Source: an uncultured Alphaproteobacteria bacterium (lineage in GTDB: Bacteria; Pseudomonadota; Alphaproteobacteria; Bin95). From it: a DNA stretch of 64,000 nucleotides. The translations under genes were made by a program, and so were the position numbers. Location of the stretch: contig CALLKY010000029.1 of assembly GCA_938083135.1 (NCBI GenBank), positions 2,087-66,086 on the forward strand, read 5' to 3'. Positions 1-64,000 of the stretch are shown piece by piece. A model generated the notes under the pieces. That model had not been told where the DNA came from, made no database searches, and saw only the letters and a program-made list of their open reading frames with translations. Numbering within the stretch: position 1 is the first letter of the stretch; each line of letters starts with the position of its first letter.

Positions 1-786
1 TGCCGATCAGAATTGGATAGACGCTGGCGATGCCTTCTTGACCGCCTTCAGCATTGCCGGGACCGTCAGTGCATTGGCCTTGCACATACCAAGGCACGAG
101 CTTCTGGACATTGGCCCAACCGTCTTTGTCGTTATGCGGCATTGGCGGATGCGTCACGCCGCGTGGGCTTGCATCCATTTTCAGCATGAACGTGGAGCCG
201 GTGGATGTGATCGCCGCATCAATATTGCCATCGATAATGCCATTGATCGATGCGCCCCAGCCGCCAACTTCCACCTTCTGCACGTCATTCAGCGTCAGAT
301 TTGCGAAGCCCAGCAGCGCTTCAGTCGCCTTCTGCAGGGCAGGGGAGCCACGGACCCAAGCAACGCGCTTGCCTTTGAGGTCACCCATGGTCTTGACGCC
401 AATGTCATTGGCGACAGCGAAGTTGGTGCAGGCGTTGGAACGGTTCAGCAGCAGCAGGCGAACCGGCATGGGCCCCATTTTTCAGTGCCGAATGTATAAA
501 CGGCCTCCTGGGCGTAAACGCTGTCAGACCCTGTCGCCGTGAACTGCGCTTTGCCAGCTTTCACTGGGGAAAGGCGTGCAACATCGTTCTTGCCAGGCAG
601 CACCCGGAGATCAACATTGACTTTGTTCTTCAGCATGGCACCGATGGCGACCATTTGGCTGTAGCCGGATGTGCCTGTGTTATAGGCCGTTGTTACCAGT
701 GTTGGTGGCAGACCTTCAGCGTGCGCTGCAAAGCCGCCGAATGCGACGCCGGCGATCGCAGCCGAGCGTAAGAGATGTTTGAGCAT
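1..786 (-). pseudogene. TAXI-family TRAP transporter solute-binding subunit. It is frameshifted near 455-461 and its 3' end is cut by the window edge.
   Basis: ORF 445..786 (MLKHLLRSAAIAGVAFGGFAAHA... signal peptide ...YTFGTEKWGP) stops at 445. The protein continues without stops in another frame (MPVRLLLLNRSNACTNFAVANDIGVKTMGDLKGKRVAWVRGSPALQKATEALLGFANLTLNDVQKVEVGGWGASINGIIDGN...) down to nt 1, which I checked by manual reverse-complement translation. One extra C in the GGGGCCC run would restore the frame. Confidence 0.6.
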
Positions 787-877
787 AGGCTTTCCTCCTG
801 ATTTGGCTGGCTATTTGTTCTTTAGCGCCAGCTTCTGGAGGAAAGCTTGTCATATGCGGCGCAGTGCCGCAATTCCC

Positions 878-1768
878 TTATTCAGACGTGAGTGGTTCCA
901 GTGCAGCAATAATGGCCCGGCGCTGAATGCCGCTAGGAAGGGGCATGGGGGCCCGCGGCTGGCCAGCATTGATCCCTTGATGACGCTGGGCAAACTTCAC
1001 GCACGCTGGAAGGTTATCGTGCGCCATGGCATTCCAGAGCGCTAACAGCTTTCCATGCAAGGCCTTCGCGCCATCGTGATCACCAGCTTGGACGGCGTTC
1101 CAAAGTGCGACGGATGCATGGGGTGCCGCTGTCAAAATCGCCGCGATCGAACCATGCGCACCCAGCATGTATGAAGGGTACATAAGAGCATCAACCGCGC
1201 TGAAGATCATACGATCTGCTGGGGCTTGTTCCATCAAATCCGCAAATAGCTTTAAGTCACCGGCAGATTGTTTTACGCCGACGACGCCTGGAACTTCATC
1301 AAAGATCCGGCACAGCAGTTCTGGAGAAAGGTAGGTCCAGGGCACTACGTTATAGATAATGACCGGCATTTCCGTTGCTTCAGTAATTGCACGAAAATGC
1401 TCGACCATGGCGGAATCATCTGGGCGAAACAGATAGTGGGGTGGCGTGACCTGCAGCGCCGCTGCACCACGCGTAGCAGCCGATTCACCACGAATAATCG
1501 CTTCACGCGTGGAGTTGACAATGATGCCTGCAATAAGCGGCGCGCGTCCGGCTAACGCATCACTGGCGGCACTGATTATCCGGTCAAACTCTGCTTTAGT
1601 TAGCGTATGACCTTCGCCTGTGCTGCCGCCGACAGCGATGCCGGAGGCCCCCGCATCCAGCAACCAATCGATCTGTTTCCGCATGGCACCAAAGGCGATG
1701 GAGCCATCAGCGCGAAACGGTGTTGTGGTTGGTGGGATTACACCGGTTAGATTGGCGAGAGCAGACAT
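878..1768 (-). CDS. Dihydrodipicolinate synthase (DapA/NAL) family lyase
   Basis: 310-aa ORF 878..1810 with DapA-family features (TPF...G.ID motif, GVKQS/GDL region). The start is more likely the internal Met at 1768 (MSALANLTGVIPPTTTPF). Confidence 0.75.
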   Translation of the reverse strand: MSALANLTGVIPPTTTPFRADGSIAFGAMRKQIDWLLDAGASGIAVGGSTGEGHTLTKAEFDRIISAASDALAGRAPLIAGIIVNSTREAIIRGESAATRGAAALQVTPPHYLFRPDDSAMVEHFRAITEATEMPVIIYNVVPWTYLSPELLCRIFDEVPGVVGVKQSAGDLKLFADLMEQAPADRMIFSAVDALMYPSYMLGAHGSIAAILTAAPHASVALWNAVQAGDHDGAKALHGKLLALWNAMAHDNLPACVKFAQRHQGINAGQPRAPMPLPSGIQRRAIIAALEPLTSE

Positions 1769-1874
1769 TTCGCGGATTTCCACTAATTTGGGTGATCTGA
1801 TTTCTGGCATAGATTATTGAGCCGAGGCTCAACCAATCAAGTGACGCCCGTAATGAGATATCTCGTTAAAGCGC

Positions 1875-2870
1875 CTAATAAGTATCGAACGCTTTTTGCA
1901 GAGCCTCCAGTGTGCAATCGGCTTCAGCCAGTGCCAGCATCAACAAAATACGCGCTTTCTGGACGGGTAGATTGTCTGCAACAATCACGCCGGCAGGCCG
2001 GTAATCAGATATCTCGACAACCCGGCCTGACAGCGCCCGTGTTCCTTGCACGACAGCGACTCCGGCAGCAATTGCATCTTCCATCGCAGCCCGTTCGCCG
2101 GGAGTGGTCAGGCCGGGGGCGAACCCGCCCACGACGATGCCCGCAGGTTTCGATGCCAATAGACCTCTGATTTGCCCGCCATCTGATCCTGCATAACTTA
2201 TTGCAATATCAACGCGCGGCAGTGGCTTTGACGCGTCAAATTGCGTGTTGGGCGCGTGGGCACGCACGGGGCGGCGATAAATAGCGATACGGTCATTATC
2301 CGCATGGCCAAGCAGGCCGAAATCAGGCGAACGGAATGTCTGTAAGCGGAGCGTGGATGTTTTGGTGACATCACGGGCTGCATGAATTTCATCGTTCAGG
2401 CAAACCAGCACGCCCATGCCGCGTGCTTCAGGTGCTGCCGCAACTCTGGCACCGTTCACAATATTTAGGAATGCATCTGTTGAAATGCCAGTAGGCGGCC
2501 GTTGCGCGCCAACAACGACAACGGTCTTATCGGTCTTGAGGGTGAGGTTCAGGAAGTAGGCTGTTTCCTCCAGAGTGGCGGTGCCATGGGTGACAACGAC
2601 GCCCTCTAGGCTTGGGTCATCGCCCAGAGTTTTCTCGATATGCGCCGTGAGATCAGGCCAATCTGCCGGGCCGATGGCTGTGGAATGCACTTGCCGGAAT
2701 GGTGCCAAAACGGGCTCGACGACCCGGTCGAGTTCAGGCACCTGTGCCAATAATTCGTCCAGCGCATATACTTTGCCTGTGCGGACATAGGCCGTGAGAT
2801 CAAGGCTATCAACGCCGACAGAGGCGATAGTGCCACCAGTTCCAACGATTGCGACGCGGGGCAGGGCCAT
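1875..2870 (-). CDS. L-asparaginase (type II / asparaginase-glutaminase family)
   Basis: VAIVGTGGTIAS signature near the N-terminus and the HGTATLEETA motif. Start placed at the Met preceded by AAGGA (2870); ORF track 1875..2900. Confidence 0.85.
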   Translation of the reverse strand: MALPRVAIVGTGGTIASVGVDSLDLTAYVRTGKVYALDELLAQVPELDRVVEPVLAPFRQVHSTAIGPADWPDLTAHIEKTLGDDPSLEGVVVTHGTATLEETAYFLNLTLKTDKTVVVVGAQRPPTGISTDAFLNIVNGARVAAAPEARGMGVLVCLNDEIHAARDVTKTSTLRLQTFRSPDFGLLGHADNDRIAIYRRPVRAHAPNTQFDASKPLPRVDIAISYAGSDGGQIRGLLASKPAGIVVGGFAPGLTTPGERAAMEDAIAAGVAVVQGTRALSGRVVEISDYRPAGVIVADNLPVQKARILLMLALAEADCTLEALQKAFDTY

Positions 2871-2962
2871 TTGAAAGTCCTTTTGAGAGTGCATAATCAC
2901 GGCTAGGGTCTGGCCCCTAGGCTATTCAACAGAGCAGATGGGCGCCAGGGAGTGGAATTGTT

Positions 2963-3937
2963 ATGGGTCAAATTGACTTGCCGGACAGCTATTATGGAGA
3001 CATGGCTTGGCGCGCGGCTGATTTGGCGCCGGACGCCGGTGTCATCAAGCTGAACCCTGATGCTTTGGCGGAATTGGATGCTGCCGCTACAATTCTCAAG
3101 GCCAATCAGCTGCCGGTTGAAAGCCTGGATGTGGCGGATTTTGCCATGCCAGCTTGCCAGTCAGCGATGAGCGCGGCACGCCAGCAACTGGATACAGGCC
3201 TGGGATTTGTCATCATAGACCGATTGGATGTGGCGGACCGTGAAATCGCAACCAAGCTTTATTGGCTGCTGATGGGCATGACGGCACCGCTTGTCGCGCA
3301 AAAGCATGATGGAACCATGGTGTATGACGTGGTTGATACCGGCCTCGTCGCGGAAGCTGGCAATGGCGTTCGCGCATCAAAGACACGCAATCACCAAGGG
3401 TTTCACACCGATAATTCCTTTAATGTGCCGCCTGACTACGTCGCACTGTTTTGCCTACAAGCGGCAAAGGAAGGTGGGCTTTCGGGCCTTGTCAGCTTTC
3501 AGACTGTTTATAATCGACTGCGCCAGGACCTGCCGGATGATGTCATGGCGCGGATGTTTGAGCCCTTCTGGTTTGACCGTCAGTTCGAGCACGCACCCGA
3601 TGATGACCCTTTGACAGTAAAGCCAGCATTCGCTCCGCATCCAGACGGCGGGATTGGAATTGCCTTCTCACCGCGCTTGGTTCGCCAGGGTGCCGAAGTC
3701 AAAGGTATAAAGATGGATGATCGTGCTGAGCAGGCGCTCGCCGCCATCGCTCAAATTACTGAAGACCCAGACCTTGGCCTGACGTTGACCTTCGAGCCAG
3801 GGCAAATTCAGATCGTGAACAATAAGCGCATTGGCCATCGCCGCACCGGCTTCACGGATTGGCCGGAAGCGGAACGCCGCCGCCATCTGGTACGGTTATG
3901 GATGCGAAATGCGGGCGGGCCGTTCTACGGCGGCTGA
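2963..3937 (+). CDS. TauD/TfdA-family Fe(II)/2-oxoglutarate-dependent dioxygenase
   Basis: 324-aa ORF with the HTDNSF (H-x-D) iron-binding motif and family-typical length and composition. Confidence 0.75.
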   Translation: MGQIDLPDSYYGDMAWRAADLAPDAGVIKLNPDALAELDAAATILKANQLPVESLDVADFAMPACQSAMSAARQQLDTGLGFVIIDRLDVADREIATKLYWLLMGMTAPLVAQKHDGTMVYDVVDTGLVAEAGNGVRASKTRNHQGFHTDNSFNVPPDYVALFCLQAAKEGGLSGLVSFQTVYNRLRQDLPDDVMARMFEPFWFDRQFEHAPDDDPLTVKPAFAPHPDGGIGIAFSPRLVRQGAEVKGIKMDDRAEQALAAIAQITEDPDLGLTLTFEPGQIQIVNNKRIGHRRTGFTDWPEAERRRHLVRLWMRNAGGPFYGG

Positions 3938-4033
3938 AGCGAACACGCCCTGCAGCGCATCAAGGTGATCGCGTATTGCCAGCCATAACGGCGGCTGCGA
4001 TGCTTGGGCGTACATTCTGGAAGGATATATCCC

Positions 4034-5248
4034 ATGAAGTTTGGCGTTTTTTATGAGCTGCAAATCCCCCGCCCCTGGGAGCCGCATACTGAGTGGCAGT
4101 TGCATCACAATGCGCTTGACCAGCTCGAGTTGGCTGACGGCCTTGGCTATGACTATGCCTGGGAAGTCGAGCATCACTTCCTTGAGGAATATTCCCATTC
4201 ATCCGCACCAGAAGTCTTTCTGGGCGCAGCCAGCCAGCGCACGAAGAATATCCGCCTGGCCCATGGCATTATCCAGCTAACGACCAACCACCCGGCCCGC
4301 GTAGCAGAGCGTGTGTCCACGTTGGACTTGCTTTCCAATGGCCGGGTTGAGTTTGGGATCGGCGAAAGCGCCAGTGCTACCGAGCTTGAGCCATTTGGCC
4401 GGGACTTCGAAACCAAACGCGAAGTGTGGGAGGAGGCCGTTAAAGCCGTCATGCCAATGTTTGGGGATAAACCAGTATCCTTCGATGGCAAATATTTCCA
4501 AATGCCTGAGCGCTTGGTTCTGCCGAGCCCGTTGCAGAAACCGCATCCGCCCATCTGGGTCGCATGTTCACAGCTTGAAACCATCGAGATGGCGGGTAGG
4601 CGGGGCATGGGTGCGCTTGGCTTCCAGTTTGTCAGCGCGGATGCCGCCCACGCCTGGGTCCACGCCTATTACAATTCCATCACGAAGCGGCTCGATAAGT
4701 TGGCTGACTATCAGATCAACCCGAATATCGCGCTCGTCAGCTACTTCATGTGCGCGAAAACAGATGAAGAGGCGCGGAAGCGGGCTGAGGGCCTGACATT
4801 CTTCCAGTTCGCCCTTCGGTTCTATGGCAACAGCGCAGACCGGCGTCGCCCACCGGCAGGTACGGTCAATCTGTGGGATGAGTTCGTTAAGTGGCGAGAT
4901 GCCAATCCAGACTTGGTCGAGAAAGCACTGCGTGGCGGTCTCGTTGGCTCGCCTGACACGATCCGCAAGAAACTGAGGAAGTTCAAAGAAAGCCATGCCG
5001 ATCAGATCATTCTTCTGAACCAGGCTGGCAAGAACAGCCATGAGCATATCTGCGAGAGCCTTGAGATGTTTGCAGAACAGGTCATGCCTGAATTCCATGC
5101 GGATGAGGGCGCACACCAGAACTGGAAGCAACAGGTTATGTCTGGTGAGATTGAGCTAGAGGAGCTTGAAACGGACGTTCACAAGGACCGTTACGGCAAG
5201 ACGCTTGCGAAAGTTGGCCCAACCGGTGCTACGCAGGCAGCAGAGTGA
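4034..5248 (+). CDS. LLM-class (luciferase-like) flavin-dependent oxidoreductase
   Basis: MKFGVFYELQ... N-terminus typical of luciferase-like monooxygenases, about 400 aa. Confidence 0.8.
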   Translation: MKFGVFYELQIPRPWEPHTEWQLHHNALDQLELADGLGYDYAWEVEHHFLEEYSHSSAPEVFLGAASQRTKNIRLAHGIIQLTTNHPARVAERVSTLDLLSNGRVEFGIGESASATELEPFGRDFETKREVWEEAVKAVMPMFGDKPVSFDGKYFQMPERLVLPSPLQKPHPPIWVACSQLETIEMAGRRGMGALGFQFVSADAAHAWVHAYYNSITKRLDKLADYQINPNIALVSYFMCAKTDEEARKRAEGLTFFQFALRFYGNSADRRRPPAGTVNLWDEFVKWRDANPDLVEKALRGGLVGSPDTIRKKLRKFKESHADQIILLNQAGKNSHEHICESLEMFAEQVMPEFHADEGAHQNWKQQVMSGEIELEELETDVHKDRYGKTLAKVGPTGATQAAE

Positions 5249-6051
5249 TCCAGGGCGCGCGCATACTCGTCTCCGCCTTCATTCTCACCCTGCCAAGTGC
5301 AGTCTTGGCTCAAGAGGCCCGCAAGCCGACGCTGACAGTTAGCGCCGGTATTGGTGCCAAGCCCGAATATGAGGGCGCGGATACTTATGAGCCTCTGCCG
5401 CTTCTGGCATTTGATCACGAGAACCGTTTCATCGAAGTTCGCTCACGCGGGCTTGGAATTGAGGCGGATTTCGTACCGGCCCTTACGTTTCAGGCGGGAC
5501 CACTCGCACGATATCGCGGCGGCCGGGATGATGACGTTGATAATTCAGCTGTCGCTGCGCTCTCTGAAGTTGGTGAGTCGATCGAACTCGGCGCCTACAT
5601 TGGCGGTGGCGCGCCTTTGCAGCGGTTGGGCATCAATGATCCAGGCATTGTTGCTGGCCGGTTATCGTTCGCCCATGACGTGAATGAAGGCCACGACGGA
5701 TTTCTGGTTGAAGGCAGCCTGTCATTCATCCGGCCTGTAACGGATGACCTAAAGGCGATTGTCAGTCTCTCAACAAGCTACGCGTCTGGCCGGTATATGG
5801 ATGCCTTCTTTGATGTCTCAGCGGCTGATTCCGTGGCCAGCGGCTTAGCACCGTTCAGCGCTAACGCAGGGTTCAAGGATGTCGGGATTACAGGTGTGAT
5901 CAGATATGCCTTTACGGACAATTGGTCAGCAGCATTTATTGGAAACTACACCCGCCTTGTGGGCGACGCAGCAGATAGCTCAATCGTGAAACAGGCGGGG
6001 TCTCCCAACCAATTTTTCTCCGGAATATCAATTAACTACAAGGCGTTTTGA
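5245..6051 (+). CDS. MipA/OmpV-family outer-membrane protein
   Basis: Signal peptide (ILVSAFILTLPSAVLAQEA), a beta-rich body and a C-terminal aromatic residue (ends ...INYKAF). The GTG start overlaps the upstream stop (GTGA). Confidence 0.65.
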   Translation: MIQGARILVSAFILTLPSAVLAQEARKPTLTVSAGIGAKPEYEGADTYEPLPLLAFDHENRFIEVRSRGLGIEADFVPALTFQAGPLARYRGGRDDDVDNSAVAALSEVGESIELGAYIGGGAPLQRLGINDPGIVAGRLSFAHDVNEGHDGFLVEGSLSFIRPVTDDLKAIVSLSTSYASGRYMDAFFDVSAADSVASGLAPFSANAGFKDVGITGVIRYAFTDNWSAAFIGNYTRLVGDAADSSIVKQAGSPNQFFSGISINYKAF

Positions 6052-6053
6052 CT

Positions 6054-7529
6054 CTAAGTTCCACAGAACGTTTTATAGCCTGCACCGAAAGCCGCGGAGG
6101 CTGGTTGGGCATAAGCTTCCAGGCCATCCTTCGGCTCGAACGGGGACTTCACAATATCGAGCAGGAGCTTGAATGGTGTCATTTCTCCCGTCTCGACAGC
6201 AGCCTTTAGGGCACCTTCAACCAGATGATTTCTCGGTACGTAGACCGGATTAACAGCGTTCATCGCTTCTGCGCGCGCGTCGGGTGCCATTGCATCATCA
6301 GCCAAGCGGGCGCGCCACCGCTCAAGCCAAGGGGTAACAGCGGCGGCGTCCTGCAATTCAGCGTGCAACGGCGCGTCATCGCCCATTGCTGCAGATGATA
6401 AGCTCCGGAACAGATTGGTATGATCTGCCTTCTGTTCAGACATGATCGTGTACAGGCTATTTGCCAAGTCTAAGTCATCGTTGCTGGCCGATTGCAGGCC
6501 CAACTTGGCGCGTACACCTGTTAGCCATTCAGCCACATAGATTTCAGCGAATTTCGTGACGGAATCCGTGGCCGCTTCAACTGCTGCTTCTTCGTTATCT
6601 GCGATTAAAGGCAGTAGCGTTTCTGCTAGCCGGGCAATATTCCAGCGCCCCATGACAGGTTGCGCGCCATAGGCATATCGGCCCTGGGTATCGATGGAGC
6701 TATAGACTGTCTGCGCGTCGTAAGCGTCCATGAACGCACAGGGGCCATAGTCAATGGTTTCGCCCGAAATCGTCATGTTATCCGTGTTCATGACGCCATG
6801 GATGAAACCCACATGCATCCACTGGGCGATTAACGCGGCCTGCCGGTCACGCACGGCTTCCAGTAGAGCCAGATATGGATTTTCCACGTTTGCGAGCTCT
6901 GGGTAATGCCGCGCAATGCAATAGTTTGCTAGCTGCTGAACCTTCTTGACTTCACCCCGAGCCGCAAAAAATTGGAACGTCCCGACGCGGAGATGGCTGG
7001 ACGCAACGCGTGTCAGCACGGCACCCGGAAGCTCTGTTTCCCGACGGACAGGCTCGCCGGTTGAAACGGCAGCAAGGGCGCGGGTGGTCGGAATGCCCAG
7101 GCCGTGCATCGCCTCGCCAATAAGGTATTCGCGAAGCACTGGCCCCAGGGCGGCCTTACCATCACCGCCACGGGAGAATGGGGTGCGGCCAGAGCCTTTC
7201 AGCTGGATATCGCGGCGGTTTCCATGGACATCCAATACCTCACCCAGCAAAAGGGCGCGGCCATCGCCCAATTGGGCAGAAAACCCACCGAATTGGTGGC
7301 CTGCATAGATCTGCGACAGCGGCGTCGCCCCGATAGGCGCTTCATTACCTGCAAAGATAGCCTCTGCATCAACAGACTTCAGGGCGGCGGCATCCAGCCC
7401 GAGTTCCACGGCGAGGTCTTCATTCAGCAACAGAAGTTCTGGTGCTGGGGCGGCTTCTGCCTGCCACGGGGCATAGAAACCCTCCATCTCACGGGCGAAC
7501 GTATTATCGAAAGGCATTGTGAGGGTCAT
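6054..7529 (-). CDS. selO: SelO/YdiU protein adenylyltransferase (UPF0061)
   Basis: 491 aa with strong family identity throughout (HGVMNTDNM, GFIHGVMNTDN, YGP... motifs). Confidence 0.9.
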   Translation of the reverse strand: MTLTMPFDNTFAREMEGFYAPWQAEAAPAPELLLLNEDLAVELGLDAAALKSVDAEAIFAGNEAPIGATPLSQIYAGHQFGGFSAQLGDGRALLLGEVLDVHGNRRDIQLKGSGRTPFSRGGDGKAALGPVLREYLIGEAMHGLGIPTTRALAAVSTGEPVRRETELPGAVLTRVASSHLRVGTFQFFAARGEVKKVQQLANYCIARHYPELANVENPYLALLEAVRDRQAALIAQWMHVGFIHGVMNTDNMTISGETIDYGPCAFMDAYDAQTVYSSIDTQGRYAYGAQPVMGRWNIARLAETLLPLIADNEEAAVEAATDSVTKFAEIYVAEWLTGVRAKLGLQSASNDDLDLANSLYTIMSEQKADHTNLFRSLSSAAMGDDAPLHAELQDAAAVTPWLERWRARLADDAMAPDARAEAMNAVNPVYVPRNHLVEGALKAAVETGEMTPFKLLLDIVKSPFEPKDGLEAYAQPASAAFGAGYKTFCGT

Positions 7530-7540
7530 AGGACCGATTC

Positions 7541-8038
7541 CTAGTTGCGCCCGAAAGCCGGGTCTAAATAGTGCATTTCATCGCCAGTCCATCCAGCACC
7601 GGCAGGGACGGTATAGTAGAAATCGATATCCATTTCCTGGAACCGCCAACCATCCGCCGTACGGATATACTTATCCCGATAGCAGCCGCTGACCAGGTAT
7701 GAAACGCCGAACCGGCCATAGCGCGCTTCCAGATAGGAAACGCCCGTGCCTGTGTTACCTGAAACTGTCACTTGATGGCTGTGGATATACTGCTTGATGA
7801 AGAACCGTTCCCGCGCGTCCATACCCCTAAAACCAGCATCAATCTGCGCACGGCCTTGATAGCGCGCCAGATATCCAAGGCGGACCACTGCATCATCGGT
7901 GCAAAGGTCTGCGATCTCGGCATAGCGGCCATCATTAATGCACGCGTGATACGCATCACGAAGCGAACGCAAAGCGTCTTTGTCCTCAAGCAATGATAGC
8001 CTGCGCTCAAGCGCTGCGATCCTTGTGTCATCTGTCAT
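7541..8038 (-). CDS. SnoaL-like / NTF2-fold family protein
   Basis: About 165 aa from the internal Met MTDDTRIAALERRLSLLEDKDALRSLRDAYH.... This is a typical SnoaL-like N-terminal helix. The longer ORF 7541..8191 looks like read-through. Confidence 0.5.
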   Translation of the reverse strand: MTDDTRIAALERRLSLLEDKDALRSLRDAYHACINDGRYAEIADLCTDDAVVRLGYLARYQGRAQIDAGFRGMDARERFFIKQYIHSHQVTVSGNTGTGVSYLEARYGRFGVSYLVSGCYRDKYIRTADGWRFQEMDIDFYYTVPAGAGWTGDEMHYLDPAFGRN

Positions 8039-8202
8039 GTACCGGTCCTTGGCAGAAAGTTTTGCCGAGCAGGATATCATCAGTGCAGATGGTGATGCAG
8101 TCCGACGGACAAAGATAGTTAACCAAGATTGATCCCCATCGGAACCTTCTGCGTAGAGAGGCAAGACAAGCGAACCGCGCTTGCAACACATGGAGGATGT
8201 CT

Positions 8203-8616
8203 ATGCTTAAGATTTCTGCTGCCGCCATCGCCCTAGGAATGATCTCGACCGCCGCTTTTGCTGCTGGTCATATGAACAAGGATGTCGTTGCGCATGATCA
8301 AAGTGTCGCCAACGGCGTTGTATCAGCCGACAAAATTGTAGCACCTGCGAATGGCTGGATGGTTGTTCACCGCACAGATGCATCCAAGAAGCCAGGCAAA
8401 GTCGTCGGCCACGCGCCACTCCGCGCCGGCGATAACGCTGATGTCGCTGCAATCCTAAATGAGCCAGTAAGCCCTGGCGAAATGCTGATGCTGATGGTGC
8501 ACAGCGAAGCTGGCGGGAAATATGCCGGTATCTTTGAATACACGCTGGGTGCCAAAGAAGACGGCCCGGTCAAGCATGACGGTAAACTTGTCATGCAAGT
8601 TATCACCGCCCAGTAG
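8203..8616 (+). CDS. Hypothetical secreted protein
   Basis: GGAGGA sits 5 nt upstream of the ATG. There is an N-terminal signal peptide (MLKISAAAIALGMISTAAFAAG). No family recognised. Confidence 0.5.
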   Translation: MLKISAAAIALGMISTAAFAAGHMNKDVVAHDQSVANGVVSADKIVAPANGWMVVHRTDASKKPGKVVGHAPLRAGDNADVAAILNEPVSPGEMLMLMVHSEAGGKYAGIFEYTLGAKEDGPVKHDGKLVMQVITAQ

Positions 8617-8667
8617 CCGCGTATTTCTGACTGGCCGGGCCAAGTGGTCCGGCCAGTCAGCACCTCA

Positions 8668-9408
8668 TTATGATCTAAAGATCGCCGCCAATATTAGCAG
8701 GACCGCACCAACCCCTGACGTCCCCGCCAGAAGCATGCTTCCGCCACCCATATTAGCGATGATGATGCCACCGAGCGCCCATAGCACTGCTGCCGCATAG
8801 AACCATCCACCGGCAGCCCACGTCGTCCAAAGCGCAATCGCAGCAATGGCAGCGATCATACCTAAGTAGAAGCTCAGGCTGGGGTTATATCCGTGATGCA
8901 TGAGGACTGAGCCCAACCCCACGAACGCAGCCGCCGTAATCCAGCCTGCGAACAGGCTCAACGGTACTTGCATCAAAACCTTGTCCCAAAGCCCGAGCGG
9001 CCCAGCACCGGCAATGGTGAATACGATCATCACGCCAATCCCCAGTTGGGCGAAGATCATGACAGCGCTGACAGCGTCGAGTGACTTGATCGGCACCCAA
9101 AGCTCCCAAAGCGCTGCCAAAGTAAAAAGTGCCACGGCCAACCATCCGACCTTGCGATAGATCGGCGATGTGAGTTGCCCTGGTAGTGTGGCAAAAATTG
9201 CGAACGCCAAGCTGCCCAGGAAGATCAAGCCCCAGATCGAAAAGGCCCAGCCCGGCGGCACAATAGGCGTCGGTAAGCTTTGGGAACGGCTAGAAATATC
9301 ATGCTCCCATCCGAGCAGGCGAGGTGCCGCTGAAGCAGCGATCTGCGCGATCGCCGCCAATATCAAAAGCAGGACACGCAAGCCGTCCGCTGAAAAATAT
9401 GCACTCAT
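8668..9408 (-). CDS. Trp-rich polytopic membrane protein (possibly TspO/MBR-related)
   Basis: Five to six predicted TM helices, many Trp, and PPGWAFSIWGLIFLG, which resembles the TspO N-terminal motif. Family assignment is tentative. Confidence 0.45.
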   Translation of the reverse strand: MSAYFSADGLRVLLLILAAIAQIAASAAPRLLGWEHDISSRSQSLPTPIVPPGWAFSIWGLIFLGSLAFAIFATLPGQLTSPIYRKVGWLAVALFTLAALWELWVPIKSLDAVSAVMIFAQLGIGVMIVFTIAGAGPLGLWDKVLMQVPLSLFAGWITAAAFVGLGSVLMHHGYNPSLSFYLGMIAAIAAIALWTTWAAGGWFYAAAVLWALGGIIIANMGGGSMLLAGTSGVGAVLLILAAIFRS

Positions 9409-9496
9409 TGCTCAACTCATTTCTCGTTCTGTAGCCGTGATATAGCGGCGACGGCATTCCCCGACTACGCTATGGCCCATCTTAATGGAGGACCTT

Positions 9497-10309
9497 ATGC
9501 GGCTTTGGTATCAAAGCGTTACCCGGGAAGGATCGTTCCCAAGCTACCGTGCGACCTTGCAGCGCTTGCTTGATGCTGCAGCAAGCCCCGGTACTGAAAT
9601 TGAGGTTCATGGCATTGAACGGCAAGGCGGCACGGGCGATCAGTATCGCTATCTTGCTTTCCTTGAGACTGTCGAAATCCTGGAGAATGTTCATAAAGCG
9701 CAGGAACAGGGTTTTGATGGCTTCCTGATTGGCAATCTATTTGATCCTGGCCTGCGGGAGGCCCGCGAAATCGCTGATATCCCAGTCATCAGCCTTGGCG
9801 AGACGGTGTTTCAATGGGCTGGGATGATGGGGGAGAGCATTGGCCTTGTCTCCATCAATAAAAAATTTGAGCCCCGGTTGCATGACGTGCTGGCGCGGAT
9901 GCGGATCCAGGACAAAATCGCGGCCACCGCATCTATGGCTGTGCCGAGCATGGCGGAGCTGGAAACAGCCGGGTCCGATGGTGCAGCGACCCAGGCTTTG
10001 CTCAAACGCTTCGAGGACGCAGCAGAAAACACAGTGGCCGCAGGTGCTGAAGTGGTTGTCGCAGCAGGCGGCGTCGTCATGGCGATTGTGGCGGATCAGG
10101 GCATGAATGCGACACCATCTGGCGCGCCTATTGTGAACGGCGTCGCAGCACTGGTGCAGCAAGGTGAATCCGCCGTTAGACTACGGTCTCTCATGGGCGG
10201 GAATTTCACATCTGGGCGGCTGACATATGCAAAGCCCGCAAGCGATATGATATTAGGCTTCCGCAAAGCCTATGGGCAGCGCGTATATCCGGGCGTCGAG
10301 GAGGAATAG
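9497..10309 (+). CDS. Asp/Glu/hydantoin racemase superfamily protein
   Basis: GFDGFLIGNLFDPGLREAREIADIPVISLGE matches the HyuE-type core (G-DPGL...A.E). GGAGGA lies 5 nt upstream of ATG 9497. Confidence 0.65.
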   Translation: MRLWYQSVTREGSFPSYRATLQRLLDAAASPGTEIEVHGIERQGGTGDQYRYLAFLETVEILENVHKAQEQGFDGFLIGNLFDPGLREAREIADIPVISLGETVFQWAGMMGESIGLVSINKKFEPRLHDVLARMRIQDKIAATASMAVPSMAELETAGSDGAATQALLKRFEDAAENTVAAGAEVVVAAGGVVMAIVADQGMNATPSGAPIVNGVAALVQQGESAVRLRSLMGGNFTSGRLTYAKPASDMILGFRKAYGQRVYPGVEEE

Positions 10310-10311
10310 AC

Positions 10312-11091
10312 ATGGCTGAGCGGCGATTTGAAGGCAAAACGGGATTTTTAACAGGTGGCGCCAAAGGCATTGGCCGGGCGACAGTCATGCGGTTCCTGGC
10401 CGAAGGCGGGCAGCTTGCAGTCTTCGACAAAGAACCCGGCGATAGCGCATTTGCCGACGCACTCCGTAAAGATGTTGGCGATGCGGCCAATCGGCTCTGC
10501 TACATCCAAACGGACGCGACGGATGAGGCCAGCGTGCAGGATGCAATCGCAGCGGCGAATGAGCAGGTCGGCCCGCCAGATATTCTGGTCAACAATGTGG
10601 GCTTCGGTGCCAATCCAAAGCCAATTGAGCAACTTGAACTGGATGAATGGCGCACGTTCATGGATATCAACCTGACCAGCATGTTCCTGATCACCCGCGC
10701 AGTCTTGCCCCAAATGCGCGCAAGGGGTGGCGGGCGGATTGTGAATTTGGCGTCTGTCGCAGGGCGCAGCATTTCTGAGATTTCAGCGCTGCATTACTCC
10801 ACGGCCAAAGCGGCTGTTTTAGGGTTCACACGCAAGCTGGCCTACGAAGAGGGGCCAAATAACATCACCGTAAATTCAGTGGCACCCGGCACAGTGTTCA
10901 CAGAACGCGTTGAAACGCGCTATCGCGCCCTGCCGCAGGACGAGCAGGACAAGCGTATGGATGAAATTCCCCTGAAGCGCGCCGCGCGGCCAGAAGAAAT
11001 CGCAGCCGCCATCCTCTTTCTCGCCTCAGATGATGCGAGCTATATCACCGGTGCTGCTATTGATGTGAACGGCGGCAGGTTCATGAGCTAA
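10312..11091 (+). CDS. SDR-family oxidoreductase
   Basis: TGGAKGIG Rossmann motif, NNVG, and a YxxxK catalytic region. Confidence 0.85.
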   Translation: MAERRFEGKTGFLTGGAKGIGRATVMRFLAEGGQLAVFDKEPGDSAFADALRKDVGDAANRLCYIQTDATDEASVQDAIAAANEQVGPPDILVNNVGFGANPKPIEQLELDEWRTFMDINLTSMFLITRAVLPQMRARGGGRIVNLASVAGRSISEISALHYSTAKAAVLGFTRKLAYEEGPNNITVNSVAPGTVFTERVETRYRALPQDEQDKRMDEIPLKRAARPEEIAAAILFLASDDASYITGAAIDVNGGRFMS

Positions 11092-11118
11092 TTTCGTTTC
11101 GCTGCCTGGAGTCCGCCT

Positions 11119-12531
11119 ATGTCCGCACCCCGCGCTATGTTCGACAAAATCTGGGACGCTCACGCCATCGTGGAGCGTGAAGATGGCCAGACGTTGCTTT
11201 CCGTTGACTGGCATTATTGCCATGAAGGGTCATTCCACGGCTTTAATTACCTGAAAGAAAACGACATTCCCGTCAGGCGGCCTGATCGCACACTGGGTAT
11301 GGCGGATCACTACGTGCCAACAACGTCTCGCTCATTGGATGATATCGGTGATCCAGAAATCCGGTCTGTGGTTGATGCGTTTGACGCGAACGGGAAGCAG
11401 TTCGGCGTGCGGGTCCTCGGCATCGACGATCCGAACCAGGGCATTATTCATGTGGTAGGGCCGGAACAAGGGCTATCTCAGCCTGGGTTGATTGTCGTTT
11501 GCGGCGACAGTCATACCTCTACCCATGGTGCCATGGGTGCAATGGCGTTTGGCATTGGTGCGTCTGAAGTGGCGCATGTTTTCGCAACACAAACGCTGTG
11601 GCAGGCAAGGCCGGAAGCGCTGCGGGTGACAGTGGATGGCGATCTGGCCACGTCTGTCACTGCGAAGGATGTGATCTTGGCAATTATTGCGCAGATTGGT
11701 GCTGCAGGCGGTGTCGGGTCCGCAATTGAATATGCCGGAAGTACAATCCGTAATCTGTCTATGGAAGGCCGGATGACAGTTTGCAACATGACGATTGAGG
11801 CAGGTGCCCGTTGCGGCATGATCGCGCCCGATGATGTGACGTTGCACTATCTGAAAGGCCGCCCGAACGCGCCGGATGATGCATCCTGGCCTGCCGCTGA
11901 AGCCTTCTGGCGGAGCTTGCCAAGCGACGCAAATGCCAAGTTTGACCGGGAAGTCACTTTGGATGCAGCCCTCATTCAGCCCATGGCCACTTGGGGCACG
12001 AGCCCAGAAGAAGGCGCTGGCGTTGGGGAGATGGTGCCGGACCCTGCAACAACCGATGATGCCGACCAGCGCGCCCAATATGAAGAATCATTAGAATATA
12101 TGGGCCTTAGCGGCGGCATGGCGATGGCTGACATCCCAATTGACCGCGCATTCATTGGTTCCTGCACCAATGGCCGGATTGAAGATTTACGCGCGGCAGC
12201 CGCTATCGCAAAGGGGCGCAAAGCCAAAGTGAATGTCATCGTTGCCCCAGGCTCAATGCCTGTGAAGCGACAGGCAGAAGCCGAAGGGCTTGATCGTATT
12301 TTCAAAGAAGCGGGCTTTGAATGGCGTGAGGCTGGGTGCTCTATGTGTGTTGGCATTAATGGCGATCTGGCAAACGCTGGCGAACATGTGGCGTCCACTA
12401 GCAATCGAAACTTCAAGGGCCGCCAAGGGCAGGGTGCCCGCACCCATCTGATGAGCCCAGCAAGTGCGGCGGCGGCAGCCATCCAAGGTCGGATCGGCGA
12501 TGTACGAGAGTTTGAGCCAAGGACACTCTGA
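11119..12531 (+). CDS. Aconitase-family dehydratase large subunit (LeuC-like)
   Basis: 470 aa with GIIHVVGPEQG, VVCGDSHTSTHGA, and the CTNGRIEDL / SMCVGINGD cysteine-ligand motifs. Confidence 0.85.
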   Translation: MSAPRAMFDKIWDAHAIVEREDGQTLLSVDWHYCHEGSFHGFNYLKENDIPVRRPDRTLGMADHYVPTTSRSLDDIGDPEIRSVVDAFDANGKQFGVRVLGIDDPNQGIIHVVGPEQGLSQPGLIVVCGDSHTSTHGAMGAMAFGIGASEVAHVFATQTLWQARPEALRVTVDGDLATSVTAKDVILAIIAQIGAAGGVGSAIEYAGSTIRNLSMEGRMTVCNMTIEAGARCGMIAPDDVTLHYLKGRPNAPDDASWPAAEAFWRSLPSDANAKFDREVTLDAALIQPMATWGTSPEEGAGVGEMVPDPATTDDADQRAQYEESLEYMGLSGGMAMADIPIDRAFIGSCTNGRIEDLRAAAAIAKGRKAKVNVIVAPGSMPVKRQAEAEGLDRIFKEAGFEWREAGCSMCVGINGDLANAGEHVASTSNRNFKGRQGQGARTHLMSPASAAAAAIQGRIGDVREFEPRTL

Positions 12532-13682
12532 TGGACTTCGCATTCGCACCAGAGCACATAGCACTGCGTGAAACCGTGCGCCGCCATATGGAGGTTGATG
12601 CAAAGCCCCATGCCCGGCATTCGGATGAAACTGAAACTTTCCCGCCACATCTGTTTAAGCGCTGGGGTGAGCTTGGCATTCTGGGCGCGCGCTACCCGGA
12701 AGAAGACGGCGGTGTGGGCATGGACAAAGTCTCCGACTGCATTATTCGAGAAGAAATTGCGCGGGTTAGTCAGGCCTACTGTGCCGCATTTTCTGCCCAT
12801 AGCCACCTAGGTATGTGGCCAATCTGGAAAGCCGGGACCGCAATGCAGCGGGAGCTGTATTTCAAACCCGCCGTACAGGGTGAGAAAGTCGCCTGCTTTG
12901 GCCTGTCCGAGCCCGATGGCGGATCCGATATCCGCGCAATGAAGACCCGTGCTGAAAAGGTAGATGGTGGGTGGAAGATCACTGGTGCCAAACTCTACAT
13001 CACCAATGCGCCCATCGCAGATTTCATGACCCTGGCCGCTCGCACAAAGCCTGACCTAACAATTGATGCGGTCAGCCTCTTCATCGTGGACCTGCCGGCG
13101 CAGGGTCTCGCAATTGATTCCCTCAAGAAGGAAGGCTTGCGCGGGTCTGAGACGGGCTTGATCCATATGGATGATCTGTTTGTCCCTGATAGCCATTTGC
13201 TCGGTGAGCGGGAAGGCACTTATTCTATTATTTTGGAAAGCCTGAGCGAGAACCGCGTTGGCGTGGCTGCATCAGTGCTGGGCCTTGCCCGTGGTGCCTG
13301 CGAAGAGGCCTTAGAATTCGCCAAAACCCGCATCGTGCGTGGCAAACCCATCATTGAATATCAGGCCGTCGCACACCGGTTGGCTGATATGGCGACTGAT
13401 ATCGAAATGGCACGGCTGATGGTCTATTGGGGCGCTTGGCAGGTCGATCAAGGCATCCTGTCGACGGCAAATGCCTCCAAGGTCAAACTGGTTGCCAGCG
13501 AAGCGGCACTGCGGGTGAGTGAGAACGCTATTCGCATCATGGGTGGTGCTGGAATTATGCGAGACCATAGCGTTGGCATGCACCACCGGGATGCGCTGGT
13601 TTACGTCATTGGTGAAGGCACCAGTGATATCCAACGGAACATCATCAGCCGCGCACTCAAAAAAGATGAATTGGAGCTTTAG
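12531..13682 (+). CDS. Acyl-CoA dehydrogenase
   Basis: 383 aa with ACAD N-terminal, middle and C-terminal features (GLSEPDGGSD, YITNA). TGATG overlap with the upstream gene. Confidence 0.9.
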   Translation: MDFAFAPEHIALRETVRRHMEVDAKPHARHSDETETFPPHLFKRWGELGILGARYPEEDGGVGMDKVSDCIIREEIARVSQAYCAAFSAHSHLGMWPIWKAGTAMQRELYFKPAVQGEKVACFGLSEPDGGSDIRAMKTRAEKVDGGWKITGAKLYITNAPIADFMTLAARTKPDLTIDAVSLFIVDLPAQGLAIDSLKKEGLRGSETGLIHMDDLFVPDSHLLGEREGTYSIILESLSENRVGVAASVLGLARGACEEALEFAKTRIVRGKPIIEYQAVAHRLADMATDIEMARLMVYWGAWQVDQGILSTANASKVKLVASEAALRVSENAIRIMGGAGIMRDHSVGMHHRDALVYVIGEGTSDIQRNIISRALKKDELEL

Positions 13683-14926
13683 CTCCCGCCTACATTGGCC
13701 GGTTCAATTATTTGAAGCTGACCATTTCGGACCCCGATGATTGCGTAGCGACGGACGGCGACACCGTCTCTGGTCAACCGAAATGGCCCTTGCACACCTT
13801 GAAATCCGCCAGCAAGGGTTAGGTCATGGTTTCCCAGGCCAGCACCCCGTGCAGATTGGGCCGCGAGGGCGACAGTCGCGGTAAGGTCATAGACCAGCGC
13901 TGCACCACGGGCTGGCGGTTTGCCATAGGCCGATTGGTAGCGTTGACGGAAACTGCCGGTGTAACGCGGGTCGTATCCTGCATAAGCCGATCGCGCGAAC
14001 GCTGGCAGGCTGGCGAGATTAGCGCCATCCCATTCCGGCCCGCCTAGCAGCGGCGCTGCACCGCTCATAATGGCGCTAAGGTCCGCATTCAGGGTCGGCA
14101 ATGCTTCAGCAGGGAACGGCAGGAACAAAGCCCCATTGCCCTCTAAAGACTGGAGCGCGGAGGCAAGGGTGGCCCGCCGCGCGTCACCGTTAGCTTGTGC
14201 CGGTACAGAAGCTTGGCCAGCCACACGAATGCCGCGCACCTGTGCAGCTGCTTGCATGCCTGCAAGCGCTGCACGACCAGCGGCATCGTCGGGTGCTACA
14301 CATGCAATCACGCGTACACCTTGTTGGTGCGCATAGTCGATAATACGGGTCGCGGCAGCCTGTGGCGCGTGGCCTGCAGCGAATACGCCAGGTTCTGCCG
14401 CGCTTCGATCCCCCGTCAATAGCAGCAGTGGCGTGCCGGACCCAACAGTCGCCCGTGCAGCAGCAATGGCACCAGATGGCGTCACAGGACCGATGAGGAC
14501 GGTGGCACCGGCTGAAAGCGCATCCACGGCAGCCGCAGCAGCCCCTTCAGGCGTGGCCTGCGTGTCCCGGGGTAGGAGCTCGATCTGCCGCGTGATCTGC
14601 GCATCAAAAAGTGCGAGTGCGGCGGCATCTGCAAGGCTTTTCCCATATGCGGCGTAAGGACCAGATAGCGGCAACAGCAAGCCAACGCGGATTGGCGCGT
14701 TACTCTGCGATGCCTGTCGCGAAGCTGATGTTTGGTACGCGGAAAGGCGTCCTTCAGACCAACGGCGATTCCGCGGATCAGCCTGATTGGTCGGGCTCGC
14801 CACGGTTGCTTGCCTGGGGTTTGAGGCGGTAATCGGTCGTGCAGCGTCACATGCTGCTAGCGCAAAAAGACCAGCAGTCAGGGCCGCAATCCGGGTGAAT
14901 GCAAATATGCCGCGCTGATCAGGCAT
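13679..14926 (-). CDS. LpoA-like penicillin-binding-protein activator lipoprotein (PBP1-fold periplasmic binding domain)
   Basis: Lipobox LFALAAC, a Leu/Ile/Val-binding-protein-like fold, and a position divergent from rsmI-yraN that matches the conserved lpoA/rsmI arrangement. Confidence 0.55.
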   Translation of the reverse strand: MPDQRGIFAFTRIAALTAGLFALAACDAARPITASNPRQATVASPTNQADPRNRRWSEGRLSAYQTSASRQASQSNAPIRVGLLLPLSGPYAAYGKSLADAAALALFDAQITRQIELLPRDTQATPEGAAAAAVDALSAGATVLIGPVTPSGAIAAARATVGSGTPLLLLTGDRSAAEPGVFAAGHAPQAAATRIIDYAHQQGVRVIACVAPDDAAGRAALAGMQAAAQVRGIRVAGQASVPAQANGDARRATLASALQSLEGNGALFLPFPAEALPTLNADLSAIMSGAAPLLGGPEWDGANLASLPAFARSAYAGYDPRYTGSFRQRYQSAYGKPPARGAALVYDLTATVALAAQSARGAGLGNHDLTLAGGFQGVQGPFRLTRDGVAVRRYAIIGVRNGQLQIIEPANVGGS

Positions 14927-14997
14927 GAAACGTCCGCACTCTGGTTCTCCCTGGCCTATAATACCGCGACCCGCAGCAAGCCGCCGAGGCGACGATC

Positions 14998-15867
14998 TTG
15001 CCGATAGACAGTAACACCGCGTCCAAGTCTCTAGCTGCTGGGCTATACATCGTCGCTACACCTATCGGCAATGCGCGGGATATCACACTGCGCGCGCTTG
15101 ATGTCCTTTCTGGGGCAAATGTGATCGCGGCAGAAGATACACGCGTGACGCGGCGCTTGCTGGATATCCATGGGATCAAAGCGCCCGAAATTATCCGCTA
15201 TGATGAGCATGTAGCGGAACGCGCCCGCCCGATCTTGCTTGCCCGCGTCGCTGCCGGTGAAGCCGTCGCTTTAGCAACAGACGCGGGCACACCGCTTGTT
15301 TCCGACCCGGGTTACAGGTTGGCAGCCGCTGCAATTGCGGAAGGCCTGAAGGTTATTCCGATCCCGGGCGCATCTGCACCGTTAGCGGCATTGGCTTTAG
15401 CAGGACTGCCATCCGACAGGTTCCTTTTCGCCGGATTCGCGCCGAACAAGTCCGGTCAGCGCCGGAAATGGCTGGCAGAGATTGCAGAAACGCAAGCAAC
15501 ACTCATTTTGTTTGAGAATGCGAAACGGCTGGCATCATCGTTGAATGACATGGCCGCCGTCCTGGGCGACCGCCAGGCGTGTGTCACCCGGGAGCTAACC
15601 AAGCTCTTCGAAGAAGCCCGGCGCGGAACTTTGAGCGAGTTAGCGGGGCATTATGCTGAATCAGGACCACCAAAGGGTGAGGTGACCCTTGTCATCGGAC
15701 CGCCTGAACCGGTTGAGCTTGATGAGACTGCGTTGGATGACCTGCTTGCAGACCTACTAAACACGCTGTCGGTAAAGGATGCCGCCACCCAGGCTGCTGA
15801 ACGCACAGGCGCACCCCGCAAACAGGCTTATCAGCGCGCACTCGCGATCAAACAGGACAAGGTGTGA
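14998..15867 (+). CDS. rsmI: 16S rRNA (cytidine1402-2'-O)-methyltransferase
   Basis: GLYIVATPIGN and the tetrapyrrole-methylase-like motifs EDTR/DAGTP. Confidence 0.9.
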   Translation: MPIDSNTASKSLAAGLYIVATPIGNARDITLRALDVLSGANVIAAEDTRVTRRLLDIHGIKAPEIIRYDEHVAERARPILLARVAAGEAVALATDAGTPLVSDPGYRLAAAAIAEGLKVIPIPGASAPLAALALAGLPSDRFLFAGFAPNKSGQRRKWLAEIAETQATLILFENAKRLASSLNDMAAVLGDRQACVTRELTKLFEEARRGTLSELAGHYAESGPPKGEVTLVIGPPEPVELDETALDDLLADLLNTLSVKDAATQAAERTGAPRKQAYQRALAIKQDKV

Positions 15868-16244
15868 GGCAAACGAGCGCAAAACGTCGGAAGCATGAAG
15901 CGCTTGGCCGGTTTAGTGAAACGTTGGCCGCCTGGCGATTGCGGTTCGCCGGATATCGCATTGTGGCCGAGCGGGAGAAGACCCCTTTCGGAGAGATTGA
16001 CCTGATCGCTGTTAAACGCGGGCTCGTCGCAATTGTAGAGGTGAAGGCGCGGCCTGACCTTCGCCGCTGCATTGAAACCGTGTCTGCCCGTCAGCGATAT
16101 CGGATTGAGCAAGCGGCAGGATAGCTCATCGCACAACGCCCAGCTTTACGGCAACGCCAAATGCGCTTTGATATCATAGGCGTCATACCCTACCGTCTAC
16201 CAATCCATGTAAAAGATGCATGGCGTCCCGGTAGGGGCATGTAG
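15864..16244 (+). pseudogene. yraN: UPF0102 YraN-family gene interrupted by an in-frame TAG at 16122..16124
   Basis: The N-terminal 86 aa (GEIDLIAVK...VAIVEVKAR) stop at TAG. The same frame continues LIAQRPALRQRQMRFDIIGV..., which carries the conserved C-terminal RFD-hh-V motif. TAG probably replaces a Trp codon (TGG). Confidence 0.6.
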
Positions 16245-16272
16245 CAGTGCAAAGGCACGTTTGGAGCGGCGC

Positions 16273-17121
16273 ATGACGCGCGAAGACAATCCGGAATGGG
16301 CGGCAGACCCCCTGGCATTCCTGGCTGAGCTTGGCAAAGCCGATGACGAGGCTTTCGATCCTGGCGTCGCTGCGCTCGCCTTCGCCGCACTGAAGCGCCC
16401 CCACACAGCGTTCGGCCGTTACGAGGCGCATCTGCATGAGTTGGCGAATGCGGCTGCGGGACATGCCGCACATACCGGCACGGCAGCGGAGCAGGCAGCA
16501 GCACTGACCCATGCGATCTATGAGAGCAACGGCTATTCGGGCGACACCCTAACCTATGACGACCTACAGAACGCCGACCTGGTGCGAGTCATTGATCGCA
16601 AAAAGGGCCTGCCGGTCGCTCTTGGAATTCTGTGCATGAGCGTCGCGTACCGGTTAGGCTGGAGCGTCGTTGGCTTAGCTTTTCCGGGGCATTTTCTGCT
16701 GCGTCTAGATCACGGCGGCGAACGCCTGGCGCTTGATCCGTTTGAAAGCGCCCGCGTGCTGGATGCTGCAGGGATGCGGGACCTGTTAAAGCGCATGCAA
16801 GGCGAGGGGGCCGAACTGACCGCAGAGCACTATCAGCCTGTCACAAACCGCGATGTGCTTCTGCGCCTGCAGAATAACATCAAACTCAGGCAGCTGCGCA
16901 CGGCTGATATTCCGGGGGCATTAGAGACGGCAGAGGCCATGCTCGCTTTTTCCCCAAGCACCGTTGAGCTTATGCGCGAAACGGCGATGATGCATATGCG
17001 GCTTGAGAATATCGGCCAGGCCATTCGTGGGTTCGAGCGTTACTTAGCTGCGGAGCCAGAAGAAGGCCTTCGCCATAAAGCGGCAAAACTGCTGCAAGAA
17101 CTCAAACTCCGGCTAAATTAG
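16273..17121 (+). CDS. Transglutaminase-like/TPR protein (SirB1, UPF0162-like)
   Basis: GLPVALGILCMSVAYRLGW and PGHFLLRL motifs, with TPR-like helices at the C-terminus. Confidence 0.55.
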   Translation: MTREDNPEWAADPLAFLAELGKADDEAFDPGVAALAFAALKRPHTAFGRYEAHLHELANAAAGHAAHTGTAAEQAAALTHAIYESNGYSGDTLTYDDLQNADLVRVIDRKKGLPVALGILCMSVAYRLGWSVVGLAFPGHFLLRLDHGGERLALDPFESARVLDAAGMRDLLKRMQGEGAELTAEHYQPVTNRDVLLRLQNNIKLRQLRTADIPGALETAEAMLAFSPSTVELMRETAMMHMRLENIGQAIRGFERYLAAEPEEGLRHKAAKLLQELKLRLN

Positions 17122-17149
17122 AATATCCGAAGCGGAAGGCGTTTAATCT

Positions 17150-18316
17150 TTGTTGATCAATCCATTATTGGCGTCTGTTGAGACGCCACCTGTCGCTTTG
17201 GTGCAAAGCTGGGTCAAAGAACGAGACTTCCCAGACGGACGCCCGCTGCTTGATCTCGCGCAGGCCGCGCCCGGATGGCCTATGGCTGCACCGCTGGTCG
17301 CTCACATCACAGAGGCCATCCAGAAACCTGAGACAGCACGTTATGCGCCGATCCTTGGAGAACAGCCCCTCCGTCAGGCGCTCGCTGATGAGATGACCGC
17401 ACTATATGGCGGTACCATCCAGGCGGAGAATGTAGCGATCACAAGCGGCTGTAATCAGGCCTATGTGGCGGCAATCATGGCGCTGGCCAAAGAAGGCGAT
17501 GCCGTGATGTTGCCCACACCTTGGTACTTCAACCACAAAATGACCCTGGATATGTTCGGCATTAAGGCTATCCCGCTCCCATGTGCAGCTGATGCCGGGA
17601 TGCTGCCGGACGTGGCGGCAGCAGAAAAGCTGATCACACCTCGCACCCGTGCAATCGTACTGGTGACGCCAAATAACCCAACGGGTGCGATCTATCCTTC
17701 GAGCCTCATTCAGCAGTTCGTGGCTTTGGCTAAAGCCCATAACATCAAGCTTATCATCGACGAGACCTACCGTGACTTCATTCCAGCAGGTGGCGCACCC
17801 CATGATGCGTTTAAGGCTGACACATGGGCCGATACGGTCATCCAGCTCTACAGCTTCTCCAAAGCCTATGCGATGCCGGGTTTGCGGGTCGGTGCAGTAA
17901 CGGCGGGCGCTGACGTGATCGGCCTCGTCCAGAAAGCGCTGGATTCCATTGCGATCTGTGCCAATGGTGCCGGGCAGGCAGCGGCGCTGTATGGCATTCG
18001 TTCGCTTGGCGAATGGAGAAATGGCAAGCGGCAGGAAATGGCGCTTAGGCTGGCTGCATTCCAACAAGCTATGAAACCTATCGCCAATCAATTCCCTATC
18101 GTTTCCGCTGGCGCCTTTTTCGCCTATTGCCGCCACCCATTTGAATTGTCCGCACTTGAGGCCGCAAAACGACTGGCAGATGAGGGCGCTATCATGGCGA
18201 TGCCTGGCTCTGCATTTGGGCCGGGGCAGGAGCAGATGCTGCGCTTTGCGTTTGGAAACCTAGCGCCGGAAGCAGCAGCAGCTATCGGGGAACGTTTGGC
18301 CGCACTCGCCCGGTAA
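17150..18316 (+). CDS. Class I/II PLP-dependent aminotransferase
   Basis: NPTG, YSFSKAYAMPGLRVG (PLP-lysine region), about 390 aa. Confidence 0.85.
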   Translation: MLINPLLASVETPPVALVQSWVKERDFPDGRPLLDLAQAAPGWPMAAPLVAHITEAIQKPETARYAPILGEQPLRQALADEMTALYGGTIQAENVAITSGCNQAYVAAIMALAKEGDAVMLPTPWYFNHKMTLDMFGIKAIPLPCAADAGMLPDVAAAEKLITPRTRAIVLVTPNNPTGAIYPSSLIQQFVALAKAHNIKLIIDETYRDFIPAGGAPHDAFKADTWADTVIQLYSFSKAYAMPGLRVGAVTAGADVIGLVQKALDSIAICANGAGQAAALYGIRSLGEWRNGKRQEMALRLAAFQQAMKPIANQFPIVSAGAFFAYCRHPFELSALEAAKRLADEGAIMAMPGSAFGPGQEQMLRFAFGNLAPEAAAAIGERLAALAR

Positions 18317-18392
18317 AGTTTTACTTGTTCCGAGGCGTCTGGTTCGCGCATTCTGCGGCAAAGAACAATTACGCCTGTTTGGGAGCATCCTG

Positions 18393-20150
18393 ATGGCCGA
18401 ATATTCTGCCCCGCTAAAAGAAATGCAGTTCGCACTTGAAGCCGTCGCAGGCCTCAAGGCTCTCACCCAACTCCCTGGCTTCGAAGATGCCCAGCCGGAC
18501 CTTGTGGCCGCTGCACTTGATGAAGCAAACAAGCTGGCGAATGGCGTGATATCCCCATTGCAGCGGGTCGGCGATATGCACCCTCCCGTGATCGAGAACG
18601 GCGTTGTCCGCACCTCACCTGGCTGGATCGACGCCTATAAGCAATATATTGAGGGCGGATGGAACGGACCTTCCGCTGATCCAGAGATCGGTGGCGGTGG
18701 ACTGCCCTCAGCCGTCGGAATGGCGCTGAATGAAATGTGGGGCTCCGCCTGCATGGCATTTTCGCTGGGGCCATTGCTGACCCAGGGCGCGATTGACCTG
18801 CTGGAAGCGCATGGGACGGACGCCCAAAAGGCAAAATACCTCCAAAAAATGGTCTCTGGCGAATGGACCGGCACGATGAACCTGACTGAGCCACAGGCTG
18901 GATCAGACGTCGGTGCTCTTCGCAGCCGCGCCCGCCCAGAGGGTGATCATTACCGCGTATCCGGCCAGAAGATTTTCATTTCCTATGGCGATCACGACAT
19001 GACCGAAAACATCATCCACATGGTGTTGGCCCGTATTGATGGCGCGCCTGAAGGTATTCGCGGCGTGTCGCTATTCCTCGTGCCGAAATTCCTCGTGAAT
19101 GATGATGGCACAATCGGTGCGCGGAATGACCTGCGCCCAGTATCGCTGGAACACAAAATCGGCATTCATGGCAGCCCAACCTGCGTGATGTCCTATGGAG
19201 ATAATGAGGGAGCCAAAGGCTGGCTGGTCGGCAAAGAGAATGGCGGCATTCAGGCCATGTTCACAATGATGAATAATGCCCGCCTTGGGGTTGGCTTACA
19301 GGGCCTTTCCATTGCGGAGACAGCGTTGCAACAGGCGACTGCCTTCGCGGCTGAACGGCGGCAGGGCAAGGACATTCAAACTGGCGAAGACAACGTACCA
19401 ATTGACCAGCATCCAGATGTGAAGCGCATGCTCGTCAACATGCGTGCTGAAACAGAAGCCATGCGTGCGCTCTGCTATTGGGTGGCTGCGCGTCTGGACG
19501 AGTCTCGGTTCATGCCCGATGCAGAAGACAAAGCGAAATCCCAGCGGATGTTGGATCTGCTGATCCCGGTCGTGAAGGCCTATTCCACGAACCGTGGCGT
19601 TGAGGTTGCCTCTACCAGCATTCAAATCCATGGCGGCATGGGCTTCATTGAGGAAACCGGTGTCGGCCAAGTTTGGCGGGACAGCCGCATTGCGCCAATC
19701 TATGAGGGTGCGAACGGCGTCCAAGCGATGGATCTACTTGGCCGCAAGCTTGGGCGCGACCAGGGTGCAGCCATGGGTGAGCTGATTGCTGATATTCGTT
19801 CAGAACTGGATGCCATCGGCGGCGATCTTGCGGCGACCAAAGAGCAGGTGCTTGAAGGCGTCAACGCCATGGAGCGCGCGACGGCCGGCCAAGTGGCAGC
19901 CTTCAATGATCGCATTGGTATCGCAGCCGCTGGTGCAGCCGATTACCTTGACCTGACAGGACGGGTTGTCTGCGCCTGGTTGCTTCTAAAGGGTGCGGCG
20001 GCGGCTCGGGATTGGGCGGCCGATGATGCGGCATTTGCAGAAAACCGCATCGCCATCGCCCGCTACTTCGCCACCCGTATGTTACCGCCTGCTATAGCAC
20101 TCGCAGCGACCATGGAAGACAGCGCAGAAGCCGTCATGGCCGTCGCGTAA
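18393..20150 (+). CDS. Long-form acyl-CoA dehydrogenase (about 585 aa, FadE/AidB-like with a C-terminal extension)
   Basis: MNLTEPQAGSDVG, GQKIFIS, and an ACAD C-terminal domain. Confidence 0.85.
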   Translation: MAEYSAPLKEMQFALEAVAGLKALTQLPGFEDAQPDLVAAALDEANKLANGVISPLQRVGDMHPPVIENGVVRTSPGWIDAYKQYIEGGWNGPSADPEIGGGGLPSAVGMALNEMWGSACMAFSLGPLLTQGAIDLLEAHGTDAQKAKYLQKMVSGEWTGTMNLTEPQAGSDVGALRSRARPEGDHYRVSGQKIFISYGDHDMTENIIHMVLARIDGAPEGIRGVSLFLVPKFLVNDDGTIGARNDLRPVSLEHKIGIHGSPTCVMSYGDNEGAKGWLVGKENGGIQAMFTMMNNARLGVGLQGLSIAETALQQATAFAAERRQGKDIQTGEDNVPIDQHPDVKRMLVNMRAETEAMRALCYWVAARLDESRFMPDAEDKAKSQRMLDLLIPVVKAYSTNRGVEVASTSIQIHGGMGFIEETGVGQVWRDSRIAPIYEGANGVQAMDLLGRKLGRDQGAAMGELIADIRSELDAIGGDLAATKEQVLEGVNAMERATAGQVAAFNDRIGIAAAGAADYLDLTGRVVCAWLLLKGAAAARDWAADDAAFAENRIAIARYFATRMLPPAIALAATMEDSAEAVMAVA

Positions 20151-20181
20151 GCAGCCAGAATAGTGATTCAGGGATAAGCCA

Positions 20182-21372
20182 ATGCCAGACGGTGCAGAAG
20201 GTGGCGGTTTGGGGTTCGATTTTGTGGCGGACCACAGGCCTAGCTGGGAGACGGAAGACGTCGCCATGTTCCGGGCAGCGGCGCGGCGGTTCTTGCAGGC
20301 TGAGTTCGAGCCCCATGTGGAGCGCTGGACCCAGGCGGGTATAATTGACCGCTCAGCCTGGGCAGCGGCGGGTCAGGCTGGCTTTCTCTGCCCATCAATC
20401 CCGGAAGAATATGGCGGCGGCGGTGGGACGGTAGCGCATCACATCGCCTGGATTGAGGAATTAGAGCGCATCACGCTCGGCTCCGCTTTTGGTGACGCCG
20501 TGCACAGCGGCATCTGCGCCCATTATTTGGCTGAATACGGCACAGAGAGCCAAAAGCGCGCATGGCTGCCCAAAATGGCCCGTGGTGAGGTCATCTGCGC
20601 CATTGCGATGACGGAACCAGGGACAGGTTCGGATCTACAGTCAGTCGCGACTAAGGCAATCCTTGATGGCGAGGATTTGGTGATTAACGGCCAGAAGACA
20701 TTCATCACCAATGGCCAAAATGCGGACCTGGTGATTTTGGTCGCCAAGACAGACCCAAAAGCACGCTCCAAAGGCGTCTCGCTTGTGTTGGTAGAAGCGA
20801 CGCGGCAAGGCTTCAAGCGTGGCCGTAACTTAGAAAAAGTCGGCCTGCACGCTGGCGATACGTCTGAGTTGTTCTTTGAAGATGTGCGTGTACCGGCATC
20901 CAGCATTGTGGGCGAAGAACCAGGGCAGGGGTTCTATCAGCTCATGCGGCAACTCCCGCAGGAGCGCTTGCTGATTGCTGCAGGGGCCGTGGGCTCCATG
21001 GAAACGGGGATCGCGCTGACATTGGATTACGTCAAGCAGCGGAAAGCCTTCGGCCAAGCAATCTTTGATTTCCAGAATACCAAGCACAAATTGGCGGAAG
21101 CCGCGACAGAAGCGCGGGTCGCACGGGTATTTGTCGATGATTGCGTGGAGAAACTGCTCGCCGGTGAACTGAACGCGACACTTGCTAGCATGGCCAAATA
21201 CTGGGCTTCGGATAAACAAAATGAGGTGCTCGACCTCTGCGTTCAACTGCATGGCGGCTATGGCTATATGGCGGAATATCCGATTGCTCGCATGTGGACA
21301 GATGCCCGCGTTCAGAAGATTTATGGCGGCACGAATGAGATTATGAAGGAACTGATCGCGCGCAGTTTATAG
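20182..21372 (+). CDS. Acyl-CoA dehydrogenase
   Basis: AMTEPGTGSD, NGQKTFITNG, YGGTNEI. Confidence 0.9.
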   Translation: MPDGAEGGGLGFDFVADHRPSWETEDVAMFRAAARRFLQAEFEPHVERWTQAGIIDRSAWAAAGQAGFLCPSIPEEYGGGGGTVAHHIAWIEELERITLGSAFGDAVHSGICAHYLAEYGTESQKRAWLPKMARGEVICAIAMTEPGTGSDLQSVATKAILDGEDLVINGQKTFITNGQNADLVILVAKTDPKARSKGVSLVLVEATRQGFKRGRNLEKVGLHAGDTSELFFEDVRVPASSIVGEEPGQGFYQLMRQLPQERLLIAAGAVGSMETGIALTLDYVKQRKAFGQAIFDFQNTKHKLAEAATEARVARVFVDDCVEKLLAGELNATLASMAKYWASDKQNEVLDLCVQLHGGYGYMAEYPIARMWTDARVQKIYGGTNEIMKELIARSL

Positions 21373-21391
21373 CATCGGAGCACTGGGAATC

Positions 21392-21781
21392 ATGGCCGTC
21401 CAACCGCTGACCTTTATCATCCAGTCCACCGCCATTGAGCGCGTGCATTATGCCATGATGATGGCCGCATCAAACGCGGCGCTGGGTGGTGCAGTTACAC
21501 TGTTTTTTGCAATCGGTACGGCAAATATCCTGATGCCAAGCGGACCGGGGCTGTTGGACAACACGCGTTTTGCAGGCCAGTTAGAAGCTGCTGGAATTGC
21601 TAGCATTGATGATTTGCTAGAAGCGCTAGCCGAGCTCGATTGCCGGATTACTGTCTGCGATGCAGCACTTGCTTTTGCTGCGATTGGATCTGGCGATCTC
21701 AGATCCGATATTGCGATTGAGGTCACAGGGCTGACGGATATCCTAGCAAACCTTGCTGGCGGACAAATCATTTACGTCTAG
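21392..21781 (+). CDS. DsrE/YchN-like small protein (tentative)
   Basis: 129 aa with an alpha/beta pattern and a conserved Cys (TVCDAAL), resembling the DsrE/DsrF fold. Low certainty. Confidence 0.4.
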   Translation: MAVQPLTFIIQSTAIERVHYAMMMAASNAALGGAVTLFFAIGTANILMPSGPGLLDNTRFAGQLEAAGIASIDDLLEALAELDCRITVCDAALAFAAIGSGDLRSDIAIEVTGLTDILANLAGGQIIYV

Positions 21782-21844
21782 CGCGCCCTGGCGGTATAGT
21801 CGTTTGCAAACAGGTTTCAACATACATGATTGGGGGCGCAAGCC

Positions 21845-22513
21845 ATGGGCGCGTTTATCTCGCTGAAGGCCGAAGATAGCCACGAATTCGATTGCTACAA
21901 AGTTGACCCGGAGGGCACGCCTAAGGGTGGCATTGTCGTTATCCAGGAAATTTTTGGCGTCAACGCGCATATCCGCGAAGTGGCGGACGGCTACGCGGCA
22001 GAGGGCTATGCTGTCCTGGCACCTGCGCTGTTTGACCGGGCGTCTAGGAACTTCGAAGTTGGCTACACGCCGGATGATATCGCCAAAGGGCGGGATACCC
22101 GCGCGGAAGTCGCGTGGGATGATGCGGTCAAGGATGTGGCTGCGACCGTTGCAGAAATGCGCAAAAGCCAGGGTAAAATCGGCACGGTCGGCTATTGCTG
22201 GGGTGGATCGATGTCTTGGTTGGCAGCGACCCGCGTCGGCGTCAGCGCTAGCGTTTGCTACTATGGCGGCCAGATCGCAATACATAATGACGAAGCGCCG
22301 AAGAACCCTGTGATGATGCACTTCGGTGAGAATGATCACGGTATTCCGATGGCGGATGTCGACAAAATTCGCGCTGCCCATGGCGACGCAGAGATTTTTA
22401 CCTATCCGGCCGGCCACGGCTTCAATTGCGATCACCGCGGCGACTTTGACCCCGAAAGCGCCAAGACAGCACGTGAGCGTACGCTTGCATTCTTCGCGAA
22501 ACACGTCGGGTAA
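21845..22513 (+). CDS. Dienelactone hydrolase family protein
   Basis: GYCWGG nucleophile motif, IQEIFGVN. Confidence 0.85.
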   Translation: MGAFISLKAEDSHEFDCYKVDPEGTPKGGIVVIQEIFGVNAHIREVADGYAAEGYAVLAPALFDRASRNFEVGYTPDDIAKGRDTRAEVAWDDAVKDVAATVAEMRKSQGKIGTVGYCWGGSMSWLAATRVGVSASVCYYGGQIAIHNDEAPKNPVMMHFGENDHGIPMADVDKIRAAHGDAEIFTYPAGHGFNCDHRGDFDPESAKTARERTLAFFAKHVG

Positions 22514-22585
22514 AGACCGGGCGGCGCTTGCTTTCCAGCCTTGGGGCGGCGGGCGCCGCTGCCTCAAGCAAGCTGGAGCACCATC

Positions 22586-23239
22586 ATGTACTCACCGCCA
22601 TACTTTTCTGAAGCCGATGCTGACGGCCTTGCCATTGTCCGCGAGGCACCGTTCGCATTGCTGATTTCCCAGGGTGCAGATGGCGAAACCGCCACGACGC
22701 ATCTACCGATCATTCTCGATCCAGATGCAGCGCCAGACGCACCTGTACTACTGGGCCATATCGCCCGCGCAAACCCACACTGCAAAGCGCTAACGGATGG
22801 GACTGCCGTCCTGGCGGTGTTCACTGGACCGAACGCTTATATCTCACCCAATTGGTACCCATCTAAACATGCGGGCGCGCAGACTGTTCCCACATGGAAT
22901 TATGTAGCGGCCCATATCTCTGGCCGGATTGAAGCGCTGCCTGACATGGCAGACAAACGCCGTTGCGTCACCTTGCTCTCAGATCGATTTGAAGGTGACG
23001 GTCCGCGCGCGTGGCGGCTTGATGATGAACCTGAGGATTTTATCCGCAAGATGCTTGGCGGAATTTATGCATTTCGGATTGTCGTTGATGACATTCAGGC
23101 AAAGGCCAAGCTTAGCCAGAACCGGAGCCAGCTAGACCGGGCAGGGGTCATCAATGGCCTACAGGCGACAGAACGGCCAAGTGACTTCGCGCTCGCGGAG
23201 GCAATGCTCGCACGTGACCTGGACAAAGAAACCAAATAG
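22586..23239 (+). CDS. PaiB-family FMN-binding negative transcriptional regulator
   Basis: PNWYPSKHAGAQTVPTWNYVAAH, characteristic of PaiB. Start at MYSPPYF. Confidence 0.8.
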   Translation: MYSPPYFSEADADGLAIVREAPFALLISQGADGETATTHLPIILDPDAAPDAPVLLGHIARANPHCKALTDGTAVLAVFTGPNAYISPNWYPSKHAGAQTVPTWNYVAAHISGRIEALPDMADKRRCVTLLSDRFEGDGPRAWRLDDEPEDFIRKMLGGIYAFRIVVDDIQAKAKLSQNRSQLDRAGVINGLQATERPSDFALAEAMLARDLDKETK

Positions 23240-23244
23240 GGGGC

Positions 23245-23877
23245 TTAGCGCCGGGCGTCCGCTCGCTTCTCAGCTGTTTTGATTGCATCTGTATTCAGCG
23301 CCGCTTTGACCTGATCACGGGCAGCATCTGCATTTGGAGCAGCATTTTCTGCAGCCAAGATGAGCCAGGACAATGCATCCGTCAGCGCTGCTTCGCCACC
23401 AAGATTAATCAAGGAAAGAGCCAGGTTGAATTGTGCTGGCCCATAGCTTTGCCGCGCGGCCTGCCAATACCAGCGGCGCGCGCCTTTGGCATCGCCAGCC
23501 TGGTCCGCCAGTGCACCGAGATTGAATTGCGCTTCTGGAAGACCGGATTCCGCAGCATCTGTGAGCAAACGCTTTGCGGAGGCTGCGTCGCCAGCAGCAA
23601 GCTTGATCTGGCTATACCGGAGTTGCGCTTCTGGAATGCCCGCCGCAGCGGCCTTGGCAATCCAGCTTTCCGCGGTGCCCCAGCGGGCTTCGGATGCTGG
23701 CCCTAATTCTTCGAGCGCCAGCCCCAGCAGAAACTGCGCTTCGGCATTTCCAGCATTGGCTTTGTCGAAATAATATACGGGCGCTTTGCTGTAATTATCG
23801 AATGGCGCAATTTGCGCTTTCGCAGGAACAGCAGCAATTGCTAGACCAAGAAAACCAGCCAGAACTAGAGATCGAAT
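23245..23877 (-). CDS. Sel1-repeat (TPR-like) periplasmic protein with an unresolved start
   Basis: Signal-like RSLVLAGFLGLAIAAVPAKAQ is followed by repeated AEAQFxLG/A Sel1 motifs. There is no in-frame ATG, GTG or TTG immediately before the signal peptide. ATT (plus 23875..23877) sits where Met is expected. Confidence 0.55.
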   Translation of the reverse strand: MRSLVLAGFLGLAIAAVPAKAQIAPFDNYSKAPVYYFDKANAGNAEAQFLLGLALEELGPASEARWGTAESWIAKAAAAGIPEAQLRYSQIKLAAGDAASAKRLLTDAAESGLPEAQFNLGALADQAGDAKGARRWYWQAARQSYGPAQFNLALSLINLGGEAALTDALSWLILAAENAAPNADAARDQVKAALNTDAIKTAEKRADARR

Positions 23878-24239
23878 AGGCCTGTAAGCCGGTCCAGCAT
23901 TGAGGGCGTCGCTGCTTTGGCTGAATCCTGTGCAGAAACTGGTTCCGCAGCGCTTTCGGGCATTGGTCCGGGTTTTTCTGCCACCGACATGCTCTTCGGC
24001 TCGGATACCGGCCCACCTTCGATTAGTCGGTAATCCTGACCAGGCAATCGCTTGTGATAGCAGTCCGGTTTGCCGATGGTCTGATAACACCATACGGCTG
24101 AAGGGTCCGCTGGCTGCTTTTCGCCAATCGGTGCCCATTCCCTTGCCGTCCAATGACTGTCCGTCGGTTGGGGCAAGCAGGCAGACAGAAATACGCTGGA
24201 AAGCGCTGATAGTGCGAAAGCGGATGCGGCGAAGCGCAT
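23865..24239 (-). CDS. Hypothetical lipoprotein
   Basis: MRFAASAFALSALSSVFLSAC lipobox. This is a separate frame overlapping the 5' extension of the 341-aa ORF, and its stop overlaps the Sel1 gene start. Confidence 0.5.
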   Translation of the reverse strand: MRFAASAFALSALSSVFLSACLPQPTDSHWTAREWAPIGEKQPADPSAVWCYQTIGKPDCYHKRLPGQDYRLIEGGPVSEPKSMSVAEKPGPMPESAAEPVSAQDSAKAATPSMLDRLTGLFDL

Positions 24240-24307
24240 GGGCGCGTCCCCTAAATACAATGAGGGTCATCTTTTAATACGCGCCCAATCTACTGCCAAT
24301 CCGCCAA

Positions 24308-25300
24308 CTAACCGTTAACATCCACGACGGTGCGCCCGCGCACCTGACCGCCAAGGATCGCATCAGCCATCCCCATGACCTGCTCAAGCCCAACGACACT
24401 CGTGGTGGCGTCCAGCTTCTCCAGCGGCAGGTCCGTTGCGAGCCGTGACCAAACTTCGGCGCGTTCAGACTCTGGTGCCATTACAGAATCAATGCCTGCC
24501 AACGTCACGCCACGGATGATGAAGGGAATAACGGTCGTCGGCAGTTTCGGCCCCCCAGCGAGACCACAAGCCGCTACAACGCCTTTATACTTCATCGCTG
24601 TCAGAACACCGGCGAGCAGATCACCGCCAACGGTATCAACGGCACCAGCGAAACGTTCAGACTGCAATGGACGCTTAGCCAATTCAGTTAATTCTTCGCG
24701 AGCAATCATGCTGCTGGCACCAAGGTCCGTGAAATAGTCCGCCAGTTCGGCACGGCCAGAGCCTGCCGTCACCGTGTAGCCCAACTTGCCAAGGATCGCG
24801 ACAGCGACACTGCCGACGCCACCGCCAGCACCCGTCACTAGCACTTCGCCAGACTCTGGCGTCACGCCGTGCTTCTCAATCGCCAATACACACTGCATGG
24901 CCGTGAAGCCAGCTGTACCAATGGCCATCGCTTGAATATCGGAAAGGCCATCCGGCGCTTTCACAAGCCATTCAGATTTCAGGCTGGCATGGGTCGCATA
25001 ACCACCCCACCAGGCTTCACCAACCCGGTATCCGGTGCAGATCACCCGGTCGCCTTTGGCAAAACCAGCGGCCTTGCTGTCCTCGACAATGCCGACCAGA
25101 TCGATACCTGGCACATGTGGATAATTCCGAACAAGGCCGCCTTGGCCCTTCAGAACCAAACCGTCTTTGTAGTTCAGCGTGGAATAGAGCACGCGGATCT
25201 GCACATCGCCTTCTGGCAGACGTGACCGATCCAATTCCTGCAGGCTGGCACTGACGCCATCTTCGCCCTTTTCGAGCACAATGCCCCGTACGTCACTCAT
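24308..25300 (-). CDS. YhdH/AcuI-type MDR-family NADPH-dependent oxidoreductase (acrylyl-CoA reductase-like)
   Basis: Collinear with E. coli YhdH from MSDVRGIVLEKGEDG... (LNYKD, GAGGGVGS). Confidence 0.8.
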   Translation of the reverse strand: MSDVRGIVLEKGEDGVSASLQELDRSRLPEGDVQIRVLYSTLNYKDGLVLKGQGGLVRNYPHVPGIDLVGIVEDSKAAGFAKGDRVICTGYRVGEAWWGGYATHASLKSEWLVKAPDGLSDIQAMAIGTAGFTAMQCVLAIEKHGVTPESGEVLVTGAGGGVGSVAVAILGKLGYTVTAGSGRAELADYFTDLGASSMIAREELTELAKRPLQSERFAGAVDTVGGDLLAGVLTAMKYKGVVAACGLAGGPKLPTTVIPFIIRGVTLAGIDSVMAPESERAEVWSRLATDLPLEKLDATTSVVGLEQVMGMADAILGGQVRGRTVVDVNG

Positions 25301-25583
25301 ACTTCTCGCCCCATTTGGATAGATATCAGCGCAACCAGCGAATCCCCTGGCGACTGCGCTCAATCAATTTCACCGGCTTGTAACAAATACGGTGCGGGCA
25401 GGGAAGTTGTGGCGGAATGCCTTGGATTTAGCCATCTCCGCCAGTCTAGCACGGCGCTTGCAATAGTCCGTATGAGCTGAATGCCACATTGGCGGAAATC
25501 CTAGGATTTTCGTCTGGCGCTAGGCAAGTTTCGCCGGGACGGATTGACCGACCGGCGCCCATGCAGGGGAAGGACGACCGAAT

Positions 25584-25856
25584 ATGAGCAAGACTGATGA
25601 TATTGATACACCCGTTATTACTGGCGATTACCGGATGATGACCGCCGAAATCGTGCTTGATGGCGCTACTGAGGACGGTGAGGCGATCACTTGGCGGGAT
25701 TACGACCGCACGCCAGGCTTCCCAAGGCTGCGCGCATTTCTTTCCCGATGCCGGGATAGCATGGACTATCAGTTCCGTTCCGTGACGGTCACTGAGATCA
25801 CGGAGTCGCAGCTACCAGCGTGCCGCTTTTCGCCTTCATCGGTGATGTTGCACTAG
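25584..25856 (+). CDS. Hypothetical small protein (90 aa)
   Basis: GGAAGGA RBS 8 nt upstream. It lies in an otherwise non-coding region of about 680 nt. No family recognised. Confidence 0.35.
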   Translation: MSKTDDIDTPVITGDYRMMTAEIVLDGATEDGEAITWRDYDRTPGFPRLRAFLSRCRDSMDYQFRSVTVTEITESQLPACRFSPSSVMLH

Positions 25857-26039
25857 AGCGCCGTGCGTCGCTTGGCCATGCAGCCCGGCGCTTTATCACA
25901 TTGATTGCGGGCAATTTATCCCGACTAATCTGATTCAGATTGATCGGGAATTGCCCTAGTATCGAACAGGGGCCTGTAACTTTGGCCGCATCATCCTATA
26001 TCCTACTTCGCGGGCGGGCCTCGCCCCGGAGGGATATGG

Positions 26040-26933
26040 ATGCTTGCGGAAAACTCAAAGATCCTAAGTTTCGCACGACGCCCAGACCGCGCGTTCGTTC
26101 GTGTGACAGGCGATGAGGCGGCAGAATTTCTGCAAGGCCTGATATCCCAAGACACCCATAAAATAACGCTGGATCATGCAGGTTATGGCGCGCTTCTAAC
26201 GCCACAAGGCAAGTTTCTGCACGATCTATTCTTGACCAAACTTCCCGATGGATTCCGTCTCGAATGCGAGCGGGAGCGGCGGGATGATCTCGTCACGCGG
26301 CTGAAGCGCTATCGCCTTCGCGCCAAGATAGACATAGCGCCTGATGATGACGTTGCCGTCGCTGTCCTGTGGGGCAATGGCGCGAACGATGCTGTGGGAT
26401 TGGCGGGACAACCGGGCTCAACCCTCATTGAAGGCACGCGCACGTCTTACGTTGATCCTCGACTTGCCGTTCTTGGCGTGCGGATCATTGATATGCCAGA
26501 TGCACTGACTGCCCCGTCGGCCGCAACAGAATCTAGCCTTGATATTTTCCGAGCTTACAGGCTGGCGCTTGGCGTTCCTGAAGGCTCCGGCGATATTCTG
26601 GTTGATCGGGGTTTTCTGCTTGAGAACGGGTTTGATGAACTGAATGGCGTCGATTGGCAAAAAGGTTGCTATGTCGGACAAGAGCTAACGGCGCGCACCA
26701 AATATCGTGGCTTGGTGAAACGTCGGCTCATGCCTGTCCGTATTGAAGGAGAGGCACCGGAACCAGGCTCCAAGATTGAGGCTGATGGCCGTGACGCTGG
26801 CGAAATCCGTTCCGTCGCTGGCGAATGGGCCTTGGCGCTGATCCGGCTGGATGCGTGGCGCGGTGGTGGACCAATGACCTCTGGCAGCGCGACCGTAACC
26901 CCGCAAAAACCTGATTGGGCGGCGTTCGAGTAA
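26040..26933 (+). CDS. ygfZ: YgfZ/CAF17 folate-binding Fe-S cluster repair protein
   Basis: KGCYVGQE signature near the C-terminal third and an aminomethyltransferase-like fold. Confidence 0.8.
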   Translation: MLAENSKILSFARRPDRAFVRVTGDEAAEFLQGLISQDTHKITLDHAGYGALLTPQGKFLHDLFLTKLPDGFRLECERERRDDLVTRLKRYRLRAKIDIAPDDDVAVAVLWGNGANDAVGLAGQPGSTLIEGTRTSYVDPRLAVLGVRIIDMPDALTAPSAATESSLDIFRAYRLALGVPEGSGDILVDRGFLLENGFDELNGVDWQKGCYVGQELTARTKYRGLVKRRLMPVRIEGEAPEPGSKIEADGRDAGEIRSVAGEWALALIRLDAWRGGGPMTSGSATVTPQKPDWAAFE

Positions 26934-26939
26934 GCAGCG

Positions 26940-27467
26940 ATGAATGGCCCATCGACCAGAATGGCGCTGCATCAGGGCGACATCACCAAGCTTCGCGTCG
27001 ATGCCATCGTAAACGCTGCGAATTCGTCTTTGCTAGGCGGTGGTGGGGTTGATGGGGCCATTCACCGTGCTGCAGGACCAGATTTGTTGAAAGAATGCCG
27101 GGAACTTGGCGGATGCCCCACGGGAGAGGCGCGAATTACGGGCGGATACAACCTTCCTGCAAAACACGTAATTCATACAGTTGGGCCGATATATTCAGGG
27201 GCCAGGGATGATGATCCAGCCCTTGCTGCTTGTTACCGCACCTGCATCCGGCTTGCTGTGGAAAACGACTGCAAGACACTTGCCTTCCCAGCAATTTCAA
27301 CGGGCGTTTATCATTTTCCTTTTGACCGTGCCGCCCGCATTGCTACTGCAGTCACCATGATGGAACTTGAGCGGGCACCTTCCATTGAGCAGGTCACATT
27401 CGTGCTTTTCAGCGATGCTGACTTTCAACGGTTCAGCAATATTTTTATAGGCGCTACTTCGTCCTAA
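26940..27467 (+). CDS. Macro-domain protein (O-acetyl-ADP-ribose deacetylase, Appr-1''-pase-like)
   Basis: GDITKLRVDAIVNAANSSLLGGGGVDGAIH, the classic macro-domain motif. Confidence 0.85.
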   Translation: MNGPSTRMALHQGDITKLRVDAIVNAANSSLLGGGGVDGAIHRAAGPDLLKECRELGGCPTGEARITGGYNLPAKHVIHTVGPIYSGARDDDPALAACYRTCIRLAVENDCKTLAFPAISTGVYHFPFDRAARIATAVTMMELERAPSIEQVTFVLFSDADFQRFSNIFIGATSS

Positions 27468-28065
27468 TCGGCGCTTGGCCTGCTGCAACCACCCAATCAT
27501 CAAAGAAAGGGCTGTCAGCGAGGCCTGCGTCCGAGAATGGAAAGTCTGCTTCGACGCGGTAGCTCGGTGCCGGTGATCTGAGTTCAGACGAAAACACCGA
27601 GAATCCAGATATTCGGATCGATTCTCGATGGAAGCGCGCGTACCGCTCCAAGAATCGACTAACGCGTTTGATGTTAGAATAACCGTCAAAGCGCGCCAGT
27701 GTGATGTGTGGCTTGAAGGTCCGGCTTTCAGGCTGAAAGCCCGCCCTGCGGCAGGCGGGTTCGATCTTTGCATTGAGGTCATGCAAAGGCTCTTCCGGCT
27801 TCATGCCCATCCAGAGTGCACGCACATCGCCTTTGGACTCGAACACCCCAACTCCGCTTGGCGCAATGTAGAAGGAGGGCATATCAATCCGCCCAAGTTC
27901 GCCAGCCAGGTCATCCGCCTGACCGCCGTCGGTTTGCCCCAGAAAGCGCAGCGTGAGGTGCATATTCTCCTGCCAGACCCAACGTGCACCTGGCACGCCG
28001 CCTCGAAGCTTTACCAGCTCCTTACGAAACCATTCCGGCAGTTCTAGGGCGATGAACAGGCGCAT
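27454..28065 (-). CDS. thpR: RNA 2',3'-cyclic phosphodiesterase (2H-phosphoesterase, LigT/ThpR)
   Basis: Two H-x-T-x motifs (HLTLRF, HITLARF), about 200 aa. Confidence 0.8.
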   Translation of the reverse strand: MRLFIALELPEWFRKELVKLRGGVPGARWVWQENMHLTLRFLGQTDGGQADDLAGELGRIDMPSFYIAPSGVGVFESKGDVRALWMGMKPEEPLHDLNAKIEPACRRAGFQPESRTFKPHITLARFDGYSNIKRVSRFLERYARFHRESIRISGFSVFSSELRSPAPSYRVEADFPFSDAGLADSPFFDDWVVAAGQAPIRTK

Positions 28066-28079
28066 GGTCGGAAATTCCC

Positions 28080-29435
28080 TTAGTCGCCACTCAGGCTCTG
28101 TGCCTTAGCCAATGCGTGCGCTGCCGTCGCTGCATCTCCGCTGGCGCTAGCCGCATCAGCCAACCGCCGCCAATCAAATGCACTTCTCGGCCTCAGGCTG
28201 GTACGCTCTGCCAACAGGGCTTTGGCTTGTCGGGTGTCACCGGATCGGATCGTGGCATCGATTAATATCTGCTGGAAGACATCGCGCTGGGCGTGACTCC
28301 CCCCAATCGCGCTCCATTTGTACCTAACAGACGAAAGTTTAGCGGCGGCGCTTGCGTAATCGCCAGCACCGTAGGCTGCGATGCCATCGGCCATTGGTCT
28401 AGCGATGTGACGATACACAGGCCCCCAAGTGCCGCCAGTCGCTCCGCCATGGCTCGCAATAGAACTGCAGCTCGACACGGCCTTCGCGTCCTCTCCGGCA
28501 CCGCTGAGCGCCAGCATGATATGCAGATCATTGAAGGGCAGTATGTGTTCCTCAGCCTTGGTCGCTGCCACATCTGCCAAGCGATCCCAACGGGAGCCAC
28601 AGTCCACATCGCGGATTTTAAGGCGCGTCAGCATGGCGGCGGCATTGGCGATATCCAAGCCATCGTCCGTTTCTTCCGAACGGAAGGCGTTGTCGTATAG
28701 GTCAAGCACTGCGTCATGCTCGCCAAGCTCCAAGTGGTAGAGCGCCTTATGCCACCACACATGGTTGGCGAAATTATGGACCTTACCGGCCCAATTCGGT
28801 TCCTCACGCTCAATCCAGTGAATGCCTTCACGGGCGCGGCCCTGCATTTCCAAAACATGGGCGACGGCATGGACGGACCATGCATCGGTTGGGTCAAGCT
28901 CGACAGCGCGTCGACCAATGCGTTCCGCTTCGGCGTAATGCCCGGCTTCCTCCAGCCCAAAGGCCCGCATGCCCAGAACATTCGCGAATCCAGGCGTGTC
29001 GTGCGTCCATGCTTGCATAACGCGGGCGACTGAATCCCGGTGCTCCGCGATATTGCCCAGATAGAAGTGCAGGTAATGGACCAGCTTCAGCGCTGCGATA
29101 TCAAGGGGCCATTGCAGTAGAACCAATTCAAGCAACCGCGCCGCTTCGCCGATTTCTCCATCGGTCCAGGCTGCCAGTGCTGCAGCGTGCAATTTCTCGC
29201 GGGCATTGCCATGGGATTCAGCAAGTGCCGTAGCTTTCGATGAGGCTGCAGCCGCGCGCTCCAATAACGGACCAACGACCATCAGATGGAAAATATAGCC
29301 TGCCATGCACTGATTCATGGGGGCTTCCGGATCTGCCTGCATTGCTGCCTTCAAGCGCGGGCCTGTGTCTTGCCGAAACCCGATATACCCATCGACCAAG
29401 TGGTCGTGCGCGGTAGCAGCCGCTTGGTTTGCCAT
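28080..29435 (-). CDS. Tetratricopeptide-repeat protein (TTC38-like family)
   Basis: All-helical TPR architecture. Start at MANQAAATAHD. Confidence 0.65.
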   Translation of the reverse strand: MANQAAATAHDHLVDGYIGFRQDTGPRLKAAMQADPEAPMNQCMAGYIFHLMVVGPLLERAAAASSKATALAESHGNAREKLHAAALAAWTDGEIGEAARLLELVLLQWPLDIAALKLVHYLHFYLGNIAEHRDSVARVMQAWTHDTPGFANVLGMRAFGLEEAGHYAEAERIGRRAVELDPTDAWSVHAVAHVLEMQGRAREGIHWIEREEPNWAGKVHNFANHVWWHKALYHLELGEHDAVLDLYDNAFRSEETDDGLDIANAAAMLTRLKIRDVDCGSRWDRLADVAATKAEEHILPFNDLHIMLALSGAGEDAKAVSSCSSIASHGGATGGTWGPVYRHIARPMADGIAAYGAGDYASAAAKLSSVRYKWSAIGGSHAQRDVFQQILIDATIRSGDTRQAKALLAERTSLRPRSAFDWRRLADAASASGDAATAAHALAKAQSLSGD

Positions 29436-29530
29436 AGTCAGCCGAAGGCCGCGCTTGTCATGAAATTCCGGCATCGCTTCAGGCTCCGCTAGGCTGTCGT
29501 TTGCCAGCAGCCACTTTAACAGATGTCAGG

Positions 29531-29926
29531 CTATTCTGCATGCCGTTGAGCGCCAGTGATCGCATAGGCTTCGATCTCAATCAGAAGGCCGGGATCGATC
29601 AGGCTGGAAACGCCAATTAGAGCGGCAGCCGGCTTATTCCCGCCCATTGCAGCACTGTGAGCATCTAGGAACGCAGCAGACTGGCTCATATCCGTGATGT
29701 AAGCGGTAATACGAACGATGTCGGCCATTTCGGCGTCACATGCTTTCAACGCTGCTTCGATCTTCTGATAAACGGCTGTTGTTTGGGCCCCTACATCATC
29801 ACCGGTATATCCGCCTGTGCCGTCCAATGATGTGGTGCCGGACACATGCACTGTATCACCCACCCTGACTGCGCGGCTGTAGGCGCCAGTTTCTGTCCCG
29901 TCTGAAACATCAATGCGCGTTTTCAT
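29531..29926 (-). CDS. RidA/YjgF-family protein
   Basis: 131 aa with the conserved ...RITAYITDM... motif and a C-terminal IEIEAYA. Confidence 0.85.
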   Translation of the reverse strand: MKTRIDVSDGTETGAYSRAVRVGDTVHVSGTTSLDGTGGYTGDDVGAQTTAVYQKIEAALKACDAEMADIVRITAYITDMSQSAAFLDAHSAAMGGNKPAAALIGVSSLIDPGLLIEIEAYAITGAQRHAE

Positions 29927-30060
29927 TCAACCGTCCATTGCGAAAAACCTGTTGAGCGTAGACGCGCCCGAATTATACGGCGACCATTGTCTTCATCCGT
30001 TTGGCCTCGTATGCGATGGGGCAGTATAGACAGAACCTTCGCCATCTAGGAATCCGCAGT

Positions 30061-30729
30061 ATGCCCAAAGCCATGTCTCCCGAGGAACGCGCCCTTCGTC
30101 AGCAGGTGATCGACGCCTGCCTTGAAATGAATGCCAGCGGGATCAACCAAGGAACCTCTGGGAATGTCTCTGCGCGCTGGGAGGAGGGGCTACTGGTCAC
30201 TCCATCAGGCGTGCCGTATGTGGAGCTAGAGCCAGAAGACATCGTCTATATGGGCCTGGATGGTTCTTATGAGGCGAAAGACGGTCTCAAGCCTTCTAGT
30301 GAGTGGCGCTTTCATGTGGACATCATGGCAGTGCGCCCAGACGTGACCGGGATTGTCCATACACATTCCATGTATGCGACGACGATTGCTATCAAGGGTC
30401 TAGATATTCCAGCTGTCCATTACATGATTGCTGCGGCAGGCGGCTCCACAATCCGCTGTGCACCCTATGCCACGTTCGGCACAGCGGAACTTTCTGATCA
30501 TGCTGTGAAGGCCCTTGAAGGGCGACATGCCTGCATTCTTCGCCATCATGGTGTCATCGCCTGTGGCCCAAACTTAAAGCGTGCGCTTTGGTTGGCCGGA
30601 GAAGTCGAGACATTGGCGAAACAGTTTCACCTGTCCATGATGCTAGGCGAGCCCTCCATCCTCCCGGACAATGAAATTGAGAAGGTGATGGCAAAATTCG
30701 GGACCTATGGTCCAAAATCGAAAAACTAA
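30061..30729 (+). CDS. Class II aldolase/adducin-family protein (fuculose-phosphate aldolase-like)
   Basis: SGNVSAR, HTHS and RHHG metal-binding motifs. Confidence 0.8.
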   Translation: MPKAMSPEERALRQQVIDACLEMNASGINQGTSGNVSARWEEGLLVTPSGVPYVELEPEDIVYMGLDGSYEAKDGLKPSSEWRFHVDIMAVRPDVTGIVHTHSMYATTIAIKGLDIPAVHYMIAAAGGSTIRCAPYATFGTAELSDHAVKALEGRHACILRHHGVIACGPNLKRALWLAGEVETLAKQFHLSMMLGEPSILPDNEIEKVMAKFGTYGPKSKN

Positions 30730-30742
30730 GGGAGCACGTGCT

Positions 30743-31486
30743 ATGCGGTTAGAAGGCAAAGTAGCCCTGATTTCAGGTGGCGCTTGCGGCATAGGTGCTG
30801 CAATGTCCACCCGGTTCGCCGCAGAAGGGGCCCATGTGTGCATCGGTGATATCGAGGATGCTGCTGGCCTCGCATTGGCCAAAATAATCCAATCCGCTGG
30901 GCAAGACGCGCGCTTCATGCGGCTTGATGTGACGGACAGTGCCGCATGGCAAGCCGCTGTTGATACGCTTGTGGCTGACTTTGATGGCGTTGATATCCTG
31001 GTCAATAATGCCGGAATTTATGACCGGCGCCCGCTTGAGGAGATCAGCGAAGAGGCTTGGGACCGGGTGATGGATGTAAACGCAAAAGGTCCATTTCTGG
31101 GTGCCAAAGCGGTCATACCGGCAATGCGGATGAAAGGTGGCGGGTCAATCGTCAATATTTCCTCGACCGCAGGCATTCGTGGCTCCGTCGCGTCCCACTA
31201 TGGCGCATCCAAAGGCGCTGTTAGGCTGCTGACGAAATCTATCGCTGGGACATATGCGAAGGATGGTATTCGCTGCAATTCAGTGCATCCAGGCCCAGTT
31301 GAAACGGAAATGGGCTATGCGGCTGTACCGGAGGCCGTGCGTGCCGAGCGCTTTGGCCGCATCCCGCTCGGGCGGTTCGCGGATCCTTCCGAAATCGCGA
31401 ATGCCGTCCTGTTCCTCGCGTCCGATGAAGCATCGTTCATGACCGGGTCTGAAATGGTCGTCGATGGCGGGTCAACCGCAGTCTAA
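30743..31486 (+). CDS. SDR-family oxidoreductase
   Basis: GGACGIG, NNAG, YGASKGA. Confidence 0.85.
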   Translation: MRLEGKVALISGGACGIGAAMSTRFAAEGAHVCIGDIEDAAGLALAKIIQSAGQDARFMRLDVTDSAAWQAAVDTLVADFDGVDILVNNAGIYDRRPLEEISEEAWDRVMDVNAKGPFLGAKAVIPAMRMKGGGSIVNISSTAGIRGSVASHYGASKGAVRLLTKSIAGTYAKDGIRCNSVHPGPVETEMGYAAVPEAVRAERFGRIPLGRFADPSEIANAVLFLASDEASFMTGSEMVVDGGSTAV

Positions 31487-32239
31487 CTAGACGTGCTGCC
31501 CGCCGTTCACATGGACTTCGGCACCGTTCACATAGGATGCAGGGCCGGTGCAGAGGAAGTAGATTGTGGCTGCGACTTCTTCTGGTGTGCCGAGACGGCG
31601 CATCGGAATTTCACGCTCGACAATATCTTCGGTCCCGGGCGATAGAATTGAGGTGTCGATTTCACCGGGCGCAATCGCGTTTACGCGCACGCCACGTCCA
31701 CCAAATTCCGCCGCCATTTCACGGGTAAGGGCGGCGAGGGCTGCTTTGGACGTAGAATAGGCGACGCCGGCAAACGGATGGACCCGCGTGCCAGCAATAG
31801 AAGTCACATTCAGGATGGCGCCCTTCGCGGCTGTCAGCTCATCAATCAGCCCGCGCCCAAGCATGGCGACAGAGAAGAAATTCACTGCAAATACGCGCTG
31901 CCAGGCATCCATATCCGTATCGAGCACGCCCATCCGGCCGCCATCTGAAAGCTTTGGCGATATCGCGGCGTTGTTGACCATGGCGTCAAGCCGGCCCTCA
32001 GGAAGCTTCTCCCGTATTGCTTCAATGGCATCGGGTAAGCCGTTAAGATCACTTAAGTCCAGCTGGATATGGTTGTCCTTCCCGCCATCCCACGGGCAAT
32101 GCTCTGAGAATTCATGGCGGGAAACGGTGAGGACACGCCATCCGGCCGCGCCGAAGCGTTTTACCGTCGCATGGCCAATACCCCGGCTGGCACCGGTTAA
32201 AAGCAAAGTCTTCGTGGGTTGGTTATCCTGCGCCATCAC
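31487..32239 (-). CDS. SDR-family oxidoreductase
   Basis: TGASRGIG, NNAA, YSTSKAA. Confidence 0.85.
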   Translation of the reverse strand: MMAQDNQPTKTLLLTGASRGIGHATVKRFGAAGWRVLTVSRHEFSEHCPWDGGKDNHIQLDLSDLNGLPDAIEAIREKLPEGRLDAMVNNAAISPKLSDGGRMGVLDTDMDAWQRVFAVNFFSVAMLGRGLIDELTAAKGAILNVTSIAGTRVHPFAGVAYSTSKAALAALTREMAAEFGGRGVRVNAIAPGEIDTSILSPGTEDIVEREIPMRRLGTPEEVAATIYFLCTGPASYVNGAEVHVNGGQHV

Positions 32240-32281
32240 GCATCGTCTCCAGCGGGCGTATGAATGGCCTAAGGCATACTC

Positions 32282-33541
32282 CTATTCCAGGATTCGCGCC
32301 ACAGAAGCTTTATCGAAGCCTGCGACCTGTTTGTACTGACTGGATACGGCTTCAAGTTCCGCTTGGCTGATCACATCTTCCAATCGCTCAAACCCATCAG
32401 GTGCACGCTCCTCAACCATCTGCATAACCTGCTCAGGCCCTTGGCGACGGTTCGCAGCGACCAGGGCCGCAGTTGCTGGCAGACGCATGGCTTCATAGCG
32501 CTTCAGCGCACCGTGGACATCGCCAGCCCCATCTGCAAGTGATTCAGCCAAAGCCCGGGCATCAAGGATGGCTTGGCTGGCACCGTTTGATCCCACGGGA
32601 TACATGGGATGGGCGGCATCCCCCAGAAGCGTCACAGGGCCGAAACTCCAGGCCGGAACTGGATCACGGTCCACCATCGGGAACTCCAGCGCTTCCGGCG
32701 TTTTGGCCGCAAGGGCAGGGAAGTCCAGCCAATCGAATGACCAATCCTTGAAAGCTGGCATGAAGTCTTCAAACCGCCCGGGCTTGTTCCAGCTTTCCCG
32801 CGATGGCGGCAGATCACCCGGCTTGCCTATCCTGATTTCAGCGATCCAGTTCGTCAGACTCCGGCCCGCCTCAAACGCCTTTTGTGAGATCGGATAGACG
32901 ACCAATTTCTGGTTCTCATGGCCAGCCATGATCATACTGCGACCAGAAAGAAACGGTGCGTCCTCAATGGCCGCGCGCCAAAGCACTGCGCCGGACCAAT
33001 GCGGTGGGCCTTCGTCTGGATAAAAGCCTTTGCGCACAGCTGAATGAATGCCATCCGCACCGATCAGTGCATCCGCGACTACGGGGCCATACAGGTCGCC
33101 GCTCGTACCGGTATCAAACCAAACGCCAACGCGGCCGCTCGGCCAAACGGTATGGCGCACATAGGTGTAGCCTTCTCGCACGCGGGCAGGGCCGAGGCGC
33201 TCTCGCACAGTGTCCAATAACAACATCTGAAGCTCGCCCCGATGCAGGGAGAACTGCGGGACGGGATAACCGGCCTCAAGCCCACGCGGCTCGCGCCAAA
33301 TGCGTTGGCCAAATTTGTTGAAAAACAGTAATTCCTGGGTCTCAATGCCGATCTTTGCCAAATCATCCAACAAGCCCAGGTCTGCCAGGACAGATACCGC
33401 ATGAGGCAGCAAATTGATGCCGACCCCCAACGGCTGTAACTCGGGGGCGGCTTCATACACAGTGACAGAATGGCCTTTTGCATGCAGCGCCAGCGCCGCC
33501 GTTAGTCCGCCAATGCCACCGCCTGCAATCAGAATATCCAT
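32282..33541 (-). CDS. FAD-dependent aromatic-ring monooxygenase (salicylate/3-hydroxybenzoate hydroxylase-like)
   Basis: GGGIGGLTAALAL dinucleotide fold and GDAAHPMYPVGSNGASQAILDA. Confidence 0.85.
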   Translation of the reverse strand: MDILIAGGGIGGLTAALALHAKGHSVTVYEAAPELQPLGVGINLLPHAVSVLADLGLLDDLAKIGIETQELLFFNKFGQRIWREPRGLEAGYPVPQFSLHRGELQMLLLDTVRERLGPARVREGYTYVRHTVWPSGRVGVWFDTGTSGDLYGPVVADALIGADGIHSAVRKGFYPDEGPPHWSGAVLWRAAIEDAPFLSGRSMIMAGHENQKLVVYPISQKAFEAGRSLTNWIAEIRIGKPGDLPPSRESWNKPGRFEDFMPAFKDWSFDWLDFPALAAKTPEALEFPMVDRDPVPAWSFGPVTLLGDAAHPMYPVGSNGASQAILDARALAESLADGAGDVHGALKRYEAMRLPATAALVAANRRQGPEQVMQMVEERAPDGFERLEDVISQAELEAVSSQYKQVAGFDKASVARILE

Positions 33542-33627
33542 AAGGCTTTCATAACCCTTGTTTAGGTGACGCCACCGTCGAATAGGTTTAGCTTAAGCCA
33601 AATTCTGTTGCTAGGAGTGCGAACCTG

Positions 33628-34536
33628 ATGTCCGCCATGAAACCCGCCCTTGCGCTAACGCCCGTTCCAAACCGTCGCCGGGCTGTCGTTGAAGCTGTCC
33701 AGAAGATGGAAGAGAAGGGCTATGCTGGCCTGTATTGCCCATCAACATTGGGCGGCATGTCCCTGGTTGAAGCACTGGCTTGGCAAACGACGTCCATACC
33801 ATTCGGCGTGACGGTGGCACCAATCTATTCCCGCGTGGCGGAGGATTTCGCTGAAACCGCAGCGTCGTTGAACGAAGTGTCCGGCGGGCGTTTTCGGTTG
33901 GGCGTTGGCGTTTCCCACGGCCCGACCCAGGCAAAGTTTCGTGCGGCTGTTGGTAAACCCATTGGCGATATGCGTGAATTCGTTGAGCGCTATAAGGCTG
34001 CGACCGGTGCTGGTGAACCGGCCCCCCTAACGCTCGCTGGCATGCGGCCCCGCATGATTAAAATGGCGGGAGAGGTTGGCGACGGGCTTGTGTTCGCCAA
34101 CGCAGCACTAACGAAAGCTAAAGAATCATTGGCGCTTCTGCCTCAAGACAAACTGGATGATCCAGACTTCTTCATCGGCAATATGATGCCCACATGTATT
34201 TCGGATGATATCGAAGCCGCCAAAACCGTCCATAAACGCACGCTCTCCCGCTATGTCCAACTGCCCTATTATCGCTCCTATTGGCGGGAGGCTGGATATG
34301 CTGAGGAAATGGCGGAAATTGATGCGCTGATTGAACGCGGCGATACCGCCAGTATTTCTGACCGGCTGTCTGATAAATGGCTGGATGACATCACCCTGTT
34401 CGGCTCTGCCTCTAGGGTGCGCGAGCGGGTAGAAATGTGGCGGGAAACGGGTGTAAGGACTCCAATTCTCGTGCCTTCATCTGCCAATGGGAATCAGATG
34501 AAAGCTGTTGAGGAAATCTTTGAGGCTTTCGATTGA
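33628..34536 (+). CDS. LLM-class flavin/F420-dependent oxidoreductase
   Basis: 302 aa with a luciferase-like TIM-barrel pattern. Confidence 0.7.
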   Translation: MSAMKPALALTPVPNRRRAVVEAVQKMEEKGYAGLYCPSTLGGMSLVEALAWQTTSIPFGVTVAPIYSRVAEDFAETAASLNEVSGGRFRLGVGVSHGPTQAKFRAAVGKPIGDMREFVERYKAATGAGEPAPLTLAGMRPRMIKMAGEVGDGLVFANAALTKAKESLALLPQDKLDDPDFFIGNMMPTCISDDIEAAKTVHKRTLSRYVQLPYYRSYWREAGYAEEMAEIDALIERGDTASISDRLSDKWLDDITLFGSASRVRERVEMWRETGVRTPILVPSSANGNQMKAVEEIFEAFD

Positions 34537-34544
34537 GGCGAAAA

Positions 34545-35561
34545 ATGAAATCCATTCCTGCCGCGATCGTCCTCGCGGTGTCGGTTTTTCTGGCGGCACC
34601 GGCGCTCAGCCAGAAAACGCCAGACCAGCGCGGGACGTGGAGCTTCACACTTGAGAATGACATCATCGCTGGTACAGACCGCGACTATACCAACGGCGCG
34701 CTGATTTCATACGTCAGCCCTACGAATGATCTACCGTTCTTCGCGGACTGGGCACCAGCCCAACTGACATGGCTAACCAGCGCCAAGAAATGGCATATGA
34801 CCTATGGCATTGGTCAAAATATGTACACGCCGGAAGATATCACGCTCGACCCGCCGGACCCTGCGGACCGGCCTTACGCTGGCTTTCTTTACGGCACAAT
34901 CGGCTTGATTGCGGACGAACGCCATTCTGATGGCGAGCCCCGACAGCTTGATGTCGTTGCATTAGACATTGGCATAGTGGGCCGCCATTCGCTGGCTAAG
35001 GAAACCCAGAAACTCGTCCATCGCGTGATTGGCGATACCGACCCTAGAGGCTGGGACTCGCAGCTTGGCACAGAGATTGGCGTGCGCTTGCTCTATGAGA
35101 GAAGCTGGCGGGCGAGCCAGAAGTGGGATTTGCCTGTTATTCCGCTGGAAGGCGATATAACGCCCTATGTTGGCGCAGCGCTTGGTAATATTGAAACCTA
35201 CGGAACTGCTGGCATTTCATTCCGCTTGGGTGAAGATTTAGGCGATGATTACGGACCGCCAAGGGTGCGTCCAGCGCTGTCTGGGCCAGGATTCTTCAAG
35301 AATGTTGATGGCTTTTCCTGGTACGTATTCGCTGGTGCGGCGGGTAGAGCGGTTGCGCGTGATTTGTTTGTGGAAGGCAGCACGTTCGAAGTCAGTCCGG
35401 GACTAGATTTGATGCCATTCCAGCTTGATCTTCAAGCCGGACTCGCAGTCCAAATCGGGCGCGTTGAACTGGCGTTCACGCATGTCGTGCGGTCACCGCA
35501 ACACACCAAGCAAGATCGCTGGAGCCGTTTCGGCTCCATCAACCTGCGGACACGCTTCTAG
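34545..35561 (+). CDS. lpxR: LpxR-family lipid A 3-O-deacylase (outer membrane)
   Basis: Signal peptide. WSFTLENDIIAGTDRDYTNG and the YTPEDIT region are typical of LpxR. Confidence 0.7.
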   Translation: MKSIPAAIVLAVSVFLAAPALSQKTPDQRGTWSFTLENDIIAGTDRDYTNGALISYVSPTNDLPFFADWAPAQLTWLTSAKKWHMTYGIGQNMYTPEDITLDPPDPADRPYAGFLYGTIGLIADERHSDGEPRQLDVVALDIGIVGRHSLAKETQKLVHRVIGDTDPRGWDSQLGTEIGVRLLYERSWRASQKWDLPVIPLEGDITPYVGAALGNIETYGTAGISFRLGEDLGDDYGPPRVRPALSGPGFFKNVDGFSWYVFAGAAGRAVARDLFVEGSTFEVSPGLDLMPFQLDLQAGLAVQIGRVELAFTHVVRSPQHTKQDRWSRFGSINLRTRF

Positions 35562-37591
35562 GGCGTGTGAACGGCTTCGATCTCTAGTAATTCCAGAACA
35601 GCTGGCGGACCCTGTGTCTGCGTTGCCATCATAATGTCTATGATGGGGATTGGATCAGTCTTAGCCGTTGTCACTTTAAGCGACCCGCCTTCGCGCAGAA
35701 ACGCCGCAAGGGCTTTTCCAATTGATGCAGCCCGTACTGAGCCAAGCTGTGCTGCCAATTGCTCGGCCTGCGCGGCAAGGCCCTCTGCAATCTGATCCGG
35801 CGTTCCACCGCGTTGCTCGCTAAAGGCCTTAAGTGCGACCGCGCGCAGCCCTTCATCCTTCGCTTCAATCGTGAGGCCGCCAATGCCAGATTGCATCAAT
35901 GGCCCGGCCCATTCCTGCTCTGGTAATTTGCGAAGGTCTTCAACGTCTATCCCGCTGATTTTCCCAGAAATATTGACTGCCGCAAGCTCCTTCAGCGCGA
36001 CAGAGAGATCATCAATATTGACCGTCCTCGCTTTTGGGCTGGCCGTCACATCAATCCCATAGCCAAGCGATAATTGCTTAATCCCTTGCGCCTGTAGCAT
36101 TGCGAGCACGGCACCTGCACGCGGATCACTCTGCGCCAATTTATCCATTGGTAGGTCAATTCCAGAAACGATCGTCGCGAACTGCACTTGGCCGCTTGCG
36201 TCCGCGCGCATTGGGACCATTAAAACATCACCAATCACAATGCCGGTGTCATTCGGCAAGGTTATGTTTTGATTTTTTAAACTCCAACGTCCAAATGTGA
36301 TCGCTGGAATGGCCGCTGCAATCGTACTGTCGCGATAGTAATTTTGAGCATGAACCAAGCTATCCGGCGTCACCACGTCACCTAACACGGTGCGCAGATA
36401 TGCAGGCAGCGCGCTCAAGTCAGCCCCTTCATACGAGAGGGAATCGATAGACGTCGTGGCACCAACTGGCGTGGTCTGCTTAACGCTGGATATTTTCATA
36501 AAGCCAACTTTGAGGCCCCTATAATCCTGTGCCGAAATTCGCTCAATCGTCTGCGTTTGAAGCTTTGGAACATCAATGACGAGGTTGGTCATCTCGAATA
36601 CGTCCATGCCCGTATTCTTCGCGACGACATCCTCCATCATCGCAATGAAAAATTCAAAGACTTGGGCAATTTCCTCAGGCTTCGGCTCGCCAGTGGGGCG
36701 CTTCAATAGTTCAAAAAATTTCGGGTAGATGTTGAAGACTTCTGGATTCAAGTCAGCGTTTTCAACGAAATACGTATCGTAGCTGAAATTGCCTGCAACA
36801 GGTTTGGCGGCGCCGCCAGCGCGGTTAGGTGCGAGAATATTGAAGCGGGCCTTCGAGGAATTTGTCTCGGCACGCTGCACAGAAACAAGATCACCAATTT
36901 TCAGGTCTGTAAGGGCCAAGCTTCCCCAATCCATGCTGAAGTCGCCACTCACCTCATCTTTAGCAAAGGTGCCGCCAAGCGATAGATTGCTGATGTTAAG
37001 CGCGCTGAGGCCACCTGACCGGGCATCGCGTACGGCAAGCGCGCCTAAGCCAGCTTTGATCGAGTCTGTACCCTCTTGCCAATAAAAGCGAACGTCCGCT
37101 TGTTTGATGTCAGAAAACTCTGCACCGATCGTTCCAAGAAGGTCATTGAGATCAAGCTTGTCTGCTTTGACGCCGGAAAGCGTGCCAGCTTTTCCTGTCA
37201 ATTTACCGCCGCTGGCCTCGTCGACCATTGTGAACCCTGACCATGAAATCCGCTCGGCCAGTTGTTCTATCTTGCCATCTGCGCCCGCGGACGCTGTGCT
37301 TGCAGCGTCGAGATCATAGCCTTCGATGACCAAATCATTGAAAGTCACGAGCATGCGTAGCGTCTCACCGCCAACATCAACCGTCACGACATCCGTAACT
37401 GCACCAACTTCAGCCTGGTCCTTCCAATAATCCAGCTTGGCGTTCTGATAGCCCGTTCGCTCATCCGTCTTGCCCGCGAAATAGCCATCAAGCGCGCCTT
37501 TGAATTCACCATCTGCATAGACAGGGATACCGAACCATGCGCCGACAGCTGCTATGAGCGCGGCAACTCCGGCAATAATAAATTTCTTCAT
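35558..37591 (-). CDS. Large hypothetical exported or membrane-anchored protein (677 aa)
   Basis: N-terminal signal/anchor (MKKFIIAGVAALIAAVGAWFG). No family recognised. Ala/Gly-rich with repeated ...GGL... segments. Confidence 0.55.
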   Translation of the reverse strand: MKKFIIAGVAALIAAVGAWFGIPVYADGEFKGALDGYFAGKTDERTGYQNAKLDYWKDQAEVGAVTDVVTVDVGGETLRMLVTFNDLVIEGYDLDAASTASAGADGKIEQLAERISWSGFTMVDEASGGKLTGKAGTLSGVKADKLDLNDLLGTIGAEFSDIKQADVRFYWQEGTDSIKAGLGALAVRDARSGGLSALNISNLSLGGTFAKDEVSGDFSMDWGSLALTDLKIGDLVSVQRAETNSSKARFNILAPNRAGGAAKPVAGNFSYDTYFVENADLNPEVFNIYPKFFELLKRPTGEPKPEEIAQVFEFFIAMMEDVVAKNTGMDVFEMTNLVIDVPKLQTQTIERISAQDYRGLKVGFMKISSVKQTTPVGATTSIDSLSYEGADLSALPAYLRTVLGDVVTPDSLVHAQNYYRDSTIAAAIPAITFGRWSLKNQNITLPNDTGIVIGDVLMVPMRADASGQVQFATIVSGIDLPMDKLAQSDPRAGAVLAMLQAQGIKQLSLGYGIDVTASPKARTVNIDDLSVALKELAAVNISGKISGIDVEDLRKLPEQEWAGPLMQSGIGGLTIEAKDEGLRAVALKAFSEQRGGTPDQIAEGLAAQAEQLAAQLGSVRAASIGKALAAFLREGGSLKVTTAKTDPIPIIDIMMATQTQGPPAVLELLEIEAVHTP

Positions 37592-37691
37592 GGTACAAGC
37601 TCCTGCGGACGGATATTGAGATTTAGCGTACTTGAACTAACGCAACCGTTAAAGCGGGCGCGGCCAAATCTTGGCCCATGCAATGCCCAAG

Positions 37692-37717
37692 GGCGCGCGT
37701 CAGTTCGGCGCGCTTTC
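37692..37717 (+). other. GC hairpin followed by TTT, upstream of the small twin-TM gene
   Basis: GCGCGCG-tcagttc-GGCGCGC-TTTCG lies in the 180-nt leader/intergenic region. There is no plus-strand gene upstream. Confidence 0.2.
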
Positions 37718-37771
37718 GAATGGCCCGAGCGCCCTATACCTTATGCAAGTGATTACGGTTTCAGGAAGGCG

Positions 37772-37972
37772 ATGGTGATGAGCGGATTGTTATGGCTTCT
37801 AATCCCGCTGGCGATTGCAGCAACGGCTATCGTGCTGATCATCGGCATTGGCGGCTTCGCAGGCGGTGGCGAATTCAACAAGAAATACGGCAATAAGCTG
37901 ATGCAAATGCGGGTGCTGTTGCAGTTTATTGCGATTCTCTTGATCTGCGGCGTGCTCTATCTGGCGAAATAA
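37772..37972 (+). CDS. Twin transmembrane helix small protein (HIG1-like, about 66 aa)
   Basis: MVMSGLLWLLIPLAIAATAIVLIIGIGGFAGGGEFNKKYGNKLMQMRVLLQFIAILLICGVLYLAK matches this small alphaproteobacterial family. GGAAGG RBS. Confidence 0.55.
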   Translation: MVMSGLLWLLIPLAIAATAIVLIIGIGGFAGGGEFNKKYGNKLMQMRVLLQFIAILLICGVLYLAK

Positions 37973-37988
37973 CCGCCCATGCGTCGCT

Positions 37989-38612
37989 TCAACGGCTCGC
38001 GGCTGCTGTAGCGGCCCCCATGGTGATCAACGCGCCTCCGCCAATCCTTGTCAGCCATTGAATGACCGACGGGCGCTGCAGCTTCTGGCGCAGCTTGTCC
38101 GCGAGGAGCGCGTAGGTCAGCGCATTCATCGCTGCGAGCCCCACAAATGTCGTGATCATAAGTGCAAATTGTGGGGCAAGCGGCGCGCTTGTATCCACAA
38201 ACTGTGGGGCGAAGGCTATAAAGAATGCGATGGACTTGGGGTTTAGCGCCGTCACAGCAGCCGCATGAACAAAAACACTATTGGCGCGAACGGCAGGTGC
38301 CTCTGTAGAGGCTTCAAATCGCGCACCTCCAGCACTCCGCAGAAGCTGAACGCCAAGATAGACCATATAAGCTGCACCCACCCATTTCAGAACGGTGAAT
38401 AGCTCCGCTGACGCCAAGACAAGAGCGCCCAGCCCAGCCAAGGATGCCGTCATGGCCACGGCATCCCCCAATGCAACACCGGCGACAGTCGCCAATGCCA
38501 CACGCCGACCTTGTGTCAGTGCATAGCTCAGTACCAGCAGGACGGTTGGGCCTGGCAGCAGCAGCAGAAGTGTTGACGCCGCCACGAAAGCTAGCCAGGT
38601 CGTGATATCCAT
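37989..38612 (-). CDS. LysE/RhtB-family amino-acid exporter
   Basis: Six TM helices. LPGPTVL... and NPKSIAFF motifs. Confidence 0.85.
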   Translation of the reverse strand: MDITTWLAFVAASTLLLLLPGPTVLLVLSYALTQGRRVALATVAGVALGDAVAMTASLAGLGALVLASAELFTVLKWVGAAYMVYLGVQLLRSAGGARFEASTEAPAVRANSVFVHAAAVTALNPKSIAFFIAFAPQFVDTSAPLAPQFALMITTFVGLAAMNALTYALLADKLRQKLQRPSVIQWLTRIGGGALITMGAATAAASR

Positions 38613-38626
38613 AAGCCGCAGTCCGC

Positions 38627-39637
38627 TTACATGTAGTCTTCAGCCAAAGCCTGGGCGATCTGCACGGAATTCCAGGCCGCACCCTTGCGTAGATTGTCAG
38701 AGACAATCCACATATTCAGCCCGTAAGGTACGGTCGTGTCCTCACGAAGGCGGGAGACGAAGACGGCAGTATCACCGGCAGCATCTTTCGGCGTGATGTA
38801 TCCAGCAGCCTCACGGCGATCCATAACGACAACGCCATCAGCGTCCTGGAGCAGGTCAACAGCTTCCTCAAGTTCCAGCGGCGATTCGAATTCCACGTTC
38901 ACAGACTCGCTATGGCCAACGAATACCGGCACCCGAACACACGTGGCGGAGACTTCAATCTCTGGGTCTAGAATTTTCTGGGTTTCGACCACCATTTTCC
39001 ACTCTTCGTGGGTGGAGCCGTCTTCCATAAAGTCGCCAATATGGGGGATGGCGTTGAAAGCAATCGGGACCGGGAATGTTTTCGGGTGGGCTTCCTCCAT
39101 CTGGTAGATGCCCTTCGTCTGTCTGTAGAGCTCATCCATCCCAGCTTGCCCAGCACCACTAACGGCCTGATACGTCGAGACCACGATACGCTTGATGCGC
39201 GCGGCGTCGTGCAATGGCTTAAGTGCGACGACCATCTGGATCGTTGAGCAGTTCGGGTTCGCGATAATGTTCCGCTCCCGGAAGCCTTCAAGCGCATGAC
39301 GGTTCACTTCCGGCACGATCAGGGGCACATCAGGGTCCATGCGGAAATGGCTGGTGTTATCGATAACGACACAGCCTGAATTCGCAGCACGCGGCGCATG
39401 CTCAGCCGATACTTTGCCGCCCGGTGAGAAGAGGGCGATGTCAAAGCCTTCGAAATCAAATTTCGCCAGCTCTTTTACCTTGAGCGTTTCATCGCCGAAC
39501 GACACCTCTTTACCGATAGAAGCGGAGGAGGCGAGGGCGACGACTTCATCAACCGGAAAGTCGACCTCATCTAATGCTTCAAGAATGGCGTGGCCGACAG
39601 CGCCGGTCGCACCTGCAACAGCAACCTTGTAGCCCAT
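38627..39637 (-). CDS. asd: Aspartate-semialdehyde dehydrogenase
   Basis: VAVAGATGAVG, NPNCSTIQ (active-site Cys), SGAGQAG. Confidence 0.95.
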   Translation of the reverse strand: MGYKVAVAGATGAVGHAILEALDEVDFPVDEVVALASSASIGKEVSFGDETLKVKELAKFDFEGFDIALFSPGGKVSAEHAPRAANSGCVVIDNTSHFRMDPDVPLIVPEVNRHALEGFRERNIIANPNCSTIQMVVALKPLHDAARIKRIVVSTYQAVSGAGQAGMDELYRQTKGIYQMEEAHPKTFPVPIAFNAIPHIGDFMEDGSTHEEWKMVVETQKILDPEIEVSATCVRVPVFVGHSESVNVEFESPLELEEAVDLLQDADGVVVMDRREAAGYITPKDAAGDTAVFVSRLREDTTVPYGLNMWIVSDNLRKGAAWNSVQIAQALAEDYM

Positions 39638-39723
39638 GGCGAAGGGTCCTAATCAAATACTCAAGAATGGAAGGAACGCGTGAGATAAGGCGATCCAGCG
39701 CGTTTAGCAAGTGAGGCCGGAAC

Positions 39724-40083
39724 ATGACTGAGCAGAATATGGACGGAAAATACAAAACATACACTGAATTCTGGCCCTATTATCTGTCAGAACATCGAAA
39801 GCCTGAGACCAGGGGCCTGCACTATTTCGGTACGGGCCTTGGCATCGCTTTGATGATCGCAGCCGCCATTCTACTGGATTGGACTCTCATCCCAGCAGCC
39901 CTGATTAGCGGTTATCTATTCGCCTGGATTGGACATTTCTTTGTCGAGCGTAACCGACCAGCCACTTTCACCTACCCGCTCTGGTCAATCGTGAGTGATT
40001 TCCGCATGCTGGGACTTTGGTTAGTAGGTAAGCTTGATGCCGAATACGCCAAAGCTGACATTGACGCGTCTTATGGATCCTGA
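39724..40083 (+). CDS. DUF962 (Mpo1-like) membrane protein
   Basis: FWPYYLSEHRKPETRGLHYFGT...GHFFVERNRPATFTYP. Confidence 0.6.
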   Translation: MTEQNMDGKYKTYTEFWPYYLSEHRKPETRGLHYFGTGLGIALMIAAAILLDWTLIPAALISGYLFAWIGHFFVERNRPATFTYPLWSIVSDFRMLGLWLVGKLDAEYAKADIDASYGS

Positions 40084-40103
40084 CCCTAGAAGGTTCAACC
40101 ACG

Positions 40104-49723: not shown

Positions 49724-50341
49724 ATGTCCAAGATCAATCGGAAATTCTTTTTTGACACGGTTCGCCTGCGGCTCTTTGATGGCAAGCTGAAGCTATCGCA
49801 AGTCAGCGGCCTCACAGTGCTGCTCGATTATTGGGAACTAAAGCACAGCAAGAAAGATGATCGCTGGCTTGCATATGCGTTGGCGACGGCCCACCACGAA
49901 GTCGACCGCAAGATGCAGTCAATCAAAGAATATGGGCCGGATTCCTACTTCAAGCGCATGTACGATATTCAAGGCAACCGCCTCTGGGTCACAAAGCGGC
50001 TTGGCAATCTGCAACCGGGTGACGGGGTTATGTTCCATGGTCGCGGGTTTGTGCAATTCACCGGTCGTGTGAACTACGCGGATTGGGGCAATCGGCTAAA
50101 CTTAGACCTTACATCCAGTCGCGTTGCTGCCGATGCGGTGCTCGATGTTGAAGTTGCAACGATGATCTTGTTTGAAGGCATGATCCTCGGCACATTCACG
50201 CGCAAGAAGTTCAGCGATTACCTGAATGCTACAAAAGAAGATTGGGAAGGCGCGCGGCGGATCATCAACGGCAGGGACAAAAAAGTGCTGATCGCTTCAT
50301 ATGCCAAGAAATACTACTCCGCGATTTCCTACACGGTTTAA
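49724..50341 (+). CDS. GH19-like lysozyme/chitinase-fold protein (endolysin-like, no signal peptide)
   Basis: LAYALATAHHE...RLGNLQPGDGVMFHGRGFVQFTGRVNY matches the GH19 lysozyme core (AHES...GN..GDG..FRGRG.IQLTG..NY). AT-rich leader, GGAGGA RBS, lower GC. Confidence 0.6.
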   Translation: MSKINRKFFFDTVRLRLFDGKLKLSQVSGLTVLLDYWELKHSKKDDRWLAYALATAHHEVDRKMQSIKEYGPDSYFKRMYDIQGNRLWVTKRLGNLQPGDGVMFHGRGFVQFTGRVNYADWGNRLNLDLTSSRVAADAVLDVEVATMILFEGMILGTFTRKKFSDYLNATKEDWEGARRIINGRDKKVLIASYAKKYYSAISYTV

Positions 50342-50392
50342 CGCCGAGAAAGTTCGGGCCTTCTTGGGCCGAACAGGCCTGACCGGTAGACG

Positions 50393-50421
50393 GGCAGGGC
50401 GTGTCGATACCCGCCCTGCCC
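50393..50421. terminator. GC-rich hairpin between convergent genes (GGGCAGGGCG-9nt-CGCCCTGCCC)
   Basis: A perfect 10-bp inverted repeat seen directly in the sequence. There is no strong U-tract, so it acts as a bidirectional terminator-like element. Confidence 0.4.
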
Positions 50422-50429
50422 AATCGGCG

Positions 50430-51173
50430 TTAGTACGTGGCGCGACCGCCTGAGATGTCGAACACGGCACCGGTCGTGAAGCGCATTTCTTCGCTGGCGA
50501 GCCACGTCGCCATGCTGGCAACTTCCTCAACAGTGACGAACCGCCCGCGAGGAACCTTAGAGAGCATGTAGTCTATGTGCTCCTGGCTCATCTGATCGAA
50601 AATGCGGGTCTTCGCAGCGGCAGGCGTCATGCAATTCACTGCAATGTCATGACCCGCAAGCTCTTTGCCGAGAGATTTCGTCAACGCAATCACGCCAGCC
50701 TTAGCGGCGGAATAGGCTGCGGCGTTGGGATTGCCTTCTTTGCCCGCAATGGATGCAATTGAGACAATGCGGCCATAATTCCGCTCAATCATTTCGGGCA
50801 CGACGGCCTGGGCACAGTAAAATACAGCGTTTAGATCAAGCTCGATCACCCGCTTCCAATCCGCGATAGGGTATTCTGCGACGGGAACGGTTGGGCCAGC
50901 GATTCCCGCATTATTGACCAGAATATCAACGGGCCCGTTGGCGGCGCGGCTGGCTTTTAATCCGGCTTCGATGGATGCGGGGTCTGTCACATCGCCCTGA
51001 ACGGCGGTGGCACCATCCCGGCTGCCAGCCGCACCTGAAAGCTCATCACCATCAATATCCCACATGGAGACTTTCGCACCGGATGCGAGCAAGCGGTTTG
51101 TGATGGCCAGGCCGAAGCCTTGAGCTGCACCAGTGACAACAGCATGGCGGCCAGAAAGATCGATCTTGTTCAT
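50430..51173 (-). CDS. SDR-family oxidoreductase
   Basis: TGAAQGFG, NNAG, YSAAKAG. Confidence 0.85.
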   Translation of the reverse strand: MNKIDLSGRHAVVTGAAQGFGLAITNRLLASGAKVSMWDIDGDELSGAAGSRDGATAVQGDVTDPASIEAGLKASRAANGPVDILVNNAGIAGPTVPVAEYPIADWKRVIELDLNAVFYCAQAVVPEMIERNYGRIVSIASIAGKEGNPNAAAYSAAKAGVIALTKSLGKELAGHDIAVNCMTPAAAKTRIFDQMSQEHIDYMLSKVPRGRFVTVEEVASMATWLASEEMRFTTGAVFDISGGRATY

Positions 51174-51188
51174 GGATTTATCCTTAGA

Positions 51189-51920
51189 TTAAAGCGTCAG
51201 GCCGCCATCGGCGACAAAGACTGTTCCGGTCGTGTAGGCACTGTCGTCTGAGGCCAAGTACATCGCAGCCGCTGCGATTTCCTCTGCCGTGCCAAGGCGA
51301 CCCATAGGCTGGCGCGCGATGAAATCTTTCCGCGCCTGGACTGGATCATCAAAGGCGTTGATCCGATCATCCAGCGACGGGGATTGTACCGTACCCGGTG
51401 CAATGCAATTGCAGCGAATTCCAGCAGCAATGACGTCACGCGCGACCTGCTTGGTCAGGCCAATAACAGCCGCCTTGCTGGAGCCATAGACCAGCCGGTT
51501 CTGAACCCCCGCCAGGTGGGATGCCACAGACGCCATATTGATGATCGAGCCGTGGCCCTGCTCCAGCATGCCAGGCAGGAAGGTCTTGATGGTGCGGAAC
51601 ATGGATTTGACGTTCAAATCGAACCCGAAATCCCATTCCTCCTCCGTCGCTGTCAGAATGTCGCCGTGGTGCACGAAGCCTGCCACATTGCAAAGAATGT
51701 CAGGCGTACCAACTTCCTTTGCCAGCGTGCGTACTGACTCCCAGGATGTGACATCACATGCGCGCGCTTCAACGCCAATGAAGCCATCAAGCTTTCCTGC
51801 ATCGAGATCTGACGCATAGACCTTCGCGCCGGCGTCGCGGAATGCGGTTGCGATGGCCCGGCCAATACCCTGGCCAGCAGCGGTGACGACAGCGGTTTTT
51901 CCCGCCAAACGATCTGACAT
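51189..51920 (-). CDS. SDR-family oxidoreductase
   Basis: TAAGQGIG, YGSSKAA. Confidence 0.85.
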   Translation of the reverse strand: MSDRLAGKTAVVTAAGQGIGRAIATAFRDAGAKVYASDLDAGKLDGFIGVEARACDVTSWESVRTLAKEVGTPDILCNVAGFVHHGDILTATEEEWDFGFDLNVKSMFRTIKTFLPGMLEQGHGSIINMASVASHLAGVQNRLVYGSSKAAVIGLTKQVARDVIAAGIRCNCIAPGTVQSPSLDDRINAFDDPVQARKDFIARQPMGRLGTAEEIAAAAMYLASDDSAYTTGTVFVADGGLTL

Positions 51921-52037
51921 TATTTTGGTCCCCTGAATGATCGCGCGACCATATGGAGCGGTCCCAAGGATGGCAAGAGAAAGGGCCGATGCGATTCGTA
52001 TCGCACCGGCCCTTCGCCCGTCATAACCACTCAGCGC

Positions 52038-52481
52038 TTACAGATGCGCTAGAGCTTCCAGCACTTCTTCTGGATGCTCTGCCGGTTTCACCGTATCAAA
52101 GCGGCGGACGACCTTGCCGTCCGGTCCAATCAATACGGAAATCCGGGTCGGGCGGGGCGATTCATCATTCGCCGCGCCGTACGCGATCGACATGCTCTTA
52201 TCCGTGTCCGACAACAGGTCGAATGGGAAATCAAACTTGTCTTTAAAGGCTTTGTTGTCACTGGGCGCATCGAAGCTGCAGCCCATTACAACCACTTCAT
52301 TTGATTGAAAATCTTGGATTCTGTCACGGAACCCTTTGCCTTCAATCGTTCAACCAGGCGTATTCGCCTTGGGGTACCACCAGATCAGCACATACTTGCC
52401 AGCTTGGTCGCTCAAAGAAACTTGAGCGCCATCCTGGTTCGACAGGCTGAATCCGGGGGCCGTTTCACCAACCCCTGCCAT
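52038..52481 (-). CDS. bcp: Bcp/PrxQ-type peroxiredoxin with TGA at the peroxidatic Cys codon. This is either a candidate selenoprotein or a nonsense pseudogene.
   Basis: ATG (rc 52479..52481) with GGAG 7 nt upstream. The translation is collinear with E. coli Bcp (YPKANTPG[TGA]TIEGKGFRD versus YPKAMTPGCTVQACGLRD). TGA lies at plus 52350..52352. The ORF track reports only the 85-aa tail (52038..52295). Confidence 0.6.
52303..52347 (-). other. Hairpin starting 3 nt downstream of the in-frame UGA of bcp (SECIS-like candidate)
   Basis: mRNA GAUUGAA-GGCAAA-GGGUUC-CGUGACA-GAAUCC-AAGAUU-UUCAAUC. It has a 7-bp lower stem, a 6x6 internal loop, a 6-bp upper stem with one G.U pair, and a 7-nt loop. Confidence 0.4.
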
Positions 52482-52502
52482 TTGCCGTTCTCCTTCAGTG
52501 AT

Positions 52503-52516
52503 GTCACGGATGTGAC
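52503..52516. promoter_or_regulatory. Inverted repeat GTCAC-GGAT-GTGAC in the bcp / alpha-2-macroglobulin divergent promoter region
   Basis: A perfect 5-bp inverted repeat about 25 nt upstream of the bcp start codon. It is a candidate operator for a redox regulator. Confidence 0.25.
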
Positions 52517-52627
52517 CTTTCGAATGTAGGCTATGACGTTGCCGCTTTCCAGATCGTTCACCGCCTTAATCTCGCCCAGAAACATGGTAAGCTTTGCGCA
52601 TTAGTCGGTGACATTCGGGGATAAGCC

Positions 52628-55600
52628 ATGCGCACACGTTTAACCGTACTGGGAATAATATTCGCTTCATTCCTCGTAACTGGCGCGGCGCAGGCAGCTG
52701 ACCCAAGTTTCGATTGCGCCAAAGCATCAACAAATGTCGAAAAGCTGATTTGCGGTGACGATGCCCTAGCGGCGCAAGATGCCGCCATGGCGGATGCCTA
52801 TCGCAATGGCCGAAGGGTCTTGAGCGGCACCCGTCTTGATCGACTAAAACGGACGCAACGCTCATGGGCCAGAAGCCGCGCAGAAGCTTGCCCAGCAACG
52901 GCCGACCCAAAGGCACGCCAGGCGGCGACAGCATGTCTTGCAGGCATCTATGATACGCGAACAGACGCTATTTTTGCGATGACAGCACGCTCAATGCTGC
53001 GGCAGCCAACAGCATCAATTGAAGCTGATAGGCGCTCGCCGCTCGTTTGCGTAACGTTCGATGCAAAATTGGATGCGAAGCAACCGGCAGCGCTCGAAAC
53101 CTATGTATCCAGCAAGAATGGGGCGAAGCTTGCGGCGCGCATCAATGACAATCAGCTCTGCGTCGAAGGCTTTCCCCACGGCCAGGAAGACCAGCTGACA
53201 ATCTATGCAGGCCTGCGCGGCTCCAATGCAATGCTGCGGAAGGCGCAGACCGTTGACCTCGACGTGCCAGATCGCCCACGCCGTGTTGCGTTCCCATCCT
53301 CCGGCCTGATCCTGCCACTAACAGGGTCCGCTGGGTTGCCCATTGAAACCGTCAATCTGGATAAAGTCCGCGTCCTGGTGTTGCGGGTCGATGACCGCGA
53401 TGTCGTCGCCAATCTCCGCCGTGGGCTAATCGGTCAGCAGGTCAGCTATAATGAAGTTGGCCGTGCCGCCAGTAAGCTTGGCCGAAATGTCTGGACCGGC
53501 GATCTATTAATCGACAGCAAACAGAATCAATCCGCCAGGACTGCCCTGGCAATCGGCGATGTCATGCCGGATCTGAAGCCTGGCGTTTACTTGGCCGTAG
53601 CGGAAGATCCAGAAACTGATTTCCACGACGCCTATTGGGCGACGGCACAATGGTTTGTCGTATCTGATATCGGCCTGACCGCCTTCCAAGGCCTCGACGG
53701 ATTGACAGTTGCAGTCAGATCACTCAGCTCCGCGTTGCCTCAGGCTGGCGCAAAGCTTGTGCTGAAGTCCAATGATGGTGCCGACTTGGCCACCGTCACA
53801 TCTGATGCTGAGGGGCTTGGAAAGTTCGATATTGGTTATTTGCGCGGCCAAGGCAATGCAACGCCACATTCTGTCCTGGCTTACGGAGAGGCGGGCGACT
53901 TTGTTTATCTGGACCTCAACCGCTCATCACTCGATCTGTCAGATCGTGGCGTTGATGGCAGGCCAGCGCCGGGGGCGCTTGATGCCTATCTGAGGACGGA
54001 ACGCGGCGTTTATCGTCCTGGGGAGCCCGTACATTTCACTGCATTGCTCCGCTCCCCCAATTCCACCGCTGTCGAAAGCCAACCGCTAACATTGCGTGTT
54101 GTCCGCCAGGATGGACTTGAAGTCTATCGGTGCTCACTCCGCGATATGGGAGCAGGCGGATACTCCGCAACCATTTCACTGCCGCCCACAGCAGCAACCG
54201 GCAAATGGCGCGCAAGCCTGCATGCGTCTGCAAAGGGCGAAGCCATCGGGGCTACCAGCTTCTTGGTGGAAGACTTTGTTCCACCACGCATTGAAGCCAC
54301 CGTCGAAGCAAATCGCGATGGCCAATCCATCATAGCGACGGTCCAGGCAGATTTTTTGTATGGTGCCCCAGCAGCCGATATTCCGGTTGAAGTCGCAGCC
54401 ACGGTTCGTGAAGCACGGAATCCAGCGCCCGCCTTCAAAGGCTATAAATTCGGGCTCGCCCAGGAATCCACCGTAACGGGTGTCAGGCTTGGTTTAGGCT
54501 TGGGCGAAACAGACGAAAGCGGTGCAGCAGCGATCGCGGTCGATTTGGACGACCTTCCTGCCACCACGCGTCCACTTGAGGCTGAAATCAAGGCCAGCGT
54601 CTTTGATGTTGGCGGCAGGCCGATCATTGCGCGAACAACAGTCTCTTTGAAGAACTTACCGCAACTAATTGGCGTCAAACCATTATTTGAAGATGGCGGC
54701 ATTCAGCAAGGGGCTGTGGCCAGCTTCAATATCGTGGCCCTTGATGCATCCGGGACGCCAGAAGCCAGAACGCTAGAATATGCGATTATTCGGGAGGAGT
54801 ATGAGTATATCTGGTTTGATGCGGGCGGCCGCTGGGATTACCGGGTCCAATACCTGGATGCAGGCCTTGTTGACGCTGGCACGCTCACCATTGCCACTGA
54901 TACTCCAGCGCTCGTCTCCAGGCGCTTCGATGATTGGGGCCGCTTCCGCCTGGATGTGACCGATCCAGCCACTGGTGCCGCTACCAGCGTGCGCTTCCAT
55001 GCAGGCTGGTGGGGTGCGGGCGCAGGAGCGGACCCGGCACCGGACAAAGTGAAAATCGTCGTCGGCCCAGGCCCCTATAATCCTGGAGACAGCGTTCGGG
55101 TGACGATTGAACCGCCGTTCGATGCCCAAGTCATGGTGACGGTCGCTGATAGCGCCGTGCACTCGACCGAAATGGCGGCGATCCCGGCATCTGGTGGTGA
55201 AATCACTGTAAAACTGCCTGATGCAGGTGCCGCAGGTGTCTATCTGCTAGTCAACGCGTTTGGCCAAGCTGATGGCGAGCGCACGCAAGCCCCCCGCCGG
55301 GCTATCGGCGCACAATGGATCGCCTTTGATCCCGCACCAAGAACGCTAGATGTAGCGATGCAAGCGCCCGAGGCAACGGAGCCTGAGCGGCAGGTGAACG
55401 TGACTGTGCAGCTTGGCGCCGACGCCGCAGGCGACCCGGCCTATGTGACAGTCGCTGCTGTTGATGATGGCGTGCTTGGCCTCACAGGCTACAAATCACC
55501 CGACCCAGAGGCCTATTTCCTTGGCAAACGCCGCCTTGGTTTGGCATTACGTGACGTATATGGCCAGTTCATCGACGCAGCAGGATCTGTCGTGGGTAGG

Positions 55601-57679
55601 GTGCGAAGTGGTGGTGATGCGGAGGCTGACGCGAACGCCAACCAGCTTTCCAATCTGCCGAAGAAGACCCAGCCGGTGCTGGCGATTTTTAGCGGCATTG
55701 TGCTAACGGACCCATCTGGCAAAGCCGTTATCCCACTGAACCTTCCAGATTTCACAGGCCGCGTCCGCATCATGGCCCAGGCCTGGAACCAGGAGCGCGT
55801 CGGTGCCGCTGAATCCACTATGCTCGTGCGCCGTCCCGTGGTCGCAACCATGGCGATGCCGCGGTTCTTAAGCCCGAATGATACTGCAGATATCAGCATA
55901 TCTATCCGCAACCTTTCTGGCCTTGCAGGCGAATACCGTGCCGAGCTGACAACATCCGGCGTGATTGGCGCACCGGAAAACGCCGTTCTGACAGCAAATC
56001 TGAAGCCTGGCGACCCAGATGCACGTGCAGCCTTCGAAGTGCTGGCGATTGCACCCGGTGACACTGAAATGATGCTGACTGTCACGGGGCCAAACGGTAG
56101 GGTTTTCGAACGCCGCCGGACCATTACCACGCGCCCAGCGGCAGCCACACAAACCCGGAAGTTCCTCACCAAGCTCAAGCCCGGCAAATCACTGACGGTT
56201 GATCCATCTCTCCTGGACGGTCTGTATCCTGAAACAACAAATGTCGTGCTTGGCGTTAATCCGTTGCCAGACTTGGATTTGCCGTCGATTTTGGCAGGTC
56301 TATCCAGGTATCCCTACGGCTGCGCTGAACAGACGACATCCAAGGCAATGCCGCTGCTTCATGTAAAGGCGCTCCAAAGTGCATTACGGATCAGCCATGC
56401 TGGCCCACCAGCAGATGCCGTGGACAAAGGCGTCCTGCGGTTACTGGGGATGCAGTCCAGCAGCGGCGGATTCGGTTTCTGGAATAGCCAAAGTGAAGCC
56501 GGTGTATGGATTTCAGCCTATGTCACTGACTTCCTGGTTGATGCAAAACAGGCTGGCTACGCAGTACCCCAAGCCGCATTAGACAGAGCGTTGACGCGCT
56601 TGAGCGGCCTGGCGGATATCCGTTACCGGTTCGATAGATCACCGGAGGGTACGGGTGCCGCATATGCGCTTTATGTCAAGGCAAAAGCGGGCGTGGCTGA
56701 TCCAGCCCGGGTCCGTCGGTTTGCGGCGCAGCTCCCAAGCATGAAGCCAACCAGCCTTGGTCGCGCATTTGTTGCAGCCAGCCTCTCTGCCGTTGGCGAT
56801 AGGGGCAGGGCGCGCGCACTGTTCGCAACCATTCCAATGACCTCAAAGGCACAGAATGACGCGCACTACTACACCTATGGCTCCAATGTTCGGAATGCAG
56901 CTGCAATTTTGGCGCTGATGGCGGCAAGCCAGGATGTGGACTGGCCAGTGCTTGAAGCGCGCGCGGAGGTGCTCTCTGCCATGGTGCATGAGCGTCGCTG
57001 GCTCTCAACCCAGGAGCAGGCATGGATCGTTAAAGCGGCAGCGGGCCTTACTGGCGGCGACGCAAGCAATGTCGCTATCGGTGTTGACGGCGTGAACGTG
57101 ACGCTTGGTGGTGGGCAAGGTCTTTACCGGACTGTGTCCGCAACCAACATCGCATCCGCCCCCAGGATGGTGAACAACAGTGACCGCCAGATTACAGGCC
57201 TTGTCACGGTAACAGGATCGCCAAGCCAGGCGCTGCCTGCAGCCCAGCAAGGCTTCACAATTGAACGGACGCTGTTCACCGCTGATGGATCGCCCTTGGA
57301 CCCCAGCAAAGTGCGCCAGAACGATATTGTCGTTGTAACGCTGAAAGGCCAAATGATCGCGAAGGGCAGGGCACGCGCTTTGGCCGTGGATTACTTGCCT
57401 GCTGGGCTTGAACTAGAAAACGCCAAACTTGGTGGTGATGATCTAGGGGCCTATGGCTGGCTTGGTGCCGTCACCATGCCAGAGCATGTTGAACTGCGTG
57501 ATGACCGCTATATCGCCCAGGTAAACCTATCGCAGAAGGGGGAGTTCCGCGTTGCCTATATCGCCCGCGCCGTAACACCTGGCCACTTCGCCCACGGCGG
57601 CGCGCATATCGAAGATATGTACCAGCCGGAACAGTTTGGCCGGGGTGCGGCGACATCGATTGTGATTAGCAAACGCTAG
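52628..57679 (+). CDS. Bacterial alpha-2-macroglobulin family protein (thioester type)
   Basis: 1683 aa with a signal peptide, MG-domain repeats and a GCAEQ thioester motif. It is followed 10 nt later by pbpC, the classic A2M-PBP1C pairing. Confidence 0.9.
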   Translation: MRTRLTVLGIIFASFLVTGAAQAADPSFDCAKASTNVEKLICGDDALAAQDAAMADAYRNGRRVLSGTRLDRLKRTQRSWARSRAEACPATADPKARQAATACLAGIYDTRTDAIFAMTARSMLRQPTASIEADRRSPLVCVTFDAKLDAKQPAALETYVSSKNGAKLAARINDNQLCVEGFPHGQEDQLTIYAGLRGSNAMLRKAQTVDLDVPDRPRRVAFPSSGLILPLTGSAGLPIETVNLDKVRVLVLRVDDRDVVANLRRGLIGQQVSYNEVGRAASKLGRNVWTGDLLIDSKQNQSARTALAIGDVMPDLKPGVYLAVAEDPETDFHDAYWATAQWFVVSDIGLTAFQGLDGLTVAVRSLSSALPQAGAKLVLKSNDGADLATVTSDAEGLGKFDIGYLRGQGNATPHSVLAYGEAGDFVYLDLNRSSLDLSDRGVDGRPAPGALDAYLRTERGVYRPGEPVHFTALLRSPNSTAVESQPLTLRVVRQDGLEVYRCSLRDMGAGGYSATISLPPTAATGKWRASLHASAKGEAIGATSFLVEDFVPPRIEATVEANRDGQSIIATVQADFLYGAPAADIPVEVAATVREARNPAPAFKGYKFGLAQESTVTGVRLGLGLGETDESGAAAIAVDLDDLPATTRPLEAEIKASVFDVGGRPIIARTTVSLKNLPQLIGVKPLFEDGGIQQGAVASFNIVALDASGTPEARTLEYAIIREEYEYIWFDAGGRWDYRVQYLDAGLVDAGTLTIATDTPALVSRRFDDWGRFRLDVTDPATGAATSVRFHAGWWGAGAGADPAPDKVKIVVGPGPYNPGDSVRVTIEPPFDAQVMVTVADSAVHSTEMAAIPASGGEITVKLPDAGAAGVYLLVNAFGQADGERTQAPRRAIGAQWIAFDPAPRTLDVAMQAPEATEPERQVNVTVQLGADAAGDPAYVTVAAVDDGVLGLTGYKSPDPEAYFLGKRRLGLALRDVYGQFIDAAGSVVGRVRSGGDAEADANANQLSNLPKKTQPVLAIFSGIVLTDPSGKAVIPLNLPDFTGRVRIMAQAWNQERVGAAESTMLVRRPVVATMAMPRFLSPNDTADISISIRNLSGLAGEYRAELTTSGVIGAPENAVLTANLKPGDPDARAAFEVLAIAPGDTEMMLTVTGPNGRVFERRRTITTRPAAATQTRKFLTKLKPGKSLTVDPSLLDGLYPETTNVVLGVNPLPDLDLPSILAGLSRYPYGCAEQTTSKAMPLLHVKALQSALRISHAGPPADAVDKGVLRLLGMQSSSGGFGFWNSQSEAGVWISAYVTDFLVDAKQAGYAVPQAALDRALTRLSGLADIRYRFDRSPEGTGAAYALYVKAKAGVADPARVRRFAAQLPSMKPTSLGRAFVAASLSAVGDRGRARALFATIPMTSKAQNDAHYYTYGSNVRNAAAILALMAASQDVDWPVLEARAEVLSAMVHERRWLSTQEQAWIVKAAAGLTGGDASNVAIGVDGVNVTLGGGQGLYRTVSATNIASAPRMVNNSDRQITGLVTVTGSPSQALPAAQQGFTIERTLFTADGSPLDPSKVRQNDIVVVTLKGQMIAKGRARALAVDYLPAGLELENAKLGGDDLGAYGWLGAVTMPEHVELRDDRYIAQVNLSQKGEFRVAYIARAVTPGHFAHGGAHIEDMYQPEQFGRGAATSIVISKR

Positions 57680-57689
57680 GATATTTAGC

Positions 57690-59735
57690 GTGCGGCGATG
57701 GTGCAGATATCTCGCAGGGGGCTTGGTCGGCGTTGGCATTGGGCTATGCGCACTAGACCTTGCAGCCCCGCCGCCGCTGGAGCGGTTTAATGACCGCTCG
57801 CTTGTCGTTGCCGATAGATCAGGTGCGCCGCTACGCATCTTCCAAAGCGCAGACGATAAATGGCGGCTGCTGACACGCCCGACGGATGTCGACCCGCTGT
57901 ATCTGGCCATGCTTAAAGCCTATGAGGATAAGCGCTTTGACCAGCATTGGGGCGTTGATCCGCTGGCGATAGGTCGCGCTGCCGGGCAGGCGATTGGGGC
58001 GGGACAAATCGTTTCCGGCGCATCAACCCTAACGATGCAGGCTGTGAAACTGCTCTCGCCTAGACCACGGACACTTTTGGCAAAGGCGATTGAGATGGGC
58101 CGGGCGGTTCAACTGGAATCTCGTCTTGCCAAAGATGATGTTCTGGCCATCTACCTCACACTGGCGCCGTTCGGTGGACCAGTGGAGGGCGTTCGGGCGG
58201 CGTCCCTCAAGCTTTTCGGCCACGAACCCTCGCTGCTGACGCCCGCAGAGGCCGCTCTACTGATCGCGATACCGCAATCGCCAAACGCCCGCCGGCCTGA
58301 TCGCCAACCGTCACAGGCGAAAGCTGCGCGTGCTCGCGTCCTGGACCGCGTGATGAAAGCAGGCGTGATCACGGCGGAGGCTGCCGAAACCGCCAAAAAC
58401 GCACCCCTACCCACCGGCTATGCCAATTTCCCACTTCACGCACCACATTTCGCAGAAGCGCAATCAGCGACCTCAGATACAGCCCACACCACGCTAGATG
58501 GACGACTGCAGAAATTGGCCGAGGTCAGGCTCCGTGCAGCGCTTCAAGATCATGCGTCCCCAGCAACGGCTTCCGCCATGATCGTCCATGCGCCGACCGC
58601 GGAAATCCGCGCAATCGTTGGCAACCCAAACTACTTTGACACCAAGCGCGCCGGCATGACGGATATGACGCTGCCACTTCGTTCTCCAGGGTCTGCGCTG
58701 AAGCCCTTTATATACGGCCTGGCGTTTGATCGGCTCGTCGCCGCACCCGGAACGCTTATTCATGACCGGCCTTGGCGGTCAAAGGGCTACGCGCCCACCA
58801 ATTTCAGTGGAGAATGGGCCGGAGAAGTCACGATCCGGGATGCATTGACGCGCTCACTCAATGTACCAGCGGTCAAAGTCCTGGGCCGTATTGGACCCGC
58901 CCAATTTGATGCAGCACTGGCGACTGCTGGCATTAACCTGACCTTTGATCGCGAGCGAGGCGATGCTGGGCTGGCGCTAGCGCTTGGCGGTGTTGGCGTT
59001 TCTATGCGGGATATGGCCAGGCTTTACGTCGGCCTGGCATCTGGCGGACACGTGCCGGACGTACTCGCAACCACACAAGGGCAAGCGGTTAATTGGGTGG
59101 AGCTTCTGGCACCGGAAGCCGCATCACAAGTGCTGACGATTTTGAAGGAAGCGCCCCCACCAACCGGGCAGACAGTTACAGCCGCAGCGTCAAGACAAAG
59201 CACATCCCGCATCGCCTTCAAAACCGGTACATCCTATGGCTATCGCGACGCTTGGGCGGCAGGCGTCATCGGTGAATATGTTGTCATTGCCTGGGTAGGG
59301 CGGGCAGACGCAGCCCCTTGCGCTGGATGTGTGGGTATTGGTGCGGCGGCACCAATTCTATTTGACCTTGCAGAACTGATCGAAACGCCGGGGCGAATGC
59401 ATCACGTCCCGGCTATTGCTAAAGCGCCGCCACCGCATCTGGCGCATTTCGATGGAGCGGAACGGCGGAATATATCAGCAGGGCCGCCAGTACGGATCAG
59501 CTTTCCGGTAGATGGTGCCCGCATGCGTCTGGGCAGGAGCGGACGGGCACCGCTAACGGCATTGGGCGGCTTACCGCCATACCGTTGGCTCACCAATGGC
59601 GCGCCCGCAGGCAATTCAGCGCCGGGCCGCTCATTGCCTTGGGCACCGAACGGCGGCGGGTATCATGAGGTGGTCGTGATCGACAGCGCGGGTGCGGAAG
59701 CCTCCGCGCGTGTGTTCATTGATGCTGGGTCATAG
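57690..59735 (+). CDS. pbpC: Penicillin-binding protein 1C (glycosyltransferase plus transpeptidase)
   Basis: N-terminal TM helix, a GT51-type region (QAVKLLSPRPRTLLAKAIE), the SALKPF transpeptidase motif (SxxK), and a C-terminal PbpC domain. Confidence 0.9.
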   Translation: MRRWCRYLAGGLVGVGIGLCALDLAAPPPLERFNDRSLVVADRSGAPLRIFQSADDKWRLLTRPTDVDPLYLAMLKAYEDKRFDQHWGVDPLAIGRAAGQAIGAGQIVSGASTLTMQAVKLLSPRPRTLLAKAIEMGRAVQLESRLAKDDVLAIYLTLAPFGGPVEGVRAASLKLFGHEPSLLTPAEAALLIAIPQSPNARRPDRQPSQAKAARARVLDRVMKAGVITAEAAETAKNAPLPTGYANFPLHAPHFAEAQSATSDTAHTTLDGRLQKLAEVRLRAALQDHASPATASAMIVHAPTAEIRAIVGNPNYFDTKRAGMTDMTLPLRSPGSALKPFIYGLAFDRLVAAPGTLIHDRPWRSKGYAPTNFSGEWAGEVTIRDALTRSLNVPAVKVLGRIGPAQFDAALATAGINLTFDRERGDAGLALALGGVGVSMRDMARLYVGLASGGHVPDVLATTQGQAVNWVELLAPEAASQVLTILKEAPPPTGQTVTAAASRQSTSRIAFKTGTSYGYRDAWAAGVIGEYVVIAWVGRADAAPCAGCVGIGAAAPILFDLAELIETPGRMHHVPAIAKAPPPHLAHFDGAERRNISAGPPVRISFPVDGARMRLGRSGRAPLTALGGLPPYRWLTNGAPAGNSAPGRSLPWAPNGGGYHEVVVIDSAGAEASARVFIDAGS

Positions 59736-60836
59736 ATCCAACGTCATCTGAGACCCTGGCAATTTTGGTGCTACGAACTTTGTCGTATCTAACCATGCAT
59801 CTTCATCACGCGGATCAAGCTCCAGGCGCGCCCGGGCCTTCCTGAACCGATCCCGGATGATTTCTGCGTAAGCACCTGCACCTGCCATACGGCTGCCGAA
59901 ATTCGCGTCATTCCACTTGCCGCCACGGGCGGACCTTATTAGGGACAACACTTTGCTGCGCCTATCCGGATAGTGCGCTGTCAGCCATTCATCGAACAGG
60001 TCTTTTACCTCAAGCGGGAGGCGCAGCAGGATGTAACGGGCTGCCATCGCCCCAGCATCTGCTGACTGAGAGAGTATCTGCTCAAGCTCATGGTCTGTCA
60101 GGCCCGGAATGATGGGTGCTACATTGACGGCGACGGGTATATTCTGAGCCGCCAAAGTTCTGATTGCTGCGATGCGTCTATGAGGCGACGCAGCGCGCGG
60201 CTCCATGGTCCGCGCCATGGTTCTATCCAGCGTCGTGACAGAGATTGTTACGTGAACCAGCTGCTCTGCCGCCATATCTTTCAGGATATCGATGTCCCGC
60301 AGCACTGCATCAGATTTAGTCGTGATCGTGACCGGGTGGTGCGTATCCCGCAGCACCCCGAGAACGTCCCGCATGATCCGAAGCCTGCGTTCGATTGGCT
60401 GATAGGGGTCCGTATTTGTGCCAATGGCGATCAGTTTTGGGGTGTAATTCTTCGCCGCAAGTTCCCTTTGCAGCAATTCAGCCGCATCCTCTTTCGCAAA
60501 GAGGCAGCTTTCAAAATCCAAACCCGGGGACAGGCCAAGCCAAGCGTGGGTTGGTCTGGCAAAGCAGTAGACGCAGCCGTGCTCACATCCCCGGTAGGGG
60601 TTGATAGAACGATCAAAGGAAATATCCGGCGACTTATTGGTGGTGATGATCGATTTCGATGTATCGCGCCCAACGGTGGTCCGCAGCGGCGGCGAATCAT
60701 CTAATTCAGTTGGCCAGCCATCATCGTCCGCCTCGACTACATAGGGTTCAAAGCGACCAGCGCGATTCCCAACGGCACCACGGCCTTTGATCTGCAGGGA
60801 AGGTGCAGATGGTTGGATAGTCTGTCGTTCTTCCAT
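59730..60836 (-). CDS. Radical SAM protein, PA0069 / SplB-like (COG1533) family
   Basis: CEHGCVYC (CX3CX2C). The ORF 59730..60935 most likely starts at MEERQTIQ (60836). Confidence 0.7.
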   Translation of the reverse strand: MEERQTIQPSAPSLQIKGRGAVGNRAGRFEPYVVEADDDGWPTELDDSPPLRTTVGRDTSKSIITTNKSPDISFDRSINPYRGCEHGCVYCFARPTHAWLGLSPGLDFESCLFAKEDAAELLQRELAAKNYTPKLIAIGTNTDPYQPIERRLRIMRDVLGVLRDTHHPVTITTKSDAVLRDIDILKDMAAEQLVHVTISVTTLDRTMARTMEPRAASPHRRIAAIRTLAAQNIPVAVNVAPIIPGLTDHELEQILSQSADAGAMAARYILLRLPLEVKDLFDEWLTAHYPDRRSKVLSLIRSARGGKWNDANFGSRMAGAGAYAEIIRDRFRKARARLELDPRDEDAWLDTTKFVAPKLPGSQMTLDL

Positions 60837-60876
60837 GCGCGAAACATAACACGAATATAGAACAAAGAAAGAATAA

Positions 60877-61896
60877 TTATGCCCAATCTTCCGCCGCAGC
60901 CAAAATTCCAGCTTCAGACAGGCTTGCATCAACATGAGATCTGAAATGTGACGCAGCCTCTTTGCCCAGCCGCTCCGCCGACCATGGCCCCTGAACCGCC
61001 GATTCCTTTCGCCATTTCATGAAGAAGCTGATCGTTCGCAACCACACCGCCCGACGCGCCATCAAAATCCTCGGCTCTGCCATTGCAGCGACAGATGCCG
61101 GAACAGCTTCTAACCATGCATCGACAAACGCCTGACGATCGGCCGCTGTAAGTACGAGGCCTGCAGCAGGGTCCCAAGCTGAAGAAATACCAATTACGGC
61201 ATGGGCGAGGTCAATCGTTGGGCAGGTATATGCTGGCTTTTCGAGGTCAACAAACACCGCCCGACCGTCATCCAGCATGCGGAAATTGCCGGGATGGGCG
61301 TCACTCACCGTCAAGCAAGAAGTTGTCGCGCCCATGTCGTGCCGCGCAGTCGCTATCAACCACTGCAGGCGGTCCTCAATCATCGCCTGGCCTTTGGCGG
61401 TCAGACCGGCGGAGCTCAGATACACCTCTAATGTTGCTTTCACATTGGCGGCCAGGGGCACAAAGGGATTCATGTGATGGAGAATAGGCGCGCGTTCAGA
61501 ATGCTTTGGGATCGGCAAGCTGTGAATGGCCGCAAGCGCGCGGGCCATATCAGGCAAGTCAGCAGCCGACTGTGGTAAGCGACCGTCAATCCGCTCAACA
61601 ATCAAGCCACCCCGGGGAAGCGCTTCGGAGACGGGCAGAATTGCCTTCAGCTTCGGCGTAGCGCCAGACGGTGCAGCCCGCTCAAAGGCTGCTGCTTGAA
61701 TAGCGAGTTGCCCGGCGGCTTCCATCCCAGATTGGCTGAGATGTGCTGCTCTCAAGATCCAATCCGTACCGGTAATACGATAGTGGTTATGGCTGACGCC
61801 AGTTCCTGGCATAAGCTCCAGCTCTGCATCAGGGAACCCAATGGCAGAAAGATCAGCGGCCAGCGCAATGGAAAGCCGTGCTGCAGAATTAGACAT
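60877..61896 (-). CDS. Aminoglycoside-phosphotransferase-fold (APH/choline-kinase-like) kinase
   Basis: VSDAHPGNF (HxDxxxxN catalytic loop) and FVDLEKP (D-x-E). Confidence 0.65.
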   Translation of the reverse strand: MSNSAARLSIALAADLSAIGFPDAELELMPGTGVSHNHYRITGTDWILRAAHLSQSGMEAAGQLAIQAAAFERAAPSGATPKLKAILPVSEALPRGGLIVERIDGRLPQSAADLPDMARALAAIHSLPIPKHSERAPILHHMNPFVPLAANVKATLEVYLSSAGLTAKGQAMIEDRLQWLIATARHDMGATTSCLTVSDAHPGNFRMLDDGRAVFVDLEKPAYTCPTIDLAHAVIGISSAWDPAAGLVLTAADRQAFVDAWLEAVPASVAAMAEPRILMARRAVWLRTISFFMKWRKESAVQGPWSAERLGKEAASHFRSHVDASLSEAGILAAAEDWA

Positions 61897-61917
61897 TATG
61901 AATAGCACTCGGGAGGC

Positions 61918-62613
61918 TTGATTGGATTAGATATGGTGAAGCCTAGTGACATTTCCATCATCATTCCCGCCCTAAATTGCAGAGCTCTTATAGACCAGCT
62001 TTTGCCCAGCGCCTTAAGCCTTTCTAACGACGTGATTGTTGTTGATGGCGGATCAACGGATGGCACAGAGAATGCCGCTACAGACTTAGGCGCAACCGTC
62101 ATACAGGCCGACCGAGGCCGGGGGCAACAATTAGCATCGGGCGCTGATATGGCCAGCAATGATTGGCTGCTTTTCCTCCACAGCGATACACAGCTGCCAG
62201 CATCTGCCGGAGATGTGATGCGGAGATTTATTGAAGCTTCCGAGAACCTGCAGAAAGCGGGATATTTCGAACTCCGGTTCGACGATCAAAGCCGCAGGGC
62301 GCGGTTTATAGCAGGCATGGCCAACTGGCGGTCGCGAACGCTTGGGCTTCCCTATGGGGACCAAGCACTGCTGATCAGTCGCGCTTTCTATGAGGAAATT
62401 GGGGGGTACAAAACGATTCCGCTGATGGAGGACGTAGATTTAATTCGGCGTATCGGTCGCAGAAACCTATGCCCGCTTGATGGGACCGTCATCACTTCAG
62501 CTGCAAAATATCGCCGGGATGGGTGGATGCGACGCTCGGTCCGCAATCTCTTTTGCCTCAGCCTCTATTTTCTGGGCATTGCTCCAGAAAAGATTGCGAG
62601 AATTTATGGATAG
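61918..62613 (+). CDS. GT2-family glycosyltransferase, TIGR04283-like ('transferase 2, rSAM/selenodomain-associated')
   Basis: ISIIIPALN...VVDGGSTDGT...LFLHSDT. A short (about 230 aa) GT-A enzyme whose stop overlaps the next gene. Confidence 0.65.
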   Translation: MIGLDMVKPSDISIIIPALNCRALIDQLLPSALSLSNDVIVVDGGSTDGTENAATDLGATVIQADRGRGQQLASGADMASNDWLLFLHSDTQLPASAGDVMRRFIEASENLQKAGYFELRFDDQSRRARFIAGMANWRSRTLGLPYGDQALLISRAFYEEIGGYKTIPLMEDVDLIRRIGRRNLCPLDGTVITSAAKYRRDGWMRRSVRNLFCLSLYFLGIAPEKIARIYG

Positions 62614-63247
62614 GCGAAACCGACCAGGCCCAAGGCGCGCACGCGCACGGTTATCCCAAACTGTAATCCTGTTTGCCCGAACGGTCCGGCTGGGGCGCGG
62701 CAAGCGACGGCTAGCGCGAGATATTGGAGATATAGGCGCGTGGCGGTTTTATCGTGCGGCGCTTCATCAAAGTTTGCGAATAGCGGCCCAACATCCATGC
62801 AGGACGGTGATAGCAGTCCTTGACCCTATCGCCGATGTATCTACACCGGGACAGCCCTTCACTGGCGCGCTGAATAGTAGACTTCAAGCAAGACCGCAGG
62901 GCAGGGGTGATCTTGGCCAACGGATGGTGCGCGCTCTGAACCAAGCGCCTCCAGGTCCGGCAATTCTAATTGGTGCGGATATTCAAGGCCTAACAAGCGC
63001 CGCACTTGGCCGTGCTTTGAAGGCAAATATCTCCGCAAACATTGTGTTCGGCCCGGCGACTGATGGTGGGTTCTGGTTGCTTGGCACTCGCGCTGGGCTG
63101 TCCGTCCGGCAATTTAAGACGGTAGGCTGGTCTGAACCGACAACGCTGGCGCAATCCGTTAACGCATTTCCCACGGCCAAGCGCGTTCATTTCGTCGATA
63201 TATTGTCCGATGTGGATTCAATGGAGGATTTAGCCAAGTTTTCTTAA
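62606..63247 (+). CDS. DUF2064 / TIGR04282-like nucleotidyltransferase-fold protein ('transferase 1')
   Basis: ILFARTVRLGRGKRRLA (the ...AK.P.pG.vKTRL pattern of DUF2064), GPATDGGFWLLG. The ATG overlaps the GT stop (ATGGATAG). Confidence 0.6.
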   Translation: MDRRNRPGPRRARARLSQTVILFARTVRLGRGKRRLARDIGDIGAWRFYRAALHQSLRIAAQHPCRTVIAVLDPIADVSTPGQPFTGALNSRLQARPQGRGDLGQRMVRALNQAPPGPAILIGADIQGLTSAALGRALKANISANIVFGPATDGGFWLLGTRAGLSVRQFKTVGWSEPTTLAQSVNAFPTAKRVHFVDILSDVDSMEDLAKFS

Positions 63248-63310
63248 ACCCGCATTAACCAGCTAGGCCGTCCAATCATTAACGCCCGCAATTACAATGG
63301 AGCATTAGCC

Positions 63311-64000
63311 ATGCGCGGCTCGATTGACGGTAAGGACGAGACTGAAATTCCCGCACGCCCATCCAAATTTATCTTCGCGGCGGCGGCGATCTTACTTGCA
63401 GGCGCTGTTGGCGTGGGCGCACTCGCGTTTCGTGCCATCCCGCAAGAAGTGCCGGACCTGCGCGCGCCTACAGCAGCACTGGCTACAGCGCGTGCGTCTG
63501 CTGCTGCGCAGGCTATCTCGCAGAAGGTCGCAAGTGTCCGGCTGATGCTCGAGGCGTTGGCAGAGAAGGGCGGTGCTCGGCCTGGCAGGCGCAATGCCAC
63601 TCGATTCGCCATCCGCGCCTTCAAGAAAATTGACGGTCTGGAGCAGTTGGCGGCCTATAGCCTTAATGGCAAGACTCGATGGGCGATGCGGCCAGCGAGT
63701 AGCGGGTCCATGATGTTCCCAAACTCCAAGAGCTTTCTAGTTGCGCATTTGGACGTGCCAGAAATTGGTGCCCGTGTCGGCGCGCCTTTCCAGCCCGGTG
63801 GGTCAAAAGTTTGGTGGACCCCGATCACCTATCTCATTCCCAACCGCAAGGGTGAGCCGTACGCGATCCTGACAGCGTTTATGAATCAGAAGACGTTCAT
63901 TCCGCTTATGCGCGCTGCTGGCGAATCCGCCGCGTTACTGACCGGCGGCGGCAAGCTCATAACCGGCGCACCTGTAGAGGCAGCGCCGCTTGGCGCTTCC
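63311..64000 (+). CDS. Partial (5' portion) membrane-anchored protein with a periplasmic sensor-like (Cache-like?) domain
   Basis: GGAG RBS, ATG 63311, TM segment FIFAAAAILLAGAVGVGALAF. It is an open frame with no stop through 64000, so it is absent from the ORF track. The antisense ORF 63292..63624 was rejected. Confidence 0.45.
   Translation, partial: MRGSIDGKDETEIPARPSKFIFAAAAILLAGAVGVGALAFRAIPQEVPDLRAPTAALATARASAAAQAISQKVASVRLMLEALAEKGGARPGRRNATRFAIRAFKKIDGLEQLAAYSLNGKTRWAMRPASSGSMMFPNSKSFLVAHLDVPEIGARVGAPFQPGGSKVWWTPITYLIPNRKGEPYAILTAFMNQKTFIPLMRAAGESAALLTGGGKLITGAPVEAAPLGAS

Follow-up and report, generated by a model that had tools for sequence, protein, structure and literature searches.

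Gene structure and genomic context

In the 64-kb stretch of DNA that was analysed (hereafter, the window), the minus strand carries a complete coding sequence at 52038..52481, which, based on its translation and on its Pfam, NCBIfam and PDB matches, appears to encode a BCP/PrxQ-like 1-Sec peroxiredoxin. The sequence comprises 147 codons, including codon 44, a UGA at the peroxidatic position (52350..52352, minus strand), which its conservation among the orthologs and its alignment to Cys suggest is read as selenocysteine, and it is terminated by a TAA at 52038..52040. The minus-strand translation contained this one in-frame TGA and no other stops or frameshifts. The first-pass annotation had described a peptide interrupted by a single TGA that had been missed by ORF calling, and both points held: the translation of 52038..52481 was identical to the peptide that had been quoted, and standard ORF calling cuts the gene in two, giving products of 43 aa (52350..52481) and 85 aa (52038..52295). 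A Shine-Dalgarno-like GGAG (within AAGGAG) was read from the sequence at 52490..52493 on the minus strand; it lies 8 nt before the ATG at 52479..52481 and not 7 nt, as had originally been given. In 79 of the 80 related genome loci described below, which were analysed for this feature, the first in-frame start codon was mostly located 43-45 codons ahead of the UGA.

Beginning 22 nt past the stop codon, direct folding revealed an intrinsic-terminator-like hairpin at 51975..52015 (minus strand) with a 16-bp stem and an ACGA loop, which runs into UUUCUCUU. Its folding energy was -35.4 kcal/mol (z = -4.16), and none of 200 shuffles was equally stable, although a simple terminator consensus scan did not flag it. 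Because a strong hairpin and a U-tract follow the stop codon, the peroxiredoxin gene is probably monocistronic. It is flanked by a divergent alpha-2-macroglobulin/PBP1C pair on one side and by two SDR genes on the other, and a comparison of the 3 kb around it with plasmids gave no match. TGA terminates 11 of the 50 long ORFs of the window and is therefore an ordinary stop in this organism, which uses the standard code. Genes are densely packed in the window, and no second obviously split one appears on its map. A hunt for a second selenoprotein, in which the window was scanned for read-through ORFs and all of the loci for a redox motif plus a hairpin, returned 1,677 candidates that were mostly off-frame high-GC noise.

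Protein family and active site

When the TGA was translated as Cys, residues 4-125 of the protein matched the Pfam family AhpC-TSA (PF00578) with 109.9 bits (E = 1e-31; cut-off 26), and Redoxin was also matched. The best NCBIfam matches were Bcp PRK09437 (NF006960) and PrxQ, with the score for the Bcp equivalog PRK09437 (111.8 bits) falling below its curated cut-off of 140. Judging by these matches, the protein would be BCP/PrxQ-like at the subfamily level and no equivalog of E. coli Bcp. The models for selenoperoxiredoxins scored far below their cut-offs, with 46.4 bits for PrxU NF040737 (cut-off 270) and 21.8 bits for Prx-SUH NF045827 (cut-off 298). The closest solved structures were also those of BCP/PrxQ proteins (3drn, 5iph and 3gkk), in which the TGA aligned with the peroxidatic Cys or with the Ser that had been engineered in its place; this confirmed the original proposal that the TGA is placed exactly at the peroxidatic Cys codon.

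The PxxxTxxU motif is formed by P37, T41 and U44, and each of these positions (-7, -3 and 0 relative to the UGA) was 100% conserved among the orthologs. R113, which corresponds to R69 of the downstream alignment, was also invariant and aligned with the Arg in ERSTFLL of the Xanthomonas PrxQ 5iph, which we take to be the catalytic Arg of PrxQ. The resolving Cys at +5 that characterises an atypical 2-Cys BCP was absent, with K, N or Q found there in all orthologs. There was likewise no resolving Cys at the position of the second Cys of the Xanthomonas PrxQ in the alignment to 5iph, where the aligned Ser is presumably an engineered substitution of the resolving Cys located in helix α3. Since no second Cys column was conserved in the family, and Cys68 was confined to the close subclade of the window protein, a 1-Cys-type (1-Sec) cycle is probable. 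The protein is thus probably a BCP/PrxQ-like thiol peroxidase of the 1-Cys (1-Sec) type, whose selenenic acid would be reduced by an external thiol protein.

Conservation of the in-frame TGA

Via the neighbouring SDR protein, 22 metagenome contigs were traced, and six of them, which differ in sample and assembler (ENA, JGI and Logan), were fetched. All six of these independent assemblies had the same TGA and the same split into 43 aa and 82 aa. Additionally, contigs of one genome per species were scanned using an alignment restricted to the region 3' of the TGA, and the 80 best loci were kept; because the query began after the TGA, the retrieval could not select for it. These loci shared 54-99% protein identity and belonged mostly to marine MAGs of Alphaproteobacteria/Rhodospirillaceae. 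Carriers of the gene include the JBDQJI01 MAG (L007), whose ortholog is 99% identical, and the closed chromosomes OZ253490.1, OZ244041.1, OZ253470.1 and CBDCQY010000001.1. TGA was present at the homologous codon in 80 of the 80 best species-representative loci (75 by pattern and five by eye), and hence in 86/86 related loci when the six assemblies are included. A comparison of the ortholog codons had been suggested in the first-pass annotation as a check of its claim, and its outcome was favourable, as the hairpin was conserved along with the TGA.

Whether both parts of the gene are constrained was assessed by comparing the 36 codons that precede the UGA with codons +20 to +48 downstream of it. 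The mean pairwise differences at codon positions 1, 2 and 3 were 0.255, 0.178 and 0.556 upstream and 0.222, 0.212 and 0.546 downstream. The pattern is alike on both sides, and therefore both halves are under the same purifying selection in one frame. The window allele differs from the near-universal KADTPGU in having Asn at -4 (KANTPGU).

The homology search showed how relatives of this gene are represented in databases. Some were mis-called as C-terminal fragments of 81-85 aa, others as proteins of 103-104 aa that start just past the TGA, and still others as full-length proteins that read TPGWTIEG. The last form accounts for many full-length database entries with Trp at the catalytic position. 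In one such contig (L092), the codon at the "W" was found to be TGA, and the true TGA stop of the gene was likewise translated as W. The Trp at the catalytic position in databases is thus an artefact of the gene callers, and L092 is a genetic-code-4 call on a short contig.

Structure of the downstream hairpin

A putative bacterial SECIS hairpin of 45 nt begins at the third nucleotide after the UGA (52303..52347, minus strand) and consists of a lower stem, an internal loop and an upper stem-loop, as indicated by RNAfold and by the comparative data. RNAfold gave a lower stem GAUUGAA(GG)/(UU)UUCAAUC, an upper stem GGGUUC/GAAUCC and a 7-nt loop CGUGACA at -13.9 kcal/mol, and the description in the first-pass annotation of a hairpin right after the UGA, with both stems and this loop, was therefore accurate. 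The core, i.e., GGGUUC/GAAUCC with the apical loop CGUGACA, lies at 52316..52334 on the minus strand, is nucleotide-invariant across the orthologs, agrees with the bSECIS consensus and is presumed to be the SelB-binding part. The apical loop itself occupies 52322..52328, with G-U at loop positions 2-3.

The bSECIS consensus (PMC13188914) calls for an apical loop of 3-9 nt (7 nt here), an upper stem of 4-16 bp (6 bp), a G as the first or second loop nucleotide, as a rule with G or U after it (C-G-U, with the G at position 2 and then U), a distance of 16-37 nt from the UGA to the loop (21 nt) and an MFE of at most -7.5 kcal/mol (-13.9 kcal/mol), and the hairpin lies within each of these ranges. 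That its upper stem starts 15 nt after the UGA had been a worry in the first-pass annotation; with the loop at a distance that the consensus allows, this is no objection. Rfam returned no SECIS family match, either at gathering thresholds for the whole window or at E <= 10 for 52200..52450, where only chance-level HCV_SL8001 and IMES-5 appeared at the loose threshold; evidently, Rfam is without a model for this bacterial SECIS type. The folding energy of the hairpin was unexceptional (z = -0.85), with 38 of 200 shuffles folding as well. It is the comparative data alone, and not its stability, that make the hairpin significant, and evidence from the single sequence alone could not exclude a pseudogene.

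Selection on the hairpin at the RNA level

Synonymous sites were compared in 84 distinct sequences. Codons +6 to +11, which encode G-F-R-D-R-I, were found to be frozen: Gly was encoded by GGG or GGA only, Phe by TTC (84/84), the first Arg by CGT (84/84), the second Arg by CGA or AGA only and Ile by ATC (83/83). Other invariant residues had a codon entropy of 1-1.8 bits (1.7-1.8 for Gly-16, Pro-7, Gly-1 and Gly+23 and 1.0 for Phe+35). The frozen codons are those that make up the GGRUUC/GAAUCC upper stem and the CGUGAYM loop. Being invariant, the upper stem offers no compensatory changes, and its support is synonymous-site conservation only.

In the case of the lower stem, ungapped column-wise pairing placed the window in the register i+j=56 and most orthologs in i+j=55, the window being shifted by one because its Phe is encoded by UUU and not by UUC. 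As the register of the window fails for most orthologs, per-sequence folding, an arm-swap test and pair counts in the majority register were used. Folding of each sequence showed the same two-stem architecture in 74/74 unique 54-mers. Distinct pairs of lower-stem arms were found, namely AUUGAA/UUCAAU, AUCGAAG/CUUCGAG, GUUGAAG/CUUCAAC, CUGAA/UUCAG and GUGGAGGG/UUUCUCCUC. When the 3' arms were swapped among sequences, the mean energy rose from -12.96 kcal/mol for a sequence's own arm to -11.41±0.20 kcal/mol, and none of 5000 permutations was as stable. Within the lower stem, the four innermost pairs are dictated by the codons of the conserved Glu-Gly and Asp-Phe, and the covariation lies outside them: at pair 9-46, 31 sequences had C-G and 17 had U-A, and G46 was found only with C9 (30/30). 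In the majority register, the covariation score was 0.149 compared to 0.121 for shuffles (0/500 reached it) and <=0.07 for slid registers, although the counts behind it are not phylogenetically independent events. The alignment of the 80 species provides a clean example of a SECIS in which dual coding with GFRDRIQ has kept the 19 nt of the upper stem-loop frozen while the lower stem covaries.

Cys-form relatives and selenocysteine machinery

Three Cys-form homologs (P0054, P0001 and P0060) were fetched, and in all of them UGA-44 aligned with Cys, as is expected of a Sec/Cys pair. In P0054 (on L087 and on the identical contig L088) and P0001 (L091), the codon is TGC and nearly every base of the hairpin has been preserved, which gives the impression of a recent conversion of Sec to Cys that left a fossil SECIS behind. 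P0060 (on L089 and on the identical contig L090) also has TGC, with another peptide after GFRD and the codons GGC and CGC, and its upper stem has been lost. This control, small as it is (n = 3), is consistent with a hairpin constraint that is tied to UGA decoding, and the occurrence of TGC relatives with and without the hairpin appears to be the Sec/Cys pair pattern that is typical of selenoproteins.

The machinery for Sec insertion was searched for in the 64-kb window and in approximately 1.3 Mb of flanks of the 86 related loci. ARAGORN found no tRNA-Sec in the window and 60 of the loci, and tblastn (E <= 1e-4) with E. coli queries found no SelA, SelB or SelD in the window and the 86 loci, which is a weak negative given the limited length of these flanks. 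Reviews place the Sec trait in Alphaproteobacteria, including Rhodospirillales, with selC nested in selB, which says nothing direct about the source genome. The conservation of a UGA and a SECIS across 80 species under purifying selection would be hard to explain without working machinery.

Interpretation and alternative explanations

The in-frame UGA, its universal conservation, the selection on both halves at the protein level, the selection on the hairpin at the RNA level and the agreement with the bSECIS consensus are observed. They make it very likely that the gene is intact and that UGA-44 encodes selenocysteine in a peroxiredoxin of the BCP/PrxQ branch, a reading to which we assign a probability of roughly 0.93. 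Together with the covariation of the lower stem, the same evidence strongly supports the Sec-PrxQ reading that had been put forward in the first-pass annotation. A literature search found no 75Se labelling or mass spectrometry evidence for this marine Sec-Prx clade. By analogy with the established bacterial Sec pathway, SelB·GTP·Sec-tRNASec would be tethered at GGGUUC-CGUGACA-GAAUCC, 16-34 nt past UGA-44, and the SelB complex would deliver Sec at this codon in place of termination. In the resulting 16-kDa product, the U44 selenolate, activated by the conserved Pro37, Thr41 and Arg113, would reduce peroxides, and the direct reductant of the U44 selenenic acid would probably be thioredoxin, glutaredoxin or a small thiol. 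Sec as the inserted residue, the binding of the hairpin by SelB and the identity of the reductant are what we infer.

The other option of the first-pass annotation, a nonsense pseudogene that arose by a recent change of TGC or TGT to TGA in an ordinary bcp/prxQ, with a hairpin that is coincidental, was rejected. TGA is indeed one base from TGC, the energy of the hairpin alone is not significant and no Sec machinery was found in the window, but a recent lesion would not be shared by 86/86 loci that span 54-99% protein identity, would not leave in-frame purifying selection on both halves or a reading frame free of further stops and frameshifts, and would not account for the frozen synonymous sites of the hairpin, and we regard this explanation as very improbable. 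Still less credible, to the point of being negligible, is a sequencing or assembly error at 52350..52352, which is an a-priori possibility only and is contradicted by the identical TGA of the six independently sampled and assembled contigs and of 80 further genomes. The conservation of the upstream part is also what speaks against two separate products, a 43-aa peptide and an N-terminally truncated redoxin of 81-104 aa that is started past the TGA. The gene callers do give ORFs of 43 aa and 82 aa, or of 103-104 aa starting just after the TGA, yet the downstream starts are not conserved (M or V at varying positions, with GTG or ATG in some lineages only), the truncated form would be without the whole PxxxTxxC active-site segment, and the 36 upstream codons, which share one frame with those downstream in every case, show an equal degree of constraint; such an arrangement is highly unlikely.

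Slightly more room, though still very little, is left for a UGA that is decoded otherwise than as Sec, either by a hairpin-stimulated near-cognate read-through (Trp or Cys) or by a code-4 reassignment to Trp. Many public orthologs are translated with W at the UGA position, and the searches of the window and of the flanks turned up no Sec machinery. However, the W residues in the databases are gene-caller artefacts, as L092 revealed, and TGA acts as a stop in 11/50 long ORFs of the window. Moreover, a peroxidatic Trp would abolish catalysis, yet the Pro, Thr and Arg of the active site are invariant; the hairpin matches the bSECIS consensus of the SelB type, and the Sargasso Sea and GOS studies have the clade curated as a selenoprotein in their supplements. 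Returning to selenocysteine at UGA-44, the SECIS core GGRUUCCGUGAYMGAAUCC (19 nt) was essentially invariant across the 80 species-level genomes, among which are bins labelled Gammaproteobacteria, Gemmatimonadetes and Verrucomicrobiales, and it was intact in the two TGC (Cys) derivatives. It is conceivable, if rather doubtful, that the Sec-Prx gene and its SECIS travel between lineages as a cassette, or that the hairpin has a second role in pausing or regulation that is selected without the UGA; bin contamination and a recent Sec-to-Cys conversion are simpler explanations.

Relation to known systems

The family is already known: a marine Sec-containing Prx (TxxU) was listed in 2005 and 2008. 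The supplement of the Sargasso Sea selenoproteome by Zhang, Fomenko and Gladyshev (2005; PMC1088965) holds the entries AACY01271188 and AACY01451564 with LLWWYPKADTPGuTIEGNGFRDRIQDF, and the GOS selenoproteome by Zhang and Gladyshev (2008; PMC2398784) counts 253 selenoprotein sequences for Prx (pfam00578, TxxU), of which JCVI_READ_560720 and JCVI_READ_1000727 (Dataset S1) belong to the same clade. Prx TxxU is among the most abundant marine selenoprotein families (PMC1088965, PMC2398784). In BLASTP, the window protein and JCVI_READ_1000727 were 60% identical over 140 residues (E = 3e-65). Both the window locus and marine Prx TxxU share the orthologous group (COG1225/pfam00578), the PxxxTxxU motif, an immediately downstream bacterial SECIS and a marine alphaproteobacterial setting, and the published entries also have the FPYDLLSD and HP segments after the Sec flank. 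Nothing substantial separates them, apart from the Asn at -4 of the window allele and the subclade-specific Cys68. The annotation of the window locus in its MAG lineage does not mark it as a selenoprotein.

The locus adds little new biology, and its main value lies in the correction of its annotation and in a clean illustration of SECIS dual coding. The Sec-Prx gene is still systematically mis-called in MAGs and protein databases, be it as 43 aa plus 82 aa, as a "peroxiredoxin" of 103-104 aa or with a spurious catalytic Trp, and surveys of antioxidant capacity or selenium use that are based on such annotations will miscount it.

E. coli Bcp and the plant and bacterial PrxQ proteins, which are of the Cys type and thioredoxin-dependent, share the fold, the subfamily and the catalytic Pro-Thr-Cys(Sec)-Arg with the window protein, whereas the latter would have Sec for the peroxidatic Cys and has no resolving Cys at +5. 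Another Sec-peroxiredoxin, PrxU of Eubacterium acidaminophilum, was reportedly characterised biochemically by Söhling and colleagues in 2001. It has Sec at the peroxidatic position and a UGA with a downstream bacterial SECIS in common with the window gene, but it belongs to another Prx subfamily, and its host is an anaerobic Firmicute, while the setting of the window gene is an aerobic marine proteobacterium. The hairpin may, by inference, work like the SECIS of E. coli fdhF, which is also a coding-region hairpin directly 3' of the UGA and has a G-U near the 5' side of its apical loop. The two show no sequence similarity; the upper stem in fdhF starts approximately 11 nt after the UGA, and in the window it starts after 15 nt and carries a loop of 7 nt.

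Variation at the catalytic position and in the SECIS hairpin

The selenocysteine peroxiredoxin gene (prx; window 52038..52481, minus strand) has Cys-form homologs that differ in what is left of the SECIS hairpin found just 3' of its TGA. In two of them, P0054 (L087:1001-1450) and P0001 (L091:120-572), the catalytic codon is TGC and the hairpin is kept almost base for base; this is a fossil SECIS, and the switch from Sec to Cys was therefore probably recent. In a third Cys-form homolog, P0060 (L089:1001-1447), which also has TGC, the hairpin is gone and other synonymous codons are used. In the public protein collections, many orthologs show Trp as the catalytic residue (TPGWTIEG; entries P0002, P0007, P0008, P0017, P0022, P0035, P0057, P0062 and P0065). 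At the locus L092:174-683, TGA is the codon behind the catalytic Trp, and the gene's real stop, another TGA, was likewise rendered as Trp, which produced a spurious C-terminal tail. The entries are therefore not genuine Trp variants but gene calls made with genetic code 4 on short contigs.

Next to the active site, codon 40 (window 52362..52364, minus strand) specifies Asn four residues ahead of Sec (position -4; PKANTPGU), as it does in the collinear contig L001. Among the 84 distinct orthologous sequences, this allele, common to the window and L001, is the sole one with Asn; the other 83 have Asp, which is also what the otherwise near-identical contigs L002-L007 encode. The Asn is a strain-level substitution adjoining the active site. 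Orthologs with the identical invariant SECIS core also occur in bins carrying the labels Verrucomicrobiales, Gammaproteobacteria and Gemmatimonadetes (L017, L040, L062, L066, L077, L082, L085 and L086); either the Sec-Prx gene has been transferred horizontally, or these contigs were mis-binned or mislabelled.

Genomic neighbourhood

Directly 3' of the prx stop codon lies a very stable hairpin (window 51975..52015, minus strand; -35.4 kcal/mol, z = -4.16), with UUUCUCUU after it. It resembles an intrinsic terminator, although a consensus terminator scan did not pick it up. Beyond it, upstream of the SDR gene, is a sequence that resembles a promoter, TTGCCA-17-TATGGT (51976..51948, minus strand). 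Divergently from prx, the plus strand encodes a bacterial alpha-2-macroglobulin of 1683 aa with MG/A2M domains (52628..57679) and a transglycosylase/transpeptidase of 681 aa with a BiPBP_C domain (57690..59735), the domains of both having been read off L001; we take these genes to resemble the A2M-PBP1C pair of other bacteria. The collinear contigs conserve a 205-aa ORF (49724..50341, plus strand) for which no Pfam match is recorded, and Pfam matches are likewise lacking for several small ORFs near the Rieske gene (47250..48386). L002, one of six near-identical metagenome contigs, departs from the window at L002:4243-9293 and L002:11890-20303: its alpha-2-macroglobulin gene is in two pieces (280 and 1403 aa), the stretch from the SDR genes to the amidohydrolase is interrupted by a Mu-type transposase and an IS630-family element, and the 2-hydroxyacid dehydrogenase gene is fragmented. 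The cause is either mobile-element activity at the strain level or noise in the assembly.

Follow-up and report, generated by a model that had tools for sequence, protein, structure and literature searches.

A predicted kinase, nucleotidyltransferase-fold protein and glycosyltransferase pathway beside a PA0069-family radical SAM gene in an alphaproteobacterium

We describe a divergent four-gene cluster in a 64,000-nucleotide stretch of alphaproteobacterial DNA (the window, by which we mean the whole stretch analysed) that may encode a pathway for the activation and transfer of a small molecule, with a probability that we put at about 0.5. Three core enzymes, an APH-fold kinase, a DUF2064 protein and a short family 2 glycosyltransferase (GT2), would act in series on a substrate made or tailored by a PA0069-family radical SAM (rSAM) protein. 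That the three core genes serve one pathway is very probable on comparative evidence. Their gene fusions and the several orders in which they occur mark them, as judged from sequence, as a firm functional unit, which the first-pass annotation had not singled out. For the rSAM, the odds of membership in this pathway are about even, since it is also found without the transferases and its structural model lies closest to spore photoproduct lyase.

The four open reading frames have the coordinates and strands given in the first-pass annotation, apart from the start of the GT2 gene (Table 1). Close homologues of this protein are 226 aa long, as is the product called on the source contig, so the true start is probably the ATG. 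The gap between the divergent kinase and GT2 start codons is then 36 nt; with the TTG start it is 21 nt. An 8-nt overlap of the GT2 stop with the DUF2064 start (ATGGATAG) was noticed earlier and is present, and 40 nt separate the kinase stop from the rSAM start. Neither a promoter-like site above chance nor an Rfam match was found in the intergenic region. All four genes, independently called, are carried together by four public metagenome contigs. The window proteins retain the positions conserved at 90% or more in 56–110 homologues, with intact catalytic motifs in every protein of the cluster, and none of the four matched a PADLOC anti-phage defence model.

Table 1. Features of the cluster, in window coordinates
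Feature	Position	Strand	Remarks
PA0069-family rSAM, 368 aa	59730..60836	-	Second gene of minus-strand pair; NF033668 match and CX3CX2C motif
APH-fold small-molecule kinase (predicted), 339 aa	60877..61896	-	PF01636; small uncurated family
Divergent intergenic region, between kinase and GT2 start codons	61897..61932		
GT2, TIGR04283-family short GT-A glycosyltransferase, 226 aa	61933..62613	+	Alternative TTG start at 61918
DUF2064, nucleotidyltransferase-fold protein, 213 aa	62606..63247	+	PF09837; translationally coupled to GT2

The evidence for a common pathway comes from a gene-neighbourhood comparison of about 175 related loci. DUF2064 lies directly 3' of GT2 in 68 of the 80 loci sampled by GT2, and one or both of these genes lie within 10 kb of the kinase in 35 of the 80 genomes sampled by kinase, a link present in almost all clades of the kinase tree. 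The full set of four genes occurs together in 7 of these 80 genomes, with frequent pairwise links, so the architecture recurs in related genomes and is not peculiar to the window. Across alpha-, beta- and gammaproteobacteria, the three core genes take at least five arrangements: the kinase divergent from GT2-DUF2064; GT2-DUF2064-kinase on a single strand; kinase-YnjB-YnjC-YnjD-GT2-DUF2064, in Halomonadaceae; the kinase ahead of a GT2~DUF2064 fusion; and GT2 ahead of a DUF2064~kinase fusion. A GT2~DUF2064 fusion of 447 aa in Hydrogenophaga (L013) scores 266 bits with TIGR04283 and 200 bits with TIGR04282. DUF2064~kinase fusions were found in P0247 (587 aa) and P0269 (563 aa), and a 40-kb contig bears out the former, with a TIGR04283 GT2 immediately ahead of it. 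The gene next after the kinase belongs, in 34 of 80 loci, to a YnjBCD-like ABC importer, an arrangement consistent with salvage of a substrate taken up from outside.

The kinase belongs to a small family (179 representatives at E ≤ 1e-30 among 1.84 billion sequences). It matches the APH family PF01636 at 43.8 bits (gathering cutoff, 23.2), and no NCBIfam family at E ≤ 0.01, including the curated models for MtnK, AmgK, ThiK, homoserine kinase II and choline kinase. A sequence search of the PDB, even with a family profile, gave no match. The HxD...N and DxE motifs first read from the sequence are borne out as D199-x-H-P-G-N204 and D217-L-E219, with D199, N204 and D217 invariant in the family. 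The AF2 model (pLDDT 91) places the protein in the APH/choline-kinase fold by Foldseek and has no specific structural neighbour, with comparable matches (TM 0.5–0.65) to APH(2''), to choline kinases and to a steroid kinase.

For the transferases, the first-pass assignment to TIGR04283 and TIGR04282 holds at cutoff for GT2 and narrowly falls short for DUF2064. GT2 scores 220.4 bits against TIGR04283 (cutoff, 182) over the full profile length and conserves the DGGSxD, HxD and ED motifs, whereas DUF2064 scores 126.1 bits against TIGR04282, 8 bits below the cutoff of 134. The latter clearly matches PF09837 (79.8 bits; gathering cutoff, 25.8) and PDB 3CGX (E = 5e-8) and keeps the GxxKxRL, GDLGxRM, GxD and DGG motifs. 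GT2 partners in other gene contexts score 200–266 bits with TIGR04283. With TIGR04282, other DUF2064 partners score 124–143 bits (L090, L083, L154, L044 and the P0269 fusion) or 173–200 bits (L053, P0247 and L013). Weak matches link the pair to cofactor systems that likewise involve rSAM enzymes: DUF2064 to CofC, the 2-phospho-L-lactate guanylyltransferase of F420 synthesis (23.9 bits; cutoff, 105), and GT2 to MftF of mycofactocin (43.6 bits; cutoff, 280). One locus (L126) has CofH directly upstream of GT2-DUF2064, but the window holds no other genes of either system.

From these family assignments, we infer an order of reactions. The kinase would phosphorylate a hydroxyl of a salvaged or endogenous small molecule, most likely at the anomeric position of an unusual sugar. 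DUF2064, with its CofC/MobA-like nucleotidyltransferase fold, would convert the phosphate ester into an NDP-linked donor, from which the short GT2 would pass the activated group to an acceptor. The PA0069 rSAM would probably make or tailor the substrate, and would be one of several rSAMs that can stand in for one another beside GT2-DUF2064 pairs. Sugar salvage in two steps, with a kinase and a nucleotidyltransferase that are sometimes fused, is familiar from FKP (fucokinase/GDP-fucose pyrophosphorylase), HldE and AmgK-MurU, and MtnK and NahK are APH-fold anomeric kinases. Our loci resemble these systems in the genetic coupling, and also fusion, of a kinase with a nucleotidyltransferase-fold protein, and a glycosyltransferase and often an importer stand alongside. 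They differ in that there is no sequence membership, the kinase being without an NCBIfam match, and in that the DUF2064 activity here is a predicted one.

The identity of the rSAM is clear. It matches the PA0069 model NF033668 at 506.8 bits (cutoff, 360) over profile positions 1–347 of 348 and PF04055 at 68 bits, which agrees with the initial view that the partner belongs to this family rather than to ArsS/TIGR04167. The CX3CX2C motif reported before is present as CEHGCVYC (C84-x3-C88-x2-C91) and is invariant in 18 aligned and 56 locus-derived homologues; no other open reading frame of at least 150 aa in the window has such a motif. Among the loci sampled by kinase, 25 of 80 have its gene next after the kinase; among the informative loci sampled by GT2, 31 of 64 have it directly divergent from GT2. 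Every adjacency of PA0069 with GT2 or the kinase falls in one alphaproteobacterial synteny block, with the order UDG-SLT-MoaB-[DUF2064<GT2]-[kinase]-[rSAM]-[CPA2]-RNase HII-CcrM-MutY, in which dozens of loci place the rSAM. Other junctions of this block, presumably non-functional, are retained about equally (MoaB beside DUF2064 in 17 of 42 loci, block genes past the rSAM in 7 of 15), and membership of the rSAM in the pathway is therefore uncertain.

The same observations allow a different explanation, which we hold as possible at somewhat less than even odds: the pathway would consist of the kinase, DUF2064 and GT2 only, and the rSAM would be an unrelated, spore photoproduct lyase-like enzyme acting on DNA or nucleotides, which has stayed where it is because gene order is inherited across a conserved alphaproteobacterial stretch with many DNA-maintenance genes. 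Besides the similar retention of all block junctions, its structure points this way, as the best match of the AF2 model (pLDDT 77) is spore photoproduct lyase (SplB, PDB 4FHC; TM 0.57/0.61, 18–19% identity), compared with about 0.4 for other rSAMs, and both share a CX3CX2C rSAM core. [quoted passage not shown] PA0069 is also found without nearby GT2, DUF2064 or kinase genes in Paracoccus, Shinella, Ralstonia, Azospirillum brasilense, Methylobacterium and locus L175, and a search for DUF2064 on replicons with such a lone rSAM gave no match (for example, in a 4.6-Mb Shinella record). Conversely, the core trio can lack PA0069, as in Halomonadaceae and loci L002, L005 and L026. Against this explanation, an rSAM of some family adjoins GT2-DUF2064 pairs in most sampled loci, so that the alphaproteobacterial case would have to be a coincidence. 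Moreover, the rSAM-GT2 junction persists in eight loci, forming at least three independent groups, in which the other flank of the rSAM has changed, and also in the lineage of the window itself; it has thus outlasted at least three to five independent rearrangements of that flank. The resemblance to spore photoproduct lyase is also one of fold only: the NCBIfam scan at E ≤ 0.01 returned no model of that enzyme, and the organism does not form spores.

GT2-DUF2064 pairs are also found beside rSAMs of other families: an Rv1681/ArsS-like 'rSAM-X' in seven loci, an rSAM/SPASM family (c34) in an operon with the kinase, and a TrsS-like rSAM or CofH in single loci each. They bear on the arsenosugar-type biosynthesis with which the transferase pair had been linked in the first-pass annotation. 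In its specific form, this link would make the cluster an arsenosugar pathway with the PA0069 rSAM in place of ArsS, which we consider very improbable. ArsS-type clusters (TIGR04282 and TIGR04283 proteins, a TIGR04167 rSAM and a phosphoesterase, named 'rSAM/selenodomain-associated transferase 1/2' and now arsenosugar biosynthesis) do have the same transferase pair and an adjoining rSAM, and the GT2 passes, and DUF2064 nearly passes, the respective cutoffs. ArsS is reported to adenosylate dimethylarsenite, yielding 5'-deoxy-5'-dimethylarsinoyladenosine, and a route from a derived 5-deoxyribose to a riboside through a kinase, a nucleotidyltransferase and a glycosyltransferase would be chemically reasonable. 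In contrast to ArsS-type clusters, the cluster here has a PA0069 rSAM with an SPL-like fold and an APH-fold kinase, neither it nor the source contig contains a metallophosphoesterase, and a YnjBCD-like ABC importer is frequent in related loci. No arsenic gene was seen in it or among the annotated neighbour gene clusters. An arsenic role is unsupported because the three types of partner rSAM that were scored on NCBIfam all stay below the TIGR04167 cutoff (best, 61–63 versus 300 bits); the window rSAM has no match to this model, and the window contains no second rSAM. The suggestion that the kinase replaces the phosphoesterase fits our small sample, in which only two clusters (L148 and L166) had a metallophosphoesterase, both lacking the kinase and having a different rSAM. 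The transferases form a very large family, in which 7,163 of the 8,000 candidates scored gave significant matches, and our literature search found no experimental work on TIGR04283/TIGR04282 transferases, only papers that repeat the annotation.

A part in selenium (or other chalcogen or metalloid) metabolism, raised from a Bcp peroxiredoxin gene 7.4 kb away, is just as improbable: that gene does have an in-frame TGA at the catalytic Cys position, the Halomonadaceae operon runs on into genes for a VTT/DedA-FAD disulfide oxidoreductase fusion and for an oxidoreductase of the TIGR03169 'N-terminal to SelD' family, and a TIGR03169-like gene lies directly upstream of GT2 in L090, but these redox genes are missing from the window and the alphaproteobacterial block, SelD, SelA, SelB and tRNA genes were not found in the window, the hairpin that follows the Bcp TGA does not stand out from shuffled sequence (z = -0.8), and nothing was found to tie Bcp to the cluster, so that the link stays as speculative as it was.

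Overall, the fusions and gene orders delimit a compact pathway of three predicted enzymes that is open to testing, and the kinase family, being small and clean, offers the easiest way in for experiments. The partners across the approximately 175 loci, namely a dedicated kinase, an ABC importer and non-ArsS rSAMs, indicate that the database name 'arsenosugar' is probably too specific for most TIGR04283 and TIGR04282 members. Automated annotation gives both families the name 'arsenosugar biosynthesis', and papers cite the annotation 'arsenosugar biosynthesis glycosyltransferase' as evidence of arsenic detoxification. A broader and unlikely idea is that GT2-DUF2064-kinase sets are a general route by which 5-substituted 5-deoxyriboses become NDP-sugars and then ribosides, the deoxyriboses being scavenged from outside the cell or left by an adenosylating rSAM reaction that draws on the adenosyl moiety of SAM, with PA0069, 'rSAM-X' and c34 as alternative adenosylating enzymes. 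If true, arsenosugar chemistry would be one case of a scheme that also serves non-arsenic substrates, and the product would represent a class of metabolites or envelope modifications that is widespread in Proteobacteria and has gone unrecognised.

The four genes of the first-pass annotation, a PA0069-family radical SAM (rSAM) protein and an APH-fold kinase divergent from a GT2 glycosyltransferase and a DUF2064 protein, were all found in the ORF list at the positions and on the strands described there (table), and the 8-nt overlap (ATGGATAG) shared by the GT2 stop and the DUF2064 start was confirmed. Kinase stop and rSAM start are separated by 40 nt. Because GT2 is 226 aa long both in close homologues and as called independently on the source contig, its true start is probably the ATG at 61933; with that start, the divergent kinase/GT2 gap is 36 nt. 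The GT2 belongs to TIGR04283 as predicted, and the assignment of its partner to TIGR04282 held only in part, since the score falls below that model's cutoff and clears that of PF09837. The kinase gave no NCBIfam match in the curated-model scan and is recognized by the Pfam APH model. Among window ORFs of at least 150 aa, the rSAM alone carries a CX3CX2C motif, and the window proteins keep the family residues that are at least 90% conserved.

Positions of the cluster, its surroundings and related genes (L-numbers, compared loci; scores and cutoffs in bits)
Feature	Sequence	Position	Strand	Basis or score
rSAM (PA0069 family)	window	59730-60836	-	ORF list; NF033668 (PA0069) 506.8, cutoff 360
APH-like kinase	window	60877-61896	-	ORF list; PF01636 (APH) 43.8, cutoff 23.2
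GT2, short glycosyltransferase	window	ORF 61918-62613, probable start ATG 61933	+	ORF list, homologue lengths; TIGR04283 220.4, cutoff 182
DUF2064 protein	window	62606-63247	+	ORF list; TIGR04282 126.1, cutoff 134 (below); PF09837 79.8, cutoff 25.8
Bcp/AhpC-type peroxiredoxin	window	52038-52484, in-frame TGA 52350-52352	-	
Alpha-2-macroglobulin (bacterial, 1683 aa), then PBP1C (681 aa)	window	52628-59735	+	
337-aa predicted membrane protein	window	63311-64000, runs off window end	+	
GT2-DUF2064 fusion (447 aa)	L013	2378-3721		TIGR04283 266, TIGR04282 200
DUF2064-kinase fusion P0247 (587 aa)	L170	8001-9764		TIGR04282 183.8
Halomonadaceae operon	L016, L020, L027, L042, L048, L053 and others	about 10001-19300		
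c34 rSAM/SPASM (365 aa)	L014, L015, L019, L022, L037, L039, L040, L047, L058, L072	about 8900-9950		
c34 rSAM/SPASM	L150, L154			
rSAM-X	L166	9887-10834		
rSAM-X	L147	4139-5047		
rSAM-X	L085	2582-3484		
rSAM-X (fusion)	L148	11328-13331		
CofH	L126	1-1218		TIGR03551 517
Class II aldolase/adducin family	L149	2492-3256		PRK07490 371
Class II aldolase/adducin family	L132	3671-4417		PRK07490 371
Spurious antisense ORF	L147	4060-5076		empty family scan

Strong comparative evidence suggests that kinase, DUF2064 protein and GT2 act in one pathway, because their genes occur in five distinct orders across three proteobacterial classes and have also been fused. Linkage and fusions are both observed directly in the comparisons. 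A single Hydrogenophaga protein combines GT2 and DUF2064, and in P0247 and P0269 (563 aa; DUF2064 part 134.7 bits on TIGR04282) an N-terminal DUF2064 domain precedes a C-terminal kinase domain. On a 40-kb contig, P0247 can be translated as called and immediately follows a TIGR04283 GT2 (265 bits); 2.4 kb away from this fusion is a gene for an inosine-uridine nucleoside hydrolase. Two long rSAM proteins, P0390 and P0391, were ruled out as fusions, being assembly or frameshift artefacts.

From an alignment of 17 kinase homologues (A1) we fetched 80 genomic loci with 10-kb flanks and mapped neighbour features by tblastn, our own ORF calling having given spurious antisense ORFs in GC-rich loci (one, in L147, is listed in the table). 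GT2, DUF2064 or both are encoded within 10 kb of the kinase in 35 of these loci, the PA0069 rSAM directly downstream of it in 25, and none of the three in 11; all four genes occur together in seven (L001, L008, L012, L018, L031, L036 and L068), which bears out their co-conservation. Linkage to GT2/DUF2064 appears in nearly every clade of a neighbour-joining tree of 91 kinases. The kinases form a small family with clear limits: of 1.84 billion cluster representatives, 179 match at E ≤ 1e-30 and 692 at E ≤ 1e-3.

Further kinase partners emerged when neighbour ORFs were clustered and the clusters annotated. Directly after the kinase, 34 of the 80 loci have a YnjB-type substrate-binding protein (PRK11622, 548 bits), a fused double permease and an ATPase. 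The Halomonadaceae operon runs kinase-YnjB-YnjC-YnjD-GT2-DUF2064, then a VTT/DedA-FAD pyridine-nucleotide-disulfide oxidoreductase fusion (718 aa) and an oxidoreductase of the 'N-terminal to SelD' family TIGR03169 (312 bits versus a cutoff of 310), with no rSAM within 10 kb. In Rhodobacterales, the gene before the kinase encodes an uncurated rSAM/SPASM protein (cluster c34); in Roseovarius and relatives it stands directly upstream of the kinase and a YnjBCD-like transporter. One metagenome-assembled genome (MAG; JAKUPN01, loci L004 and L044) has two kinase paralogues, one in a MoaB-kinase-CPA2-RNase HII block without rSAM and one in a GT2-DUF2064-kinase-YnjB-YnjC operon. As a substrate hint, Foldseek of the kinase model returned the generic APH/choline-kinase fold alone; PDB sequence searches with the kinase, its profile, the rSAM and the YnjB-like binding protein gave nothing useful, and the N-terminal extensions of kinases P0262 and P0319 had no match.

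Sampling from the transferase side, with 16 GT2 homologues (alignment A2), yielded 80 metagenome loci, in 68 of which DUF2064 follows GT2. Upstream sequence of 400 bp or more makes 64 loci informative about the divergent neighbour of GT2: this is the PA0069 rSAM in 31 and the kinase in 11, and within 10 kb the PA0069 rSAM is present in four more and the kinase in three more. In L156, whose upstream flank is too short for this count, the kinase comes just after DUF2064. Many of the remaining loci have another rSAM. One such protein, rSAM-X (~305 aa, uncurated; best NCBIfam match the Rv1681 family at 80-95 bits versus a cutoff of 380), adjoins GT2-DUF2064 in seven loci (L085, L090, L094, L113, L147, L148 and L166). 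It is fused to a metallophosphoesterase in L148, and on a Roseomonas plasmid (L166) it is accompanied by a TrsS-like rSAM, DUF547, a phosphonate-type ABC transporter and a metallophosphoesterase. The c34 protein recurs in L150 and L154 (in the latter in the one-strand order GT2-DUF2064-c34-kinase-YnjB), and L126 encodes CofH, the rSAM subunit of F420 FO synthase, immediately before GT2-DUF2064 in the same orientation. With PA0069, rSAM-X, c34 and CofH as neighbours across loci, GT2-DUF2064 pairs are generically associated with rSAM genes.

In L149 and L132, GT2 and DUF2064 are separated by an inserted gene of the class II aldolase/adducin family; methylthioribulose-1-phosphate dehydratase and deoxy-sugar-phosphate aldolases also belong to this family in the wider sense. 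The best PDB sequence match of the GT2, 9OMH (fucosyltransferase WrtF), is only distantly related and was set aside as a guide.

Whether the PA0069 rSAM itself takes part in the pathway is finely balanced, and we put the probability at about 0.5, because its frequent divergence from GT2 is offset by block retention, rSAM-sampled replicons, its fold and the SOS literature. Feature maps, annotated records and gene calls reveal an alphaproteobacterial block (ETF-QO<, UDG, SLT, MoaB, [<DUF2064 <GT2], [kinase], [PA0069 rSAM], [CPA2 antiporter], RNase HII, CcrM, <MutY; < and > give strand direction) whose bracketed genes are independently present or absent, and all PA0069 adjacencies that we found lie inside this block or derive from it. 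The rSAM might be a mere syntenic neighbour of a kinase/DUF2064/GT2 pathway, a somewhat less probable reading that still deserves weight. Other block junctions are kept about as often: MoaB adjoins DUF2064 in 17 of 42 loci, and in 7 of 15 the rSAM has block genes on its far side. Five rSAM-sampled replicons (Paracoccus, Shinella (4.6 Mb), Ralstonia, Azospirillum brasilense and Methylobacterium) carry neither GT2 nor DUF2064 within 8 kb, and the three matches that DUF2064 gave in the plasmid collection include none of them; one of four long rSAM-sampled contigs has no transferases, and the window relatives L002 and L005 keep GT2-DUF2064-kinase without the rSAM. In its AF2 model (pLDDT 77) the rSAM most resembles spore photoproduct lyase (TM 0.57/0.61, versus ~0.4 for other rSAM structures), and COG1533 relatives have been described as SOS-regulated, which likewise counts toward a neighbour.

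Against this, the rSAM-GT2 junction outlasts a changed flank: it is kept in eight loci, from at least three independent groups, that lack RNase HII, CcrM and CPA2 beyond the rSAM, and also in L177 and in the window lineage, where MoaB, RNase HII and CcrM are all absent within 64-72 kb. That PA0069 stands beside GT2 by chance is unlikely, because these transferases generally associate with rSAMs. The block is class-wide (many loci of L003-L062 and L083-L160; L168 and L175-L178); MoaB and DUF2064 overlap by 32 nt at their 3' ends in L176 and L177, and MoaB and kinase by 4 nt in Azospirillum sp. B510 (L168).

The arsenosugar link raised at first pass found no support. The three partner rSAM types that were scored against NCBIfam all fell short of the cutoff for ArsS, the TIGR04167 rSAM known for dimethylarsenite adenosylation (rSAM-X scored 54-63 bits versus 300), and no arsenic genes occurred among the annotated neighbours. 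The literature searched held only propagated annotation on an arsenosugar role of the transferases, and no functional studies of TIGR04282, TIGR04283, DUF2064, PA0069 or ynjBCD.

The suggested selenium connection rests on two things, the in-frame TGA of the window Bcp gene and the redox genes of the Halomonadaceae operons, and neither ties selenium to the cluster. What stands is a candidate selenocysteine Bcp: its TGA takes the exact place of the peroxidatic Cys (WWYPKANTPG*TIEG), and gene callers split the gene into 43-aa and 82-aa ORFs on source contigs. The hairpin after this TGA was no better than shuffled sequence (z = -0.8).

Four public metagenome contigs carry the same four genes, and the closest genome match to the window is L001, an uncultured alphaproteobacterial MAG. 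The longest contig (72 kb) reads LptC/A/B, RpoN, HPF, PtsN, luciferase-like protein, 337-aa unknown protein, <DUF2064, <GT2, kinase>, rSAM>, <PBP1C, <alpha-2-macroglobulin, split Bcp and two SDR genes. PBP1C and rSAM stops are convergent with a 6-nt overlap. The 337-aa protein has no Pfam family; its gene, on the same strand as DUF2064 and 64 nt downstream, is shared only with the closest relatives (L001, partial, 49% identity; L171-L173). Rfam riboswitches or other RNA elements were absent from the window and nine related operons, a promoter and terminator scan gave nothing above shuffled expectation, and PADLOC returned 0 matches for the cluster proteins.

Kinase-nucleotidyltransferase fusions are a hallmark of sugar salvage, as in FKP and HldE, and anomeric sugar kinases with an APH fold include MtnK, NahK and AmgK. 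By analogy with these, we infer an order of kinase, DUF2064 and then GT2. In the likeliest mechanism, the kinase would phosphorylate a small molecule, possibly an unusual sugar, either imported or made in the cell; DUF2064 would turn the product into an NDP-linked donor, from which GT2 would transfer the activated group. An rSAM enzyme, here PA0069, would probably make or tailor the substrate.

Overall, the cluster is a variant of known, uncharacterised rSAM-associated transferase pairs, and the name 'arsenosugar' is doubtful for most members of TIGR04283 and TIGR04282. Kinase, DUF2064 and GT2 together define a testable pathway, for which the small kinase family offers an experimental handle.
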